In this document: positions 1 to 64,000 of the stretch, piece by piece
Layout: every line of letters begins with the position of its first letter
How positions within the stretch are numbered: position 1 is the first letter of the stretch
Assembly: GCA_963708295.1 (NCBI GenBank)
Contig: CAVPSJ010000004.1
Coordinates: 480,001 to 544,000, forward strand
Length of the DNA stretch: 64,000 nt
Source of the DNA: an uncultured delta proteobacterium
Lineage (GTDB): Bacteria > Desulfobacterota > BSN033 > UBA1163
Direction: 5' to 3'
The notes under the pieces: generated by a model
What the model was told of the DNA's origin: nothing
Databases searched by the model: none
What the model saw: only the letters and a program-made list of their open reading frames with translations
Made by a program: the position numbers and the translations under genes

Positions 1-12
1 ATCGAGGGGATT

Positions 13-1551
13 TTGAAACGAGTCGATGAGAATCTGGAGAAGATGGATCAGAGAGGAGAACGCTTTGACTTCGAAGCCTTGAAGCGGAATCTTGCCTCCC
101 TGAAGGAAAGACTCCCTCAGGAGCCTAAGGAAACCATTACCCAGGAAATGGAACGATTGGCCCTCCTCGCAGAAGAGATTTCGAAGAAGGCCAAGATGAA
201 TGAAGTGGAGGCCATGGCCCGGGAGATTAAGAGCCGGCAGAACCGTCTGATGGACTTTCTGAAGGAGTTTAAAGGTCCTCTGAACCGGGAAGAGCTGGAG
301 GACATCACAAAGGAGCTGAAGGCCCTCGAAGAGCTAATCCGATCGGTGATGGAGGCCCTCGCCAAATTGGCCCCTGAACTCCCTGAGGAATTTGTCAATC
401 TCCCGGAGTTCCAAGGCTTTGAATTTCAGGATCTCTTAAAAGATCTAGAGGAAGTTCACAAAAAACTGATGGCCGGAGACTTCAAAGGAGCCCTGGAAAC
501 AGCCCAGAGACTTATTCAAGCTCTGTCTGAAATGATGGCTCAACTGGGGAGAATGGGAAGACAGACAGGGATGGGTTCTTTCGAAAGACTTCAGGGAGAG
601 ATGGCTCGCCAGGCTGGAGAGCTGGATAAGATATTGACTGAACAGAAGGAGATATTGAATGAAACGGAGAAGATCGACAGGGACTTGAAATGGAAGATTG
701 AAAAGGAGATTGAAAAGAGGTTGGATCGATCCCTTTCGCATCTGAATGAAATTCTCGATGAACTCCATCATTCTCCGACAGAGGAACAGAAAGACTTGAT
801 TGAGGAGTTGGAGAGGCTTTTAAAAACCGGCAATCTGGAAAGATTCTCCCAATTAGGAGAAGGATTGGAGAAAGCGTTTTCTGAGAAACCCGATGATCAA
901 AAGGGGATCAGAGAATTGATCGAGATCATGAAGCGTTTGGCACCCCAACAAGACGAAATCATGACTCTAGAACAGAAGGAGAAATTTCCGGACCTCTCAA
1001 AGAGGGAGGTGAATCTGAGAGAAAGGACAGATCGTTTAAGAGAAAAACTGGAGATATTCGCCCAACTCTTTCCGGGCATGGATACGGGGGTTCTCAATGA
1101 CTTTAAGGGAGCCGCGGGGGACATGGGAGAGGCCTCAGGAAAGTTGGGAAAGGAAGATGCTCCTTCTGCCATCCCTCCAGAACAAGAGGCGATCAGGAAG
1201 TTGACCCGCTCTCAACAAGCCATGCAGCAGATGGCTCAGCAGATGGCCCAACAGATGGCCATGCGGATGCAAGCCAACCAATGGGGTTATCAATGGTGGG
1301 GATACGATCCGAGGCCGGGTTGGTATTACGGCCCTTGGCTCCCCATGCCCACCCGACCCCAACCCCAGTTTAACCGTCCCTTGGAGAGAGGCTACACGGG
1401 CATTGACCGGGAAGAATTCGAGCCTCCGTCGAAGGATGCCTATCAGGTTCCTAAGATCTTCAGAGAAAAGATCATGGAATCTTTGAAAGAGGGAATTCCT
1501 CCTCAATACAAGAGAGACGTGGAAAAATACTTCAGAGGTTTGACGGAATGA
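13..1551 (+). CDS. DUF4175-like long coiled-coil protein, C-terminal part (5' end lies before the window)
   Basis: Helical E/K/Q-rich ORF open from the window edge. It has a Q/M-rich tract and ends in the tail ...FREKIMESLKEGIPPQYKRDVEKYFRGLTE typical of this family. It lies in a MoxR cluster. Confidence 0.6.
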   Translation: MKRVDENLEKMDQRGERFDFEALKRNLASLKERLPQEPKETITQEMERLALLAEEISKKAKMNEVEAMAREIKSRQNRLMDFLKEFKGPLNREELEDITKELKALEELIRSVMEALAKLAPELPEEFVNLPEFQGFEFQDLLKDLEEVHKKLMAGDFKGALETAQRLIQALSEMMAQLGRMGRQTGMGSFERLQGEMARQAGELDKILTEQKEILNETEKIDRDLKWKIEKEIEKRLDRSLSHLNEILDELHHSPTEEQKDLIEELERLLKTGNLERFSQLGEGLEKAFSEKPDDQKGIRELIEIMKRLAPQQDEIMTLEQKEKFPDLSKREVNLRERTDRLREKLEIFAQLFPGMDTGVLNDFKGAAGDMGEASGKLGKEDAPSAIPPEQEAIRKLTRSQQAMQQMAQQMAQQMAMRMQANQWGYQWWGYDPRPGWYYGPWLPMPTRPQPQFNRPLERGYTGIDREEFEPPSKDAYQVPKIFREKIMESLKEGIPPQYKRDVEKYFRGLTE

Positions 1552-3109
1552 GACAAATAGCCATTGTTCTTATCTTCCTCGTTATCATCCTCCCCTCTGC
1601 CGGGAGGACCGCTTCCCAGGAGGCCATCGATTCTCTCACGGTAAAATTGGAGGTTGGGAAGTGTCGGATGCATGGGGAGACGTCAAACGTCTTCTTGGAG
1701 ATGAGCCTAATGATCCTAAGCTTCTGGAGCTCGCCTCATCCATTGCCTTTCACAAAGGCGACTACCCGGAGGCATCGAAGTTGATGAAACAGGCATTGGC
1801 GCAAGACGGGGAGGACGAGAAGAGAAAAGCTTTTGCCTCCTTCATTGAAGAGACCCTTGCCCTTGTTTCCTCATTTAAGAGAGTGGAGAGTTCCCATTTC
1901 GTCATCAGCCTGGATGAAAAACAAGACGGCATCTTGACGGATTACCTCATCGATTCCTTGGAGAAGACCTACCAGGTCATGGCGCAGCAATACGGCTTTC
2001 AGCCCCTGGAGAAGATTCGGATTGAAGTCTTTCCAAATGCGAAGGCCTTCTATTTGGTGACCACCCTGTCTGTCCGGGATATTGAAGTGACAGGAGCAGT
2101 TGGAATCGCCCAATTTAATAAACTAATGATGCTTTCCCCAAGGGCGCTGGTTCATGGTTACCGCTGGCTGGATGCTATCAGTCACGAATACATGCACTAT
2201 CTCATCTTCAAATTGACGAAAAATAAAGCCCCCATCTGGTTTCATGAAGGAATGGCAAAATATGAAGAGACGCGTTGGCGAAATGGTCCTTCCTATCTTT
2301 CCTCCTTCTATCAAACGCTGCTGGCCCGAGCCCTATCGGAAGGCAAGCTCATTCGTTTTGACCAGATGGAGCCTTCCCTCGTCAGACTTGAGAATCCAGA
2401 GGATGTTCAGCTTGCCTATGCAGAGGCTGCATCTGCCATCGAATTTATCCTCATGAAGTCAGGATACGATGGGCTCCAAAAGGTGATGAATCAGATGGCC
2501 TCAACGAATCAAAAAGGAGCGGGAAAGGCCATCCAGGAGGTCCTGGGCCTTCCTTTCTCCGAATTTGAAGAGACCTGGAAGGGATTCTTATCTTCCAAGG
2601 GATATCAGGAGATCGCCGGAGTCCATGGACATCGATATAAGATCAAGGAAGGAAAGTACGACGAGGAGCGGATGGACACGGAGGAGATGAAATCCCTCGT
2701 CGCAAAGAATAAGGCTCATCTCGGAGACCTGCTCAAGGAGAGGGGAAGGATGGAGGCCGCTGTTTTAGAGTATCGACGGGCTTTGGAGGAATCCCGTGAT
2801 TCCGTAACGATCATGAAGAAACTTTCCTCTGCCCTCACGACGATGGCCAGATATGAAGAGGCCCTTGAGCTTCTGAGGCGAGCCAAGGATATCTCTTCTG
2901 ATCATCCCAGCATCTTCACGGCTCTGGGTCAAACTTATTTAAAGCTGAAGCGGATGAAAGAGGCGAGAGACTCTTTTCGGGAGGCGATTCAAATCAATCC
3001 CTTTGATCCCGAAGCCCATATGGGTCTGGCCACAGCCTGATGAGGCGATTGGAGAAAGGACCTCAGCTTCTAAAGAGAGGGAGATTGCCAATAAGCTTAT
3101 TCAGCGATG
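1548..3109 (+). CDS. Secreted TPR + peptidase MA-like (HExxH) protein; two apparent frameshifts (~1640-1660 and ~3038)
   Basis: The ATG overlaps the upstream stop and begins a signal peptide (MRQIAIVLIFLVIILP). The 1661-3040 frame has ISHEYMH...PIWFHEGMA and TPRs. Removing one base at GCCTGATGAG restores ...AYEAIGERTSASKEREIANKLIQR* ending at 3109. Confidence 0.75.
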
Positions 3110-3162
3110 AAATATTTAGGTTCATTCTCGGATGAATGGGAGTAAAGAGGGTAGCGCAGTAT

Positions 3163-3295
3163 AATCTCGAAGCACGAAATCCGAAATTCGAAACAAGCAC
3201 GAATGTTCAAAATACAAATGACCCAAACAAATGGAAAGTGTTTTGAAATTTGAATTTTGGATTTGTTTCGGATTTCGATATTCGTATTTCGGATT
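3163..3295 (+). repeat. Heptamer-periodic imperfect palindromic intergenic element, copy A (full length)
   Basis: Left arm AATCTCGAAGCACGAAATCCGAAATTCGAAACAA matches the reverse complement of the right arm (AATCCGAAATACGAATATCGAAATCCGAAACAA). Confidence 0.85.
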
Positions 3296-3328
3296 GGATG
3301 ATTTCATAGGGATGAAGAAAGGAGATAA

Positions 3329-4343
3329 ATGGAAGCAATAAGAGACTATCAAGCGCCGGATGAAGACTTGGCACAGGTGGAGGAGATGTGCCGAACGAAG
3401 GCCGAGATCACGGCGGAGATTAAGAAGGTAATCGTGGGGCAGGAGAAGGTGATCGAGGAGATCCTGATCGCCCTTTTCTGCAGAGGCCATAGCCTCCTGG
3501 TGGGCGTACCGGGGCTTGCCAAGACATTGCTCATTTCAACCTTGGCTGGCATCATGGAGCTTGAAATTCAATCGTGTCCAATTCACTCCGGATTTGATGC
3601 CCTCGGACATCACAGGGACAGATATCTTGGAGGAGGAAGCGGGAAGCAAGAAACGCTCTTACCGATTTCTAAAGGGACCCATCTTTACCAATATTCTGTT
3701 GGCCGATGAGATCAATCGAACTCCCCCCAAGACTCAAGCGGCCCTCCTCCAGGCAATGCAGGAGTATCAAGTAACAGCAGGAGGGATGACCTATGCCCTT
3801 GATCTTCCCTTCTTCGTCCTGGCCACTCAGAATCCCATCGAGCAGGAGGGAACCTATCCACTGCCGGAGGCTCAACTGGACAGGTTCATGTTCAATATCG
3901 GGATGGATTATCCCCCCTTCACGGAGGAGGTCGAGATCGTCGCAACGACAACGACCTCCTATCAACCGGTATTGGACAAGGTGATCAATGGTGAAAAGAT
4001 ATTACAGATGCAGGACCTGGTGCGAAGGGTTCCAGCTTCTTCCCATGTAATCGAGTATGCCGTGAGATTGCTCCGTTCGTCGCGACCAGGAGAACCCGAG
4101 GCCCTTCCCTTTGTGAAAGAATGGGTGGAGTGGGGGGCTGGACCCCGGGCCTCCCAACACCTGATACTGGCTGCGAAAGCAAAGGCGATCATGCGGGGTG
4201 CTTATGTGGCCTCTGTGGAGGATGTGAAGGCGGTGATCCAATCGATTTTGAGACATCGGATTATCGTCAACTTCAAGGCCCAGGCAGAAGGAATTCATCC
4301 CCTCGACATCATCCGGCGCCTTTTAGAAGAGGTGAAGCCTTGA
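3329..4343 (+). CDS. MoxR-family AAA+ ATPase; one frameshift near 3560
   Basis: The first frame has VIVGQ...GVPGLAKT (Walker A). The second has [33 protein letters not shown] and [22 protein letters not shown]. Confidence 0.92.
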
Positions 4344-5221
4344 ACTATTTTGATCCGAAGGTTCTGAGCCAGCTAAAGAATCTTTTTCTAAGAGCCCGCC
4401 ATGTGGTGGATGGGGTGATGGTTGGGATTCATCCCTCCCGTTCAAAAGGCTTCACTTCTGAATTTGAGGGGCACCGGGAGTATTCTCAGAGCGATGATAT
4501 TCGCCATATCGATTGGAAGGCGTATGGGAGGTTTGACCGGTACTTCATCAAGGAATACCGGGAGACGACCAATCTAAGGGCCTTCATCCTTCTCGATGCC
4601 AGTGCTTCGATGGGGTACGGCTCTGATGGATGGAGCAAATTCGACTATGCCTCCACCCTGGCGGCCTCTTTAGCCTACCTGATGTTGAGACAGCAGGATT
4701 CGGTCGGCCTGATCACTTTTTCAAATCGGATCGAAGGAACGGTCCCTCCTAAAGCCACCTCCGGACACCTCTTTGCCATTCTAAAAGAGTTGGAAGACGA
4801 AAAACCACGAGGGGAGACCTCTGCCGGTTCGATTCTCCAAGAATTGGCGGGATCCCTAAAAAGAAAGGGTCTCCTTCTTCTCATCTCCGACCTCTTGGAT
4901 AAACCTGAAGATGTGATCAGGGGTTTGAAGCAGCTTCGCTCAAAAGGAAATGACCTATTGGTCTTCCACGTTCTTGATAGAGATGAACTCGAATTTCCCT
5001 TTAAGGACCCGACGCTCTTTCTCGATATGGAGGAGGAGATCAAATTGTTGACCGACCCCGATGCGATCAGGTCGGCTTATCTTAAGGCGATTCATACATT
5101 GATAGAGAACTATCGAGAGTCCTGTGCCCAAAATCTAATGGATTATTCCCTATTGGACACGTCGATTGGGCTAGATCGGGCGTTGGTGCGCTACTTGAAA
5201 TGGAGGGAGAAGTTTAGGTAA
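4340..5221 (+). CDS. DUF58 (VWA-like) MoxR partner protein
   Basis: EFEGHREY...[10 protein letters not shown]...[14 protein letters not shown]. The TTG start overlaps the moxR stop. Confidence 0.9.
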
Positions 5222-5224
5222 CCT

Positions 5225-5342
5225 CAATGACAAATGTTAAACTTGAAACCTCAAGACAAATCCAAATTTCAACTATCAGATTTTCAAAGCTTCCTTCAAT
5301 TGACATTTATTTGGCATTTGGATTTTAGCATTTGAAATTTTT
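5225..5342 (+). repeat. Heptamer-periodic imperfect palindromic intergenic element, copy B (divergent CAAAT/ATTTG type)
   Basis: CAAATGT/CAAATCC/AAATTTC units on the left are mirrored by GCATTTG/GATTTTA/GCATTTG units on the right. Confidence 0.6.
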
Positions 5343-5351
5343 TCGTAACCC

Positions 5352-7349
5352 ATGGCCCTTTCATTCTTAAATCCTTTCTTCCTTTTTGGTTTGGCTGCTG
5401 CGGCCATTCCCATTCTGATCCACCGGCTGACCAAGCGGAAAGCCATGACTCGAAAATTCTCTGCTGTTCGTCTCCTGCTCGAATCCCAGCGAATGGTGAC
5501 GCGGCCTCAGAGGCTCAGGCATTTCTTTCTCCTCGCTCTCAGAATCGTGGCCATGATAAGCCTGGTCCTCCTCATGGCAAGACCTGTGCTCACGGAGCCT
5601 GGCATTCTGGTGCAAGAGGAGAAGGCAATGGCGATCATTCTCGATAACTCTCTCAGCATGGCGTACCGGGAAGACGGAGGAGAACGATATGATCTTGCCA
5701 AGAAGGCGGTGAAAGAGGTGATCGAGAGGTCTAACGGACAAGTCGCCATCCTTCCAACCGCGTCCTTCCCTACGAGTCGCTTCCGGCAGGAGCGTCAGAT
5801 CCGCTGGATGACGCGCGAAGAGGCTCTGAAGGAGTTATCCTCCATTCCCCTCTCTTATGGAAGAGGTGACCTCAAGGCTTGCCTTCACCTCGCCTATCAG
5901 AAGCTGAAAGAACTCAAGATGGGCAAGGAGATCTTCGTCGTCAGCGACCTGACCAGGGGAGATTGGGAAGGCCTCGCTTTAAATAAACTGGATGTTGTTC
6001 CCGCAGACGTGGGAATGACGCTCTTAAGGATCGGAGGTTCGGGAAGAGACCCTAATCTCACGGTGAAAGAAGCAAGATGGGTTGAAGAAGAGGCTGTCGT
6101 GGGTGTCCAGTCCCACCTGGAGGTGACGGTATCGAACTTATCCGATCGTTCTGGAACGGCACTTGTTCAACTCTTTCTTTCAGGGATCAAAGTGGATCAA
6201 AAATTGATCGACCTCAACGCCATGGGTGAAGGAAAAGTCTATTTTGAGCTTTCTCTCGATAAGAAAGGTTGGATCAATGGAGAGGTGAGGTTATCATCCA
6301 GAGACAATCTGTCTCTGGATGATAGTTTCTACCTTCCGCTGAAAGTTAGGGAAAAGATAAAAGTTCTCATCATCGACGGAGCTCCAAAGGCTTCGCTCAA
6401 AGAAAGCGAGAGCTACTATCTTCTCCATGCTCTTCGTCCGGACGATTCGGAAGAGTCGCCCTCTATCCCCCGGGTTATCTCAGAGGGAGAAGTCGCCAAG
6501 ACGGACACGAATCTCTATGAAGTGATCGTATGGATGAACGCGGCAAGGCTCCAGGGATCCCAGTTGGCGTCGCTCTTAGGATCGGGAAAACCCATCCTCC
6601 TCTTTCTCGGGGATCAGGTCGTCCCTGATGAATATAACCGGATCCCGCTCTTTCCCTGGAGGATTAGAGAGATGAATGTGGCACGGACCGGGAAACCGGA
6701 GCGGATTGTTCAAGTCGATGACCGCTTTGACTTTTTGAAACCCTTTTCCGGCCCGGGGGGGGAGAGCCTCAGAGCTGCTTCCTTTCACCGCTATTTTAAA
6801 GTGGAAGGAAGCATGAAAAGTCTTCTGATCTTTGGGAATCAAGATCCCCTTCTTGTCGAGTCGGAGATCGGAAAGAGTAAGATTCTTTTGTTCACCTCGA
6901 GTGGTGATCTGGACTGGAATGACCTCCCTTTGAAGGCCGCCTACCTTCCTTTAATTCAGGGGATGATGAGGGAAGCCATCGGTACTTTTAGAGATTCGAT
7001 CCCGTCCACGATTCGATTCGGTGAGCCCTTTGGGGAGAAAACACCGGCTACCCAGATTGCCGGACCTGAAGGAGGGCCTGGGATCTATCAATTCTTTCCC
7101 TCTCCCGGAGAGGTGAGACAGGGGGTGAACACCCCTTTTGAAGAATCGGATTTAGGGAAACTGACGGAGGAAGAGGTCAGAAAGAAGTTTGGGAAAAAGG
7201 ATATCAACATTGTGGAATATAAGGAGGGGGGGTCCGGCAATCTTCAAACAAACCGGAAAGAGATTTGGCCCTTTCTCCTTGCTTTCCTATTAATGGTCCT
7301 TGGTGTTGAGACGGTGGTGGCCAATGGAGTTCCGAGGGGAAGGGAATAA
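5352..7349 (+). CDS. BatA-domain / VWA membrane protein
   Basis: N-terminal double-TM BatA motif (FLNPFFLFGLAAAAIPILIH...RFSAV...LLALR...ARP), MIDAS-like DNSLSM and VSDL, C-terminal TM (EIWPFLL). Confidence 0.85.
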   Translation: MALSFLNPFFLFGLAAAAIPILIHRLTKRKAMTRKFSAVRLLLESQRMVTRPQRLRHFFLLALRIVAMISLVLLMARPVLTEPGILVQEEKAMAIILDNSLSMAYREDGGERYDLAKKAVKEVIERSNGQVAILPTASFPTSRFRQERQIRWMTREEALKELSSIPLSYGRGDLKACLHLAYQKLKELKMGKEIFVVSDLTRGDWEGLALNKLDVVPADVGMTLLRIGGSGRDPNLTVKEARWVEEEAVVGVQSHLEVTVSNLSDRSGTALVQLFLSGIKVDQKLIDLNAMGEGKVYFELSLDKKGWINGEVRLSSRDNLSLDDSFYLPLKVREKIKVLIIDGAPKASLKESESYYLLHALRPDDSEESPSIPRVISEGEVAKTDTNLYEVIVWMNAARLQGSQLASLLGSGKPILLFLGDQVVPDEYNRIPLFPWRIREMNVARTGKPERIVQVDDRFDFLKPFSGPGGESLRAASFHRYFKVEGSMKSLLIFGNQDPLLVESEIGKSKILLFTSSGDLDWNDLPLKAAYLPLIQGMMREAIGTFRDSIPSTIRFGEPFGEKTPATQIAGPEGGPGIYQFFPSPGEVRQGVNTPFEESDLGKLTEEEVRKKFGKKDINIVEYKEGGSGNLQTNRKEIWPFLLAFLLMVLGVETVVANGVPRGRE

Positions 7350-8178
7350 CGGTTTATCGAAGGTTGCTGTGAGAAGCAATCCGCAAGAGAAGAGCAACAT
7401 TTCCCGGAGAAGATTCATTTCTCTAAGCTTGGGACTTGCGGCTGGAGTTTTATTTCCAAGCTTTAAATTTCCTCTGTCCGCTTCTGGGAATCGAGTCGCA
7501 CCGACTTTCCCTCAATTTTTTTTCGCCCAGATTAAATATCAAGGTGGACAGTGGGATCCCAATCCCCAGTTTTTGGATTCTCTCATGGAGGAGTTGGAGC
7601 TAAGGACGAGTATCCGTGGGATGAAAGAACGGCGCCTGATCACCCTTTCTGATCCTGATCTCTTCTTCTGCCCTCTTCTTTATATGGCAGGGAAAGACGA
7701 GTTTGATCCTTTTACTCCTAAAGAAAGGGAGATCTTAGGGCGATTTCTGACCTACGGAGGGTTTCTACTTGCTGACGATACCATGGGAGCCAAAGGGTTT
7801 GGGTTTGATAAGTCCTTCCGGAGGGAGATGAACCAGATTTTTCCGGGACAGGACCTGAAAAGGCTTCCGTCCGACCATTCTGTTTATCGTAGCTTCTATT
7901 TGATAGAGACCCTTGGGGGACGCCAGAAGGTGAACCCTTATTTGGAAGGCATCACCCTCGATCAATGGACCCCGGTCATCTACTCTCAAAATGATCTCTC
8001 AGGAGCCTGGGCGAGGGATCGGTTCGGAAAATGGATTCATCCGTGTGTTCCCGGAGGCGAACCTCAAAGAGCTTCCGCCTTTAAGGCGGGTATCAATATC
8101 ATCGTCTACTCCCTGGCTTCGGACTACAAAAAGGACCTGGTCCATCATCCTTTTATCAAGAGGCGGCTCAATTTATGA
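7300..8178 (+). CDS. DUF4159 protein with Tat signal (true start probably the GTG at 7369)
   Basis: SRRRFISL twin-arginine motif, PLLYMAG, GGFLLADD, VIYSQNDLSGAW and a C-terminal DYKKDLVH. Confidence 0.85.
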   Translation: MVLRRWWPMEFRGEGNNGLSKVAVRSNPQEKSNISRRRFISLSLGLAAGVLFPSFKFPLSASGNRVAPTFPQFFFAQIKYQGGQWDPNPQFLDSLMEELELRTSIRGMKERRLITLSDPDLFFCPLLYMAGKDEFDPFTPKEREILGRFLTYGGFLLADDTMGAKGFGFDKSFRREMNQIFPGQDLKRLPSDHSVYRSFYLIETLGGRQKVNPYLEGITLDQWTPVIYSQNDLSGAWARDRFGKWIHPCVPGGEPQRASAFKAGINIIVYSLASDYKKDLVHHPFIKRRLNL

Positions 8179-10364
8179 ATTGGAATCGGATTGTCATCGC
8201 CCCAGTTTTTCCCTTCTGGGTGATCCTGATCCTTCTCTTTCTTGGATTGGCTCTCACCGTCGTCCAGTATTGGATGATTCAAAAGAGAATAGGCCGTCCG
8301 AAAGCGATTCAGATATCCCTCCTCCGTCTGATCACCCTTTCACTCCTCGTCTCTTTCAGTGTGAACCCGTCTTTCATAGTAAGGAAAGAGGAAAAAATTA
8401 TTCCCGCCCTTGCCATCCTTGTCGATCGGTCGCAAAGCATGAGCTTATCTGGACAAGGAGGAAAAAAAACAAGGCTCGATGATGCGAAGGCGCTGCTGCT
8501 GGAAGGGGAGAAACCGCTTCTCAAAGCCCTGAAAGAGAGTTTTGAGGTGAAACTCTACACCATGGGTGAATCACTTCAAGCCATTGGCGAAAGCGAACTT
8601 CCCGGTCTGAAGGCCGTGGGAAAGAGAGCGGATCTGAATGGGGCTTTGGAAAAACTTGGTCCCACGAACTCTCTGCTCCTGCTATTGAGCGACGGAAACG
8701 TCGACTGGAATGGGGGCCATAGGAACGCACCTCCTCTCATCGCAATTCCCATGGGGGATCCCAGAGGTTACAGAGATATTTCAATTAAAGAGATCGAGGC
8801 ACCTCCCATCGCCTTTCGGGGGAGGCCAGTACAGATCGAAGTGGTTATAAAAAGTCATGGGTATTCTGGAATCACCGTTCCAGTCATTCTTAAAAATGGA
8901 GCCAAGATTCTAACAGCCAAAAGCTTTTCGATCCGAAGAAGTCCTGAGCAAGGGGTCACCTCTTTTTCCTTCACCCCAGAGGAAGTGGGTTCCTTTCCCC
9001 TCTCCGTATCGATTCCCCCCCAATTTGGCGAGAGCTTAACCTCAAATAACGATGCGAATATTGCGCTTAAAGTGTACAGGGACAAGATCAGGATATTGAT
9101 GGTGTCAGGAAGTCCAAGCTTAAATTACCGTTACATGAGAAGTGCTTTTAAGAACGATCCCACGATTGATCTGCTCTCCTTCATTATCTTGAGAACGCCG
9201 GCAAATATCATCAATGTTCCCCTTCAAGAGCAGAGTCTTATCCCCTTTCCGGTAGAGACCCTCTTCACGAATGAACTGAAGAATTTTGACCTGGTCATTT
9301 TTGACGATTTTTTCTACCGACCCTATTTAAATCTAAACCATCTGGAGCGTGTGAAAGAATTTGTCAGAGGAGGGGGTAGCTTCGCCGTCATCGGAGGGCC
9401 CAATTTCTACGGCCAAGGGGGATATGAGGGTACTCCCCTTGAGGAAATCCTTCCTGCCAGATTGTCAGGAAAGGAGGACTATCGCCGTGATCTCCCTTCA
9501 GGGGTTAAATTGAGCCGTCTGGGAACGATCCATCCCATAACTCGATTTTCTTCAGAGGGAAATAATCACCAAGGCCTGTGGCAGGAAATGCCTCCTCTGG
9601 ACGGCATCAATCTTTTGGAAGCCAAAAGCTCAGGAAGGGTGCTACTGGAGAGCACCGATGGAATACCGAGACCTATTTTGGTCGTGGGGAATTATGGCAA
9701 GGGAAGAGTTTCAATCCTAGGAACAGACTTTTCCTGGAAATGGTATATGGGGATGCTGGCTCAGGGAAAGGGAAATTGGGCCTACCTCAGGTTCATGGAA
9801 AGAATGGTCCGCTGGCTTACGCGAGATCCAAGCCTTGATCCGGTTCAGATCACCCTGCCGGCAAAGCCTGGAGAGGTCGGACAGGAGATCGGAGTTCAGA
9901 TCCGGGTCAAAGAAGAAGGCTCCTCCTCTGCCTCGAAGAGGATCGTTTCATTTTCTGTGTTCAATCCAGAAGGAACAAAGGTGGTATCTCAACTCAGAAC
10001 AACGGCACAAGAGGGTGAATTTCGCGGGTCTTTTCTGCCCGAAAAGGGAGGGGTCTATCAGGTGAGAGTGGAAACTCTCGAGGGTCGTCTTGAAGAGTCC
10101 GTGGTGGTTGCCGAGGCAGTAGAAGGTCTGGACGGAGTTCCGAACCATGAACATCTAAAAATGATCGCAGAGGCGACCGGGGGGAAAGTTCTGTCAAGCG
10201 GTAAAGACGTTTTGAGAGAAGCCGAGAGCTACGGTGAGAAAATCAAGGAGCATTTTATCGAAGAGAAACGTCTTCCTCTTTGGAGCGCGCCGTACCTGCT
10301 GGTCCTTATCCCGGCACTCCTCGGGATGGAATGGTATCTCAGGAGAAGAGGAGGAATGGTTTAG
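8175..10364 (+). CDS. Membrane protein with VWA-like and class I glutamine-amidotransferase-like domains
   Basis: N-terminal TMs, DRSQSM, LSDG, DPTIDLLSFIILR, GGSFAVIGGP, YGKGRV, C-terminal EWYLRRR. Confidence 0.8.
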   Translation: MNWNRIVIAPVFPFWVILILLFLGLALTVVQYWMIQKRIGRPKAIQISLLRLITLSLLVSFSVNPSFIVRKEEKIIPALAILVDRSQSMSLSGQGGKKTRLDDAKALLLEGEKPLLKALKESFEVKLYTMGESLQAIGESELPGLKAVGKRADLNGALEKLGPTNSLLLLLSDGNVDWNGGHRNAPPLIAIPMGDPRGYRDISIKEIEAPPIAFRGRPVQIEVVIKSHGYSGITVPVILKNGAKILTAKSFSIRRSPEQGVTSFSFTPEEVGSFPLSVSIPPQFGESLTSNNDANIALKVYRDKIRILMVSGSPSLNYRYMRSAFKNDPTIDLLSFIILRTPANIINVPLQEQSLIPFPVETLFTNELKNFDLVIFDDFFYRPYLNLNHLERVKEFVRGGGSFAVIGGPNFYGQGGYEGTPLEEILPARLSGKEDYRRDLPSGVKLSRLGTIHPITRFSSEGNNHQGLWQEMPPLDGINLLEAKSSGRVLLESTDGIPRPILVVGNYGKGRVSILGTDFSWKWYMGMLAQGKGNWAYLRFMERMVRWLTRDPSLDPVQITLPAKPGEVGQEIGVQIRVKEEGSSSASKRIVSFSVFNPEGTKVVSQLRTTAQEGEFRGSFLPEKGGVYQVRVETLEGRLEESVVVAEAVEGLDGVPNHEHLKMIAEATGGKVLSSGKDVLREAESYGEKIKEHFIEEKRLPLWSAPYLLVLIPALLGMEWYLRRRGGMV

Positions 10365-10366
10365 GC

Positions 10367-10457
10367 AAGTTCGAAGCACGAAATTTGAAATCCTAAACAA
10401 GCGCGAATGTCCAAAACACAAATGTCCTAGACAGATAGAAATGGTTTTGAAATTTTA
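10367..10457 (+). repeat. Palindromic element copy C (left arm and centre only)
   Basis: TCGAAGCACGAAATTTGAAATCCTAAACAAGCGCGAATGTCCAAAACACAAATG...GTTTTGAAATTT is colinear with copy A over about 90 nt. Confidence 0.85.
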
Positions 10458-10485
10458 GCCGGACTTGTCGACAGGGAGGATGAAG

Positions 10486-11292
10486 ATGAAGAAGAGATTG
10501 CTGTTTCTTACGGGACTCCTATTGATTGGGATGTGTTTTTTCCCATGGGACGCCGGGGCTGCCTGCCGGAATCCCAATATTGTGAGAAAGGGATATTCCT
10601 TAAGGTCGGCGGCCGCCTCCGGGGGGGTTGAGATCAAATGGTTTGGCCATTCGTTCTTTCAGATCACCTCAAGTCAGGGAACAAAGATTATTACCGATCC
10701 ATTTGGAGCCATGGGCTTTCCGATGCCTGAGGTATGGCCTGATGTGGTCACTGTGGGAAGGGAGCACGGAAACCACAATAACGTGAGCCTTGCCAAAGGG
10801 GCTCCCCTCGTTCTACGGGGGATGAAAGACGGAGGACAAGACTGGAATGAGATCAACCTGCAGTTCCGAGATGTGCTCATTTATAACGTTCCAGTACACC
10901 AGAGAGGGGTCCCAGGATTTCCAGAGGCCCTGAAAGGGTCCGCCTTTGTCTTTGAAGTAGACGGTCTTTGTATCTGCCACTCCGGGGATGTCAGTGAGCC
11001 CTTCAACGAGGATCAGCTTCAGCTTATCGGCCACGTCGACATTTTGCTCCAGACGATCGGAGGAGTCTACACGATTGGGCCGGAAGAGGCAAAAAAGGTA
11101 GTTAAGCAACTAAACCCGAAGATCGTGGTTCCCATGCACTACTGGTACCACATGGGCGTCCTGGAAAGATTCACTGACGGACCTTATCCACCCCGTTTTT
11201 CCAACGCCAATAACTTCACCGTCAGCAAAGACGCTCTTCCTTTCGACACCGAAGTTTATGTTCTGAAGGTCGTGAGAGAGGGCGACCTTTAA
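10486..11292 (+). CDS. Exported MBL-fold Zn-dependent hydrolase
   Basis: GGAGG RBS, signal peptide, WFGHSFF, IITDPF, REHGNHN (variant HxHxDH), HSGD, PMHY. Confidence 0.8.
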   Translation: MKKRLLFLTGLLLIGMCFFPWDAGAACRNPNIVRKGYSLRSAAASGGVEIKWFGHSFFQITSSQGTKIITDPFGAMGFPMPEVWPDVVTVGREHGNHNNVSLAKGAPLVLRGMKDGGQDWNEINLQFRDVLIYNVPVHQRGVPGFPEALKGSAFVFEVDGLCICHSGDVSEPFNEDQLQLIGHVDILLQTIGGVYTIGPEEAKKVVKQLNPKIVVPMHYWYHMGVLERFTDGPYPPRFSNANNFTVSKDALPFDTEVYVLKVVREGDL

Positions 11293-11364
11293 ATCCTTGA
11301 GTGTTTAAACCTGAAGATTGACTTATGCCATTCGTAAACCTGAGAAATTTTCCACCTCCTCCCC

Positions 11365-11912
11365 TCACTCCCTTCTCACCCCAGGAGGCGAGTTCTGGGG
11401 ATTTATTTCTTTTAAAATTTTTGAGAAGAGAACGTCTCTGTTACTCGGTGTGATCTCAAAGAGCTTGACACCCTGCCTTTGCTTTACCTCGGCGATCAGC
11501 CCGCCGCCTTTCAAGGCGATCGTAGCGACCACCCATTTCTCCGAATCCAAGACCCCTTTCATGATTCTATCGAATTGGGTAGACAGACACTCCATGTTAC
11601 CGATCTCATCAACGATGATCATGTCGGCCGAAGGGTCAAAAAATGATATCCCGTCGAGGAAATCCTCAAAACCGCGGACGTCCACTTTGTATCGACCAAC
11701 CCGATAAGGGCTTTTGATATCGACGTGAGAAAGGATTCCTCTTTTCCCTCGAGACTGATGAGCTCGAACCCCTTCCTCATACCTTCTTCTCTTATCTCTG
11801 CCGTATAAAAACCGACCGGGTGAAAATTCTTTAACGCTTCGTAGACTTTCCTCATCAGCGTGGTTTTACCCACACCCGGAAGTCCCGTGATGAGGAGATT
11901 CTTCTTTTCCAA
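11365..11912 (-). CDS. THEP1-type NTPase; frameshift near 11730
   Basis: ITGLPGVGKTT, GFYTAEIREEG in one frame; IIVDEIGNME in the other. Confidence 0.88.
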
Positions 11913-11935
11913 ATCCGTCGGGGCCCTCCTTTCGT

Positions 11936-12736
11936 TTATCTGTCCTCTGCTTCGTCCTCCTCCTTGGAGACGGGAGAGTCAGAAACGGCTTCCCCTGGGA
12001 AGGAGGATTCTTGACTCTCTGTCACCTCTTTATATTCTGGGATAACGATTCCCCTTTGGATCATGATGCTGTATATAAGATTGGACCGGTTGATCACATA
12101 CTGCTGCTCTCCAACCGGCCGGTATGTTCTTGGGTTCGGCAGGGTGGCAGCTAACCTGGCTGCCTCCCCAGGGTCTAACTCGGAGGAAGGTTTTCCGAAA
12201 TAATGTCGCGAGGCGGCTTCTGCACCGAAAATCCCCTCTCCCCACTCGGCCACGTTGAGATAGAGTTCAAGAATTCTTCTTTTGGATAAGGCTTTTTCCA
12301 TTCTCCACGTGATGACAGCTTCGGAGATCTTCCTGGTCAAGGATTTCTCGGGAGAAAGAAATAGATTTCGTGCCAACTGTTGAGTGATGGTGCTTCCGCC
12401 AAACTTGAATTTCTTAGCTTTGAGATCCTTTTCGATCGCCTTCTGAATCGCTTCGTAATCAAACCCCTCGTGGTTCCAGAATTTGTCATCTTCTGCAATG
12501 AGGACAGCCTTGATCAGATAAGGGGATATTTTCGAATAGGGGACCCAACTCTGATCAACCCTGTACTTTCTTCCTTTCTCTCTCAATTTCTTTTCTCGAT
12601 ACTCCATGAGGGCCGTCTTTTTTGGGTTTTCTTTCTTGAGTTTCGAAAGATCGGGCATCAGGAGAAGATAGACCATAGGGAAAAGGATGAAAAAAAAAGA
12701 TAAAATGATGAACCAATGAGTATGACGTTTAAGCAT
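11936..12736 (-). CDS. mtgA: Monofunctional peptidoglycan transglycosylase
   Basis: GT51 motifs AEDDKF, GGSTITQQLARNLF, RKISEA, LELYLNVAEWG. Start placed at MLKRH because the longer ORF runs into the repeat element. Confidence 0.92.
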   Translation of the reverse strand: MLKRHTHWFIILSFFFILFPMVYLLLMPDLSKLKKENPKKTALMEYREKKLREKGRKYRVDQSWVPYSKISPYLIKAVLIAEDDKFWNHEGFDYEAIQKAIEKDLKAKKFKFGGSTITQQLARNLFLSPEKSLTRKISEAVITWRMEKALSKRRILELYLNVAEWGEGIFGAEAASRHYFGKPSSELDPGEAARLAATLPNPRTYRPVGEQQYVINRSNLIYSIMIQRGIVIPEYKEVTESQESSFPGEAVSDSPVSKEEDEAEDR

Positions 12737-12746
12737 TGCTATTGAT

Positions 12747-12913
12747 AAATCCGAAATCCGAATGTCGGGCGAAGCGACCGTCTCGGACCAATCCGAAACA
12801 AATTCAAGATACAAATTTTCAAATTCCAAAAACCTAAGTTATTCTTTCGTTTTGAATTTGATATTTGGGACATTCGGATTTATTTCGAACTTCGGATTTC
12901 GTGCTTCGAATTT
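12747..12913 (-). repeat. Palindromic element copy D (reverse orientation, with a short internal insertion)
   Basis: The minus strand reads TTCGAAGCACGAAATCCGAAGTTCGAAATAAATCCGAATGTCCCAAATATC, nearly identical to the left arm of copy A. Confidence 0.85.
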
Positions 12914-12992
12914 GGGATTCCTTGCGGAGGAAATGGTCTCGAAGAAACCATCCAACCGTATATGCATCTGAGGCGCAACAGGGGCCGGGTAT

Positions 12993-13631
12993 CTATCCCC
13001 GGACAAAGGGATTGTGTCGCCTCTCATGTTGAATGGTCGAGGTGGGTGTGGATCCATAGTCATGGCCCGGGAAGACCACCGTTTCTCCGGGTAAGGCATA
13101 GAGCTTCTCCCGGATAGATGCTTCGAGCACATCCCATGAACTCCCCGGCAAATCAGTTCTTCCCACCGAGCCTACAAAGAGGGTATCCCCTGTAAACACA
13201 CTTCCATCAAGATAGAGGGACATTCCTCCTGCGGAATGACCGGGGGTGTGGATGACCTTCAGCCTAACACGACCCGCCTGGACGACATCCCCTTCCCTGA
13301 CCAGGATATCGGCAGGAGGAGAATTCTTGGCGTTAAACATTTCCAGGAGATAGGACGGGGTTTGAACCAGAGCCGCTGCATCCTCTTCATGGATGATGAT
13401 CTTGGCTCCGGTCTGTCTGGCCATCTCTGCGTTTCCCATGACATGGTCCACATGAGAATGGGTGTTGACGATATATTTAATTTCATTTAGCCCATGAGAT
13501 TTGGCTTCTGCGAGAAGCCTCGTCGTATCATCCGCGGGATCGATGAACAACCCTTCCTGACTCTCCTCATCTCCGATGAGATAGCAGAAGACTCCAAAAT
13601 TTCCCACCGCATATTGTTTGACAATCATCAC
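12993..13631 (-). CDS. MBL-fold hydrolase, glyoxalase II-like
   Basis: THSHVDH, HTPGHS, FTGDTLF...GRTD, PGH. Confidence 0.9.
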   Translation of the reverse strand: MMIVKQYAVGNFGVFCYLIGDEESQEGLFIDPADDTTRLLAEAKSHGLNEIKYIVNTHSHVDHVMGNAEMARQTGAKIIIHEEDAAALVQTPSYLLEMFNAKNSPPADILVREGDVVQAGRVRLKVIHTPGHSAGGMSLYLDGSVFTGDTLFVGSVGRTDLPGSSWDVLEASIREKLYALPGETVVFPGHDYGSTPTSTIQHERRHNPFVRG

Positions 13632-13782
13632 CTTTCTCCCGATCTGAGCGGCTTTTTAAAACTATAAGTGATGAACTTTGAAACTTCAACTTTTTATTTG
13701 ACAGGTGCCTTTCCATCGTTTAATCAAAGAATGGCGGGAAGGCGTCTTGGGGTGTTGAAAAGATCGGCAGGAGTTCGACGGG

Positions 13783-14448
13783 ATGAAACTTGAAAATGAC
13801 CTCTATGTCTACCTTTGGCAAAACGCCTACGAAAATAATTGCAACTCTTATTTGATTCACGGAGAAGTCACGATTCTCATCGATCCGGGTCATTCCCGCC
13901 ACATCCCCAATCTCTTACGTCAGATGGAAGGAGACGGGATCCCTCCGGAAAAGATTGATCTGATCATTTTGACTCATTCTCATCCCGACCATTTCGAGGG
14001 CCTGGAAGCCTTCCTGGATCACCCGGTCAAGGTGGCGATGAACCGAGAAGAAGAGCGTTACCTGAGGGAGAGCGGAAAATTCCTCTTTGAAATGATGCGA
14101 CACCCCTTGCCTCAATTTCGAATTGACTTTTACCTGCAGGAAGGGGAACTCCATTGGGGAGGGGAGACCTTTCATATCTACGAGACCCCGGGTCATTCCC
14201 CTGGCTCTCTTTCGATCCATTGGCCCGAAAGAAAAGTCCTCTTCACCGGTGATCTTGTCTTCTATGAGGGCATCGGCAGGACAGACTTCTTGGAAGGCAA
14301 TCCAAAGTTGATAAAGAAAAGCATCGAGCGGATCTCCGGCTTGGATACAGAGGTCTTGCTCCCCGGCCATGGAGAGATGGTCATGGGGAAGGAAAAGGTA
14401 CTTCTGAACTTCGAATTCATACGACAGCGTTTTTATCCCTACCTATAA
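13783..14448 (+). CDS. MBL-fold hydrolase
   Basis: THSHPDH, TPGHS, FTGDLVF...GRTD, LPGHG. Confidence 0.9.
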   Translation: MKLENDLYVYLWQNAYENNCNSYLIHGEVTILIDPGHSRHIPNLLRQMEGDGIPPEKIDLIILTHSHPDHFEGLEAFLDHPVKVAMNREEERYLRESGKFLFEMMRHPLPQFRIDFYLQEGELHWGGETFHIYETPGHSPGSLSIHWPERKVLFTGDLVFYEGIGRTDFLEGNPKLIKKSIERISGLDTEVLLPGHGEMVMGKEKVLLNFEFIRQRFYPYL

Positions 14449-14634
14449 CCGACTTGTAATAGTTAACGCTCCACTCCTCCCTCGATATACATTCTAAATC
14501 GAAATCTACTGTTTCAATTTGAGATTTCTCTCGGATATCGCTAGCCCCAAAGATTGCCTCAGAATGAAGGCTTGTGGGATCGCTAGCGTGGAATCAACCC
14601 CATAATGTCTGTCAAATGAAGGTAGGTCTCTTAT

Positions 14635-15177
14635 CTATAACCGTCTCAACTGCTCTTTGATCTCGTCCAATTTTATTGAATAAGAGCGATCCAGGGTTTC
14701 ATTTTCTTTTTTCCAGAGCTCGCTCCCTTCGAGTTTGGGTTCCACCGCGCTCCCCCAGATCCCATCTCTTTTCAAGGCCTCTACCAATTGAGCCCCCGTC
14801 TTCTTCTTGATCTCTTCCTTTTCGTTTCGGTATTGGGAAAGCAGGTGGTCTAATCTTTGTTTTGCCTCACCGATACTTTTTCCCTTCAATGATTCGACCC
14901 CTTTCAGGATCCCTTCGTTTTCATCATCCAGAGAAAGTGCGCCAATCCAGTAAGAGAGAAGGGATTCCCTCACCGTAATCGATGTCTTCCTTTCCATCTT
15001 CTCCATCTCCTTCAGAATGTCCTTCAATGAGAGGTTTCCCTCTCGATACCGGTGAAAGAAGCGGGTCGCTTTCTGCAAGACTTCTTTTTGCTTCATCTCA
15101 TCCTTTTCCTTCTCGGAGACGGCAAAACGTTTTGTTCTCTCCATCGCTAATTCTAAGGTGGATTTAATCTCTCCCAT
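14635..15177 (-). CDS. Conserved hypothetical protein (MGEIKSTLELAMERT N-terminus)
   Basis: The N-terminal motif recalls a family common in anaerobes. The upstream MLYALCALR extension is translation of a heptamer repeat. Confidence 0.7.
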   Translation of the reverse strand: MGEIKSTLELAMERTKRFAVSEKEKDEMKQKEVLQKATRFFHRYREGNLSLKDILKEMEKMERKTSITVRESLLSYWIGALSLDDENEGILKGVESLKGKSIGEAKQRLDHLLSQYRNEKEEIKKKTGAQLVEALKRDGIWGSAVEPKLEGSELWKKENETLDRSYSIKLDEIKEQLRRL

Positions 15178-15188
15178 GAACAAACCCC

Positions 15189-15218
15189 GCAGAGCGCATA
15201 GCGCGTAGAGCATAGCGT
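15189..15218. repeat. Short 7-bp tandem repeat (GCAGAGC GCATAGC GCGTAGA GCATAGC)
   Basis: Four degenerate heptamers immediately upstream of the 15177 start. Confidence 0.6.
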
Positions 15219-15280
15219 AAATTCAACCTCAACAAATACATCTTAAACCCCCTGATAGGAATTCAAATTTGAACAAGGAC

Positions 15281-15320
15281 AAAAAGAAACCCCAGGGGAA
15301 TAAACTGGGGTCTCTTTTTT
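15281..15320 (-). terminator. Intrinsic terminator downstream of csp (possibly bidirectional)
   Basis: AAAAAGAAACCCCAG...CTGGGGTCTCTTTTTT. Confidence 0.75.
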
Positions 15321-15337
15321 ACTTAAAGAGTTTCCGC

Positions 15338-15541
15338 TCAGGCCAGAACCGTCACGTCCGTCGCCTGCGGACCTTTGGGTCCTTCTGAAATTTCGAACTC
15401 CACCTCATCGCCTTCGTAAAGGGTTTTGAATCCATCCTTTTTAATGGCGGAGAAGTGAACGAATACGTCACCTCCATCCTCTCTGGAAATGAATCCGTAG
15501 CCTTTCTTCTCGTTGAACCATTTGACACGACCTTTGGCCAC
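15338..15541 (-). CDS. csp: Cold-shock protein
   Basis: [21 protein letters not shown]; GTG start with GGAGG RBS. Confidence 0.95.
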
Positions 15542-15714
15542 TACAACTCACCTCCTCTCTTCTCTCATCTGACGTAAGTTGTAATCGCCTTGGTCTTAAC
15601 AAAAAAGCCACAAAAGCATGGACTCAGACTTTTGTGGCTTCTTTTACGATCCAAACAACTACTCCTTACAACTTACTCTGGCTAGATTATGGGAAATATT
15701 TTTCTAAAAGTCAA
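15541..15714 (-). promoter_or_regulatory. sigma70 promoter and structured csp 5' leader (terminator-like hairpin plus alternative pairings)
   Basis: TTGACT(15714-15709)-17 bp-CATAAT(15691-15686). Hairpin AAGCCACAAAAG/CTTTTGTGGCTT followed by a U-tract. 11-nt segments at 15666-15676, 15574-15584 and 15541-15551. Confidence 0.7.
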
Positions 15715-16034
15715 GCTCTTTCTCACTCTCGGAGAGATTCACCGAGGGAAGGAGTTGACCGAGCCCCCGGCTGAGGAGCAAGAGAGAAAATCGCTATTGG
15801 ACGAAGGACACGAACTGGATCGCAAGAAGCATGCTGAAAAGGCGGGACGCCAAAAACTCCCACCGGAAACTGTGAAAAGGATTGAAAAAGGCGGATAACC
15901 GGAGGAGGAGAAAGAAGAGGCCAAGGCTAGAATCGATTCTATCTATGCTCAAACAGAATTATTCTATAGATGAACAGGGAGCCCAAATGAGGTTATAATT
16001 TATTGAAATCTATACGGAAGTTTTATTTTTTTTC

Positions 16035-16070
16035 TTGACAGAGTAAACATATTGTATTATATTGTATTGT
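16035..16070 (+). promoter_or_regulatory. sigma70 promoter overlapped by a 10-bp direct repeat
   Basis: TTGACA(16035-40)-17 bp-TATATT(16058-63); ATATTGTATT twice at 16049-16068. Confidence 0.7.
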
Positions 16071-16093
16071 AAATTTGGCTGGAGGGGATCTGT

Positions 16094-16276
16094 TTGCCAG
16101 AGAAGAAGATCGCCCGTACGATCTACATTAAAGACGTGCAATTGGAGGCTTTGAAGAGACTATCCGAGAAGACCAAAGTCCCCCAGTCTGTCTATGTCAG
16201 GGAGGCCTTGGATATGCTATTGGAGAAATATTCGGAACAGTTGAAATTTGAATTCAAAGAATATTTCAAAGGATAA
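16094..16276 (+). CDS. Ribbon-helix-helix protein, CdbA/CdbB-like
   Basis: KKIARTIYI...QLEALKRLSEKTKVPQSVYVREALDMLLEKY resembles myxobacterial CdbA as recalled (KK-x-x-T-IYI...LK-x-L...TKVP...Y-x-R...D-x-x-LEKY). GGAGG RBS, TTG start. Confidence 0.8.
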   Translation: MPEKKIARTIYIKDVQLEALKRLSEKTKVPQSVYVREALDMLLEKYSEQLKFEFKEYFKG

Positions 16277-16318
16277 TTCTCTTAAGGCATCTCAAGGCAT
16301 GGAAGGAATGATAACAGA

Positions 16319-17056
16319 GTGGATTGTTTCCGATTGGCTTATTTGAAATCGCCAGGGTTAGAAAAGGGCTTTGAAGAGTCTTTCCCGTCCGATACCAACG
16401 GGAAAGTTGCGAGTTCCTCCATCCCTCCTTCGGGAGATCAGATCCCCGTGACCCTCTCTTCTGAAGCCGTTCTGAGGCAGGCCAAGATTGATCTGAAGCA
16501 CCCCGATCGGCAGGTGAGAATCTTGGCGACAAGATATTATTTGGAAAAATCCTATCCCTCCATCCCTCTGTCTCTCCTCCAGGAAATTTTGTCTGACCGA
16601 GATCCAGATGTCAGATCTCAAGCCCTTCGTTCTCTTATTAAATTTCGGAGCCCCATCGTCCCCCCTTTGCTGCGAAAATATCTTAAGGATAGCGACCCGT
16701 GGGTCAGGATCGCCGCCCTCCGAGGAATGTTTCAATTTCAGGAGAAGATCGACCTGAACATCTTTCTGCGATTCTTGAGCGATGACTCTACCTGGGTGAG
16801 GCGGAAGGTGGCCACCTTATTGGGATGGGCTCAAATAGAGGGTGCCCTACCGATCCTGAAGGAGTTGTCAAGGGATGCCCATTCCATGGTGAGAAGAGCA
16901 GCCCTTTTTTCCCTGGCAACCCTTTATCCCGACGAGAGTGAGAATCTCTTGATGGAGGCCATGACCGATCCAGACCCGGAACTTCGAAAGTGGGCCAAAA
17001 CGACGTTAGAGAAAACATTGACCAGGCCGTCTAAAAGGAAGGACGGCTTCTCTTAA
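16319..17056 (+). CDS. HEAT-repeat protein, putative minimal PomY
   Basis: About 6 L-x-D-x-D-x-x-VR-x-x-A HEAT units; it occupies the pomY position upstream of pomZ. The 5' end is uncertain (a possible frameshifted start at ~16298-16310). Confidence 0.65.
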   Translation: MDCFRLAYLKSPGLEKGFEESFPSDTNGKVASSSIPPSGDQIPVTLSSEAVLRQAKIDLKHPDRQVRILATRYYLEKSYPSIPLSLLQEILSDRDPDVRSQALRSLIKFRSPIVPPLLRKYLKDSDPWVRIAALRGMFQFQEKIDLNIFLRFLSDDSTWVRRKVATLLGWAQIEGALPILKELSRDAHSMVRRAALFSLATLYPDESENLLMEAMTDPDPELRKWAKTTLEKTLTRPSKRKDGFS

Positions 17057-17079
17057 GAACCGAGGTTGAGACGAAAAAA

Positions 17080-18096
17080 GTGCCGATGACAGCCCAATCG
17101 CTGCCTCTGATTCAAAAAGCAGAGATCTTGAGAGATACCGTCTACTCGCCGACGGCTTTTGCCAACCTCCTTGGGATTTCGAAACATGAGCTCCTTGAGA
17201 AAGAGTCGGAAGGAATCCTCCCTGCTGCAAAGAGGAATTTGAATCGGGACCGCTACTATAAGCCGGAAGATGTCACCCGATATAGAAACGCCCTGGGGCT
17301 TGACTCTCCCATCAAGTCCATACGAAAGCAGCTCTTTCTCAACTTCAAGGGGGGAACAGGGAAGAGCACCATATCCGCCTCCTACGGTTTTCGCCTTGCC
17401 CAGATGGGAGTTCGAACACTGTTGATCGATTTGGATCCACAAGGCCACCTCACCCAATGCCTGGGCCTCAATAGTCAACAATTTTCAAAAACCCTGTTCA
17501 GTGCCTTGATCGAGAAGGAAGAGATTGAAAAAATTATCGTCAAAACAGACCTCCCCACATTGGATGTCATCCCCTCGAACCTCAACCTCTCACCCGTGGA
17601 ACTCTCGCTCTTCTCCATGAATTCGAGAGAGTTTCGATTGAGGAGGCTTATCTCTTCTCTGGAGAAGAACTACGAGCTGATTGTGATGGACGCCTCCCCC
17701 AGCATTGGACTCTTAAACCTGAATGCGATCCTTGCCTCGAATGATCTCATCATTCCCGTCCTAGCCGATTTCCTTTCCTATCACGGTCTCAAGATCCTTT
17801 TCGAGACCCTCTCCACGATCGAAGAGGACTTCTCTTTTGTCTTTGAGAATATTTTCATCTTCCTGAATCGTTACAATGAATCCCATCGAATCTGCAAACG
17901 TTCGAAGAAGGCCCTGGAAACCCACTATGAGCAGTATCTCCTCAACACGGTGATCCGGCAGGATACAAAGATTGCTGAGGCTACGAGTCAAGGGACCCCG
18001 ATTTTTCTTTTCGCTCAATCGTCAAAGGGGGCGGTGGATATCCAGAGCCTGATTGAGGAAATATTAGCTTTGAAAGGAGTAGATCATGTCGGATGA
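17080..18096 (+). CDS. pomZ: ParA/MinD-family ATPase with N-terminal MerR-like HTH, PomZ-like
   Basis: RKQLFLNFKGGTGK, LIDLDPQGH-x-T-x-CLG, GLLNLNA, PVLADFLSYHGLKILFET, IRQDTK, SSKGA-x-DIQ. These subfamily-specific blocks match M. xanthus PomZ as recalled. Confidence 0.85.
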   Translation: MPMTAQSLPLIQKAEILRDTVYSPTAFANLLGISKHELLEKESEGILPAAKRNLNRDRYYKPEDVTRYRNALGLDSPIKSIRKQLFLNFKGGTGKSTISASYGFRLAQMGVRTLLIDLDPQGHLTQCLGLNSQQFSKTLFSALIEKEEIEKIIVKTDLPTLDVIPSNLNLSPVELSLFSMNSREFRLRRLISSLEKNYELIVMDASPSIGLLNLNAILASNDLIIPVLADFLSYHGLKILFETLSTIEEDFSFVFENIFIFLNRYNESHRICKRSKKALETHYEQYLLNTVIRQDTKIAEATSQGTPIFLFAQSSKGAVDIQSLIEEILALKGVDHVG

Positions 18097-18418
18097 ATTT
18101 ACCAACAACGTCGCACAAAAATTTCCCAACACGCTAAGTAAAGAGCCTATCGAAAGGCCATGGGATGTTTCGGAACCCAAGTCTATCTCCCCTCTGAGGA
18201 AGCCTATGGAAGAGTCCAAAAAGAATGATTTAGCAGAGCGCGTCGATATGCTCTATTCTGAGCTTCGTTCCTCGTTGACGGTTCGATCCGCCCTGGAATT
18301 CGACCTAAAGAAGGCCAACCGCATTCTGGAAGAAGTCAACCGGGTTAAAGCGGAAGTGGAAAAGGTCGTAGAAATGTTAAGGGTGATGGATGAATACATG
18401 AAAGAACGGATGAAGTAA
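18086..18418 (+). CDS. Short PomX-like coiled-coil paralog
   Basis: Shares F-x-x-NVAQK-x-P and ALE-x-DL blocks with the 18493 ORF. AGGAG RBS; overlaps the end of pomZ. Confidence 0.7.
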   Translation: MSDEFTNNVAQKFPNTLSKEPIERPWDVSEPKSISPLRKPMEESKKNDLAERVDMLYSELRSSLTVRSALEFDLKKANRILEEVNRVKAEVEKVVEMLRVMDEYMKERMK

Positions 18419-18492
18419 TCTCCTTCCCGATCTTTCTCAAGGGCTGAAAATGGAAAGAGGAGGAAGGGCCAAGCGGTTGAGGAGGAAAACGG

Positions 18493-19329
18493 ATGAAGCC
18501 AAGAATTCAGACGGCCACGGCGGATGGTTTCGAAACGAACGTCGCCCAAAAGATGCCGAAGATTAGAAAGCTGGAAGAACCCCATACCCTCATCCTGGAG
18601 CAGGACTTCCCGCGGCAGGAAAAAGAAGGCGATCAAACACCCATCGATGATCAAACGTTCTTCCCGGAAATGAGTCTTTCGGAAAAACAGGCAGAGAGAA
18701 AGGCGATTTTTGAGTCTTCTCAGAAAGGGATCGCATCGGAATCGAGTCTGGACGTCCTGAAATTGATCGAAGACCTTCACGGTCAACTTCTCGCATCGGC
18801 TCAGACCAAGAAGGCCCTGGAGATGGATCTGGCTTCCTACAAGAAGAGTATCCAACAATTAAGCCAGGACAATCAGGAATTGCGCCGCCAGTGGGAGGCC
18901 CTGAGCAAAGAAGATCAGAAACTCAAAGAAATCCAGTCCGAATCGATCTATCTCCAAGAAGAACACACGGATGCCTTAGAGAGAATCAAAGAGTTTCAGC
19001 AGGAAATGAGAGAGATGAAGAAAGCCTTGACCCGGGTCACCCAAGAAAGAGAGGAAGCCTTGGATCGAATTCGTGAACTGGAATCCCAGGTCGAGCAGAC
19101 TGAGGTCATGAAGATCAAGGGCAAACTAAAAGAGAGAGAGGCCTCCCTTTTCTCCGAGGAGAACCGGGAGCTTCAGTCCAAGCTGGAAGAGGCCATCGCT
19201 CGCAATACGGACCTGGAGAAGAAGTATGAAGCCTTGAAGAAGTCCTTTGGTGAAGTCAGAGAATCGCTGACCTTTTTGAGGGATTCCTGTAAGGCAAATT
19301 ATTACAACCTTTCCGAAAGCGCCGATTAA
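18493..19329 (+). CDS. pomX: PomX-like coiled-coil protein with N-terminal ParA-activating peptide
   Basis: GFETNVAQKMPKIRKL resembles the PomX N-peptide (AFEQNVSRAKPRLRL as recalled), followed by an acidic linker and a ~190-aa coiled coil. Confidence 0.72.
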   Translation: MKPRIQTATADGFETNVAQKMPKIRKLEEPHTLILEQDFPRQEKEGDQTPIDDQTFFPEMSLSEKQAERKAIFESSQKGIASESSLDVLKLIEDLHGQLLASAQTKKALEMDLASYKKSIQQLSQDNQELRRQWEALSKEDQKLKEIQSESIYLQEEHTDALERIKEFQQEMREMKKALTRVTQEREEALDRIRELESQVEQTEVMKIKGKLKEREASLFSEENRELQSKLEEAIARNTDLEKKYEALKKSFGEVRESLTFLRDSCKANYYNLSESAD

Positions 19330-19341
19330 TCTCGAAAATCA

Positions 19342-19370
19342 TTGACACCCTCCTGTCGTTAGGTTATAAA
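19342..19370 (+). promoter_or_regulatory. sigma70 promoter of the radical SAM gene
   Basis: TTGACA-17 bp-TATAAA. Confidence 0.7.
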
Positions 19371-19446
19371 TTACCCACATCCTCACCGCTTTATCCCCCT
19401 GTCGGTATCTCTTTCGCAGAAGGGATCATTTCATGGGAGAGCCTGT

Positions 19447-21135
19447 TTGAAAATTCGATTAATTGATCCGGCGTACCAACATCCTTATATTAGCCACTCA
19501 CAAAAGGTGATTAAGGACATCTGGTTTGCTCGCCTCACACTGACCGCGCTGGCTGCCCTCACCCCCTCCGAGATCGAAGTGAAGATCACCGATGAGAATG
19601 TGGACCCAATTGACTTTGAAGAGGATGTGGATCTCGTCGGCCTGACCGGAATGGTCATGCATGCTCCACGGGCCTATCAAATTGCGCAGAAGTTTCGTCA
19701 AAGGGGAATCCCGGTCGTCATGGGTGGGCCTCACGCCTCAAGCCTTCCCCTCGAAGCCAAGGCACATGTGGATGCGGTGGTGATCGGTGAGGCGGAGGAT
19801 GTCTGGAAAGGGTTAATTGAAGATTACAAGAAGGGATGCCTCAAACCCTTTTATCGGAACGATCACTTCTGCTCGATGAAAAGACTTCCCTTTCCGAGGC
19901 TTGATCTCCTTCGGAAAGATGCTTATATGACGGTCAACTGCGTCCAGACAACCCGCGGCTGCCCTCATCAATGCGATTTTTGTCATGTCACCCATTTCTT
20001 CGGAAAGACCTACCGATGTCGACCCGTGGAAGAGGTGATCGAGGAGGTGGAACGTTTAGACGGTGAGTTTGTTGTCTTCATCGACGACAATATCGCCGGG
20101 AACCGCCAATATGCGAGGGAACTCTTCACGCAATTAAAGCCCCTCAGGAAAAAATGGGCCAGCCAGGCCAGTATGACGCTGACCCGAGACCCCGAACTTC
20201 TGAAACTCGCTGCGGAGAGCGGATGCGTTTCTCTGTTCATGGGGGTAGAGTCTCTGTCTGAGGAAAACTTGAAGGAGGTGAATAAAACCTTTAATCGAGT
20301 TTCCCAATTTGACGAGGCCATGAAGGCCGTTCACGACCACGACATCATGATCCTGGCCGGGTTCATTTTTGGGCTGGATCATGATGATGAAGGGGTCTTC
20401 GAAAGAACGCTCCGGTTCTGTGAACGGAACCGAATTGAACTGCCCACTTTCTTCATTCTTACCCCCTTGCCCGGGACAGCCTTATTTCAAAGGATGGAGT
20501 CCGAGGGCAGGCTCCTGCACAAGGATTGGGGGCAATATAACGGAGCCACCGTCGTTTTCAAGCCCAGGTTGATGACCGAGGAAACACTCCAGCGCGGATT
20601 TAATTGGGCATGCAAGGAGGGCTATTCCTGGAACTCCATCTTTAAGAGGGTTTTCCACCCCCAACAACGATTCTTTACAAGGGTGGTTTCAAATATTGCC
20701 TATCGAAGTATCGCACGAAGAACACCGGAGGGTTATCTTCCAAGCCTTTCACGGATTTTGCAGAAGATGAACGATACTCTCCCTCTCGAGAATACCCGGG
20801 ATTTGATTCAACAAGTCGGCGAGAAGATTACAGAGAAGAAACTTCTGATTGGTCAGAAAGCAGCCGATACGCTGAGACTCTATTCTATTTATAACGAGCG
20901 GCTTAAGACGCTTTTCGTCAGACTGGAAGGGTCCATGGATCGGGAAGCGGCGAAGGAACTGGTGAAAAGGCTCAAAGGGGTATTAAACGTGAAGATCCAA
21001 AAAGTCATCCTTGACTTTAAGGATGTGGGAGCATTTTCCTCGGAGGCAATTGCCCTGCTTTCCAGAAAGGGCCTTCTTCAAACAGAAGAAGGGAAACTTT
21101 GGATCGCTGTGAATCTACCGGGTATCCGTGATTAA
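19447..21135 (+). CDS. B12-binding radical SAM protein with C-terminal STAS-like domain
   Basis: VVMGGPHAS, TTRGCPHQCDFC (CxxxCxxC), FIDDN; C-terminal VRLEGSMD...VILDFKDVGAFSSEAIALL. Confidence 0.85.
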   Translation: MKIRLIDPAYQHPYISHSQKVIKDIWFARLTLTALAALTPSEIEVKITDENVDPIDFEEDVDLVGLTGMVMHAPRAYQIAQKFRQRGIPVVMGGPHASSLPLEAKAHVDAVVIGEAEDVWKGLIEDYKKGCLKPFYRNDHFCSMKRLPFPRLDLLRKDAYMTVNCVQTTRGCPHQCDFCHVTHFFGKTYRCRPVEEVIEEVERLDGEFVVFIDDNIAGNRQYARELFTQLKPLRKKWASQASMTLTRDPELLKLAAESGCVSLFMGVESLSEENLKEVNKTFNRVSQFDEAMKAVHDHDIMILAGFIFGLDHDDEGVFERTLRFCERNRIELPTFFILTPLPGTALFQRMESEGRLLHKDWGQYNGATVVFKPRLMTEETLQRGFNWACKEGYSWNSIFKRVFHPQQRFFTRVVSNIAYRSIARRTPEGYLPSLSRILQKMNDTLPLENTRDLIQQVGEKITEKKLLIGQKAADTLRLYSIYNERLKTLFVRLEGSMDREAAKELVKRLKGVLNVKIQKVILDFKDVGAFSSEAIALLSRKGLLQTEEGKLWIAVNLPGIRD

Positions 21136-21175
21136 TTTTCCTGCCTGCCTATGAGAGACGGAAAAAAAGGACTCT

Positions 21176-21367
21176 TTATCTGGAAAACCTGCGGGCCGCT
21201 CTCTGTCTTCTCCTCCTCGCCTCCTGCTGTTTTCTTTTCTTCTTGACGGAAGGCTTCTCATAGGATCTTCTTTTCTTCAATTCCTTTAAGATCCCATCCC
21301 TGGCGAGTTGGCGCTTTAACGTCTTGATCGCGTTTTCGATCTGATTGTCTTGAACTTTAACTTCCAA
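21176..21367 (-). CDS. rpsU: 30S ribosomal protein bS21
   Basis: IENAIKTLKRQ...GILKELKKRRSYEKPSVKKKRK. Confidence 0.93.
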   Translation of the reverse strand: MEVKVQDNQIENAIKTLKRQLARDGILKELKKRRSYEKPSVKKKRKQQEARRRRQRAARRFSR

Positions 21368-21397
21368 CGACTTCTCCTTTACCTTCGGTAAATCGGG

Positions 21398-21691
21398 TTA
21401 CCTGTCCCTATCCCCTCTGCTTTTGAACTCGCCGCCCCTTTTTTTCTGAGGTCTGGCTTCACTGACGATCAGGGCTCGTTCCATAAAGGTCTTTCCATTG
21501 ATCAAAGAGATTGCTTTCTCCGCCTCCGCGCTGGAAGTCATTTCTACAAAACCAAACCCTCTTGATCTTCCCGAATATGAATCCGTAACGATTTTAACAG
21601 ACTGGACTCCTCCTGCTTCAGAAAAGAGTTTTTTTAGGTCTTCTTCTGAGGCTCCAAAAGCGAGGTTCCCTACGTAAAGCTTCAAATTCAT
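21398..21691 (-). CDS. RRM RNA-binding protein
   Basis: RNP2 LYVGNL and RNP1 RGFGFVEM. Confidence 0.93.
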   Translation of the reverse strand: MNLKLYVGNLAFGASEEDLKKLFSEAGGVQSVKIVTDSYSGRSRGFGFVEMTSSAEAEKAISLINGKTFMERALIVSEARPQKKRGGEFKSRGDRDR

Positions 21692-21942
21692 CCTTTTTCT
21701 CCTTCATCCATTTATGCCCCCGGGACTTTCTAAAGAGATCGCCTGGAGGGCTCGCAAAAATCTTCGCAACGGCGATTATTTGTATTTATGGACTAAATTT
21801 TAGTATCTGTCAAGTTAAATTCTTGATGGGTAAAATTCTTGATAGGACTAAAGTTTGACATTTAATTTCAGTTCGTTTATATATTTTTATCATACTTTTT
21901 ATCAGGGTTCGATGAAGAACTTATTAGAAGGGAGGTGCGGGT

Positions 21943-22776
21943 TTGCATAAGATAACGTATAAAAGAGAAATGGCTGAAAAAACAGTGTGCCATCTCAGGG
22001 TAGAGGCACCCCGAATCGCCCGGAAGGCAAAGCCGGGACAGTTTGTCGTTTTAAAGGCCAATGAGACCGGAGAGAGAATTCCCTTGACCATGGGAGGGAC
22101 AGATCCCGCTGCGGGGACGATCGACTTAATTTTTCAGGTTGTAGGAAAGTCCACGGCTCTCCTACGAACCTTGAAGGTAGGTGATTCCATTCAGGATATC
22201 ATCGGACCATTGGGAAAACCGACCCACATTGAAAAGATCGGAACCGTGATCTGTGTGGGGGGCGGAACAGGCGTGGCCGTGATGTATCCGATTACGAAGG
22301 GCTACAAAGAGGCAGGGAATCATGTGATCGCCATCGTCGGGGCCCGAACAAAGGATCTTCTGATCTTAGAGGATGAGATGAAGGCGGCCAGTCATGATCT
22401 GAGAGTGACGACGGATGACGGGACATACGGAGTTCACGGATTCGTCACAGATGTCCTCCGCAAGATTTTGGATGAGCAGAAAGACGTGAAATTGGTCGTT
22501 GGAATTGGCCCGGTACCGATGATGAAGTTTCTGTGCAAGTTGACAAAGGAATACGCGGTCAAGACCATGGTGAGTCTCAACCCCATCATGGTGGATGCAA
22601 CCGGAATGTGCGGGGCCTGCCGGGTCACGGTGGGAGGGAAGACGAAATTCTGTTGCGTCGATGGTCCGGAATTTGACGGCCATGAGGTCGACTACGATGA
22701 ATTGGTGAAACGACAAAGGGCCTATCTCACCGAGGAGAAGGCATCCATGGAACAGTTCAAGACGGTGGAAAGGTAA
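21943..22776 (+). CDS. nfnA: NfnA (small FAD/[2Fe-2S] subunit of electron-bifurcating transhydrogenase)
   Basis: PGQFV...GERIPLT, GPLG, VGGGTG, GPVPMM, MVDATGMCGACR, CVDGPEFD. Confidence 0.9.
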   Translation: MHKITYKREMAEKTVCHLRVEAPRIARKAKPGQFVVLKANETGERIPLTMGGTDPAAGTIDLIFQVVGKSTALLRTLKVGDSIQDIIGPLGKPTHIEKIGTVICVGGGTGVAVMYPITKGYKEAGNHVIAIVGARTKDLLILEDEMKAASHDLRVTTDDGTYGVHGFVTDVLRKILDEQKDVKLVVGIGPVPMMKFLCKLTKEYAVKTMVSLNPIMVDATGMCGACRVTVGGKTKFCCVDGPEFDGHEVDYDELVKRQRAYLTEEKASMEQFKTVER

Positions 22777-22785
22777 GGGATTGAG

Positions 22786-24198
22786 ATGGCAGAAGAAAAG
22801 GAGAAAAAAGAGAAATTAAAGGTCTCGAGACAGAGGATGCCCGAGCAAGAGCCTAAAGTGAGGGCGAGGAATTTTGATGAGGTTCCTTTCGGATACACCC
22901 CCGACCTGGCCCAGCTGGAGGCGAGTCGCTGCCTTCAATGCAAGAAACCAAAATGCATTGAGGGATGCCCGGTGGAAGTCGAGATTCCGGCCTTTGTTAA
23001 ACTTATTTCGGAAGGTGATTTTGCCGGAGCAGCGCGGAAATTGAAGTTACGAAACAGCCTCCCCGCCGTTTGCGGACGCGTCTGCCCTCAAGAAGACCAG
23101 TGCGAAAAGGTTTGCATTGTCGGGAAAAAGGACCAACCCGTTGCGGTCGGTAGACTGGAACGATTTGCTGCCGATTGGGAGAGGACAAAAGGAGAAGTCA
23201 CCATTCCTGAAAAGGCTCCTCCAACGGGCAAGAAAGTGGCGGTCGTGGGATCAGGACCAGCGGGTTTGACCCTGGCGGGGGATCTCATTCTGAAAGGACA
23301 CGAGGTGACGATATTTGAAGCCCTCCATAAAACCGGGGGGGTTCTGATCTACGGTATTCCGGAATTTCGCCTTCCCAAGGCAATTGTTCAGGCGGAGGTC
23401 AATTACTTGGAGAAGTTGGGTGTCAAGGTAGAGTGTAACTGCGTCGTTGGAAGAATCGATACCGTTGATGAACTTCTTACGGAATACGATGCCGTATTCT
23501 TGGGTTTGGGAGCAGGCCTCCCCCAGTTTTTAAACATCCCCGGGGAGAACTTCTGCGGTATCTATTCAGCCAATGAATATCTCACCCGATCGAATTTGAT
23601 GAAGGCATACCTCTTTCCGAAATATGACACGCCGATTGCCCGGGGAAAGAATGTTGCAGTCTTCGGGGCGGGGAATGTGGCCATGGATTCGGCCCGGACA
23701 GCCCTCCGATTAGGAGCCAACACCGTCCAGATCGTCTACCGGCGGTCGAGGGATGAGATGCCGGCCCGTATTGAAGAGGTTCACCATGCCGAAGAAGAGG
23801 GTGTTCAATTCTATCTTCTAACGGCTCCGACAAAATTCTTAGGAGATGACAACGGCTGGGTCACGGGAGTCGAATGCCTCCGGATGGAATTGGGGGAGCC
23901 TGATGAGTCGGGAAGGCGCAGACCGGTTCCCATCCAGGGCTCAGAGTTTCGACTCGAATGCGATATGGCAGTGGTGGCCATTGGTGCAGGTCCCAATCCC
24001 CTTCTCCCTACGCAAACGCCGGGCTTGGAGCTTAATAAGCGAGGGTATATCGTTGCTGACCTTGAAACCGGGAAGACAACCAAACCGAGGGTCTGGGCAG
24101 GAGGAGATATCGTGACAGGTTCGGCGACGGTCATCCTGGCGATGGGAGCAGGAAGAAAAGCAGCCAATTCGATTCATGAGTATTTGACGGGCGCATAA
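22786..24198 (+). CDS. nfnB: NfnB (GltD-like large subunit)
   Basis: EASRCLQC...C-x-x-x-CP, CGRVCPQE-x-QC, GSGPAG, GAGNVAMD, YRRS, GGDIVTG; adjacent to nfnA with no gltB. Confidence 0.9.
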   Translation: MAEEKEKKEKLKVSRQRMPEQEPKVRARNFDEVPFGYTPDLAQLEASRCLQCKKPKCIEGCPVEVEIPAFVKLISEGDFAGAARKLKLRNSLPAVCGRVCPQEDQCEKVCIVGKKDQPVAVGRLERFAADWERTKGEVTIPEKAPPTGKKVAVVGSGPAGLTLAGDLILKGHEVTIFEALHKTGGVLIYGIPEFRLPKAIVQAEVNYLEKLGVKVECNCVVGRIDTVDELLTEYDAVFLGLGAGLPQFLNIPGENFCGIYSANEYLTRSNLMKAYLFPKYDTPIARGKNVAVFGAGNVAMDSARTALRLGANTVQIVYRRSRDEMPARIEEVHHAEEEGVQFYLLTAPTKFLGDDNGWVTGVECLRMELGEPDESGRRRPVPIQGSEFRLECDMAVVAIGAGPNPLLPTQTPGLELNKRGYIVADLETGKTTKPRVWAGGDIVTGSATVILAMGAGRKAANSIHEYLTGA

Positions 24199-24244
24199 TG
24201 GTCCCCTTCTCTCCTTTAACAAAGTGGAGAGAGATGAATAAAAC

Positions 24245-24276
24245 AGGGCAGGGCAAAACGGTCCTGCCCTTTTTTA
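24245..24276 (+). terminator. Intrinsic terminator after nfnAB
   Basis: AGGGCAGGGC-AAAACG-GTCCTGCCCT-TTTTT. Confidence 0.8.
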
Positions 24277-24404
24277 TTCCACCCATTCATGCAGACACCC
24301 TCCCTTTTTCCCCGGTAAGATGAGGGGAAAGAGGCGTTCTTAATGGAATCAAACCTCCGTCAGTAAATGATCTCCTGAAGAAGTAGGATATGTTTTGGGT
24401 TCCC

Positions 24405-24839
24405 ATGAAGATTTTAATAGACGCAGATGCTTGTCCCAGATCCGTTTTAGAGAGTTGCGTGAGACTTGGGCGAAAATACAATATCCCGGTCTGGACGGTG
24501 GCCAGCTTTAATCACAGGATAGAGTCGGATCACCTCATTGTGGTTGGAGATGGTTTTCAGGAAACGGATATCAAGATCGTAAATCTCACTGAAGCTGGGG
24601 ATGTCGTCGTAACGGGTGATTGGGGATTGGCAGCGATGGTGCTGGGAAAGGGAGCGAAATGTCTGAGTCCAATCGGCAGAGAGTTTCATCCAGAAAAGAT
24701 GGACTTCTTGTTGGAGGAACGTGACCTCAAGGCGAAATTTCGTCGAGGGGGCGGAAGAACGAAAGGCCCGAGAAAGAGGACATCGGAAGATGATCGCCGA
24801 TTCGAGATCTCTCTCGAAAAAGTTTTTTTGGAAAAGTGA
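24405..24839 (+). CDS. YaiI/YqxD (DUF188) family protein
   Basis: [32 protein letters not shown]. Confidence 0.9.
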
Positions 24840-24914
24840 AGGGCTTGTTTTTTTTCCGAAAAAAGACAGGGAAGACGTATCGAAGGATCGGGAGTCAATC
24901 AATATTCAGGAGGA

Positions 24915-25901
24915 GTGACCGTGAATAAGCTGAATGTTTGTGTCATCGGTATGGGGGGTGTGGGAGGTTACTTCGGAGGGAAATTCGCTCATGCCTTTTC
25001 TCCAAATTCTGATTCTTCTGTCAACGTCTTTTTTGTGGCCCGAGGGAAACATCTCGCGGCGATCAGGGAGAATGGATTGATCGTTAAATCTCCTGAGTTC
25101 GGAACGATCACCTGCAAACCTACGCTGGCTACCGATAGAATAAGTGAGCTTCCTCAAATCGACCTTTTTTTGATCGCCGTCAAAGGATATGACCTGATGG
25201 GAGTTGCAACCTCTATAGAGGATCATATCAAGGAAAATACGATGATCTTGGCTCCCTTGAATGGTGCGGACATTCAGGAAAGACTTCGAATCAAAATCCA
25301 TACCGGAAGGATCTTTCCCTCGTGTGTCTATATCTCTTCCTATATCGAAGAGCCAGGGGTCGTCCTTACGGGAAAACCGGGGAAAATTATCTTTGGAAAA
25401 GACCCCGCGTCTCCCGATGAGAGTCCTCACGAGTTATTCGGGCTGTTTCGAAAAACTTCGATTGATTATGAGTGGAAAGAAGATGCAAACCCCCCGATTT
25501 GGGAGAAATATATCTTCATCGCCAGTTTCAGCCTGATCTCAGCATACTCCAATCGAGCGCTCGACGAAATTCTGCAGGAACCATCGCTTAAAAGAGAAGT
25601 GATCGGGATCATGAATGAAATTCACTCCATTGCTCTAAAGAAAAAGATTCAATTGCCTGATGGAATTGTAGATCTTTCTCTTAAGAAGGCAACCCTGTTT
25701 CCCCCAGGCACACAAACCTCCTTGCAGAGAGACATCTCACAGAAGAAGGGTAAGAGTGAATTGGAGCTTTTTGGCGGCACGATTCTCCATCTCGGAAAGA
25801 AATTGGGTATCCCCACTCCCACGACAAGAGAAATATGTCAAGAATTAGAAAGAATTGGGTCATCCCCTGCAACGCCCCCCTTTGTTCCTCACGAGACTTA
25901 G
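24915..25901 (+). CDS. panE: Ketopantoate reductase family protein
   Basis: GMGGVGGYFG, ARG, VKGYD, LNG, WEKYIF, TSLQRD, ELE. Confidence 0.85.
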   Translation: MTVNKLNVCVIGMGGVGGYFGGKFAHAFSPNSDSSVNVFFVARGKHLAAIRENGLIVKSPEFGTITCKPTLATDRISELPQIDLFLIAVKGYDLMGVATSIEDHIKENTMILAPLNGADIQERLRIKIHTGRIFPSCVYISSYIEEPGVVLTGKPGKIIFGKDPASPDESPHELFGLFRKTSIDYEWKEDANPPIWEKYIFIASFSLISAYSNRALDEILQEPSLKREVIGIMNEIHSIALKKKIQLPDGIVDLSLKKATLFPPGTQTSLQRDISQKKGKSELELFGGTILHLGKKLGIPTPTTREICQELERIGSSPATPPFVPHET

Positions 25902-26035
25902 TCAAATAAAAAAACCCCCTGACATCGTACATCACGCGTTTTACCGACAAAAAAGGGCATATTCCAGCCCACCCATGCTTTCTGGTTTTTGAAAAACTAT
26001 TTGAAGTCCAATAGCTTGGCCCAGTTTTTCCGCTC

Positions 26036-26052
26036 TTGGCACCAAACTTGCT
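26036..26052 (+). promoter_or_regulatory. sigma54 (-24/-12) promoter
   Basis: TTGGCACCAAACTTGCT (GG-N10-GC), 130 bp upstream of the GGDEF/HD-GYP gene. Confidence 0.75.
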
Positions 26053-26181
26053 CAATAATATCAAACAAATGTACCCACTCCTAAGAGAATGAGGTCGTTG
26101 GTCCATTTGTTGTCGGTTGATTTTACTCGTCTGGCTCATGTGGGTTAAACTGCGCGAGCAACAGCTAGGGGTGCCACCACT

Positions 26182-29100
26182 GTGAGGCTTCCATTTTTCA
26201 AAACCATTAGAAGTCGTCTCCTATTATTGGTTCTGATCTCCCTTCTCCCCGCTTTGGGAATCATCATCTACTCGGGGGTGGAACTTAGTTCCCGTGAGAT
26301 CGAGGATGCGAAATCCGATTCCTTGGAGGCGGTAAAAGGCCTTTCCTACGAGCACGAACGCGTCATGGAAAGTACTCGCCAGTTCCTCATGACCTTGGCC
26401 AAAATTCCGGACATCCAGAACTTGAATGTGACCGCGAACAAACGGCTGCTTGAAGGCTTATTGAAACAGAATCCATCCTATGGCGGCATTATTGTTCTTG
26501 ACGCTCAGGGAATCCTGTGCTCTTCTGCTCCACCTGATAAGTCAACGAGCTTGGCATCAAGCAAATTCTTTCAGGATGTCCTGAGGACGAAAGATTTCTC
26601 CGTAGGAGAATACGCCATTTGCCGTTCCTTAAACCGGCCGGTCCTCCATCTCGCCTATCCGATCACAAATGCCCAGGGGAAGTTCAAAGGAGCGGTTGCC
26701 GTTTCACTCGACATCGCCCACTACGCCCGGATGTTTTCCATGGAAAAATTACCCCAGGGGTCAACCCTGTCGATCAGCGACCACAGGGGCGTTCTTCTCT
26801 ATGCCTACCCTGAAAATGGGAATCATATGCCAAGGACAGATCTTCCTGATACGATCGGGTATATGTCGGACCTAGGGAGAGAAGGGGTTTTCACATATGC
26901 CGGGGTCGATGATGTAAGACGTATTAATGCCTATAGAAGATTCCGCCTGAAGCCAAACCAATCCGCGTATCTTTTTATCCGTGTCGGTATCCCGGAAGGG
27001 AAAGCGTTCCAGCATGCCAAAAGACGCCTGTCAATCAATGTGGTTCTGTTAGGCGTCGCGTTTTTGATCGCGGTTTTCTCCGCATGGTTCTTAGGAAATG
27101 CCATTATTGTAAGGGGGCTCCAAAGATTAGTCGAGGCCTCGCGCAAGATTGAGCAGGGAGATCTTAAAACAAGGACGGGTTTAGACAAGAAGTCTGATGA
27201 ATTGGGCGAGCTGGGAAGGGTCTTCGACGAGATGGCAGAAGCCCTGGAGACAAAGAATGCTGAGAACGAACAAGTTCAGGAGAGACTAAGAAAGACAGCG
27301 GATCAATGGCAAACCACGTTTGACTCAATTACTGACCTCGTCATGATTCTGGACAAGGAATGCAGAATTGTCCGAGCAAATGAGGAATCCATTCGCCTTT
27401 TCAACCTGCCGATGGATCGAATCGTTGGAAATTACTGTTACGCCTTGATGCACAAGATGAACATGCCTCCTGAACCATGTCCCTATCAAAAGATGATCGA
27501 AACGGGAAAGCGTGAAGAAACAGAGCTTTATCTGGCTGACAGGGATACGTGGCTTTTTGTTTCAGTCGATCCAATATTGGATCATGACGGAGAGGTCATC
27601 GGTCTGGTTCACATCGCCAAGGACATTACCGACCGAAAGCGTGCGGAAAATGCTCTGAGGCAGAGCGAGGAAAAATTTAGAGAACTCTATGACCATGCGC
27701 CCGTGGGGTATTGCGAATACGATACTCAGGGACGCATTACGAACGTAAGCCTGACGGATCTCGAAATACTCGGATATACCCGGGAGGAGATGGTGGGACA
27801 CCACATTTGGGAGTTTAATGTCGGAGCGGAAACGGTCCGACGACAGGTCCTGGAGAAGTTGAAAGGGTTTAGGCCGCCGGGTCACGATCTCGAACGCATT
27901 TATCGTCGAAAGGACGGGACTGTTTTCCCGGTCCTGATCAAGGACCGTCTGATCCTGAATGAACAGGGAGAAATCACAGGCATCCGCTGTACCATCCAGG
28001 ATATTACCGACCGCAAGCGAGGAGAAGAGAGGCTGCGGGAGAGTGAAGAGAGATTCCGCCAGTTGGCAGAAAACATCCGTGAGGTCTTTTACATCTACGA
28101 AGAGGGAATCCTCCGCTACGTCAGCCCCGCCTTCGCGGAAATCTGGGGATGTCCGCCTGAAACCCTTTTCCAGGACCCAGAATTCCACTTGAAGACGATC
28201 CATCCTGAAGATAGGGATGATGTGAAACGATCCATTGAGAAGAGAAGCCAGCAAGAGGTCGAGGTCATCTATCGTATTGTGCGCCCGGATCAATCTATCC
28301 GCTGGATCAAAAACCGCTCTTTTCGGATCAGCGATGATTCGCACCGCATCGTAGGCATTGCCACAGATATCACGGACCTCAAGCTCGGGGAAGAAAAACT
28401 ACGATATCTGAGTCTCCGCGATCCTCTGACCGGACTTTATAACCGCATCTACTTCGAAGAGGAGATAAGCCGGATAGAAAAAACACGCCGCGGCACAGTC
28501 GGGATTTTATCGTGTGATGTAGATGGGCTCAAGCTGGTTAACGATACCTTGGGACACGATCAAGGGGATCGCCTGCTGGCCGCCGCGGCCAGGGTGATCC
28601 GGGATTCATTTCGCGGAGGAGATTTGGCGGCCCGCATCGGGGGGGATGAATTTGCGGTCATCCTCCCAAACACCACCCAATCTGCCGTTGAAAACGCGTG
28701 CCAAAGAATCCAGGAAGCGGTCGAGTCCTACAACACCATCACCCCCGAACTCCCGCTTAGTATCTCTATCGGATTTGCCATCAGAAATGACTCCCATAAA
28801 AACTTGAAAGATGTGTATAAGGAAGCGGATAATCACATGTACCGCAAGAAGCTCTATCGCACCCAGAGCATCCGCAGCACCATTGTGAGCACCCTGATCA
28901 ATACCCTCAAAGCTAGGGACCTGGCAACCGAGCGGCACGCGAGTCGTCTTGAAAAATTATTGGTCCGGATGGCCGCCCTGATCGGACTCTCCGAGTCCGC
29001 GACGGCCGACTTATCCCTCTTAGCCAAATTTCATGACATCGGCAAGGTGGGAATCTCCGACGCCATCCTCCTGAAGGAGGGACCCTTTACTCCCGAGGAG

Positions 29101-29460
29101 TGGGCGGAGATGAAGCGACATTGCGAGATCGGCTATCGGATTGCCCTGTCCGCCTCCGACCTCGTTCCGATTGCCGACTGGATCCTCAAACACCATGAGT
29201 GGTGGGATGGCCAGGGGTATCCTCTCGGCATCAAGGGAGAAGAGATCCCCGTCGAGTGCCGTTTGTTGGCGATTGCGGATGCCTATGAAGCCCTCACCAG
29301 TACCCGCCCCTATCGCAGGCCATGTTCCCATTGGGAGGCTGTGGCTGAGCTCCGCAGACACGCTGGAACACAGTTCGACCCCGAAATTTTAGAAATGTTT
29401 GTGAAGATGTTGGAAGCTCTTTTCTGCGAGTTAGAGCTTACCCCAGCCTCCACCGTCTGA
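26182..29460 (+). CDS. Membrane sensor: Cache-HAMP-3xPAS-GGDEF-HD-GYP
   Basis: Two TMs, HAMP (DELGELGRVFDEMA), PAS/PAC ends DITDRK, RGGD...GGDEF, HDIGK...HHEWWDGQGYP. Confidence 0.92.
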   Translation: MRLPFFKTIRSRLLLLVLISLLPALGIIIYSGVELSSREIEDAKSDSLEAVKGLSYEHERVMESTRQFLMTLAKIPDIQNLNVTANKRLLEGLLKQNPSYGGIIVLDAQGILCSSAPPDKSTSLASSKFFQDVLRTKDFSVGEYAICRSLNRPVLHLAYPITNAQGKFKGAVAVSLDIAHYARMFSMEKLPQGSTLSISDHRGVLLYAYPENGNHMPRTDLPDTIGYMSDLGREGVFTYAGVDDVRRINAYRRFRLKPNQSAYLFIRVGIPEGKAFQHAKRRLSINVVLLGVAFLIAVFSAWFLGNAIIVRGLQRLVEASRKIEQGDLKTRTGLDKKSDELGELGRVFDEMAEALETKNAENEQVQERLRKTADQWQTTFDSITDLVMILDKECRIVRANEESIRLFNLPMDRIVGNYCYALMHKMNMPPEPCPYQKMIETGKREETELYLADRDTWLFVSVDPILDHDGEVIGLVHIAKDITDRKRAENALRQSEEKFRELYDHAPVGYCEYDTQGRITNVSLTDLEILGYTREEMVGHHIWEFNVGAETVRRQVLEKLKGFRPPGHDLERIYRRKDGTVFPVLIKDRLILNEQGEITGIRCTIQDITDRKRGEERLRESEERFRQLAENIREVFYIYEEGILRYVSPAFAEIWGCPPETLFQDPEFHLKTIHPEDRDDVKRSIEKRSQQEVEVIYRIVRPDQSIRWIKNRSFRISDDSHRIVGIATDITDLKLGEEKLRYLSLRDPLTGLYNRIYFEEEISRIEKTRRGTVGILSCDVDGLKLVNDTLGHDQGDRLLAAAARVIRDSFRGGDLAARIGGDEFAVILPNTTQSAVENACQRIQEAVESYNTITPELPLSISIGFAIRNDSHKNLKDVYKEADNHMYRKKLYRTQSIRSTIVSTLINTLKARDLATERHASRLEKLLVRMAALIGLSESATADLSLLAKFHDIGKVGISDAILLKEGPFTPEEWAEMKRHCEIGYRIALSASDLVPIADWILKHHEWWDGQGYPLGIKGEEIPVECRLLAIADAYEALTSTRPYRRPCSHWEAVAELRRHAGTQFDPEILEMFVKMLEALFCELELTPASTV

Positions 29461-29612
29461 AGTCTCCTCTTGGTTTGCGGTCAACCCCTTTTAATTCTCT
29501 GCAAATTAGTTTATTCTAAGAACTTGAATTCGCTATAGGGTTCTCTAGACATTTCTCCCCTCCTGTTTTGGGAAGTTCTGTCATTCTCCTCGTTATCGGG
29601 TTGAGGGAGGTT

Positions 29613-31874
29613 ATGAACGAAACGCACATTCCTAAGATTGCCCAAGAATTGGGTTTCACCCCCAAACAGGTCCAGGCCACAGCGGACCTTTTGAAGGAAG
29701 GGGCCACCATCCCTTTTATCGCCCGATACCGGAAGGAGGTGACGGGTTCTCTGGATGAGGTTGCCATCTCAACGGTTCGAGACCGCCTCAATCAGCTCAT
29801 GGAATTAGACAGGCGACGTGAAGGCATCCTCAAATCATTGGAGGAGCGGGGGCAGCTCACAGACGAGTTAAAGGAGAAGATCGTCTCTGCGGAGACCATG
29901 GCGGTTCTGGAAGACATTTATCTGCCCTACCGGCCCAAGCGCCGGACCCGGGCAATGATCGCCAGAGAGAAGGGACTGGAGCCTCTGGCCCAGCGTCTTT
30001 TTGCACAGGAAGATTTCGATCCATGGACCGAGGCATCAGCCTTTGTCGATCCTGAAAAAGGGGTGAATTCCGCGGAAGACGCCCTCGCCGGAGCCCGTGA
30101 CATCATCGCAGAATGGGTCAATGAAGATCAAATGGCCCGAGCCAGGATGCGTGAATTCTTCTCATCGAAAGCTGTCTTTAAGTCGAAGGTCATCCCGGAA
30201 AAAGAGGGTGAGGGGATGAAATACAAGGATTACTTCGACTGGCAGGAGCCAGTCGGCACAGCACCCTCCCATCGGATTCTGGCCATGAGGCGAGGAGAAA
30301 GGGAGGGCTTTCTTGCCCTGCGGGTCTTACCCCCTGAAGACGAGGCATTGGACATTCTCGAGGGCCTTTTTGTCAAAGGAGAGGGGCCTGTATCTCAGCA
30401 GGTCAAAATGTCCGTGGACGACAGCTATAAGAGATTGCTCTCTCCTTCTATGGAGACTGAAATCCGCCTTGAAACAAAGAGACGGGCGGATGAGGAGGCC
30501 ATACGGGTTTTTGTCGAGAACATCCGTCAACTTCTTCTTGCTCCGCCATTGGGCCAGAAGAACGTTCTTGCGATTGACCCGGGTTTCCGGACGGGCTGCA
30601 AAGTCGTCTGTCTTGACCGGCAAGGAAAACTGCTTCATACCGAAACCATCTATCCTCTCCAGTCCGAGAGGGGTGCAGCCGAATCTGGCTCAACGATCCG
30701 TGGACTGTGTGAGCGATTCATCGTAGAGGCTATTGCCGTTGGAAACGGGACGGCGGGAAGGGAGACAGAGGCTTTCATCCGCAGCCTCGACCTCTCAAAG
30801 AACATTCAGGTAATGATGGTCAATGAGAGCGGCGCGTCGGTTTACTCGGCATCGGAAGTGGCGCGGGAGGAGTTTCCTGACCGGGATGTGACCGTGCGGG
30901 GAGCCGTATCCATCGGCCGCAGGCTGATGGACCCTCTCGCAGAGCTGGTGAAGATCGATCCAAAATCAATCGGCGTTGGCCAATACCAGCACGATGTGGA
31001 CCAGGGAGCCTTGAAGAGCAGCCTCGACGATGTAGTCACGAGCTGCGTGAACCGTGTAGGCGTTGAAGTCAATACGGCAAGTAAACAGCTGCTGACCTAT
31101 GTCTCAGGGTTGGGACCCCAGCTTGCAAAGGGGATCGTGGAGTACCGGGATGAACATGGTCCATTTCGTTCGAGACAGGCATTGAAGCAGGTGCCCCGCT
31201 TAGGACCCAAAGCCTTTGAGCAGGCGGCAGGTTTTTTGCGCATCCGGGATGGCGAAAACCCGCTCGATGGAAGCGCTGTCCATCCGGAGAGCTATCCAAC
31301 GGTCGATACCATGGCAAGGGATCTGGGCTGCTCGGTCCTTGATCTGATGCATGACGAAAAATTCCGAGGGAGAATTGATCTCGGGCGATATCTTTCGGAT
31401 AAGACAGGCCTTCCCACGTTGAATGACATCCTGTCGGAACTCTCTAAACCCGGCCGTGATCCTCGCGAACAGCTCGAGTCCTTTCGATTTGCTGAAGGGA
31501 TTGAAAAGATAGAAGATGTACAACCCGGGATGAAGTTGCCCGGGATCGTGACCAATATCACGGCATTTGGTGTTTTTGTCGACATTGGCGTCCACCAGGA
31601 CGGACTGATCCATATCAGTGAGGTTTCCCATCGCTTTGTGAAAAATGCTGCCGAGGTGGTGAGGGTCCATCAAAAGGTCATGGTAACGGTCCTAGCCGTG
31701 GACGTTGGAAGAAAACGAATCTCCCTTTCCATGAAGGATGGTCCGCCCCAACCCCGAAGCATGTCAGCGCCAGGGGAGAAAAAGAAGGAAGAGAAAAGTC
31801 ACGAAAGCAGGCAAAAAAGGAAAAGCACCTTCACGAATAATCCGTTTGCTGCTGCACTCATAAACAAGAACTAG
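29613..31874 (+). CDS. tex: Tex transcription accessory protein
   Basis: GATIPFIARYRKE, LEDIYLPY, DPGFRTGCK, NESGASVYSAS, DPKSIGVGQYQHD, C-terminal S1 domain. Confidence 0.95.
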   Translation: MNETHIPKIAQELGFTPKQVQATADLLKEGATIPFIARYRKEVTGSLDEVAISTVRDRLNQLMELDRRREGILKSLEERGQLTDELKEKIVSAETMAVLEDIYLPYRPKRRTRAMIAREKGLEPLAQRLFAQEDFDPWTEASAFVDPEKGVNSAEDALAGARDIIAEWVNEDQMARARMREFFSSKAVFKSKVIPEKEGEGMKYKDYFDWQEPVGTAPSHRILAMRRGEREGFLALRVLPPEDEALDILEGLFVKGEGPVSQQVKMSVDDSYKRLLSPSMETEIRLETKRRADEEAIRVFVENIRQLLLAPPLGQKNVLAIDPGFRTGCKVVCLDRQGKLLHTETIYPLQSERGAAESGSTIRGLCERFIVEAIAVGNGTAGRETEAFIRSLDLSKNIQVMMVNESGASVYSASEVAREEFPDRDVTVRGAVSIGRRLMDPLAELVKIDPKSIGVGQYQHDVDQGALKSSLDDVVTSCVNRVGVEVNTASKQLLTYVSGLGPQLAKGIVEYRDEHGPFRSRQALKQVPRLGPKAFEQAAGFLRIRDGENPLDGSAVHPESYPTVDTMARDLGCSVLDLMHDEKFRGRIDLGRYLSDKTGLPTLNDILSELSKPGRDPREQLESFRFAEGIEKIEDVQPGMKLPGIVTNITAFGVFVDIGVHQDGLIHISEVSHRFVKNAAEVVRVHQKVMVTVLAVDVGRKRISLSMKDGPPQPRSMSAPGEKKKEEKSHESRQKRKSTFTNNPFAAALINKN

Positions 31875-32041
31875 TTGCAAAGCTCCTCTCTTGCAAGCCG
31901 GTCAAAAATACCCCGGCGGCCTTCGTCTCCGGGCGGCTGGTCGTGGGCGGATGCAGCTTGAGCCTTGAAGCATTCCGCTTGCCGGAGCGCATTCGCCCAG
32001 CCGGCGGATGGGTGAGGCTTTTTTGTAGACAATTCTTTAAT

Positions 32042-32797
32042 ATGACGGCTACTCGGGTTCTCAACCCAAGATCCAAGACGATATCTTTCGCGTGGAAGCC
32101 ACTCGTCATGCTGGCGGTCGTGGCGGCCGCGTTCGCGTTGGCCTATTTCACGCCGGTGCGCAACTTTCTCGGCAACATTCAAATGGTCAAACTCTGGCTG
32201 CTCTCGCTGGGGTGGGTGGGGCCGGCTGCATGGATGGGGATTGTTTTCGTGCTGGTGGCCGCGGGCATGCCCCGCCTACTGTTCTGCCCCATCGGCGGGT
32301 TGGCATTCGGATTCTGGTATGGCCTCCTATGGACACAGGTGGCGACACTGGCCGGTTACTATGTGTTGTTTCTCTTCGTGCGCTGGGGCGGTCAGGATTT
32401 TGTCTTGGGCCACTGGCCAAAGGTCGGGCGGTTAAAGAGGCATTTCAACGGCCATCCCGCGGCACTAACGGTCTTTGCCGTACGCCAGCTCCCCGTCAGC
32501 GGGCTGGTTATTAACTTTCTCTTGGCACTCTCACCCATCCGACACAGTCACTTTCTGATAGGAACCGCATTCGGGATTCTACCCGCGGCGATCCCCTTCA
32601 CCCTGGTAGCCAGCGGCATGCTCAAGCTGAACGGCCAAAACACGCCTTTTTATATAGCCGCTGCGGTGGGGATCTTCCTGCTCGTATGTGCCACTATGTG
32701 GTATTTTTCTCGCCATGTAAAACTTCTGGCCGATCTGGGTAGCGAAACCAGAAGCGTGGGGGAAGAAGCCGAAAGCTCATCACCCGACGCTCCCTGA
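32042..32797 (+). CDS. TVP38/TMEM64 (VTT/DedA) membrane protein
   Basis: Multi-TM; GGLAFGFWYG, R-x-x-P, F-x-x-GT-x-x-GILP. Confidence 0.82.
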   Translation: MTATRVLNPRSKTISFAWKPLVMLAVVAAAFALAYFTPVRNFLGNIQMVKLWLLSLGWVGPAAWMGIVFVLVAAGMPRLLFCPIGGLAFGFWYGLLWTQVATLAGYYVLFLFVRWGGQDFVLGHWPKVGRLKRHFNGHPAALTVFAVRQLPVSGLVINFLLALSPIRHSHFLIGTAFGILPAAIPFTLVASGMLKLNGQNTPFYIAAAVGIFLLVCATMWYFSRHVKLLADLGSETRSVGEEAESSSPDAP

Positions 32798-33053
32798 AAG
32801 AAGAGCGAGAAGGTCATGAGGTGCTTCGAAAACAACCCCATCTCCTGTGATCCTTCTTGACCTCCCCCAGTTTCTGCTTTTCTCTAAAAGGGCCTGAGCG
32901 AACCCAATCACTTTCCAGTGCAACCGCATTTCAAAGTCTTGGGAATTTGTCTGCTTACCGGCTGGTCCCATCGGAGGGCGCGGCGTGGTTACCCTTTTTC
33001 ATCCCCGATGATAGATGTTCGGAGGAATGCGTCATCGAGGAATCCATTCGACT

Positions 33054-34097
33054 CTAAGGCGCGAAATAGGGACGGAGTTGATGGGCTACCTCCTCGGGCG
33101 GCTCTACAACGAACCCGTCATGGAGAATGCTGGACGAATACCAGGTGTCACTGACCGGGTAGGTCTGCACGCTGGATCGAGAGACAATCTTCATTCCCGC
33201 CCAAAAATAGCGACTGAGTTTCTTATCGAGGGGTCCCGAATAGATGGCGTAGTTGAAGCAAGAAAACCCTTTGTCATGATAAGCCCTTAACACCCGTGAA
33301 ATACCCTCGGCAAGATTTTCCCAATCGTTATCGTCAAATTCCAAGAAGTTAGACTTATCCCTCACGACGGCATTCACCTCGTCCTCTTTCATTGGAGCAA
33401 ACGGAGTGAACCATTCCGTAGATCCCAAGCTTCCCAGATACCTTTCGCCAAGCTCTTTCTCCTTCTCGATTAACTCCTCCCAAAAATTCCGAGAATACTT
33501 CCTGTGATGGGACCTTCCTTTTTCTGTGTAGACCTTGATCAGGGAATGGGGACCATGAGACAGAATCACCTGAAGGTGAGGATGGACCATGCTGGCTCCG
33601 CTGGGGTAAAGATAGTTACCGCCGATCTCAGCATATTCGACGCCGCCTACTTGGTGAGCCCGTCGGATATAAAAATCCGCCAGCCTGAGAGCGTCCGTAA
33701 GAATACTCGGCGAAAACTCGTTGAGCTTTAAATAATGTTTCCGGGTGATGGCGATGATCGCGGAATATTGCTTATGGGCAAAAAGGTTGGGGAACAGGAT
33801 CGCCTCACCCCGCGTCAACCTTCCCTCGGAGATAAAATCAATCGGGAATGTTGGAGTCGAGGTTGCCACTTTTCCCGGGCAGAAAAAACACTTTCCCCGA
33901 GTTTCTTCAATCAGCTTTTCTAAAACAGCTGCGTCTGTTTTGTAAACCCCGGCCCAGAATGCCCGGCCGGTGCGTATGAAGGAAGTAAAACCGCTGAGAG
34001 GATCCTCACGGTATTCAATTGGTTGACAATCGATCTCAAAATTCTTAAGCGGGTTATGAAGCAAGGCCTCTTCTTCAAACTTTTTGAACCGGATCAT
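33054..34097 (-). CDS. GalT-like HIT-superfamily nucleotidyltransferase
   Basis: EYREDPLSG, CFFCP, FPNLF, GASMVHPHLQ (HxHxQ). Confidence 0.82.
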   Translation of the reverse strand: MIRFKKFEEEALLHNPLKNFEIDCQPIEYREDPLSGFTSFIRTGRAFWAGVYKTDAAVLEKLIEETRGKCFFCPGKVATSTPTFPIDFISEGRLTRGEAILFPNLFAHKQYSAIIAITRKHYLKLNEFSPSILTDALRLADFYIRRAHQVGGVEYAEIGGNYLYPSGASMVHPHLQVILSHGPHSLIKVYTEKGRSHHRKYSRNFWEELIEKEKELGERYLGSLGSTEWFTPFAPMKEDEVNAVVRDKSNFLEFDDNDWENLAEGISRVLRAYHDKGFSCFNYAIYSGPLDKKLSRYFWAGMKIVSRSSVQTYPVSDTWYSSSILHDGFVVEPPEEVAHQLRPYFAP

Positions 34098-34849
34098 CTT
34101 TTCCTCCCTTGGGCTCGGATTTCCAAAAGAACAAGCCTTAGTTTCTTGCCGGAAGCTTTCGCTGGATGAATATGTCCTTTTTACAGGATTTGCTGTTGAA
34201 ATTCAAACAGGAATAAGTCAGCGGATAACCGATGATTCATTCTCTTCTTCAGAGCAGACGGACATGTTGTGTCGCAAATAGAAGACCAAAAAATCCCTAC
34301 CGGGAAATAATACCGTTACGGCGTACCGAAGAGAAGTTCAAAAACAGAAAGCTAACCCAAAAGGTTAGCTTTCTCCGAATTGTTTATTTGGAAACCCGCC
34401 TTCTCCAAAATAGCTCACGGGTTCCCTTTTTTTTTCGGGGGATCGGCTTGGAACCTACCCCCTATCTATGGGAAATTTCCATCTGTGAATTTGTCCGTAT
34501 GTTGCTTTGCTTGCTTTCGTTCTCCTTTCCTATAATCATTATAATCTATTTTTCTTTTTTGAGCCAATCGACGAAACCCGATGCCGGGCCTCAGATCTTC
34601 GTTCTTCTCCTCGCTCATACCATTCGGCTCAACACGGGAAATGCCAAAGCAAAGGGTTTCTCAAATCAAGTAGCGCGGATGGGCTTAAAGGATAACTTCT
34701 ACCCCATTTTCAGGATTCCGGGATTCGCTAAGAGACGAACTCGTAGCCCAGCGACATGGTAGCCCGGTGACGAGGCGAAGCGCCTGGATGTTTTTGGCCG
34801 ACACTTCATCAAATAATTATGGTATAATACCACTCACCAGGGGATTTAG

Positions 34850-35095
34850 ATGAATTTTTCAACATACACCGACATCATCGTTTCCTTTGCTCAGAACAAC
34901 CCGGTTATCGTAATTGTTATTGTGCTGGGCCTTCTTTACTTCATCTACCGGAAGCCAAAACTTTTTTTTGGCCTTCTCGGTCTCGGGCTGGTGCTGGCAG
35001 GACTGTTTTATCTGGTCATGACGATGGCGGGGTCGGGGTCGGAGAAGAAGAAAACACTGACTCACGAGGAAGAGCAATCCGATACCACCCGTTGA
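34850..35095 (+). CDS. Small two-TM hypothetical protein
   Basis: 81 aa with two hydrophobic helices; upstream TGGTATAAT extended -10 and AGGGGA RBS. Confidence 0.65.
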   Translation: MNFSTYTDIIVSFAQNNPVIVIVIVLGLLYFIYRKPKLFFGLLGLGLVLAGLFYLVMTMAGSGSEKKKTLTHEEEQSDTTR

Positions 35096-35195
35096 CGCTT
35101 CGCTTTTACCAAACCAGGGAGTTCTTTGACTCGCGACACCCATCTCGTGTCCAATCTACTCCCGTCCAAAGGGGTATTCAGGATGGTCAGGCGTG

Positions 35196-35318
35196 GGCAA
35201 TTCTTTGCCATTCGTTCAAACTGTACGGCAAAATTTGGCCACTTATTATATTCTATCTTCAAAAAACCTATAAAAAACAAAAACTTGAAATCGCTGACCA
35301 ATTGGCATAGAATATGCT
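35196..35318 (+). promoter_or_regulatory. sigma54 promoter with two upstream palindromic enhancer-like sites
   Basis: TTGGCATAGAATATGCT at 35302-35318. GGCAATTCTTTGCC (35196) and GGCAAAATTTGGCC (35227) are 31 bp apart, followed by an A-tract spacer. Confidence 0.7.
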
Positions 35319-35421
35319 CACTTATCCTCGCAGAATTTGTCAAAGGAACACGTGTCTCCAAGCGAGGTGACGGCCTGACCGGCCGCAAAACGGTATGAGA
35401 AGCTTTACCTGATGCTGGATT

Positions 35422-36555
35422 TTGGCCGATCACTTGACAACGATTCATGAGATCATGATCTCGATCTTCACCGGAAAGAAAGAATTCAAAATTCGTCAGG
35501 ACATCCTCCGCGGTGTCTACGAAGAAAACCTCTCGATACTCGGCAGGGGCCAACCCCCCCTGTCACGACGGAGATCTTTCTTTGCGAAAGGAATTTTCTT
35601 GTCCATGGTGCTCTCCGCCTTTGTGGTTCTCATGCCCGACCAACACACGGGCAGTTCATTCGCGCCAGCAGAACGCACCCTGAAGATCAGCTCACTTCCC
35701 GTTTCGCTTCCCCCGGCAATGGTTTCAGCAGAATTGTCCCCGGATACGGACAAGTACCCTCATCTTCCCGCCGCAAGTGCTGCCCCGGAAGTCCCGCCGA
35801 ACTCTTCCGAGTTCAGTGCCATTCTAAACAATCACAATGTATCCCTCATGCGGATGCTTGGGCTGAAAATTAGGACGATCATGATCGATGCAGGCCATGG
35901 CGGATCCGATTCGGGCACCATTGGAAAGACCGGTACGAAGGAAAAGGATATCACCCTCGATCTCGCTAAGAGACTGAAAGCCCATTTGCTCAAGAGCAAC
36001 CTCCACGTCCTCATGACGAGGGAGGATGATTCGACCGTGCCACTTCTCGAACGGGTGACCCTTGTCCGTGAAGCAAAAGCCGACCTTTTCATCTCCATTC
36101 ATCTCAATTACTTGCCAAAGAAGAACACGAATATCATTGAAACGTATTATTTCGGACCTTCCGATGACAAGAAAACGCTGAGGCTCGCCGAGAAAGAAAA
36201 CGCAGGATCGGAATATGGATTGAGCGATTTCAGGGAAGTCGTGGAAATGCTCGGCACGACCATGAAGCTTCAGGAATCCAAGGAGTTTGCTGAATCCATT
36301 CAGGCGAATCTGTTTCTGAATCGGAGTAAACATACAAAAGATATACAGGACCACGGCGTAAAGAGGGCACCCTTCGTGGTCCTTCTGGGCGTGGACGTGC
36401 CCTCCGTGCTGGCAGAGGTGTCCTGTCTCAGCAATCCTGAAGAAGAGCTTGATCTCAATTTTGAAAGCCACAGAGAGAATATTGCCAGTTACCTTGCAAC
36501 CGGTATTTTCGACTATCTCAATAAAGGAGCCCGAACCCATGAAGCCAAAAGATGA
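35422..36555 (+). CDS. Membrane-anchored N-acetylmuramoyl-L-alanine amidase (Amidase_3); start uncertain
   Basis: Cytoplasmic N-tail, TM, Pro-rich linker, then IDAGHGG...EK...FISIH...LAEV Zn-amidase motifs. Confidence 0.9.
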   Translation: MADHLTTIHEIMISIFTGKKEFKIRQDILRGVYEENLSILGRGQPPLSRRRSFFAKGIFLSMVLSAFVVLMPDQHTGSSFAPAERTLKISSLPVSLPPAMVSAELSPDTDKYPHLPAASAAPEVPPNSSEFSAILNNHNVSLMRMLGLKIRTIMIDAGHGGSDSGTIGKTGTKEKDITLDLAKRLKAHLLKSNLHVLMTREDDSTVPLLERVTLVREAKADLFISIHLNYLPKKNTNIIETYYFGPSDDKKTLRLAEKENAGSEYGLSDFREVVEMLGTTMKLQESKEFAESIQANLFLNRSKHTKDIQDHGVKRAPFVVLLGVDVPSVLAEVSCLSNPEEELDLNFESHRENIASYLATGIFDYLNKGARTHEAKR

Positions 36556-37567
36556 GCAGAAGGAAGACAACGTCCTGTTTGTCGGCATCGACCTTGGAAC
36601 ATCACGGAGTGCCATCTCTTCGAGCAATGGCATGCGGGAATGGATTGAGAGTTACGCCGGATGGCCGAAGGACTTTATCGCTGAGCAGGTCGTCGGAAAA
36701 CCGGTGCTCTTCGGAGCCGAAGCACTGCAGCACCGGCTTTCTCTCGACATCTGCAGGCCCCTTGAACGGGGCATCATCAAGGAAGGGATCGAAAGTAGCG
36801 AGAGGGCGGTCAAAGAAATCATCCGACATCTTATTGATCTTGCCAAGCCTGAGGCCGCCCACAAGATTCACGCAGTGGTCGGGGTCCCCGCCGATTCGCT
36901 AAAAGTCAATAAGCTTTCCATCCGGAGGGCGGTCGTAGAATATGTGCATACGCTCATGGTGGTATCGGAACCCTTTGCGATCGCCTACGGAATGAATCTG
37001 CTGAATGACGCGCTCATCATCGACATCGGGGCCGGGACCATTGACTTCTGCATCATGCATGGGACCATTCCTTCTGAAGAAGACCAGCGGACCATTTTCA
37101 CGGCAGGCGACTACATCGATGAGCAACTCTTCAATTATCTCATTGAGAAATACCCGAATTCAAAGTTCAACAAGAACATGGTGCGGCAGTTCAAGGAGAA
37201 ATTCAGTTTTGTGCGCGACATCCAAGAACAGATTCGCGTCGAGCTGCCGGTGAACGGCAAACCGGTCATGCATGACATCAAGGAGGAGATTCGGCGGGCA
37301 TGCGAGAGCATGCTGCCGTCACTCGTTGAGACTACGACCGAAATGATCGCCCGGTTTGATCCCGAATTCCAGATGAAGATAAAGAACAATATCGTTCTTG
37401 CGGGAGGAGGAAGTCTGATCCGAGGGATTGCTGAGTACCTACAGAATGCCTTGAGGGAATACGGCACCTGCAAGGTCACCTGCGTTGCAGACCCGCTCTT
37501 TGCGGGCGCGGATGGGGCGCTCAAGCTCGCCCAAGACATGCCGTCCAAATACTGGGAAACACTCTGA
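36539..37567 (+). CDS. MamK-family actin-like ATPase
   Basis: VGIDLGTS, GWPKD, V-x-GVPA, VVSEPF-x-x-x-YG, IIDIGAGT-x-D-x-C-x-x-x-GT-x-P-x-x-EDQ, KEKFSFV, NIVLAGGGS-x-IRG, DP-x-F-x-G-x-x-GALKLA-x-x-x-P-x-x-YW. These are MamK-type rather than MreB-type blocks. AAGGAG RBS. Confidence 0.88.
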   Translation: MKPKDEQKEDNVLFVGIDLGTSRSAISSSNGMREWIESYAGWPKDFIAEQVVGKPVLFGAEALQHRLSLDICRPLERGIIKEGIESSERAVKEIIRHLIDLAKPEAAHKIHAVVGVPADSLKVNKLSIRRAVVEYVHTLMVVSEPFAIAYGMNLLNDALIIDIGAGTIDFCIMHGTIPSEEDQRTIFTAGDYIDEQLFNYLIEKYPNSKFNKNMVRQFKEKFSFVRDIQEQIRVELPVNGKPVMHDIKEEIRRACESMLPSLVETTTEMIARFDPEFQMKIKNNIVLAGGGSLIRGIAEYLQNALREYGTCKVTCVADPLFAGADGALKLAQDMPSKYWETL

Positions 37568-37577
37568 GCGCAGGCCG

Positions 37578-38582
37578 ATGTTTGAAGGTCTGAGGCGCCC
37601 CCTGAGAGAGCACATGACCGGCGAAACGATACTTGTCGTAGACGCAGGTGAGGACATAGATCAGAGAATGACCGCTACGCTCGAGGCGGAGAGCTACCTG
37701 GTCTATCCCGTCTCCAGCCAAGATGTGAACGCTGAGCTGGCTGAATTACTCCAGCCTTCGTTGACCTACATCAAGCCCCTTGACCTGAGCCCAACGGGGC
37801 TCAAACCCTGTAAAGCCATTCATGCCATTCCTCTCTTAAGAAAGGTCCCTGTTATTATCTTAGCCTCCATGAAAAAACCGCTGAGTCCCGACACCTCCAG
37901 GGAATACGGGGTCGTGGATTTTCTCGAACCGACATTCGGCCCGGAAGAGCTCATCGAAAAGACTCGATCGATTCTGGGAAAGACGGCTCCTTCGCGAAGC
38001 CCGATAGAGGATGGACCGACCCCCTTGCCACAACCTCAAAGGGAAACGAAGAAAAAGCGCCCTGCGTTTTTCCTGCCTGCGATCGGCATCGTGACCCTTC
38101 TGGTGATTGCCGGAGTGGGTATTCTGGCTTTTCAGCAATTTATGCCAGCCCAGAATATTTTGCCTTCTTCCACCGTGGCAGCCCCTGTTCGGGTTCCATC
38201 CCCCGCTCCTCGGGCTGAATCGAAACCGCAGTTGCCCCCGGAAAAGAACGTCGTAAATACTTCCGACCCTGTATCGCCCGTACCGTCCACGCCGCCCGGG
38301 CAACCCTCGTCGCGCTCATCGGAATCCGCATCCCAACCCCCACGCACGCCGTTCTACTCTGTCCAGCTGGGAGCCTTCAAGAATGAAGACAAAGCGCAGG
38401 CCCTCGCGAAGAAGTTCCGGGAAAAAGGATACGACGCATTTATTCATCTGGGCGTAGCAAAGGATAACTTTCCGATTTATAGAGTACTGGTCAGCAAGTA
38501 TGAAGAAAGAAAGGCTGCCAAAAAGCTGGCAGGAGAAATTCAATCGAGGGAAGAAATCCAGACCACCCTATACGGCGAATGA
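37578..38582 (+). CDS. Pseudo-receiver - TM - Pro-rich linker - SPOR domain protein
   Basis: REC fold (TILVVD...PSLTYIK, with Lys at the expected phospho-Asp position; VPVIIL), single TM, C-terminal SPOR FYSVQLGAF...YRVLV. Confidence 0.82.
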   Translation: MFEGLRRPLREHMTGETILVVDAGEDIDQRMTATLEAESYLVYPVSSQDVNAELAELLQPSLTYIKPLDLSPTGLKPCKAIHAIPLLRKVPVIILASMKKPLSPDTSREYGVVDFLEPTFGPEELIEKTRSILGKTAPSRSPIEDGPTPLPQPQRETKKKRPAFFLPAIGIVTLLVIAGVGILAFQQFMPAQNILPSSTVAAPVRVPSPAPRAESKPQLPPEKNVVNTSDPVSPVPSTPPGQPSSRSSESASQPPRTPFYSVQLGAFKNEDKAQALAKKFREKGYDAFIHLGVAKDNFPIYRVLVSKYEERKAAKKLAGEIQSREEIQTTLYGE

Positions 38583-38600
38583 TGATCAAGACGCGAAGCC

Positions 38601-39554
38601 GTGTCCACCGTCTTCTCAAAACCGACTCAGACTCGAGATAAGCTGCTGAAAACGAAGATACTGGTGTTCCTGTTCCTTCTGGCATGCTTACCCGGTTGTT
38701 ATTCCGGAAGCGTCAAGCCGCTGCTGAACCGTCCTGAATTTAAGGCTGAGAACGAACCGATTCGAATCTTAAGAATCCTTCTGATCACCGACGTCTCCTA
38801 TCAAAAAGACGAAATCGAGAAATTTGTTTCAAAATGCTCGCGCCTTGCTGAAATGCAGGTTGGGATACGCCTTGAAATTGTTGATGGGTACCAAATCAAA
38901 TGGGAAGATGAGTTAGAGGATATCATCAAAATGGAAATGAGGATTGCGGCGGACACCTGGAGTAAGAGGGAACGATTTGATATCGCCCTTACTTTTGTGA
39001 ATTTTGTTCAAAGAGTCAGGGGCGGTAAATTTCCCCTGGGGGCCACCGACACATTTTTTTGGAGGTATCTCTTCGTAAAAGAGCTGGATCCATATATTCT
39101 TCTACACGAGCTGTTTCATGCCTTTTTGCTCGAGCAAGGTGATTCAGGAAGCTGGGTCATGAAGGCAGCAAGACCTCCTTATGGAGGCGAATGGTACTGG
39201 CTTACCCCGGAGGATAGGAAGAAGGTACTTCGTAATAAATGGAGAGATTTCAATATCATGCCTGCTACCGAGCATGAAGAAGCAAGGAAATCGAACGAAA
39301 GCTGGTTTTACTACAACTTGGGGTCGACCTATCTTCAACGAAGGGAGTTTGAGCAGGCCATTCTATTGTTGAACAAATCTCTTGAGATAAACCCGGCGTA
39401 TGCCGACGCTTACGTCAGTCGGGGGAGGAGTCATTATTTTAGAGGAGAATACGACAAATCTTGGGAGGACATTAAAAAGGCACAAGACTTGGGCTACACA
39501 ATTCCCGCTGAATTTCTCAATGATCTTCGCAGGGCCTCTGGTAGAAATAAGTAA
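38601..39554 (+). CDS. Lipoprotein with zincin HExxH motif and C-terminal TPRs
   Basis: Lipobox LPGC, LLHELFHAF, TPRs (YYNLG..., AYVSRG...). Start uncertain. Confidence 0.7.
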   Translation: MSTVFSKPTQTRDKLLKTKILVFLFLLACLPGCYSGSVKPLLNRPEFKAENEPIRILRILLITDVSYQKDEIEKFVSKCSRLAEMQVGIRLEIVDGYQIKWEDELEDIIKMEMRIAADTWSKRERFDIALTFVNFVQRVRGGKFPLGATDTFFWRYLFVKELDPYILLHELFHAFLLEQGDSGSWVMKAARPPYGGEWYWLTPEDRKKVLRNKWRDFNIMPATEHEEARKSNESWFYYNLGSTYLQRREFEQAILLLNKSLEINPAYADAYVSRGRSHYFRGEYDKSWEDIKKAQDLGYTIPAEFLNDLRRASGRNK

Positions 39555-39718
39555 AGACGTGTTGCTGAAAGAGTGAATACAAAATCTCTTCCCCAAACAC
39601 AAAATTGTAAGGAGTAATGAATAGTTTTCGCTGTCCTGTTTGCCATGTACTCCGTTATATCTAAATGCAACCTAACGACGGAAGTGAATTATCCTTTGTT
39701 CATCTGCAACCAACGGGG

Positions 39719-40732
39719 CTAAAAGCCATGAGACTCGTTGTTCGCCTCTTTTTTTTCCTCTTTATATTTTAGTTTAGGCGCCTCGATCGTAACGGTTACG
39801 CCTGGCGGGACCGAACGGGTTAACCAAACATTGCCTCCGACAATCGAGCCGGCCCCAACGACCGTCTCACCCCCTAGAATGGTTGCGCCAGCATAGATGG
39901 TAACGTGGTCTTCGATGGTTGGGTGGCGTTTCACCCTTCTAAGCGTATCGCCCTTTTCTTCCATAGGAAGACTGAGGGCCCCCAGGGTAACTCCTTGATA
40001 AACTCTGACGAATTCGCCAATGACACTGGTCTCTCCAATCACAACCCCTGTCCCGTGGTCGATGAAGAAATGCCGGCCGATGAGGGCTCCCGGGTGGATA
40101 TCAATACCGGTGACGCTATGCGCATACTCCGTCATCATCCTCGGGATCAAAGGAACCTCCTGACCGTGAAGCTCGTGGGCAAGACGGTAGGTCATGATAG
40201 CCATGATGCTTGGGTAACCAAAGATAATTTCATCAAAGCTTTTTGCGGCGGGATCTCCTTGGTAGGCAGCTTTAACGTCTTCGGCCAGAATTTTTCTAAG
40301 GCCTTTCAATTTCTTCAACAGGGCAAGGGCTTCCTTTTGTCCTCTTTCTGAGCAAGAGGTGCAGACCATTTGATGACGACGGCATTCATGACGGATACTC
40401 AGGGTGATTTGCTTGGATAACAGTTCAAAAAGGCTATTTATTTCGATGCCCATTTGGTAGGCCAGGTTGAAACTATCCACCTCATGCTCCCCAAAATACC
40501 CGGGGAAGAGGACCTTTTTAAGACGCTCGACGATCTCAATCACGACCTCTCGAGAAGGCAACCCTACCAGGTTCAGGTGATGCAGGGTATCCCTATCCTG
40601 GCAACTCTCCACCAGACCAGAAACAATCTCTGGAAGTTCTTGACGAAACAAAGGGGGCAGCTCACATTCCACATGGTCAGTCTCTGATGAGAAAAGCGTT
40701 TCTTCAGGACATTCGCAATTAATTTTATTCAT
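39719..40732 (-). CDS. cysE: Serine O-acetyltransferase (EpsC/CysE type)
   Basis: GDPAAKS, TGIDIHPGA, FFIDHGTGVVIGET, QGVTLG, KRHPT. Confidence 0.92.
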   Translation of the reverse strand: MNKINCECPEETLFSSETDHVECELPPLFRQELPEIVSGLVESCQDRDTLHHLNLVGLPSREVVIEIVERLKKVLFPGYFGEHEVDSFNLAYQMGIEINSLFELLSKQITLSIRHECRRHQMVCTSCSERGQKEALALLKKLKGLRKILAEDVKAAYQGDPAAKSFDEIIFGYPSIMAIMTYRLAHELHGQEVPLIPRMMTEYAHSVTGIDIHPGALIGRHFFIDHGTGVVIGETSVIGEFVRVYQGVTLGALSLPMEEKGDTLRRVKRHPTIEDHVTIYAGATILGGETVVGAGSIVGGNVWLTRSVPPGVTVTIEAPKLKYKEEKKEANNESHGF

Positions 40733-40981
40733 GACACTTATGGCTCCTTTCTCGTAATTCCTGGATACCGATAGAAGCTTAATCCTTTCAACTCAAAGCC
40801 GCGTTCAGATGCATTGAATCTTTATCATTTTCAAGATAACACATCCTTGATGCGTGTCACCACTCCTGGCTGATCGTATCGGAACATCAATCAGAGAACG
40901 AATAGAAAGCGAGAAATGTCTTACACACTTTTTGAGAAGTAATTTAGAATTTCTAGGAAAATCCCTTCCGTTTTAGATAGC

Positions 40982-41070
40982 AAAGGGCAGGGTTGATTTT
41001 GACCCTGCCTTTTGCTATTTTCTTTTCGCTGTGTTCTTTTCTTGACACAGGACCTTCCTTTCCGTATACT
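40982..41070 (+). promoter_or_regulatory. Hairpin followed by the sigma70 promoter of the thiolase
   Basis: AAAGGGCAGGGT...ACCCTGCCTTTT; TTGACA(41042)-17 bp-TATACT(41065). Confidence 0.65.
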
Positions 41071-41165
41071 TATCTCGCCCGAAGGGGAGAGAGGACGGGC
41101 AGGCAAGGCATGTTCTGGAGTGAATTTATGTCTGAGATCAATTTCATGAGAAAGGGGACAATGGC

Positions 41166-42368
41166 ATGAAGAGTTACACGAAAGCGTATATACCTTACGG
41201 GGGTTACTATTCAACCCCGTTCTGCCGTTGGCAGGGGAGTATGCAGTACGACAACGCAATCACGTTGGGAGCCGAAACCGCGAGAAGATGGTTTCTGGAG
41301 AAAAAAATCGATCCCACGATTGTCGACTATCTTTATTTTGGCACCACCGTGGCTCAGCACCACTGGTTTTACGCTCACCAGTGGTCTGGTTCCATTCTGA
41401 CGGACGACAAGAAATATGTTCCAGGCCTCTTTATTCATCAGGCCTGCTCAACTTCTACAACGATTCTCAACCTCTGCGCGTTGAATTTGGAGGTAGGGGC
41501 TTATGAGGTGGGTTTTGGCCTGATGAGCGACCGGTGTTCCAACGGGCCCCACACCACATGGGCGAATCCCTTGGGTCCTGGAGGCCAGCCGGACAAGGAA
41601 GACTGGAATATGGACAACTTCGCTGGAAACCCCCGCGTGCCCGTCGCCATGATGGAGACCGCCGAGAACGTAGCCAAGGAGGTCGGCATCACCAAGGAGG
41701 AGTGCGACGCCTTGGTCCTGAGGCGCTATGAGCAATATCAGTCGGCGCTCGCAAACAATAGGGCATTCCAGAAGCGCTACATGTTCCCCGCACAGGTCAC
41801 AGTTAATAAGAAACAGACTAAATTGGTCGAACAGGACGAGGGTTGGACCCCTACCACGGCCGAAGGTCTGGCCAAGCTGAAACCGGTGAGGCCCGGGGGC
41901 GTCCACAGCTTTGGCGCCCAAACTTTCCCCGCGGACGGCAATTGCGGCGTCATCGTGACTACGAGGGACAAGGCTAAAGCACTGAGCGTAGATCCCAAGA
42001 TAGAAGTACAGATCATCTCCTATGGCTTTGCACGAGTAAAACCGGCCTACATGCCGGCAGCGCCTGTCCCGGCCGCTGAGATGGCCCTTGCCGTCGCAGG
42101 CCTGAAGATCACCGACATGAAGGCCATCAAGACCCATAACCCCTTTGCCACAAATGACCTCAACTTAGCCAAGAAAATGGGCGTGGATGTCATGAAGTTT
42201 AACAACTATGGATCGTCGCTAATCTACGGCCACCCTCAGGGACCCACTGCAGGCAGGGGGATCATCGAGATGGTAGAAGAGGTGGTGCTTCTCGGTGGTG
42301 GCTACTGTCTCTTTACAGGGTGTGCAGCAGGAGATACCGCAGCCGCGGTGATTGTTAAGGTCGGATAA
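41166..42368 (+). CDS. Thiolase-family protein
   Basis: QACSTS, M-x-ETAE, PADG, THNPF, YGHPQG, CAAGD. Confidence 0.88.
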   Translation: MKSYTKAYIPYGGYYSTPFCRWQGSMQYDNAITLGAETARRWFLEKKIDPTIVDYLYFGTTVAQHHWFYAHQWSGSILTDDKKYVPGLFIHQACSTSTTILNLCALNLEVGAYEVGFGLMSDRCSNGPHTTWANPLGPGGQPDKEDWNMDNFAGNPRVPVAMMETAENVAKEVGITKEECDALVLRRYEQYQSALANNRAFQKRYMFPAQVTVNKKQTKLVEQDEGWTPTTAEGLAKLKPVRPGGVHSFGAQTFPADGNCGVIVTTRDKAKALSVDPKIEVQIISYGFARVKPAYMPAAPVPAAEMALAVAGLKITDMKAIKTHNPFATNDLNLAKKMGVDVMKFNNYGSSLIYGHPQGPTAGRGIIEMVEEVVLLGGGYCLFTGCAAGDTAAAVIVKVG

Positions 42369-42667
42369 AATCTTTACGTGGAGTCGAGGTACCCCGCTTT
42401 CTTATGGGCCGTAGGGGTCCGATGGGGACAGCGGCCCTTTTCATCTGTGCGCCCGACAAGAAGGCACAGGCAGGCGCTTCTCGATGATCTCAGTATTCCA
42501 TTTCTTTTTTCGGACCAAAGGATAAAGAAACAAGCCGGCTAAAATGCATCCTTGCAAGACCTGATCCCACGGTTTTCTCCCAGAGGACCACCCTTAACAA
42601 TCGCTTGAATCACCCTTGAATCCTGGAAAGTGATAATTATCCTTATAGTAAGAAAGGGGACGCCAAT

Positions 42668-42922
42668 ATGGATAAAATGATTAGCTGCAAAGATTTTGAG
42701 CCCGGTTGCGCTTTTACGGCTTGTGCCCGGACAGAAGCAGAACTCTTTGAAAAAATTCTGGAACACGGCCGGACGGTTCACCGCGCAAAGGATTTCTCCC
42801 CGGACATCTATGGTAAAGTGCGCACCTCCATCAAAGAGGGATATTGCGATCTGGAAGACGAACTGTGCAAGTATGGAGAGTGCTGCTGGGAAGATGAAAG
42901 AGGAGCATTGCCGAGCCTCTAG
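42668..42922 (+). CDS. DUF1059 small metal-binding protein with Cys-rich tail
   Basis: C-x6-C-x-F...E-x-EL...H-x4-H. Confidence 0.8.
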   Translation: MDKMISCKDFEPGCAFTACARTEAELFEKILEHGRTVHRAKDFSPDIYGKVRTSIKEGYCDLEDELCKYGECCWEDERGALPSL

Positions 42923-43093
42923 CATTAAGACAAAAAAAAATCTAACGACGCCCCCTTATTCTCTTTTCGAAATTCCACCTAGCCTTCTGGGGATCAGCCA
43001 AAGACCTGTCCGTTTCTAAAAGCACCTCTCGTTCCGAATGTCATCCGATCCCGTGCAACACGATCAGGAGATCTCAAAAGCCATCCTGCGCTT

Positions 43094-43285
43094 CTATATC
43101 CGGATATTCCTAATGCGCGATTTGACTTTTTCTGGCGGAGTCGCGCATTTGTCATGGGCGCTGCAGGCATGTTTTCGGCACCTTTCCAGTAATATTTCCT
43201 CTGTCTTGGCCCGGATGGTAAAGTCGCAGTCCGACCTGAAATCTTTACAACTTAGTTCCTTATATTCTTCTTGTTTATCAGCCAT
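43094..43285 (-). CDS. DUF1059 small metal-binding protein
   Basis: CKDFRSDCDF...TEEIL...HACSAH; GGAGG RBS. Confidence 0.8.
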   Translation of the reverse strand: MADKQEEYKELSCKDFRSDCDFTIRAKTEEILLERCRKHACSAHDKCATPPEKVKSRIRNIRI

Positions 43286-43499
43286 GATTCAACCCTCCTT
43301 CCCTTACTTTGTATAAATCTAATCATTGGAAGGTGGGATCGCAAACGCGATGATGCGTGATGATGCGTATTGCACGCCGCGATCGAACACCCAGAAGCCC
43401 AATCTTTTCGGGAACGCTTTCCCTAGCCTGTATGGCGGCTTGATGTTTCTTTTTTAGCAAGCCCATTTTAACTCCGGGCACTCAACCATCAAGCCACAC

Positions 43500-43799
43500 T
43501 TAGCTCACCAAGTGAAACCGCTGGATATCCGGTTCAGCTGCGACTAGGTTAGGCAATTTGACCAGGGCGTCCTTGAAGTGCTTCGCTCCAAAGTGAGATT
43601 GGAGCGCTGTGCTGCTTTGCCACTCCTCGACCAATGCAAAATCTGTAGGATCTTCGTTGTTCTGTAATAGTGTATAGCTGATACATCCGGGCTCTTTGCG
43701 GGTAGGCTCCACCAGAGAGGTCAAAACGGATAGAAGTTCATTCACCTTGCCAGGACGAGCCTTGACCCTTGCAATCACTCTCAACGTATCTTCTGCCAT
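43500..43799 (-). CDS. ABM-family (putative quinol) monooxygenase
   Basis: TRKEPGCISY, F-x-LVEEW, H-x-x-x-x-HF. Confidence 0.88.
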   Translation of the reverse strand: MAEDTLRVIARVKARPGKVNELLSVLTSLVEPTRKEPGCISYTLLQNNEDPTDFALVEEWQSSTALQSHFGAKHFKDALVKLPNLVAAEPDIQRFHLVS

Positions 43800-43863
43800 T
43801 TCCTTCTCCTTTCTTCCCTGCTTTCCAGCCAGTTCATGTTCCGCAAATTATACGCAAGCAAAT

Positions 43864-44463
43864 TCATTTTCTCAACACCACCCAGAGACCGCCTTCAGTG
43901 GTGATTTCACACGTTTCTTCAAGGCCGCTTGCCCGCAATTGATCGCGCACGTTTTCTTCGGTTATTCTGACTCTGCCCATTGCCGCGTTAAGCTTCTCCG
44001 AACGCTTGCCGATCTGGCTGATGACTTCGGGCGGCGTATACTTCCCGAACCCTCCGCCGATGAAGGCGATGCCTTCTCTGCTCAGCGTCCGGTAAATGGC
44101 CCTAAAGTCAACCTGGAAGAGCCTGGGAAAAAACAGGGCGCCCCGGAAGATTGCCAGATCAACGTTGCCCTCATCGATATTGCTTAAGGAGCTATCACTT
44201 TCGATGATCCTGACCCGGTCTTCCAATCCTTGCTTTCGGGCCTCCGACTGATACAGAGGGACCGTCGCTTGTGGGAAGGCAGCAATTGAGAAGCTCCGGC
44301 CAATATTTATTCGCACAAGCTCAAAGACGAGGCCCGAAAAAGGACCCATTTCCAAGATGTGACCGTCTCGGCGCCTGTAGAGTTCCTCGATTTGTCTCGC
44401 GAGGTAGGGCCGGATCGGCTCCCAGAGGAGATTCAGCTCTTCGATAAGATTAGCGGTCTCCAA
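43864..44463 (-). CDS. Class I SAM methyltransferase-like protein (degenerate motif I)
   Basis: ILEMGPFSG, VDLAIFRGALFF, IYRTL-x-x-x-G-x-x-FIGGGFG. Confidence 0.7.
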   Translation of the reverse strand: METANLIEELNLLWEPIRPYLARQIEELYRRRDGHILEMGPFSGLVFELVRINIGRSFSIAAFPQATVPLYQSEARKQGLEDRVRIIESDSSLSNIDEGNVDLAIFRGALFFPRLFQVDFRAIYRTLSREGIAFIGGGFGKYTPPEVISQIGKRSEKLNAAMGRVRITEENVRDQLRASGLEETCEITTEGGLWVVLRK

Positions 44464-44618
44464 TTCTCACCTCCGATGCTTTTCATGCAGCGACCGAGCC
44501 TCGAGTGGAAACTCTTAGGATCGTGTTAAATGTGATGGAATGGCCTCGGTTAGGAAGACTGTTTATCGGGAGACAATGACCGTGTGGGATCGCCGGAGCT
44601 TTGCGAAAACCCACGGAG

Positions 44619-45860
44619 TCATTCCCACTTATTCAATACCAATCCGGTCAGGAGCTTCGGATAAAAGTAGGTGGACTTCGCCGGCATTCTCACGGAAGAA
44701 AGGGCAGATTTTTCAACATCCTTAGCCTGCGTCGGATTCAGGAAAAAAGCGGCGGCATACTTCCCATCATTCACTTGGTCGAGTGCCCTGGCAACATCCA
44801 TCTCATATCCGATTTCGGCATTCGTCAGGATCTTCTTAAATACCAACTCATCCAGGATGATCACATCGATTTCCCGCAGGTCAGGAGGGACCTCCGAGAG
44901 ATTCTGCCCTCTATGAGTAAGAAGATGCCATACCGTTTCCCGTTTCCTAAAGAAACCGAATACATTTTTTCTTCCTGAGAGTTTTCGACGGATGTCGAAA
45001 TCATCAGCGATCGTTTCACTCTGGAAATGCTCGGAAAGCATTTTATCGATATCCTCGGGAATCTCCTTGATGAGCCGGTGGGTCGGAAGGATGGTGACCC
45101 CCTCGTCCATCATATCGGCGACAAATGCCAGGGTGTAATCATATGATTTCCTGTCCGATGGCGATGTCTTCTTGATCGACATTTCTCTCGCATATTCAAA
45201 CGAAGTCTCGTATCGATGGTGTCCGTCAGCGATAAAGATCGGCTTGTCCGCAAGTTCTCGTCTAACGATTTCTATTTCCTCGGGATCATCGATCTGCCAA
45301 AGGCGGTGAAGATTACCGGAAAGGTCATTCGTCTGGAGATAGGGCCTCGTCTGGGCTATCCCCGAAAGAATATTGGATATTCTGTCTGTGGAGCTCCTGT
45401 AGAGTAAGAAGATGGGACTGGTATTCGCCTCACAAGCTTTCAGGAGATTCAACCTGTCCTGCTTTGGCTTGGAGTGCGTGTATTCATGCGGGTAAATGCT
45501 CCCGTTGCCCAGTTCTTCGAGTTTGAGGAGGCACAGAAATCCGCGGAGCTGTTTTCGCACATCCTCTACTGTATAGATGATCTCATAGGCATAAAAGGAG
45601 GGGCGATCGCTGCGCTTCAATATGCCATCCTTGATCCAAACATCCAGACATTTTTTGGCCCGTGTGTATTTATTCTCGGTTTCGTTATCCCCTGGATATT
45701 CTTTGCCGAAATCGATCCTCACAATGTTATGGGGGCTCTTCGTGTATAATGCTTCCCGTCCCTCCGGTGTAATAATGTCATAAGGAGGGGCGAGGACATC
45801 CTCCATCGAAATCTTGGAAACATCGTACAGGAATCCTCTGAAGGGAATGATCTCCGCCAT
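44619..45860 (-). CDS. DUF1015 family protein
   Basis: PFRG, APPYDII, PHE-x-T, IADGHHRYET, PTHR, MPAKSTYFYPK. Confidence 0.92.
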   Translation of the reverse strand: MAEIIPFRGFLYDVSKISMEDVLAPPYDIITPEGREALYTKSPHNIVRIDFGKEYPGDNETENKYTRAKKCLDVWIKDGILKRSDRPSFYAYEIIYTVEDVRKQLRGFLCLLKLEELGNGSIYPHEYTHSKPKQDRLNLLKACEANTSPIFLLYRSSTDRISNILSGIAQTRPYLQTNDLSGNLHRLWQIDDPEEIEIVRRELADKPIFIADGHHRYETSFEYAREMSIKKTSPSDRKSYDYTLAFVADMMDEGVTILPTHRLIKEIPEDIDKMLSEHFQSETIADDFDIRRKLSGRKNVFGFFRKRETVWHLLTHRGQNLSEVPPDLREIDVIILDELVFKKILTNAEIGYEMDVARALDQVNDGKYAAAFFLNPTQAKDVEKSALSSVRMPAKSTYFYPKLLTGLVLNKWE

Positions 45861-46124
45861 AGGTTGGGGCTTTCGTGTACCGCCGAATAGTTGCTTTTCT
45901 CAGGACCCTGTGGGAGTCTCCGAGAAAACTTTTTTTGTATCTTACCATGGGGAAAAAGAGAAAAGCAAATGGACCTTGAGACATTTGCCTCCCTGTCCAT
46001 CACGTTTGCGGTCGTCCGTGATAAAAAAGGTGACTTCGTATCTTTTTTGAGGCAAAATTGAGAGTGTTTGGGTCCTTAAGGTCCCGGACAGATCCGAAGG
46101 CACATCAAGAAGAAGGAGGTTGAG

Positions 46125-46793
46125 ATGGACTTTATCGAAACAGTGGAAAGTCGTATCAGTCGCAGAGGATTCTTGCCAAAAAAGGTTGAAAAGAAGACGT
46201 TGGAAAAGATTCTGAAGGTCATCAATCGCTGCCCATCCTACATGAACACACAGCCTTGGGAGGTATTTGTGGTGACGGGACGGAAGAAGGAAAACCTGGC
46301 GAAGAAACTTTTTGAACAGGTTTCCTCCGGGAAACCCCTGACTCCGGATTTGCCGTTTCCCAAGGCATGGCCGGAGGCTCATGATGAGCGGTCCAAAAGC
46401 CACCGGATGAGGCGTTTCAAAACGCTGGGCATCGATCCGGATAAGGAACAAGATAAGGTAGTCGCTTCTTACCGCAACAATTTTAAGTTCTTCGATGCCC
46501 CCTGCGCCATCTTTATTGCCATGGACAAAACCCTCACTCCTTGGTCCGTTTTCGACTGCGGCGCCTTCGTATACGGATTTCTTCTGGCGGCTCACGCAGA
46601 AGGTTTGGGCGCCTGCCCGCAGGCCATGCCCACAGGCTATCCCGATGCGATCCGTTCTGAATTGGGAATCCCTGACAGCCTGGCGATCATTCTTTGCATT
46701 TCCCTCGGATATCCCGATCTGGAGATACCCCTGAACCAATACCGCTCCTTGCGGCGGGATACCGATGAATACATCCGCTGGCAAGGATTTTGA
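46125..46793 (+). CDS. Nitroreductase family protein
   Basis: RISRRGF, PSYMNTQPW, FFDAP, GLGACPQ, LGYPD. Confidence 0.9.
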   Translation: MDFIETVESRISRRGFLPKKVEKKTLEKILKVINRCPSYMNTQPWEVFVVTGRKKENLAKKLFEQVSSGKPLTPDLPFPKAWPEAHDERSKSHRMRRFKTLGIDPDKEQDKVVASYRNNFKFFDAPCAIFIAMDKTLTPWSVFDCGAFVYGFLLAAHAEGLGACPQAMPTGYPDAIRSELGIPDSLAIILCISLGYPDLEIPLNQYRSLRRDTDEYIRWQGF

Positions 46794-47263
46794 TCATTTC
46801 ATGAAGGGGTTGCCACCGGGTAAGAATGCGGTTTTTCTTTCGGACCGTGAAAGGCGCGGCCAGAAGGGCTGTGCCGTCAATGGACGAAGAGGGAGGAAGG
46901 ATCAGTGTCTTCCTCCCCAATGACGAGCCTCGTGGTGACCGCCATGGAAATGATGCCCCGCCGCGAAATGATGGTTGCTCGCTGCAACTCAAGCGGATTC
47001 GAACATGTTGAGCCTTGAGACGGGTGGGTAACGCCCTCCGGAGGCTTTTGATGGATTTGAGCGGTGGGAGATTGTACGGCGGCACCAGTGACCGCTGTCT
47101 TCCTTCTCGGCGGTCCTTCGAAACGGGTGGGACGAGGTTAAAGTAGTTAGGGCAATGCGCCGATTAAAGATCGACTGGAATAAAAGCTCGTCTTCGATCC
47201 TGCTTTATGACGATCGCCTGGAACCGATTCTCAACCGCAATACCCGCGGAGAGAACCCTTTTC

Positions 47264-47464
47264 TTAGCTCGTTTTTCTTACGTTGCTGGCTTGGGGACCT
47301 TTGGGGCCGTCGGTGACTTCAAACTCAACCTCATCACCCTCTTTAAGGGATTTGAACCCTTCCCCTTGAATGGCGGAGTGATGGACAAATACATCCTTGC
47401 CACCTTCCACTTCGATAAACCCAAAACCCTTTCTGTCATTGAACCACTTTACTCGTCCTGTCAT
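47264..47464 (-). CDS. csp: Cold-shock protein (second copy)
   Basis: [21 protein letters not shown]. Confidence 0.95.
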
Positions 47465-47634
47465 TGAAACCTCCGAAATGTCGCGGAATTAAGACTTCCG
47501 CCGGGTAATACTGCCTATTATGTACCATTCCCCGCAAAAAAGCAAAAAATTAGAGCAATCGTCTCTTGCCGCTTCTATCCCTCTGTGAGGGAACAAGAAA
47601 TTCTTCGTATCCGCTGTAAAAAGGGAGACGAGAA

Positions 47635-47859
47635 TCAACGAAAGCCTCCCCCACCCGGGTTGTATCCGCCTTTGGGAACACAAAACGCATCCTGGACAGC
47701 GGCCCTCGCCCGCGTGCGGTCTTTATCTGAAATGTCTTTTAACCCGTGTACGGCCCGAGCGTGATCGATGGCGGTCGCTAATGCTTCCTCCGAGGTTTCC
47801 CCACAGGCCTCAAAATCGCAATCCTGACCAAAATCTCTACATCTCAGAAGTTTCTCCAT
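47635..47859 (-). CDS. DUF1059 small metal-binding protein (third copy)
   Basis: CRDFGQDCDF...H-x4-HG; GGAGG RBS. Confidence 0.8.
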   Translation of the reverse strand: MEKLLRCRDFGQDCDFEACGETSEEALATAIDHARAVHGLKDISDKDRTRARAAVQDAFCVPKGGYNPGGGGFR

Positions 47860-47997
47860 AGCACCCTCCTTCTGCCCGAAACAAGTGACTACTCAGTGCA
47901 ACCTTTGCTTATTCGACTTAAGAATAATCACTCCTCCTCCCGAAGACAAGGTAAAGTAAGGGGCAGGAGGACTTTGTTGAAATTTTCACTTGCTCAT

Positions 47998-48339
47998 TCA
48001 TCTCCATTGCCTGCACTGCGCCATGCTGAGATCATCGGGAAACTTTTCAAAGGAATTTTGTAGGATTTGGATTCGAGCGAGAGAAAGGTTTTCTGTCCCT
48101 TCATGAACCAAGGAGCAGGCAAGCATACAGGACAGGCAACCCTGGCATTTCTTGGTATCGACAAGAAGATATCGTTTGGAGGCTGGAATCGCTGCGATGG
48201 CATCGTCTAACCAGATTAGCCTTGGTATGAAGCCGCCAATCCCTGCTCCGAGGGCCGCCTTGCCAGTGACTTTCAAAAACTTCCTGCGAGAAATGCGGCC
48301 ACCACCGTTCTTTTGCTTCTTTTTTCCTTGATTGCCCAT
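47998..48339 (-). pseudogene. 3'-truncated Tat-signal 4Fe-4S dicluster (DmsB/AOR small-subunit-like) gene
   Basis: SRRKFLK, CQGCLSCMLAC, ARIQ. It stops at QCRQW where CxxC should continue, and no catalytic subunit follows. Confidence 0.75.
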
Positions 48340-48741
48340 GGGTCTGTATCTCCACCCTTTAAACTCTTTTGATCCTGGTGAGAGACTATCAACGGGGCAT
48401 TAGGTTTGTCAACAAAAATGTTAGCGAGTGGCCTCGCTGACGGCAGGGGTTCTGCTGTTGAGATACAGTACGTTGGTAATGACACTTTTATCGTGCTCTC
48501 ATCAGCAGGCGGGATTGTAGCCCAGTAGTAATTATATAACCACAAGGACGAGAGTAAGGGTTCGGCAACGGAGTCAAACCTTTATTCTTGGCAATTCGAG
48601 AAAAGGTGAAAAGGAGTCAGCCCGTTAACAAAAGACACTTGGTTCCTCCATCGCGGGAAAGAACGATCTGTGTCAACCAGACTTGCGACTTCAGTGCGAG
48701 CTAAGCCATTCCTTCTTATCATCTCCAATTGGCAGGGAAAT

Positions 48742-48789
48742 CACCTTCCAAGCAGGGGAGGCGCTTGCCCTCTCCCGGCTTGGAAGGTG
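48742..48789. repeat. GC-rich hairpin downstream of the lipoprotein gene
   Basis: Perfect 12-bp arms CACCTTCCAAGC / GCTTGGAAGGTG. Confidence 0.65.
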
Positions 48790-48845
48790 CGTGCAGGGGT
48801 GGATTAGGTGGTTGTATAGCAGCGTAACACTCCGTGCAAAGGAGG

Positions 48846-49496
48846 CTAATCATGCTGGTAGAACAAAACTGCAGATGAATGAAGTACCATCTGAGTGGTA
48901 GGCGGCATGTTTCCAAAAGGTGCAACAAAGGACATAACGGAAGGAGCGCCGCCAGTCAGTGTTATCGTTTTACCGTCGGGCGAGATAAATCCCATTCTTA
49001 CCATACCATCAATATGGGAGGTATTGCCAGTGTTCGGGCCGGATTTCCATTCGGTAGCGTAAGTACCCGGGTCCGCCGTGATGGTTATCTTACGATCCTT
49101 TGTCACAGTATAGTGAAATAGGAATGTTACGTTCGCAGACCCTGAGCTGGAAGGGTTAGTGATAGTGGGTGGAGGGGGATTGGGGTTAGGTGTTGTAAAA
49201 GGAAGTGTAGCGAAGTGAGTAAGTGTCTTAAACGATCCCGTGCCGTCACGTTGGAATGTGTAAACTCCCTCAGTACTAAACGTCTGAAAAATATACGCAC
49301 CCGGCGGTCCTTTGGGTCTGAGATTGGGTTCAAAGCCAAGGAATGCGATAAGAGCTGTGCCTCCGCCTGTAAAGTCATATTGGCCCCGTATGCCTTGAGG
49401 GGCAGACGGGCTGGTGGTTGCGCATGCAGCCAACATGAACGGTGCTACGACGGTGATAATCACAATTAAAACCAGATTCCTAATATTTCTATTCAT
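48846..49496 (-). CDS. Hypothetical beta-rich lipoprotein
   Basis: Lipobox LAAC, Thr/Gly-rich beta strands; GAGGAGG RBS. Confidence 0.75.
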   Translation of the reverse strand: MNRNIRNLVLIVIITVVAPFMLAACATTSPSAPQGIRGQYDFTGGGTALIAFLGFEPNLRPKGPPGAYIFQTFSTEGVYTFQRDGTGSFKTLTHFATLPFTTPNPNPPPPTITNPSSSGSANVTFLFHYTVTKDRKITITADPGTYATEWKSGPNTGNTSHIDGMVRMGFISPDGKTITLTGGAPSVMSFVAPFGNMPPTTQMVLHSSAVLFYQHD

Positions 49497-49664
49497 AGTT
49501 GACCCTCCTCGTCAGCGATTCTTTAAGATGGCTTCAACATATATTGTTCCGTTTTCTGAACAATAACCCTTCTGCTTCCCAATTCGATTGGCTCATAGAC
49601 ACCACCTCCGTTCAGATTCTAACGATACTCGTTCTTGTGGGAGACCCGAGGGGCAACTTATGCC

Positions 49665-50597
49665 CTACTGCTTATGATTGCCGTAAAACTTCCACTGGTC
49701 GTTTTCTTTAATGATCTGTGTGCCGGACATAGGCACCTTCATTGGTTTAGTATCATCTCGTCCCTTCGAGCAAAAGAATCCATCCAGATACGCTTTATCT
49801 CCCTGAGCTTCAAAAAACGTCACAGTCGCCTCGACTGAAGTAACGCCACGTTGGATAGGAGAGAAACGATCATTTCGAAGCCACTGTTCCAAACTTGCTT
49901 TCGTCATTCCGTTGTGAGAAAATTGATCCGAGTATTTGGTCATGATCCTCTCCACATCGTGGCTCACTATGTCGCTGCAGTGCTTATCAAAAAACTCCCG
50001 AACATCGGAGGGCACTTTGAGTGGCTCTTCTCTACTCGGCTGAAATGTCAAGGAATAGGCGTAGTTTTTCAGGTCCTCCTCTACCTTCCCCTTATCGGAC
50101 GCCACGATGATCGGGATCCATATATCCTCTTTCTTCGTATTAAGCACCAACATATTCACCTTCACCCCGTCATTGCGAACCCATCCCAACTCCGCTTCCT
50201 GCGCTGGAGTGCCATCTTTCAACTGCGAAGGTTTGTCATTTATTATTTTGAAATCTCTCCCAGATTTACTAAAGATAGGTAATAATATCTTGCTCCAATT
50301 GTCTATGGGGAGAGGGCTTGGGAAGACCGAAATCACAAAGTTAGGTATTGGGGGAAAAGTCCTTGAATCGGGAGCCGCGACCCGAATAACCTCTCCTGGT
50401 CTGAAAGGCTGCTTCACCCACTCTTTGGGATAGGAAACGGTGAAGGCCGGCCAGCCGTTCACATAAATGCCAGGAGTCGGTGCAAGGAAGGTCGGCTTCA
50501 CTTGACTCGTAGGATTCTGAGCTTGGGTGAGAGCAGAAAAACTCCCTACTAATGACATAACAGCCATGATCAATAATACGACGATGAGTTTTTTCAT
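49665..50597 (-). CDS. Hypothetical secreted two-domain protein (PsbP-like N-domain, NTF2-like C-domain)
   Basis: MKKLIVVLL signal peptide; FTVSYPKEW; D-x-E-x-IM-x-x-YSD-x-F...IIKENDQWK. Confidence 0.65.
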   Translation of the reverse strand: MKKLIVVLLIMAVMSLVGSFSALTQAQNPTSQVKPTFLAPTPGIYVNGWPAFTVSYPKEWVKQPFRPGEVIRVAAPDSRTFPPIPNFVISVFPSPLPIDNWSKILLPIFSKSGRDFKIINDKPSQLKDGTPAQEAELGWVRNDGVKVNMLVLNTKKEDIWIPIIVASDKGKVEEDLKNYAYSLTFQPSREEPLKVPSDVREFFDKHCSDIVSHDVERIMTKYSDQFSHNGMTKASLEQWLRNDRFSPIQRGVTSVEATVTFFEAQGDKAYLDGFFCSKGRDDTKPMKVPMSGTQIIKENDQWKFYGNHKQ

Positions 50598-50668
50598 AGG
50601 TCCCCCTTCCATGTGTTTGTTTTCTTGGTTCATGGGTCTGATAAAACTCGCTTTACGGTTGACCTTGT

Positions 50669-51109
50669 CTAAAGCTTTCTTTCTTTTATGGTTTGTAAAT
50701 TTCCGGTTTTTGAAAAGAAGAAATGATGGCGACGGTAGACCAATATTGTCCCAAACGATCCTTCCTCCATTTCGAGAGTTATGGTCTCCTGCGGTTTCCC
50801 AAATACGGAATGAATATGCTCAATAGGCATACCTTCTTGGAACAAAAAGATGCCAATAGCCAACCCCTTGCCGGTTGGGATTTTTTCCAGGATATACCAT
50901 TCTTTCGGAAACAATGTTGATGGGGCTTGTGACCCCGTACTGGCTGGGATGAAGTACGTTGGAGAGGCGTTGTCCAACGGCGGTTCTTCTAACGCTACGT
51001 TAGCCGGAGCTGGCATCATCACCTCTCCTCGCATAGCGTCTTCTGCGTAAATAATTCCAGGAATGCAAAGAACAAACATTATTAAAATCAGTAGGGTTCT
51101 CTTTTTCAT
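50669..51109 (-). CDS. Hypothetical secreted protein
   Basis: MKKRTLLILIMF signal peptide; GM-x-x-x-x-I-x-x-x-FGKP BamE-like motif; AGGAGG RBS. Confidence 0.7.
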   Translation of the reverse strand: MKKRTLLILIMFVLCIPGIIYAEDAMRGEVMMPAPANVALEEPPLDNASPTYFIPASTGSQAPSTLFPKEWYILEKIPTGKGLAIGIFLFQEGMPIEHIHSVFGKPQETITLEMEEGSFGTILVYRRHHFFFSKTGNLQTIKERKL

Positions 51110-51507
51110 GATTTGTCCCTCCTTCTTGGTTAGTTCTTACTGGCCTCTCATTTAATGGGGACCCTACCTCAGTTCTTCCAGATGATTGATGGAACCGTAG
51201 GGTATCGAGCCCCACTGCCTAGCCCAAAGAAGACGCCTCCGAAGGAGCAGCAAGAATTCCCCTCGGAGGCATCGTAGGATCGTCTTCTTAAATTTCGACT
51301 TCATATCTCACCTCCGATAAAGGTCTTGACGCTGCATCCATGACAGAAATTAATGTGGTATTTCCATGGGTTAAACACTCTGTCAGTTGGTTTCTTTTGA
51401 GACATCAACTGGCTCTTCAAATGTCTTGACTTTAAGAATTCATTTGTCTATGATGGTTTTTGCGTGCGCCTTTGAATTTGACTACAACTGATAGCATAAG
51501 GCGTCAT

Positions 51508-51531
51508 ATCTGACGGTTCGAACCGTCAGAT
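51508..51531. promoter_or_regulatory. Perfect 24-bp palindrome in divergent intergenic region
   Basis: ATCTGACGGTTCGAACCGTCAGAT equals its own reverse complement. Confidence 0.7.
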
Positions 51532-51597
51532 TTTTTGAACCTCCTCCGACCCTGATAAAACCTTCTGTCATTTCAATAAGATTCGAGGGGATAAAAA

Positions 51598-53585
51598 ATG
51601 GTAGAAAATACCAGAAATCCCATCAGAATCGACCTGAATGAATTCAAACTCCACATTCATCTCAAGAAGAATTCAATTGACGCTCCATTTCAATTCACCC
51701 TCGCGAAGGTTTTACCTCTCCGTGATCGCCCTTGTCGTTAACGAGATGAAAAAATTAGGGAAGAATCACCTCCATCCCCCTGGAACGACACCTCGGCCAG
51801 CTTGTTTTGCTAAACGAAACAATAGGAGGTTCAGCCGGATCGTCCGAAACGGAGAATTTGCTTCCGAGGATTTATAGGAAATGGAAGGACGCCCTCCCTG
51901 ACCTGGAAGATGCCCCTCTTTTTAAGGTTCTCGGAAGAAGAAAAGAACACGATGAAGGGATCGGTAGAACCTATCCATTTGCCGAGGCTGAAAAAGACAG
52001 CTGGGCGAATCTTTTCGAGTACCAGGGGAGCGAGGAGAATGTCAGGCTGAAGTTTTCAATCGACAGGGTCGGAGCAACCTTAGATGATATCGTGATCGTC
52101 TACGGAGATTCTTCAGACGGGGAGGCATGGGACAGGTTTGTCTCGAACCTCAAAGGGAAGCACGAGAACCTATCCGAAGCAGAGGCCATCCAATCTCCCC
52201 CGAAAGTACCTGAATCCCCCGACTCACCGATGGAGAAGCGGAAGACTCCCTGGCAAGGCCGACGTCGCTGGGCAGTCCTTGTCGCCCTGATTGTCGTCAT
52301 TGCAGTGGCTGCCACCTTGGCCACGTGGAAACTCTATTTGAAACCTGCTCCAGAAAATAAGGCTTCTGCGGAGAAGATGGCCTTCCCCTTGCCCGATGTA
52401 CCTTCTATTGCTGTGATGCCCTTTGTGAACATGAGCGGTGACCCCAAACAGGAGTTTCTCACTGACGGGATCACCGAAGAAATCATCACCGCTCTCTCCA
52501 AAATTCCTCGCTTATTTGTGATGTCCAGGCAGTCAACCTTTTTCTATAAAGGCAAACCCGTGAAGGTTAAGCAGGTGAGCGAGGAGCTTGGAGTTCAATA
52601 TGTGCTTGAGGGGAGTGTTCAAAGGTCTGCTGACCGCATCCGGATTAATACCCAGTTGATCGATGCCCTCACAGGACGTCACGTCTGGTCTGAGCGGTAC
52701 GAGCGTGATCTGAAAGACCTATTTGCACTACAGGATGAGATCACCATGAAGGTCTTAGCCGCTGTCCGAGTAAAGCTGACAGGGGAGGAACTATCCTCTA
52801 CGGTCTCGAAATACTATAGCGGGAAACGAGGTCTCGATTGCTGGTTGAAGCACTTGGAAGCGCTCAGATACATTGAGCGTACAACTATCGAGGACAGCAA
52901 TGTAGCTCGGCGGCTTGCCGAGGAAGCTGTTTCAATGTGTCCAGAAAATCCAGTAGGTTATTACGTCCTCAGTTATGTCTGGCTGAACGATTATATTATT
53001 GGGAACCCGAAGTCTCCTCGGGAAACTGTTGAGAAAGCTATAGAGCTGGCCCAAAAAGCCCTTGCCATGGATGATTCCTACTCCGAGCCCCACGCATTGT
53101 TGAGTGTTCTCTATAGTCACAGAGGGGAGTATGATAATGGGGTTGCTGAGGGAGAGCGGTTTGTAGCCGCCTATCCCAGCAGATGGGGTGCCTATAATGT
53201 CTATGCCCAGGCTCTGACCTTTGCATGCCAGTCGGAGGAAGCCATTCCAATCTTCCAAAAGGCAATCCGACTCAACCCCAACCCTACGGTCAATACCCTT
53301 GTAATTTACGGGCACGCCCTCCGGATGGCGGGTCGGTTTGAAGAGGCGGTTTCGGTATATAAGAAAGCCATTCAGCGTACGCCTGATTTTATCCGTGCCC
53401 ATATCGGCTTAGGGGCTACATATAGCTTGATGGGGCGAGAGAAGGAAGCTCGTGCTGAGGCTGAAGAAGTCCTCAGGATAAATCCAAAGTTTTCGCTGGA
53501 TCTCTTTAAGACAGCATCTCCCTATAAGGATCCAGCAGAAATTGATAAAGTTATTAATGCCATGCGCAAGGCAGGGCTAAAATGA
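51598..53585 (+). CDS. Unknown N-terminal domain - TM - TolB-N-like domain - TPR protein; frameshifts ~51668 and ~51762
   Basis: Reconstructed N-terminus MVENTRNPIRIDLNEFKLHIHL.../RIQLTLHFNSPSRRFYLSVIALVVNEMKKLG/ITSIPLERH...LLNETIGG. It continues through a TM, PSIAVMPFVNMSGDPKQEF-x-x-DG-x-TEEII...YVLEGSV, and TPRs. Confidence 0.8.
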
Positions 53586-53890
53586 TAGACTGAATCTCCC
53601 TATTCAGGTCTGACAAATACTTCGCAACTATTTGTTTTAACACTGTCGTTCGAGAGCCGTCCCAAAAATAACGACGGAGTGAAGGGGGCCTTCATTCTTC
53701 AGTCAGATTCAGATGGGGTTCCGGTGCAATTAATTTGAGTCTTGGAAAATAGGTTCGATAACGGGAGACATCGCGAGTTTGCAATGGTATTTGGGCAATG
53801 GCGGCATGAGCCTCGATGAAAAAGTTAACCGGATGCATTGAGTGATTATCATTTCTTTTACCCCATTTTCCGTACACTTGACCCATATGT

Positions 53891-53953
53891 CTATTTTATA
53901 GTTTACTACAAAATAGCCTTGACTATTTTGTAGTCTAAGTTATTATAGCCATA
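53891..53953 (+). promoter_or_regulatory. Promoter with triple operator, probably giving a leaderless transcript
   Basis: CTATTTT(A/G)TAGT at 53891 (direct), 53905 (inverted) and 53923 (direct). TTGACT at 53919, TATTAT at 53941, ATG at 53953, no SD. Confidence 0.65.
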
Positions 53954-55110
53954 TGCGGTACATTACCCCCTATATCCTGGATGATCTTCATTCAAAAATG
54001 GTCTTTATAAGCGGACCCCGTCAGGTGGGAAAAACCACTCTTGCCAAAGGTATTCTTTCAGACCATTTTCCCTCGGGCAGATACCTGGACTGGGATCTGG
54101 ATGAGGATCGACAGGATATCCTCAAGAAGAGATGGCATATAGAGGATAAGCTCTTGATCTTTGATGAATTGCACAAACTCCCTAGATGGAAGACATGGAT
54201 TAAGGGAATCTACGATGAGTCCCATAAATCCCATGCCTTTCTTGTGACAGGCTCCGCACGTCTCGACATTTACCGCCGTGGGGGAGATTCACTCATGGGA
54301 CGGTACCATCCCTGGCGACTCCATCCCTTTACCCTTGACGAGTTGCCAAAAGGGATTTCTTCCAGAGAGGGTTATCAAAGACTGATGACGGTCGGCGGTT
54401 TTCCAGAGCCCTTCATCAGTGGAGATGAACGGGCGGCTCGGCGTTGGCGGAGAGAGCGTTTCGATCGTGTTCTCCGTGAAGATGTGCGGGATTTGGAGTC
54501 CATTCGAAACATTCAGCTTCTTGGAATCTTTGTGGACATGCTGCGTCAGCGGGTGGGAGGCCTAATTACCCTTTCAAATATAGCAACTGACCTCCAGATC
54601 TCTCCCAAAACGGCGAAGGCTTGGCTTGAAGTCCTTGAAAGGATGTATCTTCTGTTTACGGTTCGTCCGCATACAAGGTCTCTGCCCAGAGCCGTACTCA
54701 AACCGCCGAAAGTCTACTTCTTCGACAACGCCGATGTCCTTTCCGGTGAAGGGGAACGGTTTGAGAATCTGGTGGCAACCTCCCTGCTGAAACGACTCCA
54801 TTTTCTGGAAGACCGTGATGGATATCGATATGAATTGCGTTTTCTTCGTGATAAGGAGGGCCGGGAAATTGACTTTGTCATTATCAAGGAAAACCGTGTT
54901 GAGGAACTGATTGAGGCCAAGTGGGCGGACGATAAAATTTCAAAATCGCTTATCTATTATACTGAACGCTTGAAACCCGAGAAGGCCACTCAAATCACTG
55001 CCCATGTGAGAAGACCTTACAGCCAAGGACGCATCCGAGTTACAGATCCCCTTTCTTACTTTCACCGGGACTTTTTCGCCGGCGCCGAGACCATTAAGAC
55101 AAATTCTTAG
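53953..55110 (+). CDS. AAA_14 ATPase with DUF4143 (wHTH and C-terminal PD-(D/E)xK-like) domain
   Basis: GPRQVGKTT, IFDELH, VTGSA, GGFPE, PKVYFFD, FENLV, EIDFV...IEAK. Confidence 0.9.
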   Translation: MRYITPYILDDLHSKMVFISGPRQVGKTTLAKGILSDHFPSGRYLDWDLDEDRQDILKKRWHIEDKLLIFDELHKLPRWKTWIKGIYDESHKSHAFLVTGSARLDIYRRGGDSLMGRYHPWRLHPFTLDELPKGISSREGYQRLMTVGGFPEPFISGDERAARRWRRERFDRVLREDVRDLESIRNIQLLGIFVDMLRQRVGGLITLSNIATDLQISPKTAKAWLEVLERMYLLFTVRPHTRSLPRAVLKPPKVYFFDNADVLSGEGERFENLVATSLLKRLHFLEDRDGYRYELRFLRDKEGREIDFVIIKENRVEELIEAKWADDKISKSLIYYTERLKPEKATQITAHVRRPYSQGRIRVTDPLSYFHRDFFAGAETIKTNS

Positions 55111-55168
55111 TAATAAAGGCTTAAGGATAAGATCGCACTTCTATTCAACCCGGGAAGCTTCAAGGAAT

Positions 55169-55885
55169 TTATATCAATCCAATCAATCTCTTTAGGTTTT
55201 TGGAAAGGAGCCATTCCTTTTTGTCATCTCCGATCGGCAGGGAGAGTACTTTCTCCAGTTCCCATTTCATCGTTCCAAACGGAATGTCAGAACCGAACAG
55301 GATTCTCTCATGTCCTATCTTATCTATAAACTTCATGACCGTGTCTGAACCGGCTAAGGCGGTGTCAAAGTAGACATTCTCTCTCCCTTTGAACGTATCG
55401 AGGAAGTCCATTGGATTTCCTCCCAGTGCTCCCAGGTGCGGAATGATGATCTTCAAACTTTTCGTCTTCTTTACAAAAGCCTCGGTAAAAGCGAATTCTT
55501 CCTCAACAACGATGGGAAGGTCAATCCTCTCTGAGGCATCGATAAATTCTTCCAGCTTAGGATCTTTCAAAGCCTGATAGTTGGATGAGGAATCCTGGAC
55601 CCCTCGCATCCAGTGCCATTTCCCTCCATAATACCCTTTGCCCTCGGCGATGGGTTTCATTGTTTCTGGAATGTAATAATAAGGAATGAATCTTCTTATT
55701 CTATTGGTCTCATCGAGAAGTTTTTCATTGATTCCTTCATCGGCCAACGCTGTGGAAGGAAATGGAAAGACAACAATCCGACTCACGCCACTTTCTTCGG
55801 CCTGCCTCAGAAGTTCTTCAGTCGTTACCTCTGTTCCCATGGTGACCGAGGGTCCCCAGTGGGTATGGCAATCAATGATTTCCAT
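55169..55885 (-). CDS. Amidohydrolase_2 family metal-dependent hydrolase
   Basis: IIDCHTH, IIPHLG, NVYFDT, RILFGSDIPF. Confidence 0.88.
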   Translation of the reverse strand: MEIIDCHTHWGPSVTMGTEVTTEELLRQAEESGVSRIVVFPFPSTALADEGINEKLLDETNRIRRFIPYYYIPETMKPIAEGKGYYGGKWHWMRGVQDSSSNYQALKDPKLEEFIDASERIDLPIVVEEEFAFTEAFVKKTKSLKIIIPHLGALGGNPMDFLDTFKGRENVYFDTALAGSDTVMKFIDKIGHERILFGSDIPFGTMKWELEKVLSLPIGDDKKEWLLSKNLKRLIGLI

Positions 55886-55946
55886 AAGTATTCATCGGAG
55901 GACAACAGACTTTTAAGGGAACAGGAAATTTATAAGCAGAATTGAC

Positions 55947-56831
55947 TCAAATTCTCTCCCTATTGATAGGGGAGGATGAGAGCGGAGCCGACTCGACAAG
56001 GCTCCGGATCACCTTCATATTCTTCAGGTCTTCAACGGTATCCTTTCTCGGGGTCTCCATGATCCCGGGAAGATGCCTCAACAAGGGATGGTTGACCAGA
56101 CATCTGAACCCTTCCCGTCCGATATGCCCCTCACCGATATGCCAATGTCGATCTTTTCTCGATCCCAGAGGAGTCTTTGAATCATTGAGGTGGAGGAGAT
56201 GGAGTCGTTTCAAGCCAAGGGCTTGGTCAAAGGCTTCAAGGGTCCTTTCGATTCCATCCTTGTTGGAAAGGTCATATCCCGCTTCAAAAGAATGAGCCGT
56301 GTCAAGACAGACCCCCATTCTTTCATGGTCAGAGAACTCCGTCGATGATTCTCTTGATCTGATCAAAGGCGTAGCCGATCTCTGTCCCCTGCCCGGCGGT
56401 GTTCTCCATGAGGAGAATGACACCATTCTTCACCTTTTCAAAGGCTTGATCAATCCCTTGAGAAACAGCCTCAATGGCTTGATCTTCGGAGGATTCCATT
56501 CGATGACCAATATGGATGATCAGATAGTGAGCTCCTAAATGGTTCCGCCCTTTGAAGATCTGTGGCGATGGAATGGATGGATCGCTTATAGAATTTTGAT
56601 TCTGAGCGAAGCAATATTGGGGAGATAGGGCATGTGGAGAACGATGGGGGAGAGGTCAGAGGATTGGATGGAGGATCGAAACGCTTCCACTTCCTTTTTA
56701 TTCAACGGAGAATAATTCCATCCCCTCGGGTTTCGGGAGAAGAATTGGATGGTCTCACAACCTCTCGCCTCAGCCCTTTCGACGATCCTTGAGAACCCTC
56801 CTGCAATGGAGATATGAAAACCAAATCGCAT
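55947..56831 (-). CDS. nfo: Endonuclease IV; several frameshifts (~56350-56600)
   Basis: GFHISIAGG, QFFSRNPRGW, HMPYLPN, CLDTAH, HLNDSK...DRH-x-HIG-x-G, METP. Confidence 0.88.
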
Positions 56832-56918
56832 TTACATACCCTCCGTGATGCTCATCGCAGGATATCTCGGGGGTATCTCTTGGGAGCAGGAGAACGACCC
56901 ATTGATTTTCGTCGAGAA

Positions 56919-59608
56919 TTAAAGCTTCCGGATTTTCACCGCGCAGACCTTGAATTCAGGGATCTTGGCTACAGGATCCAAGGCGTCGATGGTCAGCAGG
57001 TTGGCAGCTGCTTCCTTGAAGTGAAAGGTCATGAAAACGACACCCGGTGGAAGATTGTCGGAAACCTTTGATTTGACCTGGACCCTGCCGCGACGAGAGG
57101 TGACTTCGACCAATCCGTTATCCGGCTTGATTCCTAACCGTTGCGCGTCTTCAGGATTGATCTCGATCACTCCCTCCGGATAGATCTCCGAGAGTCCCTT
57201 CGACTTCCGGCTGATCACCGTGTGGTAGTGGTAGAGCACCCGGCCTGTGGTCAACAGGAAAGGATATTTCTCGTCGGGGAGTTCCGGAGCGGGCGCATAA
57301 GGCGTGACGTGAAACTTTCCTTTGCCCCGGCTGAACTTGTCTTTATGGAGGAAGGGAGTGCCCGGATGGTCTTGCGTCGGACAGGGCCACTGGAGTCCCA
57401 ACCCTTCCAACCGTCGCGTACTGCATGCCACCGTATGAGGGCGTCACGGAAGCGATCTCGTCCATGATTTCTTTGGGTGAAGAATATCCCAGCGGATAAC
57501 CCAGGCGTGATGAGAGATCGCAGAGGATCTGCCAGTCTGGCCGGCTATTTCCAATGGGCTCGATCGCCTTGCGCACGCGCTGGACCCGTCGCTCCGTGTT
57601 TGTGAAGGTTCCATCCTTCTCGGCAAAGCTCACTCCGGGAAGGACCACGTGGGCCAATTCGGCGGTCTCCGTAAGAAAGATGTCCTGGACGACGAGGAGG
57701 TCGAGGTGTTTGAGTTCCTCCTTCACCTGATTCATATTGGGGTCCGAAAGCAATGGATTCTCTCCGAGGATGAAAAGGGCCTTCACTTTCCCCTCGGCGA
57801 TCCCCTTCATCATCTCCATCAGAGTCAGCCCGGGACGGGGCGGAAGAGAGACGCCCCACGCCTTTTCAAACCTCTGCCGAACCGCAGGGTCGTCGACCCG
57901 TTGATAGCCCGTATACACATTCGGCAGGCCGCCCATGTCACAGGCTCCCTGAACATTGCTTTGTCCCCGGAGGGGGTTGACTCCCGAAGAAGGTTTACCG
58001 ATCTGTCCTGTGGCCATGGACAGGTTCGCCAGGGCAAGAACGTTGTTCGTCCCCGTGACGTGCTGGGTGATGCCCATCGCATAGAGAATGGAGGAATTGG
58101 AGGACTGGGCATAAAGACGCGCTGCTTCCACGATATCGCTTGCCGGCACACCCGTGATCTTTTCCACCGCTTCCGGAGTATAATCTTTCACCGAATCGGC
58201 AAGGGCCTCAAATCCTTCTGTGCGTTCGTCCACGAAGGCCTTGTTGAGCCATCCCCGGGAAATGATGACGTTCAGCATCCCGTTGATCAAGGCCACGTCC
58301 GTCCCGGGCTTTTGTTGAAGCCAGAGATGGGCGTAGTCCACAAGGTCGATCCTCCGGGGATCGGCCACAATGAGCTTGGCCTTTTTCTGCCTCACGGCCG
58401 CTTTGACCTCGAGGGCAATGACAGGATGATTCTCGGATGTGTTTGAGCCGATGACGAAAATGCAGTCCGCATTCCTGATCTCTCCGATGGGATTGGTCAT
58501 CGCTCCGCTTCCAAATGCCATCGCCAGACCGGCGACGGTGGAGCTGTGTCAGAGACGGGCACAGTGGTCTACATTGTTCGTGCCCAGGGCAGCCCGGGCG
58601 ATCTTCTGGAGGAGATAGTTCTCTTCATTCGTGCACTTGGCAGAGACAAGGACACCGATGGCATCGGCTCCATGCTGGGCCTTTACCTTTTTCAGACCGT
58701 TCGCCACGGTATCTAGGGCCTCATCCCAGGAGGCCTGGCGAAACTTCCCGTTCTCCTTGATCAGGGGCTCGGAGAGCCGGTCAGGACTGTGCACGTAGTC
58801 GAAACCAAACCTGCCCTTCACACAGGTCCAGCCTCGATTCACTCCCAGGTCAGGATCAGAAGTAACCTTCACCACACGGTTGTTCTTTCACGTTGAGAAC
58901 AAGTGTGCATCCGACACCGCAATAAGAACAGGTGGTCGGAACTTTTTTCAACTCCCATTCCCGTCCCTCAAAGCGTCCCGCCTTTTCGCTCAGTGCCCCC
59001 ACGGGACAGACACTGACACAGTTCCCGCAGAAGACACAGGGGGTCTCCTGCATGGAGCGATCAAAGGAGGCAGCAATCTTCGTAGCGAATCCCCGTTTGG
59101 AATGGTCCACGGCTTCGCAGTATTGCACTTCATGGCAGACGGTGACACACCTTCCGCACAGGATGCACTTATTGTAATCCCTTTCATAGAAAGGGTTGGA
59201 GGATCGAATGGGGTAGTTGTGTTTCTCTCCCTCGAAGCGCGATTTCCGAATCCCAAATTCGTAGGCGTATTTTTCCAGCTTGCAGGAACCGCTCTTTTCA
59301 CAGGTCATGCAATCATAAGGATGGTCGGAGAGTAAAAACTCGATCGCCAGTCTTCGGGCATCCTGCACCCGCTTTGTGTTGGTTCGGACCACCATCTTGT
59401 TGGCCACGGGATAGGCGCAGGAAGCCACCAGGGTCCTGGATCCCTCAACCTCCACCACGCATAAACGACAGGCCGTGGTCGGCGTCAGATCTTTCCGGTA
59501 GCAAAGATGAGGGATAGGGATCCCTTCCTTCTTGCAGGCGTCAAAGATCGTCATTCCCGCCTGGGCTTTCACCTCACGGCCGTCGATGGTCAATTGCATC
59601 TCTGCCAT
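56919..59608 (-). CDS. fdhA: Selenocysteine-containing Mo/W formate dehydrogenase alpha subunit with NuoG-like FeS N-terminus; frameshifts ~58880 and ~57420
   Basis: [2Fe-2S] and [4Fe-4S] motifs, CSYCGVGC...[57 protein letters not shown]. Confidence 0.92.
58518..58551 (-). other. Sec UGA codon (58551-58549) and bacterial SECIS hairpin
   Basis: mRNA UGA CAC AGC UCC A-CCGUCGCC-GGUCU-GGCGAUGG: an fdhF-type stem-loop just 3' of the UGA. Confidence 0.9.
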
Positions 59609-59642
59609 ATTTTTGCTCCTATTCTTATCGTTTGTCCCTTTC

Positions 59643-62600
59643 CTATCTTTCTAAATCGCAGCGCAAACAACGCTTGGCCTCTCGGATGGCGGTCTCTTCG
59701 TCGAATCCAAAGTTGACTTCTTCAAAGGTACAGACCCGACGGTCCACGGCCATGGCAGGCATGCCGGCCCTTGGTTTTACCGCCGCCTCTTCCCCTTCTT
59801 CCGCTTCGGCCTTCGGCACGTCGCCCGCCGCTCCGCCTGGTAGATCCGGTCTTTATAGAGATCTTGCCCCTTCAGGTACCGGTCGATGGAGACGGCCGCC
59901 CGGTAGCCACTGGCCATGGCTTCTACGACCGTGGATGGCCCGGTGACGACATCCCCTCCGGCAAAAACACCCGGAAGATGTGTTGCCAGAGTGATCGGGT
60001 CAACGGAAAGAGTCCCCGCTTTTGTCGTTTTAAATCCGTCATTCTGGGGAAGACAGGAGAGATCTGGCATATAGCCGATCGCAGGGATGACCATGTCCAC
60101 CTCCAGCACAAACTCCGAACCCTTCACCGGAACAGGACGACGCCTTCCGCTGGCATCAAACGCCCCAAGCTCCATACGCTGGCATTCCAACCCCTTCACC
60201 TTCCCGTTTTCCGCAAGGATCCGGGTCGGTGCAACAAGGTAAAGGATCTTGATCTTTTCGTGCTCGGCTTCCTCGATCTCTTCATCGTTGGCGGGCATCT
60301 CATCCCGGGTTCTGCGGTAGACAATGGAAACCTCCTTCGCTCCCAGCCGCAGAGCCGTACGTGCTGCATCGATCGCCACATTCCCTCCGCCGATGACGGC
60401 TACCTTCTCTCCCACTTTCACTTTTTCACCGAGATTGACCCTGCGGAGAAAATTGATCCCCGGGATGACACCGTCAGCATCCTCTCCGGGCGTGTTCATC
60501 TTCTGGTTGAGATGAGCCCCTATGGCCAGGAATACAGCCTTGTATCCCTGTTTGAGAAGTTCGTCGATGGTGAAGTCCTTGCCGAGTGACTTGCCCGTCT
60601 TGATCTCGACGTTGTGCTGACAGATGAAGCGGATGTCGTTCTCCAGATTCTTCCGGGGCAACCGGTAATCCGGTATGCCCACGGCAAGCATGCCGCCGGC
60701 CATGGGCAGGGATTCGAAGATGGTCACCGGATATCCTCGCCGTCCCAGATGGTAGGCTGCGTTCAGCCCTGCCGGACCGGCACCCACGATGGCGACCCGC
60801 TCCGCCTTTGGCTTTTCCAGGAAAGTGGGAGGAGTCATGCTTCCTGTCCGGAGCTCCCAATCGGAGGCAAATCGTTTCAGCGAGGAGATGGCAATGGGCT
60901 CGTCGATCTCACCTCTCTTGCACATGTTCTCACAGGGATGGTTGCAGACCCGGCCGCAGACCCCTGCCAGCGGCATGGTCAGCCGGATAAGGTTCAGGGC
61001 CTCTGGGTACCTTCCCTCCGCAATCAAGGACGTGTAACCCACCGCATCACAACGTACCGGACAGGTGTTTTCACAGGGCGCAAAGACCAGGGCCTCACAG
61101 GCTCCCGAGGGGCAGTACTTCTCCCGAATGTGGGCCTCATACTCGTGCCGGAAATGGTTGATGGTCGAAAGCACGGGGTTGGGGCAGGTCTGTCCCAGGC
61201 CGCAGAGGGCCGAATCTTTGATGAGCGGCCCCATTTCCAAAAGGAGTTCAATATCCCCTTCCCTTCCTTCGCCTTTGGTGATTCGCGTCAGGATCTCCAG
61301 CATCCGTTTCGTGCCGATACGGCAGGGAACACACTTCCCGCACGATTCGTCCTGGGTGAAGCTCAGGAAGAAACGGGCAATGTCCACCATGCAGGTCTTC
61401 TCGTCCATGACGATCATGCCGCCCGATCCCATCATGGAACCTGCTTCGGTCAAGGATTCATAGTCGATGGGCAGATCAAGAAACTTGGCGGGCAGGCATC
61501 CGCCGGAGGGGCCGCCCATCTGGGCTGCCTTGAAATGGCGACCCCTGGGAATTCCTCCGCCGATGTTGAAAATGACCTCGCGGAGGGTCGTCCCCATGGG
61601 CACCTCCACAAGGCCCGTGTTATTGATCTTGCCCGTGAGGGAGAAGATCTTGGTCCCCTTGCTGCCCTGGGTCCCGATGGCCGCATAGGCTGCTGAGCCT
61701 CCAAGGATGATGGACCGGATATTGGCGTAGGTCTCCACGTTATTGATGTTCGTGGGTTTGCCCCAGAGTCCTGCAACGGCCGGAAAGGGAGGCCGTGCAC
61801 GGGGCATTCCCCTCTTGCCCTCGATCGACGCCAGGAGGGCTGTCTCCTCACCGCAGACAAAGGCGCCGGCTCCTTCCTTGATCTTCAAGTGAAAACTGAA
61901 GGGGGTGCCCAGGATGTTGTCCCCGATCAGCCCCAGTTCCTCTGCCTGGGCCATGGCGATCTTCAGGTGCTGGACGGCCAGGGGATATTCGGCCCGAACG
62001 TAGACATAGCCGTGTTGGGATCCGATGGCATAAGCTGCGATGAGCATTCCTTCCAGGACCAGATGGGGATTTCCCTCCAGAACACTCCGATCCATAAAGG
62101 CCCCGGGATCTCCCTCGTCGGCGTTGCAGACGATATACTTCACGTCGCCGGGCGAGCTGCGGGTGAAGCGCCACTTTCTCCCGGTGGGAAAACCGGCTCC
62201 CCCGCGTCCCCGCAATCCTGACTTCTCCACCTCATCGATCACCTGCTCCGGCGTCATGGAGAACAAGGACTTTGCTCAATGCGGAATAGCCTCCGCGACC
62301 GATGTAATCGCGGATCTCCGTCGGGATCGATGCGGCCGTTATCGCTCAAGACCTGGCGCATCTGGCCCTTGTAAAAGGGAACATCATGGTCATACGTGAT
62401 GACCTTCCCGGTAGCCGGGTCGGTATAAAGCAATCGCTCTACCAGGCGGCCATTCTTCAGGGTTTCGGAAACGATCTCCGGCACATCTCCAAGCGCCTAC
62501 CTGTTGGTAGAAAATCTCCTTGGGCAGGATGACCACCACCGGTCCCCGCTCGCAGAAACCGTGGCAGCCCGTTCTCATCACATCCACTTTTCCCTCAAGC

Positions 62601-62763
62601 CCCTGTTTTCGTATCTCCTCGATGAAGGCCAACCGGACTTCCTCGCCTCCCCAGGCCCGGCAACCTGTTCCGCCGCATACCGTGACGCAGGTCTTGTTCG
62701 GATCTCTCTCTTTACAATGGCCTCTCGCAGCGCCATCAAATCCTTGTCGGATTTCAGCTTCAA
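59643..62763 (-). CDS. NuoF/HydB-like NADH-binding subunit fused to a GltD/NfnB-like domain; several frameshifts (~62700, ~62490, ~62270-62320, ~59820)
   Basis: Thioredoxin-like [2Fe-2S] (CGGTGC...GCHGFC), [41 protein letters not shown], then [25 protein letters not shown], ending EAKRCLRC. Confidence 0.88.
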
Positions 62764-62776
62764 CTCTCTACCTCCT

Positions 62777-63241
62777 TCAGACATACTGTTTCAGCACCTG
62801 TTCAACCTTTGCCGGCGTCAGCTTGCCATAGTAATTCTTATTGACAAGGAGCACAGGAGAAAGGGCACAGGCTCCCAGACAGGCCACGGTTTCAAAGGTG
62901 AATTTGAAATCGGGTGTGGTCTCGCCCTCTCCGATGCCCAAGGCCTGCTGAACAGCCTTGAGAACATTCTTTCCCCCTCGCACGTGACAGGCCGTTCCCC
63001 GGCAGACCCTCACCGTATAGCGACCCCGGGGGGTCGTGTAAAATTGGGCATAAAAAGTAACCACCCCAAAAATACGGCTCAGGGGAATGTGCAGGCGCTT
63101 CCCGATCGCAGCCAGGAGTTCTTCTGACAAATATCCATAAATCTCCTGTGCCTCCTGGAGCACAGGGATGAGCGCTCCTTCCTCACCCCGGTGTTTCTCG
63201 AACACGCTATCAAGCTTGCTCAGATCCAATGCCTCTGCCAT
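62777..63241 (-). CDS. NuoE/HydC-like [2Fe-2S] subunit
   Basis: LIPVLQEAQ-x-x-YGYL, TFY, CRGTAC, CLGAC. Confidence 0.93.
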   Translation of the reverse strand: MAEALDLSKLDSVFEKHRGEEGALIPVLQEAQEIYGYLSEELLAAIGKRLHIPLSRIFGVVTFYAQFYTTPRGRYTVRVCRGTACHVRGGKNVLKAVQQALGIGEGETTPDFKFTFETVACLGACALSPVLLVNKNYYGKLTPAKVEQVLKQYV

Positions 63242-63652
63242 TTCATACTCCTTCCGTTTATAGAATCAGTTTATGAGTGCGCTGTATCCTTAGATACGGC
63301 GTTCTAAAGGTGGGCGTTTTTCTTCTAACTACTTATTATTGTAAGACAAAAATCCCTTTTTCTCTAATTTGGAGAAAAACCATCAATCTGTTTTTTTCGG
63401 ATAGATGCACGAAACGTGCAAGAAGAACATCTTTAAACTTAATATACGAAAATTTCTTCCCATGTCAAGATCAAAAGGCATCCGACGTCGAGAAGGAGGA
63501 AGCCCTCAAAGCCGCCTGCTTTTCAGAATGAAAAGGTCGCTTCCTTTGGCAAGAGTTTTCGCCCGTCCGATCAGACTCGATGAATTTGCTCGAACAAGCG
63601 CCTGAGATCCAAAGCGGGAACACACGGTAACCCATTTTTCATAAGATTTTTC

Positions 63653-63681
63653 TTGACAAAAAAGGACCAATCCTTTAGTTT
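63653..63681 (+). promoter_or_regulatory. Candidate sigma70 promoter for the nuo operon
   Basis: TTGACA-17 bp-TAGTTT. Confidence 0.5.
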
Positions 63682-63820
63682 AGTTTTTGCATAAGAGTAA
63701 TTTCACACATTCAACCTCAAGAACAAATATCCGAAATATTAGGATCTTATTCAAGGTCGCCGAAGGGCGACTTCCGACCTTGGCAGGAAGGATTTTTTTC
63801 TGTCAGGATAAGGAGGGAGC

Positions 63821-64000
63821 ATGCTGGTCGAGTATTTCGCCATTCTCGTCTATGTTGCCATCGCCGTTGTTTTCGCCCTCTTCACCATTGCCGCTTCCGC
63901 TCTCTTGGGTCAGAGAAAACCCACGGCTCTCAAACAATCCCCTTACGAATGCGGGATGACGACGGTTGGCTCAAGCTTCCGCAGGATACCGGTCAAGTAC
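63821..64000 (+). CDS. nuoA: NADH-quinone oxidoreductase subunit A (partial; not in the ORF track)
   Basis: AAGGAGG RBS; MLVEYFAILVYVAIAVVFALF...KQSPYECGM...RIPVKY. Confidence 0.9.
   Translation, partial: MLVEYFAILVYVAIAVVFALFTIAASALLGQRKPTALKQSPYECGMTTVGSSFRRIPVKY

Follow-up and report, generated by a model that had tools for sequence, protein, structure and literature searches.

A compact HEAT–ParA–coiled-coil gene set outside Myxococcota as a proposed relative of the PomXYZ system

A sediment-type relative of sulfate reducers carries a compact three-gene set, encoding a HEAT-repeat protein, a PomZ-like ParA-type ATPase and a coiled-coil protein with a PomX-like N-terminal peptide, and this set resembles a pared-down relative of the Myxococcus machinery that marks where the cell divides. 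We propose, with a probability of roughly 0.6, that this chromosomal and vertically conserved module is a ParA-type self-positioning system and a streamlined relative by descent of Myxococcus PomY-PomZ-PomX. Taken by itself, descent of the triad and PomYZX from a common ancestor appears quite likely, and a role in positioning the division site, argued by analogy with Myxococcus, has slightly less than an even chance. The original prediction, made from the window (the whole 64,000-nt stretch of DNA analysed), was of a remodelled Pom-like system in an organism that is not a myxobacterium; its ATPase kinship and gene order stood and the resemblance of the peptide to PomX was statistically unusual, but the orthology of the PomX and PomY candidates failed reciprocal tests. 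The available text of PMC7993993 and of a preprint describes PomXYZ as conserved in myxobacteria and co-occurring in Cystobacterineae, with orthologue searches confined to myxobacterial genomes. None of the titles and abstracts listed in our literature searches describes a Pom system outside Myxococcota, and current database labels of these proteins are only 'AAA family ATPase', 'ParA family protein' and 'chromosome partitioning protein'. If lineages of other phyla have a related triad, the Pom system gains an evolutionary history, and the triad becomes a naturally reduced form in which to ask which parts of PomY are really needed.

Organization and recurrence of the gene set

The operon comprises five genes on the + strand. 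A ribbon–helix–helix (RHH) protein of the RHH_3 type (16094–16276; 60 aa; Pfam PF12651, 1.2e-16) is followed by the HEAT-repeat protein in the position of PomY (16319–17056; 245 aa; Pfam HEAT_2, 2.7e-33), the PomZ-like ParA/MinD ATPase with a helix–turn–helix (HTH), hereafter HTH-ParA (17080–18096; 338 aa; Pfam AAA_31, 5.4e-45), a short coiled-coil protein, cc1 (18086–18418; 110 aa), and a long coiled-coil protein in the position of PomX, cc2 (18493–19329; 278 aa); matches of cc1 and cc2 to Pfam coiled-coil families were sub-threshold only. All open reading frames were found as predicted, co-oriented and tightly packed: the intergenic gaps measure 42, 23 and 74 nt, while the ATPase gene and cc1 share 11 nt. 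Consensus scans, the only basis for this feature, placed a promoter-like site (TTGACA-17-TATATT, 11/12) at 16035–16068 on the + strand, and a tandem repeat (ATATTGTATT x2) overlaps it. The RHH protein is likely a regulator of the operon, with this repeat as its candidate operator. Housekeeping genes flank the operon on a contig of 1.17 Mb, and no division gene adjoins it. The predicted absence of parB and parS nearby was borne out: no ParB family match occurred on this contig (C4), the genome's only ones being on C17, and no parS-like site was found within the 64-kb window with up to three mismatches allowed.

The HEAT–ParA–coiled-coil triad was present in all 10 related loci examined, which belong to three families of the phylum and extend down to 56% ParA identity, and the arrangement is thus not due to chance. 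The order of the three genes matched that of pomY-pomZ-pomX, as had been predicted, in the M. xanthus locus that we fetched (L079; PomY is MXAN_0634, and PomZ, at 3078–4037 of L079, matches 25/25 published residues). The additional genes were less widespread. Searches with tblastn found the RHH gene in L013–L018 and not in L019–L022, confining it to family f1, and cc1 was likewise confined to f1, being absent from L019–L022 and, within f1, from one of seven loci (L016); another family has an additional coiled-coil gene of 77–80 aa. M. xanthus PomXYZ, in contrast, has neither an RHH gene nor a truncated second coiled-coil gene. Next to the triad, no candidate cargo gene was kept in all three families. 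Relatives also turned up in metagenomic DNA contigs of wetland, sediment and soil origin. In one metatranscriptome, contigs fell on 23 of 30 bins, one of them spanning the RHH–HEAT junction, though such contigs are no proof of transcription and give a weak hint.

Kinship of the ATPase with PomZ

The ATPase begins with a MerR-like winged HTH (aa ~13–72; the Pfam MerR_1 match at aa 22–67 is weak, 2.2e-4, at the cut-off). As predicted, this HTH is longer than that of PomZ, which is shorter by a 16-residue gap; most PomZ proteins lack these 16 residues, whereas the ATPase keeps the complete winged HTH. The Walker A motif is KGGTGKS (K90, K95), and Asp119 is present. The PomZ residues G62, K66, D90 and K268 correspond to G91, K95, D119 and K297 of the ATPase at a constant offset of +29, the stretch from PomZ residue 62 to 275 being free of indels, and the K268-equivalent Lys is kept in 11/11 rows of the ATPase lineage.

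Reciprocal searches were passed in both directions, at 47–49% identity versus ~30% for Soj. M. xanthus PomZ found this ParA as its best match in the genome (47% over 308 aa, 4.7e-91; Soj, 3.3e-39), and this ParA found PomZ as its best match in M. xanthus (1.6e-92; next, 6.6e-37). Among the 150 representatives listed from a library of 1.84 billion proteins, PomZ-type proteins came out on top, the best three being 49–50% identical to the ATPase; two of these three, P0122 and P0123, agreed with 19–20/25 positions of the PomZ residue fingerprint. All but two of the 80 kept genome loci aligned with P0123, P0122 and P0136 carried Myxococcota-type labels. Identity at the published PomZ residues was 14/25 for the ATPase and 6/25 for both Soj and the second ParA of the genome.

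Residues contacting the N-terminal peptide (NPEP) of PomX and the alpha5 helix of PomY are described as conserved in PomZ and not in ParA or MinD (preprint, main text, the source of our list). Of 21 pocket residues said to make these contacts, 10 were identical in the ATPase and three in Soj. The substitutions were mostly conservative (F/I, F/Y, L/I, V/I), whereas the charged positions 248, 256, 271 and 275 differed. The hydrophobic positions of the pocket for the ATPase-activating proteins (AAP) and K268 were invariant across the 11 rows, and three acidic residues of the PomZ pocket are replaced by K/Q/Q in this lineage. The ATPase resembles PomZ at the hydrophobic pocket residues and the DNA-binding Lys, and differs at the acidic rim. 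The sequence blocks that the original prediction had taken to be PomZ-specific are found in the ATPase and M. xanthus PomZ, but also in the unlabelled relatives P0124–P0137, and are therefore subfamily-wide.

In the IQ-TREE phylogeny, the ATPase lineage (11 rows; support 97/90) and the PomZ clade (97/93) were both placed inside a 100/100 clade, separated from the Soj-type ParAs by a branch of length 0.99. This clade is a polytomy that also contains several unlabelled lineages (P0124–P0131, P0137 and others), and no sister relation of the ATPase lineage and PomZ was recovered. In this tree the ATPase falls in a separate lineage beside, and not inside, the myxobacterial PomZ clade. Joining the two was not rejected: the constraint raised lnL by 2.49 over the unconstrained tree (AU p 0.615). 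Other partner types also occur in the wider ParA clade; in L023 and L024, the HTH-ParA is followed by a small membrane-anchored protein. Chromosomal Soj/ParA has the same ATPase fold (TMt 0.92) and deviant Walker A motif, but shows ~30% identity and lies beyond the long branch, and the genome's own Soj–ParB pair is encoded on C17.

HEAT and coiled-coil partners

The HEAT protein and PomY both have a HEAT domain of about six repeats and are encoded directly upstream of the ATPase gene. In the predicted model, residues 1–45 of the HEAT protein are disordered, with a conserved FRLxYLKS peptide, followed by 12 helices (six repeats), and the protein ends ~10 residues past the last HEAT helix. The orthologues are 218–264 aa, none exceeding 264 aa, whereas the ORFs in the PomY position upstream of pomZ are roughly 480–830 aa. 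The N-terminal coiled coil, long intrinsically disordered region, alpha5 helix and globular C-terminal gD domain of PomY are all missing from the model and sequence of the HEAT protein, in agreement with the predicted ~245-aa PomY candidate lacking a long disordered region. The available text on PomY places its N-terminal coiled coil at residues 5–106 and its C-terminal alpha5 helix and gD domain, with AAP activity, at residues 496–682, mapping the condensate and AAP activities to the coiled coil, alpha5 helix and gD domain. The disordered region had been taken to be needed for condensates; PMC10307791 instead reports that condensates in vitro need the PomY coiled coil, which also suffices to form them, and not the disordered region.

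Profile comparison aligned the HEAT protein with PomY at 98.4% (hhalign, E 8.9e-15), and in searches of the genome with PomY the HEAT gene was the only or best match (PomY HMM, 1.8e-15; next, 1.7e-6). Among the six HEAT ORFs of the genome, the hhalign probability to PomY was 96.4% for the HEAT protein versus at most 73% for the five others. In the reverse search of M. xanthus, PomY ranked only second with the single HEAT sequence and third with the HEAT profile, the best matches being other HEAT proteins, and PomY and the HEAT protein are thus not reciprocal best hits.

PomX and cc2 have the same layout: both are encoded directly downstream of the ATPase gene, and in both a linker joins a conserved basic peptide at the N-terminus to a coiled coil at the C-terminus. 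In cc2, the peptide at aa 9–26 (TADGFETNVAQKMPKIRK) is followed by an acidic/Pro linker of ~60 aa and a coiled coil of ~190 aa, whereas the linker of PomX is longer and Ala/Pro-rich. With a BLOSUM-averaged PSSM built from 36 distinct myxobacterial PomX N-termini only, the cc2 peptide ranked first among 13,342 ORF N-termini of the genome, and cc2 orthologues from G209, G007 and G043, aligned from Met1, would rank first, third and sixth against the same null. The cc2-type peptide carries the motif F-[DE]-x-[NS]-V-[SA]-x3-P-[KR] and shares with PomX F5, D/E6, N/S8, V9, S/A10, P14 and K/R15. The PomX NPEP is MKKAFxxNVSRAKPRLRL, with Lys13 and Arg15. According to PMC7993993, Lys13 is essential for AAP activity; its position is Met or Phe in cc2-type peptides. 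Peptide HMMs were negative both ways: cc1 and cc2 were not among the 1,086 matches of the PomX-peptide HMM in the six-frame translation of the genome, and the reverse peptide HMM gave one unrelated match in M. xanthus (E 2.7). For the predicted PomX-like peptide in the last gene, its rank and the shared residues speak in favour, and Lys13 and the HMMs against.

Beyond the peptide, cc2 and PomX showed no whole-protein similarity in either direction. PomX had no tblastn match in this genome and its HMM none at E ≤ 100, while cc2 had no match in M. xanthus at E ≤ 0.1 and its HMM had one match elsewhere at E 4.5. The cc2 and PomX profiles aligned with a probability of only 53% (hhalign, E 1.4e-4); the alignment runs colinearly along the coiled coil, although coiled coils align easily; the cc2 profile versus the single PomX-like protein of L098 gave 2.8%. 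Apart from the Thermodesulfobacteriota clusters to which cc2 itself belongs, an ESM Atlas search with it yielded only generic coiled coils of eukaryotes. The cc1 protein combines a short coiled coil with an RPWDV motif and the N-terminal peptide MSDEFTNNVAQKFPN, and by sequence comparison is a truncated paralogue of cc2 (hhalign 89%, E 2.1e-6). Two PomX-like genes, as predicted, are thus found, but as a feature of f1 only. As a replacement for the PomY coiled coil, cc1 was ruled out (hhalign 0.7%).

Proposed mechanism and alternative readings

From the observed gene content, conservation, ATPase kinship, pocket conservation and peptide resemblance, we infer the following binding steps, ATPase stimulation, nucleoid localization and cargo. 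The PomZ-like ATPase may bind ATP, dimerize and coat the nucleoid, as suggested by its intact Walker A, Asp119 and K268-equivalent Lys. The cc2 scaffold would self-assemble via its C-terminal coiled coil, and its conserved N-terminal peptide would engage the ATPase dimer at the PomZ-type cleft, stimulating ATP hydrolysis and thereby tethering the scaffold to the nucleoid. ATPase flux could then move the tethered scaffold until it comes to rest at mid-nucleoid. The HEAT protein on the scaffold may act as a cargo adaptor, the cargo most likely being FtsZ and the divisome, as in Myxococcus, and without a PomY-type condensate; the data hold no link of the module to FtsZ. In family f1, cc1 may provide a second activating peptide, and the RHH protein probably regulates the operon.

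It is rather unlikely that the same machinery of a nucleoid-bound PomZ-like ATPase and a coiled-coil/HEAT scaffold carries a non-divisome cargo, for instance a storage granule or receptor array, or else some other large assembly. The HEAT protein is without every part of PomY that the available text ties to FtsZ recruitment and condensates, some ATPases of the wider clade have quite different partners (for example, the membrane-anchored protein of L023 and L024), and division genes do not adjoin the operon. However, the closest characterized relative of the ATPase positions the Z-ring, and the lack of cargo genes kept beside the triad in three families fits a self-contained mark as in Myxococcus. 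Convergence, in which the ATPase alone is related to PomZ and its HEAT and coiled-coil neighbours are analogous recruits, is improbable. Both partners fail reciprocal sequence tests, the peptide HMMs are negative, and many proteins are built from HEAT repeats or coiled coils; against this, the PomY profile favours the HEAT gene by nine orders of E-value, and the HEAT gene upstream and the peptide-bearing coiled coil downstream stand in the same order in both phyla. Only about six ORFs of the genome have HEAT_2 repeats, and a HEAT protein and a peptide-start coiled coil arising twice is therefore unlikely.

That the HTH-ParA segregates a replicon by type Ia-style partition, in which the RHH protein would bind the centromere and the coiled-coil proteins would serve as adaptors, is very improbable, even though the P1 ParA and V. 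cholerae ParA2 ATPases likewise join an N-terminal winged HTH to a ParA core. The predicted fold aligned over its full length with ParA2 (TMq 0.76) and P1 ParA (TMq 0.73), covering 357–369 columns, NCBIfam RepA matched at 9.7e-31, under its cut-off, and an RHH gene and tandem repeat lie upstream. Identity to these ATPases is, however, 17–18%, and the partners are HEAT and coiled-coil proteins, not ParB/parS, which are not adjacent. Furthermore, the RHH gene occurs in one family while the triad occurs in three, the locus lies among housekeeping genes on a megabase-sized contig, and canonical parAB is present elsewhere in the genome.

Division-site positioning by the Pom-like module would offer a candidate mechanism for a phylum in which MinC was missing in 275 of the 301 genomes sampled. 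MinC was absent in all 14 carriers of the module, but this absence says little because only 26 of the 301 genomes have MinC, and we dropped the anticorrelation as support on account of this base rate.

A more specific scenario is possible, though doubtful: the module may be a minimal, condensate-free Pom system near the ancestral form, in which a PomZ with a complete winged HTH moves a PomX-like scaffold and a HEAT-only partner contacts FtsZ directly. In myxobacteria, the HEAT protein would later have gained a coiled coil, a disordered region and a second activator helix, and the HTH would have been trimmed. Activation in f1 might be shared by as many as three N-terminal peptides, those of cc2 and cc1 and the conserved FRLxYLKS peptide of the HEAT protein. 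If true, Pom-type positive marking of the division site would be a wider solution among Min-less former Deltaproteobacteria and no peculiarity of myxobacteria. L098, a basal Myxococcota MAG, has the full HTH and a Gly4 peptide, and would be a possible intermediate if this ancestral-form reading holds.

Operon organization and distribution

Comparison of sequences and gene order indicates that the HEAT–ParA–cc2 triad is probably a streamlined, chromosomally conserved PomYZX relative outside Myxococcota. As originally noted, five co-oriented ORFs were present on the forward strand: RHH (16094–16276, 60 aa; Pfam RHH_3, 1.2e-16), HEAT (16319–17056, 245 aa; HEAT_2, 2.7e-33), the HTH-ParA ATPase, termed ParA here (17080–18096, 338 aa; AAA_31, 5.4e-45, with a borderline MerR_1 HTH at aa 22–67), and the short and long coiled coils cc1 (18086–18418, 110 aa) and cc2 (18493–19329, 278 aa), the last two matching only sub-threshold coiled-coil families in Pfam. 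No NCBIfam family scored above cut-off for the five ORFs, the top match of ParA being plasmid RepA (9.7e-31, sub-cut-off). A tandem 10-mer overlaps a promoter-like site directly upstream of the RHH gene. The contig is 1.17 Mb long, and housekeeping neighbours in the window encode a transglycosylase, two MBL hydrolases, CspA, S21, an RRM protein and oxidoreductases. The originally noted lack of a nearby parB or parS was confirmed: ParB family matches in this genome were confined to another contig, C17, adjoining a Soj-type ParA, and no parS-like site was found in the window with up to three mismatches allowed. In the canonical parB beside soj (C17:427284–427800), two separate segments match the family and a single in-frame TGA stands between them; the gene may be split, or a frameshift or misassembly may be the cause. 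Downstream of cc2, a B12-binding radical SAM gene lies on the same strand in the window (19447–21135, with a C-terminal STAS domain) and at loci L013–L015.

Very many ParA relatives at 84–94% identity occur in metagenome bins, the named ones being called Thermodesulfobacteriota. ParA orthologues, with E < 1e-90 and identities of 56% or higher, were present in 14 of the 301 sampled genomes of the phylum, the window's own included (9/10 genomes of its family f1, one of f8, one of f4 and three of f43), below which the next-best matches fall to 35–37% identity. Of the 13 further carriers, all except G186, G274 and G003 had their flanks compared, and HEAT (218–264 aa), ParA and cc2 (238–276 aa) occurred in the same order at all 10 loci. 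Among these loci and the window, the RHH gene was restricted to f1; cc1 was found in six of seven f1 loci, window counted. At L020 and L022, the f43 loci with ORFs listed, an extra 77–80-aa coiled-coil gene overlaps the cc2 end (L020:6813–7055; L022:3883–4116). The f43 ParA relatives carry generic protein names only and are labelled Desulfomonilia or Deltaproteobacteria MAGs. The partial protein P0301 shares 92% identity with the Desulfomonilia-type ParA and bears the label Methanotrichaceae archaeon, probably through a binning error.

Kinship of the ATPase to PomZ

An exhaustive representative search with ParA gave three top proteins at 49–50% identity, two of which match the PomZ fingerprint at 19–20 of 25 residues. 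From the alignment of representatives P0123, P0122 and P0136, 80 genome loci were retrieved, all but two labelled myxobacterial. Among them, locus L079 of Myxococcus xanthus AM003 encodes, in order, a 724-aa HEAT-repeat ORF (PomY), a 319-aa ParA (PomZ) and a 404-aa protein (PomX) with the N-terminus MKKAFEQNVSRAKPRLRL. PomZ orthologues were present in 89/201 sampled Myxococcota genomes, one unpublished genome counted. PomZ residues touching the PomX N-terminal peptide and the PomY alpha5 helix are listed in 10.1101/2025.12.01.691545; with that list, L079 PomZ agrees at 25/25 residues and the window ParA is identical at 14/25, with a constant offset of +29, and the genome's Soj and second ParA share 6/25 each. 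ParA and M. xanthus PomZ were each other's best match in both directions, and support for kinship between the two ATPases is strong.

Trees were built from the ATPase core alone. FastTree (157 rows; representatives <240 aa excluded first, and a further 11 rows removed for lack of a Walker A match) grouped the ParA lineage, PomZ and 13 representatives with support of 92. IQ-TREE, run on 58 chosen rows (11 ParA lineage, 10 Myxococcota, 28 FastTree-neighbourhood representatives, eight Soj-like representatives and the genome's own Soj), recovered a 49-row clade (100/100) on a long branch, inside which a polytomy gives rise to the ParA lineage (97/90), the PomZ clade (97/93) and other unlabelled lineages. 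A constraint joining the two was not rejected and scored slightly better. Both fall in the common 100/100 clade, the ParA lineage standing separate from the myxobacterial PomZ clade. We therefore call the window ParA PomZ-like, with PomZ as a possible sister.

In the AlphaFold model of ParA (pLDDT 90.3), a winged HTH packs against the ATPase; Foldseek aligned the whole model to type Ia ParAs and the core to Soj. The HTH, originally noted as longer and MerR-like, indeed has 16 residues that are missing from most PomZ sequences. The DNA-binding Lys and hydrophobic pocket residues were invariant in 11/11 ParA-lineage rows, and four charged positions of the PomZ pocket rim are changed. Features that appear intermediate occur in a basal Myxococcota MAG (L098:6493–9942), in which PomZ retains the full-length HTH, the PomY-position ORF spans 502 aa and a PomX-like start reads MKRGFEENIPKVRPRVRLG.

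Coiled-coil and HEAT proteins

Myxobacterial PomX starts MKKAF[DE]xNVSRAKPR, and cc2 orthologues of f8 and f43 start MKDGFDRSVAERMPK or MSNGFDRSVARKMPT; F5, D/E6, N/S8, V9, S/A10, P14 and K/R15, numbered from Met1, are common to both. Lys13 of PomX, described as essential in PMC7993993, is not kept in cc2. With a matrix from PomX peptides only, cc2 ranked first and cc1 84th of 13,342 ORF N-termini in the genome. In profile–profile comparison, the cc2 and PomX coiled coils were colinear but weakly matched (53%, E 1.4e-4), four HMM and two BLAST-type searches returned nothing linking cc2 to PomX, and neither was the other's reciprocal match. Profile similarity of cc1 to cc2 (89%, E 2.1e-6) identifies cc1 as a shortened paralogue of cc2. 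Of the two PomX-like genes originally proposed, cc2 has moderate support for a PomX-like peptide and architecture, and cc1 is confined to f1. In cc1 of f1 (aa 23–30; window 18152–18175) and in L020 cc2 (aa 21–28), a second short motif, RPW[DN]V, comes after the N-terminal peptide; it is present in cc2 of f43 and absent from cc2 of f1.

Across 190 columns, the HEAT profile could be aligned to the HEAT domain of PomY (98.4%, E 8.9e-15). Among at least six HEAT_2 ORFs in the genome, the window HEAT was by far the top match to the PomY profile, but in M. xanthus other HEAT proteins outscored PomY. At the sequence level the HEAT–PomY relation is weak, and synteny is its main basis. As originally noted, HEAT is 245 aa without a long disordered region, its model comprising a disordered 45-aa N-terminus and six repeats with no other part; PomY 496–682, the activator region according to 10.1101/2025.12.01.691545, is missing. 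HEAT proteins of f1 (L013–L018; window 16319–16360) share a conserved N-terminal M-x-D-R-F-R-L-x-Y-L-K-S followed by a disordered linker, whereas those of f8 and f43 lack it and have instead a Trp-rich helix (W..WW) at the C-terminus. Either element may act as a peptide that docks into the conserved alpha5-type pocket of the ATPase.

Possible division role and other ParA-type systems

By analogy with PomXYZ, we infer that the triad may act in division. Neither MinC nor a true MinD was found in this genome (91% complete), but MinC was absent from 275/301 sampled genomes of the phylum and its absence here therefore does not discriminate.

A second ParA-type ATPase on C17 (250343–251480, 378-aa frame) has a C-terminal extension that presumably resembles a glycogen-binding CBM48/AMPK-beta domain; if so, this would suggest a tie to a polysaccharide granule. 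At L023:4830–6414 and L024:4567–5963, an HTH-ParA 35–37% related precedes a gene whose 133–136-aa product is basic at the N-terminus and has a hydrophobic tail at the C-terminus, and no HEAT gene is present. These loci appear to represent another kind of system within the clade that also contains the window ParA; in L024, a TAG interrupts the ParA frame.

What the first reader, a model, noticed from the sequence alone, without database searches (positions are those of the whole stretch)
35422..39554. MamK-family actin in an operon with a PG amidase and a pseudo-receiver-TM-SPOR protein: candidate new cytoskeleton-guided wall-remodelling system
Seen: amidase (overlapping the next gene by 17 bp), MamK-like actin, REC*-TM-SPOR (10-bp gap) and an HExxH/TPR lipoprotein. 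No mam/mad, gvp, mreCD or plasmid genes occur in the 64 kb. Known: MamK filaments align magnetosomes; SPOR domains bind glycan strands denuded by amidases; RodZ and FtsN are bitopic linkers between actin homologs (MreB, FtsA) and the wall. Inference: the amidase creates denuded glycan, the SPOR protein binds it, and its cytoplasmic pseudo-receiver (or the amidase N-tail) docks the actin filament. This would form a trans-envelope track for local wall opening or for anchoring an organelle or appendage. From memory, MamK-like genes of non-magnetotactic bacteria sometimes lie near gas-vesicle genes, so a cargo encoded elsewhere is possible.
Basis: partly seen in the sequence, partly recalled or inferred. 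Interest (0 to 1): 0.88.

Follow-up and report, generated by a model that had tools for sequence, protein, structure and literature searches.

The report
Actin homolog paired with wall amidase
A bacterial actin of the magnetosome (MamK) family sits next to a membrane-anchored cell-wall-cutting enzyme in bacteria of many phyla that have no magnetosome genes, which points to an undescribed cytoskeleton that places a wall hydrolase.

Summary
The four genes are real and at the stated coordinates: a bitopic Amidase_3 enzyme, a MamK-family actin (NF040964, 417 bits against a cut-off of 400), a pseudo-receiver/TM/SPOR protein and a TPR/HExxH protein. No magnetosome or gas-vesicle genes were found in the 91%-complete genome.

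The conserved unit is the pair, not the trio.
- An amidase homolog lies upstream on the same strand of the MamK-like gene in 79 of 80 related loci from at least seven phylum-level groups.
- Within the window's genus the two genes are present together or absent together in 15 of 15 genomes.
- The SPOR protein is confined to this genus and Nitrospirota (16 of 80 loci) and is decaying or lost in 4 of 8 sister species.
- The TPR protein is found only in the nearest relative.

The amidase has a conserved cytoplasmic N-terminal motif (ILRGVYExNLRI). A complex model places it in the actin's IA/IIA cleft (ipSAE 0.85, best control 0.32).

The amidase-linked actins form one clade inside the MamK family, apart from a magnetosome-cluster MamK.

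Best reading: an actin filament that positions an AmiC-type amidase. I found no description in print. All evidence is computational.

The parts
35285..35313 (+). sigma-70-like promoter candidate upstream of the amidase (TTGAAA-17-TAGAAT)
   Evidence: 10 of 12 matches. This is a consensus match only: 7 sites were found in the region against 4.3 expected.
35455..36555 (+). Bitopic N-acetylmuramoyl-L-alanine amidase: cytoplasmic N-tail, one TM helix, Pro/Ser-rich linker, AmiA/B/C-type Amidase_3 domain. The longest ORF starts at TTG 35422.
   Evidence: Amidase_3 150.8 bits; orthologs start at MISIF...; nearest solved structures AmiC 4bin, AmiA 8c2o, AmiB 3ne8
35503..35538 (+). Conserved cytoplasmic motif ILRGVYEENLSI (family consensus ILRGVYExNLRI), the predicted actin-docking helix
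   Evidence: Asn invariant in 65 of 65 rows, Leu18 in at least 90%; a regex found the motif in 64 of 74 amidase ORFs; interface residues 10, 13-14, 16-22, 24-26, 28-29.
35578..35634 (+). Predicted transmembrane helix of the amidase, preceded by RRRS
   Evidence: Read from the sequence. The topology is inferred from the positive-inside rule, not computed.
35878..36507 (+). Amidase_3 catalytic domain with the long insert typical of cell-division amidases
   Evidence: residues 153-362 of the 377-aa ORF cover 172 model positions; the alignment to AmiC and AmiA runs through the insert, whereas short amidases (CwlV, LytH) align only over the first ~100 residues.
36539..37567 (+). MamK-family actin-like ATPase, amidase-linked subclade. 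DLGTS, SEPF, DIGAGT and GGGS motifs are present. The start overlaps the amidase stop by 17 bp.
37578..38582 (+). Accessory bitopic protein: cytoplasmic pseudo-receiver (about 37617-37997), TM (38064-38132), Pro-rich linker, SPOR domain (38352-38546). The probable start is 37614.
   Evidence: SPOR 49.8 bits; PhoB receiver part, E 4.6e-6; orthologs L026 and L033 pass Pfam Response_reg
38601..39554 (+). TPR protein with HELFH (39105-39119) and a lipoprotein-like N-terminus. It is a neighbour and not part of the conserved module.
   Evidence: Homolog next to the module only in L020 among the 80 loci, and in 0 of 8 sister-species loci.

Best explanation
The amidase and the MamK-like actin form a two-gene module, widespread in bacteria, in which a cytoplasmic actin filament holds and places a periplasmic peptidoglycan amidase.

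Shown by computation:
- The two genes are adjacent, co-oriented and often overlapping, in many phyla.
- They are gained and lost together.
- The amidase is bitopic, with a short cytoplasmic N-tail carrying a motif (ILRGVYExNLRI) that is conserved across phyla while the rest of the tail and the linker are not.
- A complex model puts exactly this motif into the groove between actin subdomains IA and IIA and the C-terminal helix.

Inferred:
- The actin polymerises with ATP under the inner membrane.
- It binds the tails of many amidase molecules and so fixes where the wall's peptide stems are cut from the glycan strands.
- The catalytic domain is of the AmiA/B/C type with the regulatory insert, so it is probably auto-inhibited and needs an activator or a signal.
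- In this genus and in Nitrospirota a third gene adds a SPOR protein. It would bind the denuded glycan that the amidase makes. Its cytoplasmic pseudo-receiver has an unknown partner.

The cellular process served is not known. It could be daughter-cell separation, shape, or local wall opening.
For: Synteny:
- An amidase homolog lies upstream on the same strand in 79 of 80 loci: 77 within 111 bp and 2 at about 1.87 kb.
- By record title these loci come from Thermodesulfobacteriota, Nitrospirota, Rokubacteria, Desulfobulbaceae, Gammaproteobacteria, Aminicenantes and Rhodothermales/Bacteroidota.
- Other neighbours differ between groups: thyA/folA in Rhodothermales, polA and citrate synthase in Desulfobulbaceae.

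Phyletic pattern in the genus:
- MamK-like gene in 9 of 15 genomes.
- The orthologous amidase (69-74% identity, or a fragment at a contig end) is in the same 9. The other 6 have only a 33-34% paralogue or none.

Phylum sample:
- 17 of 401 genomes hold a MamK-family gene.
- Only the 2 besides the window with at least 65% identity have the amidase. For the 14 others, at 48% identity or less, none lies within 1.5 kb.

Motif: Asn invariant in 65 of 65 rows.

Complex model:
- ipSAE 0.85 in 3 of 3 runs, best of 3 controls 0.32.
- That mark was reached by 58 of 80 solved complexes and 2 of 110 mismatched pairs. The counts hold only roughly, because my own alignments were used.
- The runs agree in at least 95% of contacts. 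Partner pLDDT is 66.
- Interface: tail residues 10-29 against actin residues 125-156, 175-177 and 330-342.

Trees: the amidase-linked actins form one clade (SH-like 95 in FastTree; SH-aLRT 92 in IQ-TREE quick).

Other:
- Translational coupling, shown by the 17-bp overlap and the RBS.
- The actin is far more conserved than the amidase within the genus (91-94% against 65-72%).
- The genome has a second, separate Amidase_3 gene, so this one is an extra copy.
Against: - Nothing was measured. Every carrier seen is a metagenome-assembled genome.
- The complex score is the model's own confidence.
- One control, an unrelated 49-residue protein, still scored 0.32 with 24 confident contacts.
- The IA/IIA groove is conserved across the whole MamK family, so the interface as a whole is hardly more clade-specific than the average position. 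Consensus share is 0.78 against 0.72 inside the clade and 0.42 against 0.41 outside. Only positions 126, 129, 334 and 338 stand out.
- That groove may take part in filament contacts, so the tail might bind monomers or filament ends only. This was not tested.
- Six of 15 congeneric genomes lack the module, so it is dispensable there.
- In L083 no amidase was found in the 624 bp available upstream.
- Amidase activity, the auto-inhibition and the topology are inferred from sequence.
Confidence: 0.6

Rival explanations
1. Anchor model. The causal direction is reversed. The wall-bound amidase, plus the SPOR protein where present, serves as a fixed envelope anchor for the actin filament. The filament's real task is to position an unidentified cytoplasmic cargo such as an organelle, inclusion or DNA, as MamK does with magnetosomes.
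For: The same synteny, motif and complex model fit this reading. The nearest branch in the tree holds a magnetosome-cluster MamK, an organelle-positioning actin (support 85). SPOR and amidase domains both bind peptidoglycan.
Against: No conserved third gene that could encode a cargo or adaptor lies near the pair in any group (54 neighbours scanned). No magnetosome or gas-vesicle genes were found in the genome. The H/E/H residues I take, from recall, to be the zinc ligands, and the regulatory insert, are kept, which would not be needed for a mere anchor.
Confidence: 0.2
2. The two are co-regulated neighbours without direct contact. Both act in the same process, such as division or envelope stress, and are kept in one operon for expression only. 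The N-tail motif binds something else, for example a divisome protein or the membrane.
For: Gene adjacency alone does not show binding. The tool notes that only 7 of 44 blind neighbours passed its test. The interface groove is conserved family-wide.
Against: Strict co-presence and co-absence in the genus. Adjacency is kept across phyla while all other neighbours change. The complex score lies well above the controls, and the contacts fall on the conserved motif rather than elsewhere in the tail.
Confidence: 0.12
3. A remnant of a mobile element: a phage lysis cassette (endolysin plus an actin-like partition protein) or a decayed magnetosome island.
For: The amidase domain matches phage endolysin PHROGs at domain level (97.8 bits). 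The actin weakly matches a partition-protein PHROG (39.8 bits). The module sits in different genomic contexts within the genus. An IS110 transposase lies next to it in L047.
Against: No phage, integrase or plasmid genes in the window. No PADLOC system. MamE, MamQ and MamP score far below their cut-offs and MamI gave no match. In Rhodothermales the pair sits stably between thyA and folA in the 7 loci where both neighbours were scanned. The amidase is bitopic and of the AmiA/B/C type, unlike short endolysins.
Confidence: 0.03

Closest known systems
MamK, the magnetosome actin (PDB 5jyg, 5ljv)
   Same: Same NCBIfam family (417 bits, cut-off 400). Best solved relative at 3.6e-90 over residues 6-341. 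ATP-binding motifs present. The nearest branch in the tree contains a magnetosome-cluster MamK (support 85).
   Different: No magnetosome genes in the genome. Only 43-48% identical to the MamK-family proteins of the phylum sample that lack the amidase, including one in a MamB-like/FeoB cluster. It forms its own clade. Its partner gene is a wall amidase.
BeeR, the three-stranded tubular actin of Verrucomicrobiota (PDB 8r2n; PMC11929497, passages read)
   Same: A MamK-related actin in non-magnetotactic bacteria.
   Different: The window protein scores 220.6 against a BeeR cut-off of 530. The BeeR passages I read name no partner gene; 'operon', 'gene cluster' and 'neighbor' each occur 0 times.
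Bactofilin BacA with the M23 endopeptidase LmdC (PMC10945521; only the search listing and the start of the abstract were seen)
   Same: The principle: a cytoplasmic polymer cooperating with a peptidoglycan hydrolase. That LmdC is bitopic with a cytoplasmic tail binding the polymer is recalled, not read here.
   Different: The polymer is an actin and not a bactofilin. The hydrolase is an amidase and not an endopeptidase.
MreB-RodZ and FtsA-FtsN (recalled, no call)
   Same: Actin homologs linked to the wall through bitopic proteins with a cytoplasmic N-terminal part. FtsN carries a SPOR domain, like the accessory protein here.
   Different: There the linker is an adaptor or activator, not the hydrolase itself. 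The actin here is neither MreB (83.7 of 293 bits) nor FtsA (21.7 of 175.85 bits).
E. coli AmiA/AmiB/AmiC cell-division amidases (PDB 8c2o, 4bin; Bartonella AmiB 3ne8)
   Same: The catalytic domain aligns over its whole length, including the insert that in those enzymes holds the auto-inhibitory helix (the role of the helix is recalled).
   Different: No AMIN domain and no exported-protein architecture. Instead there is an N-terminal cytoplasmic motif plus a TM anchor. It scores below every NCBIfam amidase cut-off.
ParM-ParR (recalled, no call)
   Same: A short partner helix docking in the IA/IIA groove of a bacterial actin, as the model predicts here.
   Different: That is a plasmid DNA segregation system with unrelated partner proteins.

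Membership tests
MamK family actin-like protein (NCBIfam NF040964) | Score over the curated cut-off of the family model | tested here: met
   417.1 bits against 400, only just above. The whole-genome scan gave 418.5.
MamK family actin-like protein (NCBIfam NF040964) | Branches with MamK rather than with MreB, FtsA or ParM | tested here: met
   MreB outgroup split off with support 100. PDB MamK 3.6e-90 against MreB 1.6e-14. No named MamK of a cultured magnetotactic species could be put in the tree, so the labels rest on gene context.
Magnetosome MamK (functional sense) | Encoded in or with a magnetosome gene cluster (mamABEIMOPQ) | tested here: not met
   MamE 150/800, MamQ 39.6/250 and MamP 32/300 bits; MamI none, without a positive control. 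Window ORFs scanned: 51 of 60, none mam. The genome is 91% complete.
Magnetosome MamK (functional sense) | Forms ATP-dependent two-stranded filaments | not testable with these tools
   Only the nucleotide-binding motifs can be seen.
Amidase_3 (PF01520), AmiA/B/C type | Pfam domain over the cut-off, with zinc-ligand and catalytic residues | tested here: met
   150.8 bits against 27. DAGHGG, KEKD, SIHLN and LAEVS are present. Which residues bind zinc is recalled, not computed.
Amidase_3 (PF01520), AmiA/B/C type | Regulatory insert between the two halves of the domain | tested here: met
   210 residues cover 172 model positions. The alignment to AmiC and AmiA is continuous through the insert. Occlusion of the active site was not modelled.
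Amidase_3 (PF01520), AmiA/B/C type | AMIN targeting domain or signal peptide, as in AmiB/AmiC | tested here: not met
   Amidase_3 is the only Pfam hit. The N-terminus is a cytoplasmic motif plus a TM helix.
SPOR domain protein (PF05036) | Pfam domain over the cut-off | tested here: met
   49.8 bits against 21. Q, G and F of the SVQLGAF stretch are invariant in 18 of 18 orthologs.
Response regulator receiver (PF00072) | Domain over the cut-off and a phospho-acceptor Asp | tested here: not met
   The window protein has no Pfam hit at E up to 0.01 and only partial NCBIfam receiver hits, the best at 4.6e-6. Orthologs L026 and L033 pass Pfam (42.7 and 57.1 bits against 30.2). The acceptor column is K, R or N in 17 of 18 and Asp only in L039; I placed that column by eye against the recalled receiver consensus.
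BeeR family (NF053558) | Score over the cut-off | tested here: not met
   220.6 bits against 530

The most novel reading that the evidence does not exclude
The amidase-linked MamK-like actins are a separate, phylum-spanning bacterial cytoskeleton whose filament directly carries a peptidoglycan hydrolase by its cytoplasmic tail. That would be a distinct task for a bacterial actin, beside shape (MreB), division (FtsA), DNA segregation (ParM) and organelle alignment (MamK). The magnetosome MamK would be a sister or an offshoot of this wall-associated lineage.
Probability: 0.4. Interest if true: 0.9.

Novelty: new variant of a known kind. Interest (0 to 1): 0.8.

Why it matters
- MamK is treated in the passages I read as the actin of magnetotactic bacteria (PMC10653835). 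BeeR is presented there as a MamK-related family in non-magnetotactic bacteria (PMC11929497).
- This finding points to a further MamK-type lineage. It occurs in at least 79 species-level genomes of soil, sediment, groundwater and marine groups, and it has a clear, testable partner.
- If the actin does place the amidase, that would be the first case of a bacterial actin bound directly to a wall hydrolase.
- It would also give a simple handle for experiment: a short, roughly 12-residue motif and one groove on the actin.
- It bears on where magnetosome MamK came from.

Tried and rejected
- **Broad alignment as query.** A 29-row alignment of distant MamK relatives (A1) was too diverse for the search for related loci (error). 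The 6-row A2 was used instead.
- **Amidase-MamK fusions.** I asked whether the long MamK-family proteins (490-1232 aa) are amidase-MamK fusions. They are not: 0 of 18 have an Amidase_3 domain, 17 have no Pfam domain in the extension, and one is an FtsZ-MamK fusion.
- **A conserved third gene.** None was found among the 54 neighbours scanned.
- **Defence or phage origin.** No PADLOC system, only one weak hit at 25.5 bits. PHROGs gave only domain-level endolysin and partition hits.
- **Clade specificity of the interface.** There is no overall enrichment.
- **Expression.** One search found two soil metatranscriptome libraries with small shares (0.07 and 0.05 of words).
  - When laid, they hold contigs 90-99% alike over parts of the amidase 5' end, the actin and the SPOR gene. 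One contig spans 37517-37810, across the actin/SPOR junction.
  - These come from relatives, the libraries may hold DNA, and contigs cannot show a transcript, so I count this as a weak hint at most.
  - Stretches without cover say nothing.
- **Pseudo-receiver docking.** Docking of the pseudo-receiver to the actin was not tried, because the cap is one complex job.

Full report
**What is there**

The region holds four co-oriented genes.
- Gene 1 is an Amidase_3 enzyme (150.8 bits, cut-off 27). Its likely start is ATG 35455, where the orthologs begin. The longest ORF starts at TTG 35422.
- Gene 2 starts at ATG 36539 behind AAAGGAG and overlaps the amidase stop (TGA 36553-36555) by 17 bp. It scores 417.1 bits on the NCBIfam MamK family model (cut-off 400), 220.6 on BeeR (530) and 83.7 on MreB (293). 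Its best solved relatives are MamK (5jyg, 3.6e-90), BeeR (8r2n, 6.4e-42) and, far behind, MreB (1.6e-14).
- Gene 3 has a SPOR domain (49.8 bits, cut-off 21), one TM segment and an N-terminal receiver-like part (best NCBIfam hit to PhoB, 4.6e-6).
- Gene 4 has TPR repeats and HELFH.

Only the 10-bp gap before gene 3 depends on the start chosen; the orthologs favour 37614.

**No magnetosome context**

- I scanned 51 of the window's 60 ORFs of at least 90 aa with Pfam. None was a mam, gvp, mreCD or plasmid gene.
- The whole genome is 91.47% complete. It has one MamK-family gene and two MreB-like genes.
- MamE, MamQ and MamP models found only generic relatives far below their cut-offs (150/800, 39.6/250, 32/300 bits).
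- MamI and the gas-vesicle family found nothing, but they rang in no control genome either.

**The conserved unit is the pair**

Within the genus:
- 8 of 14 other species have the actin. None of 26 genomes outside the genus has it (10 same family, 13 same class, 3 same phylum).
- In all 8, the amidase lies directly upstream. In L019 only its last 34 residues are seen, at the contig start.
- The actin is 91-94% identical, the amidase 65-72% and the SPOR protein 59-69%.
- The SPOR gene is full-length in 4 of the 8, reduced to fragments in 2 (L012, L013) and absent in 2 (L014, L018).
- The TPR gene and the window's flanking genes are found in none of the 8.
- A search with the amidase showed its ortholog (69-74% identity) only in the actin-bearing genomes. 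The six without the actin have only a 33-34% paralogue (five genomes) or no match (G008).

Across bacteria:
Of these, 584 encode relatives, and the best 80 were kept.
- By record title they are Thermodesulfobacteriota/'delta proteobacterium' (92-96% identity), Nitrospirota/Thermodesulfovibrionales (73-85%), Rokubacteria (69-71%), Desulfobulbaceae and other Deltaproteobacteria (60-64%), Aminicenantes (61-62%), Gammaproteobacteria (56-62%) and Rhodothermales/Bacteroidota (49-55%).
- An amidase homolog lies upstream on the same strand in 79 of 80: 77 within 111 bp, and L086 and L090 at about 1.87 kb. L083 shows none in the 624 bp available.
- SPOR-protein homologs follow the actin in 16 of 80, all from the window's genus or Nitrospirota-type records. 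One is a remnant (L022) and one has only the N-terminal part (L045).
- Other neighbours are housekeeping genes that differ by group, and none is shared (54 proteins scanned). Examples are thyA and folA around the pair in Rhodothermales, polA and citrate synthase in Desulfobulbaceae, and mraZ in L096.

In an even sample of the phylum:
- 17 of 401 genomes carry a MamK-family gene.
- Besides the window, only the two with at least 65% identity (L105, L111) have the amidase. The 14 others, at 48% identity or less, have none within 1.5 kb.
- Those others sit in other settings: a MamB/M-like transporter plus FeoB (L124, a magnetosome-type cluster), a MamA-like protein with two actins (L125), tandem actins (L121, L122), or an SMC-like coiled-coil protein (L123, L126).

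**Phylogeny**

- FastTree on 97 rows puts all 50 amidase-linked actins, plus the unlabelled P0121, in one clade (SH-like 95). Its sister is P0122/P0200 (99).
- IQ-TREE (quick, LG+G4, 62 rows; 35 rows were dropped to save time, namely 26 amidase-linked ones and 9 long or distant P rows) gives the same clade (SH-aLRT 92; with P0122, 99). It places the group containing the magnetosome-cluster MamK L124 as the nearest branch, with weak support (85).
- The window's genus nests among Nitrospirota rows (99 in both trees). Together with its restriction to one genus, this suggests the three-gene form was transferred between these groups.

**The docking motif**

- The amidase orthologs share almost nothing before the catalytic domain except a stretch 10-16 residues from the start, followed by a basic linker and a TM helix.
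- A regex found it in 64 of 74 amidase ORFs. Of the ten misses, five are cut at the N-terminus (L028, L036, L040, L059, L084), four show a variant by eye (L046, L078, L085, L096) and one is unclear (L056).
- In the 65-row alignment the consensus is ILRGVYExNLRIxG. The Asn is invariant and Leu18 is present in at least 90% of rows.
- Such conservation on the cytoplasmic side of a periplasmic enzyme calls for a cytoplasmic partner.

**Complex model**

- I modelled the actin (78-row alignment) with tail residues 1-42 (65-row alignment).
- ipSAE was 0.85 in all three runs. The best of three controls scored 0.32.
- That mark was reached by 58 of 80 solved complexes and 2 of 110 mismatched pairs. The counts hold only roughly, because my own alignments were used.
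- The runs agree in at least 95% of contacts, and partner pLDDT is 66.
- The contacts on the tail are residues 10, 13-14, 16-22, 24-26 and 28-29, that is, the motif.
- The contacts on the actin are 125-126, 129, 140-142, 150, 153, 155-156, 175-177 and 330-342. From the actin fold I read these as the groove between subdomains IA and IIA plus the C-terminal helix (my assignment, not computed).
- The model supports binding but does not show it.
- The groove is conserved in the whole family. As a set, the interface is not more clade-specific than average. Positions 126 (hydrophobic here, polar elsewhere), 129 (Arg/Lys here, hydrophobic elsewhere), 334 and 338 are clade-specific.

**The enzyme and the accessory protein**

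- The catalytic domain aligns over its full length, including the long insert, with AmiC (4bin, 3.8e-28), AmiA (8c2o) and Bartonella AmiB (3ne8). Short amidases align only over the first ~100 residues.
- In the E. coli enzymes that insert is an auto-inhibitory helix released by LytM-type activators (recalled). The same may hold here.
- The genome has a second Amidase_3 gene elsewhere.
- In the SPOR protein the receiver-like domain keeps the first acidic residue (Asp invariant). At the column I align by eye with the phospho-acceptor it has K, R or N in 17 of 18 orthologs.
- Two Nitrospirota orthologs still pass Pfam Response_reg.

**Literature**

- 'MamK' with 'amidase' gave 2 papers, neither relevant.
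- 'MamK-like' with 'peptidoglycan' gave 4. Of these, the Saltatorellota preprint reports a filament-forming MamK-like protein, and the Thiomargarita preprint reports a mamK homolog beside a flotillin-like gene. In both, 'amidase' occurs 0 times (passages read).
- The BeeR paper presents BeeR as a MamK-related family in non-magnetotactic bacteria (passages read).
- A 2023 study treats MamK as the actin of magnetotactic bacteria (passages read).
- So, within the held library and these four searches, I found no description of the amidase link. Supplements were closed and subscription journals are not covered.

**Verdict**

The mechanism is inferred and no experiment exists. I rate it as a new variant of a known kind: cytoskeletal polymers that place wall enzymes through bitopic proteins.

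Noticed in passing
window 57343-58875 (- strand): A molybdopterin oxidoreductase next to NADH-dehydrogenase-like Fe-S subunits is split into two ORFs by a single in-frame TGA at 58549-58551, within ...CARL-TGA-HSS... This looks like a selenocysteine codon of a formate-dehydrogenase-type enzyme rather than a break.
   Followed up: partly
window 4121-10364 and 13-3040: A BatA/DUF58/VWA/DUF4159/GATase1-like 'aerotolerance'-type operon. Before it lie a DUF4175 protein and a Peptidase_MA_2 + TPR protein. The latter shares only its TPR part with the HExxH/TPR protein of the finding (E 0.007).
   Followed up: partly
G003:C1:426153-427297 (not fetched as a locus): One sister species has a second copy of the MamK-linked amidase (71% identity). 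It is read in two frames (residues 3-88 and 77-366) and has no second MamK-family match in that genome. It may be a broken duplicate.
   Followed up: no
L013, L016, L017: In three sister species the module is followed by a sodium:alanine symporter, a D-Ala-D-Ala dipeptidase (Peptidase_M15) and a YkuD L,D-transpeptidase. All three deal with wall peptides or alanine.
   Followed up: no
L036:1695-2465: In one Thermodesulfovibrionales record the gene after the MamK-like actin encodes a Ysc84/SYLF domain, which Pfam names 'Las17-binding protein actin regulator' (129.5 bits).
   Followed up: no
P0160 and P0126-P0173: Among the unnamed MamK-family representatives, one is an FtsZ (Tubulin + FtsZ_C) fused to a MamK domain. 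Seventeen others carry N-terminal extensions of about 150-900 residues with no Pfam domain.
   Followed up: no
L123 (G055), L126 (G044); L121 (G253), L122 (G310): Other MamK-family genes without magnetosome genes nearby in the same phylum. One type follows an SMC-like coiled-coil protein; in L123 a 117-aa ORF lies between them. Family f21, to which G055 belongs, has a MamK-family gene in 7 of 8 sampled genomes. Another type is a tandem pair of MamK-family genes.
   Followed up: partly
L082, L086-L092, L095, L097: In Rhodothermales the amidase/actin pair sits between thymidylate synthase and dihydrofolate reductase. In L086 and L090 two small ORFs without a Pfam hit separate the amidase from the actin.
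   Followed up: partly
L069:6001-7026: The MamK-like gene of this Thermodesulfovibrionales record has an in-frame stop and reads as two ORFs of 203 and 129 aa. It is a pseudogene or an assembly error.
   Followed up: no
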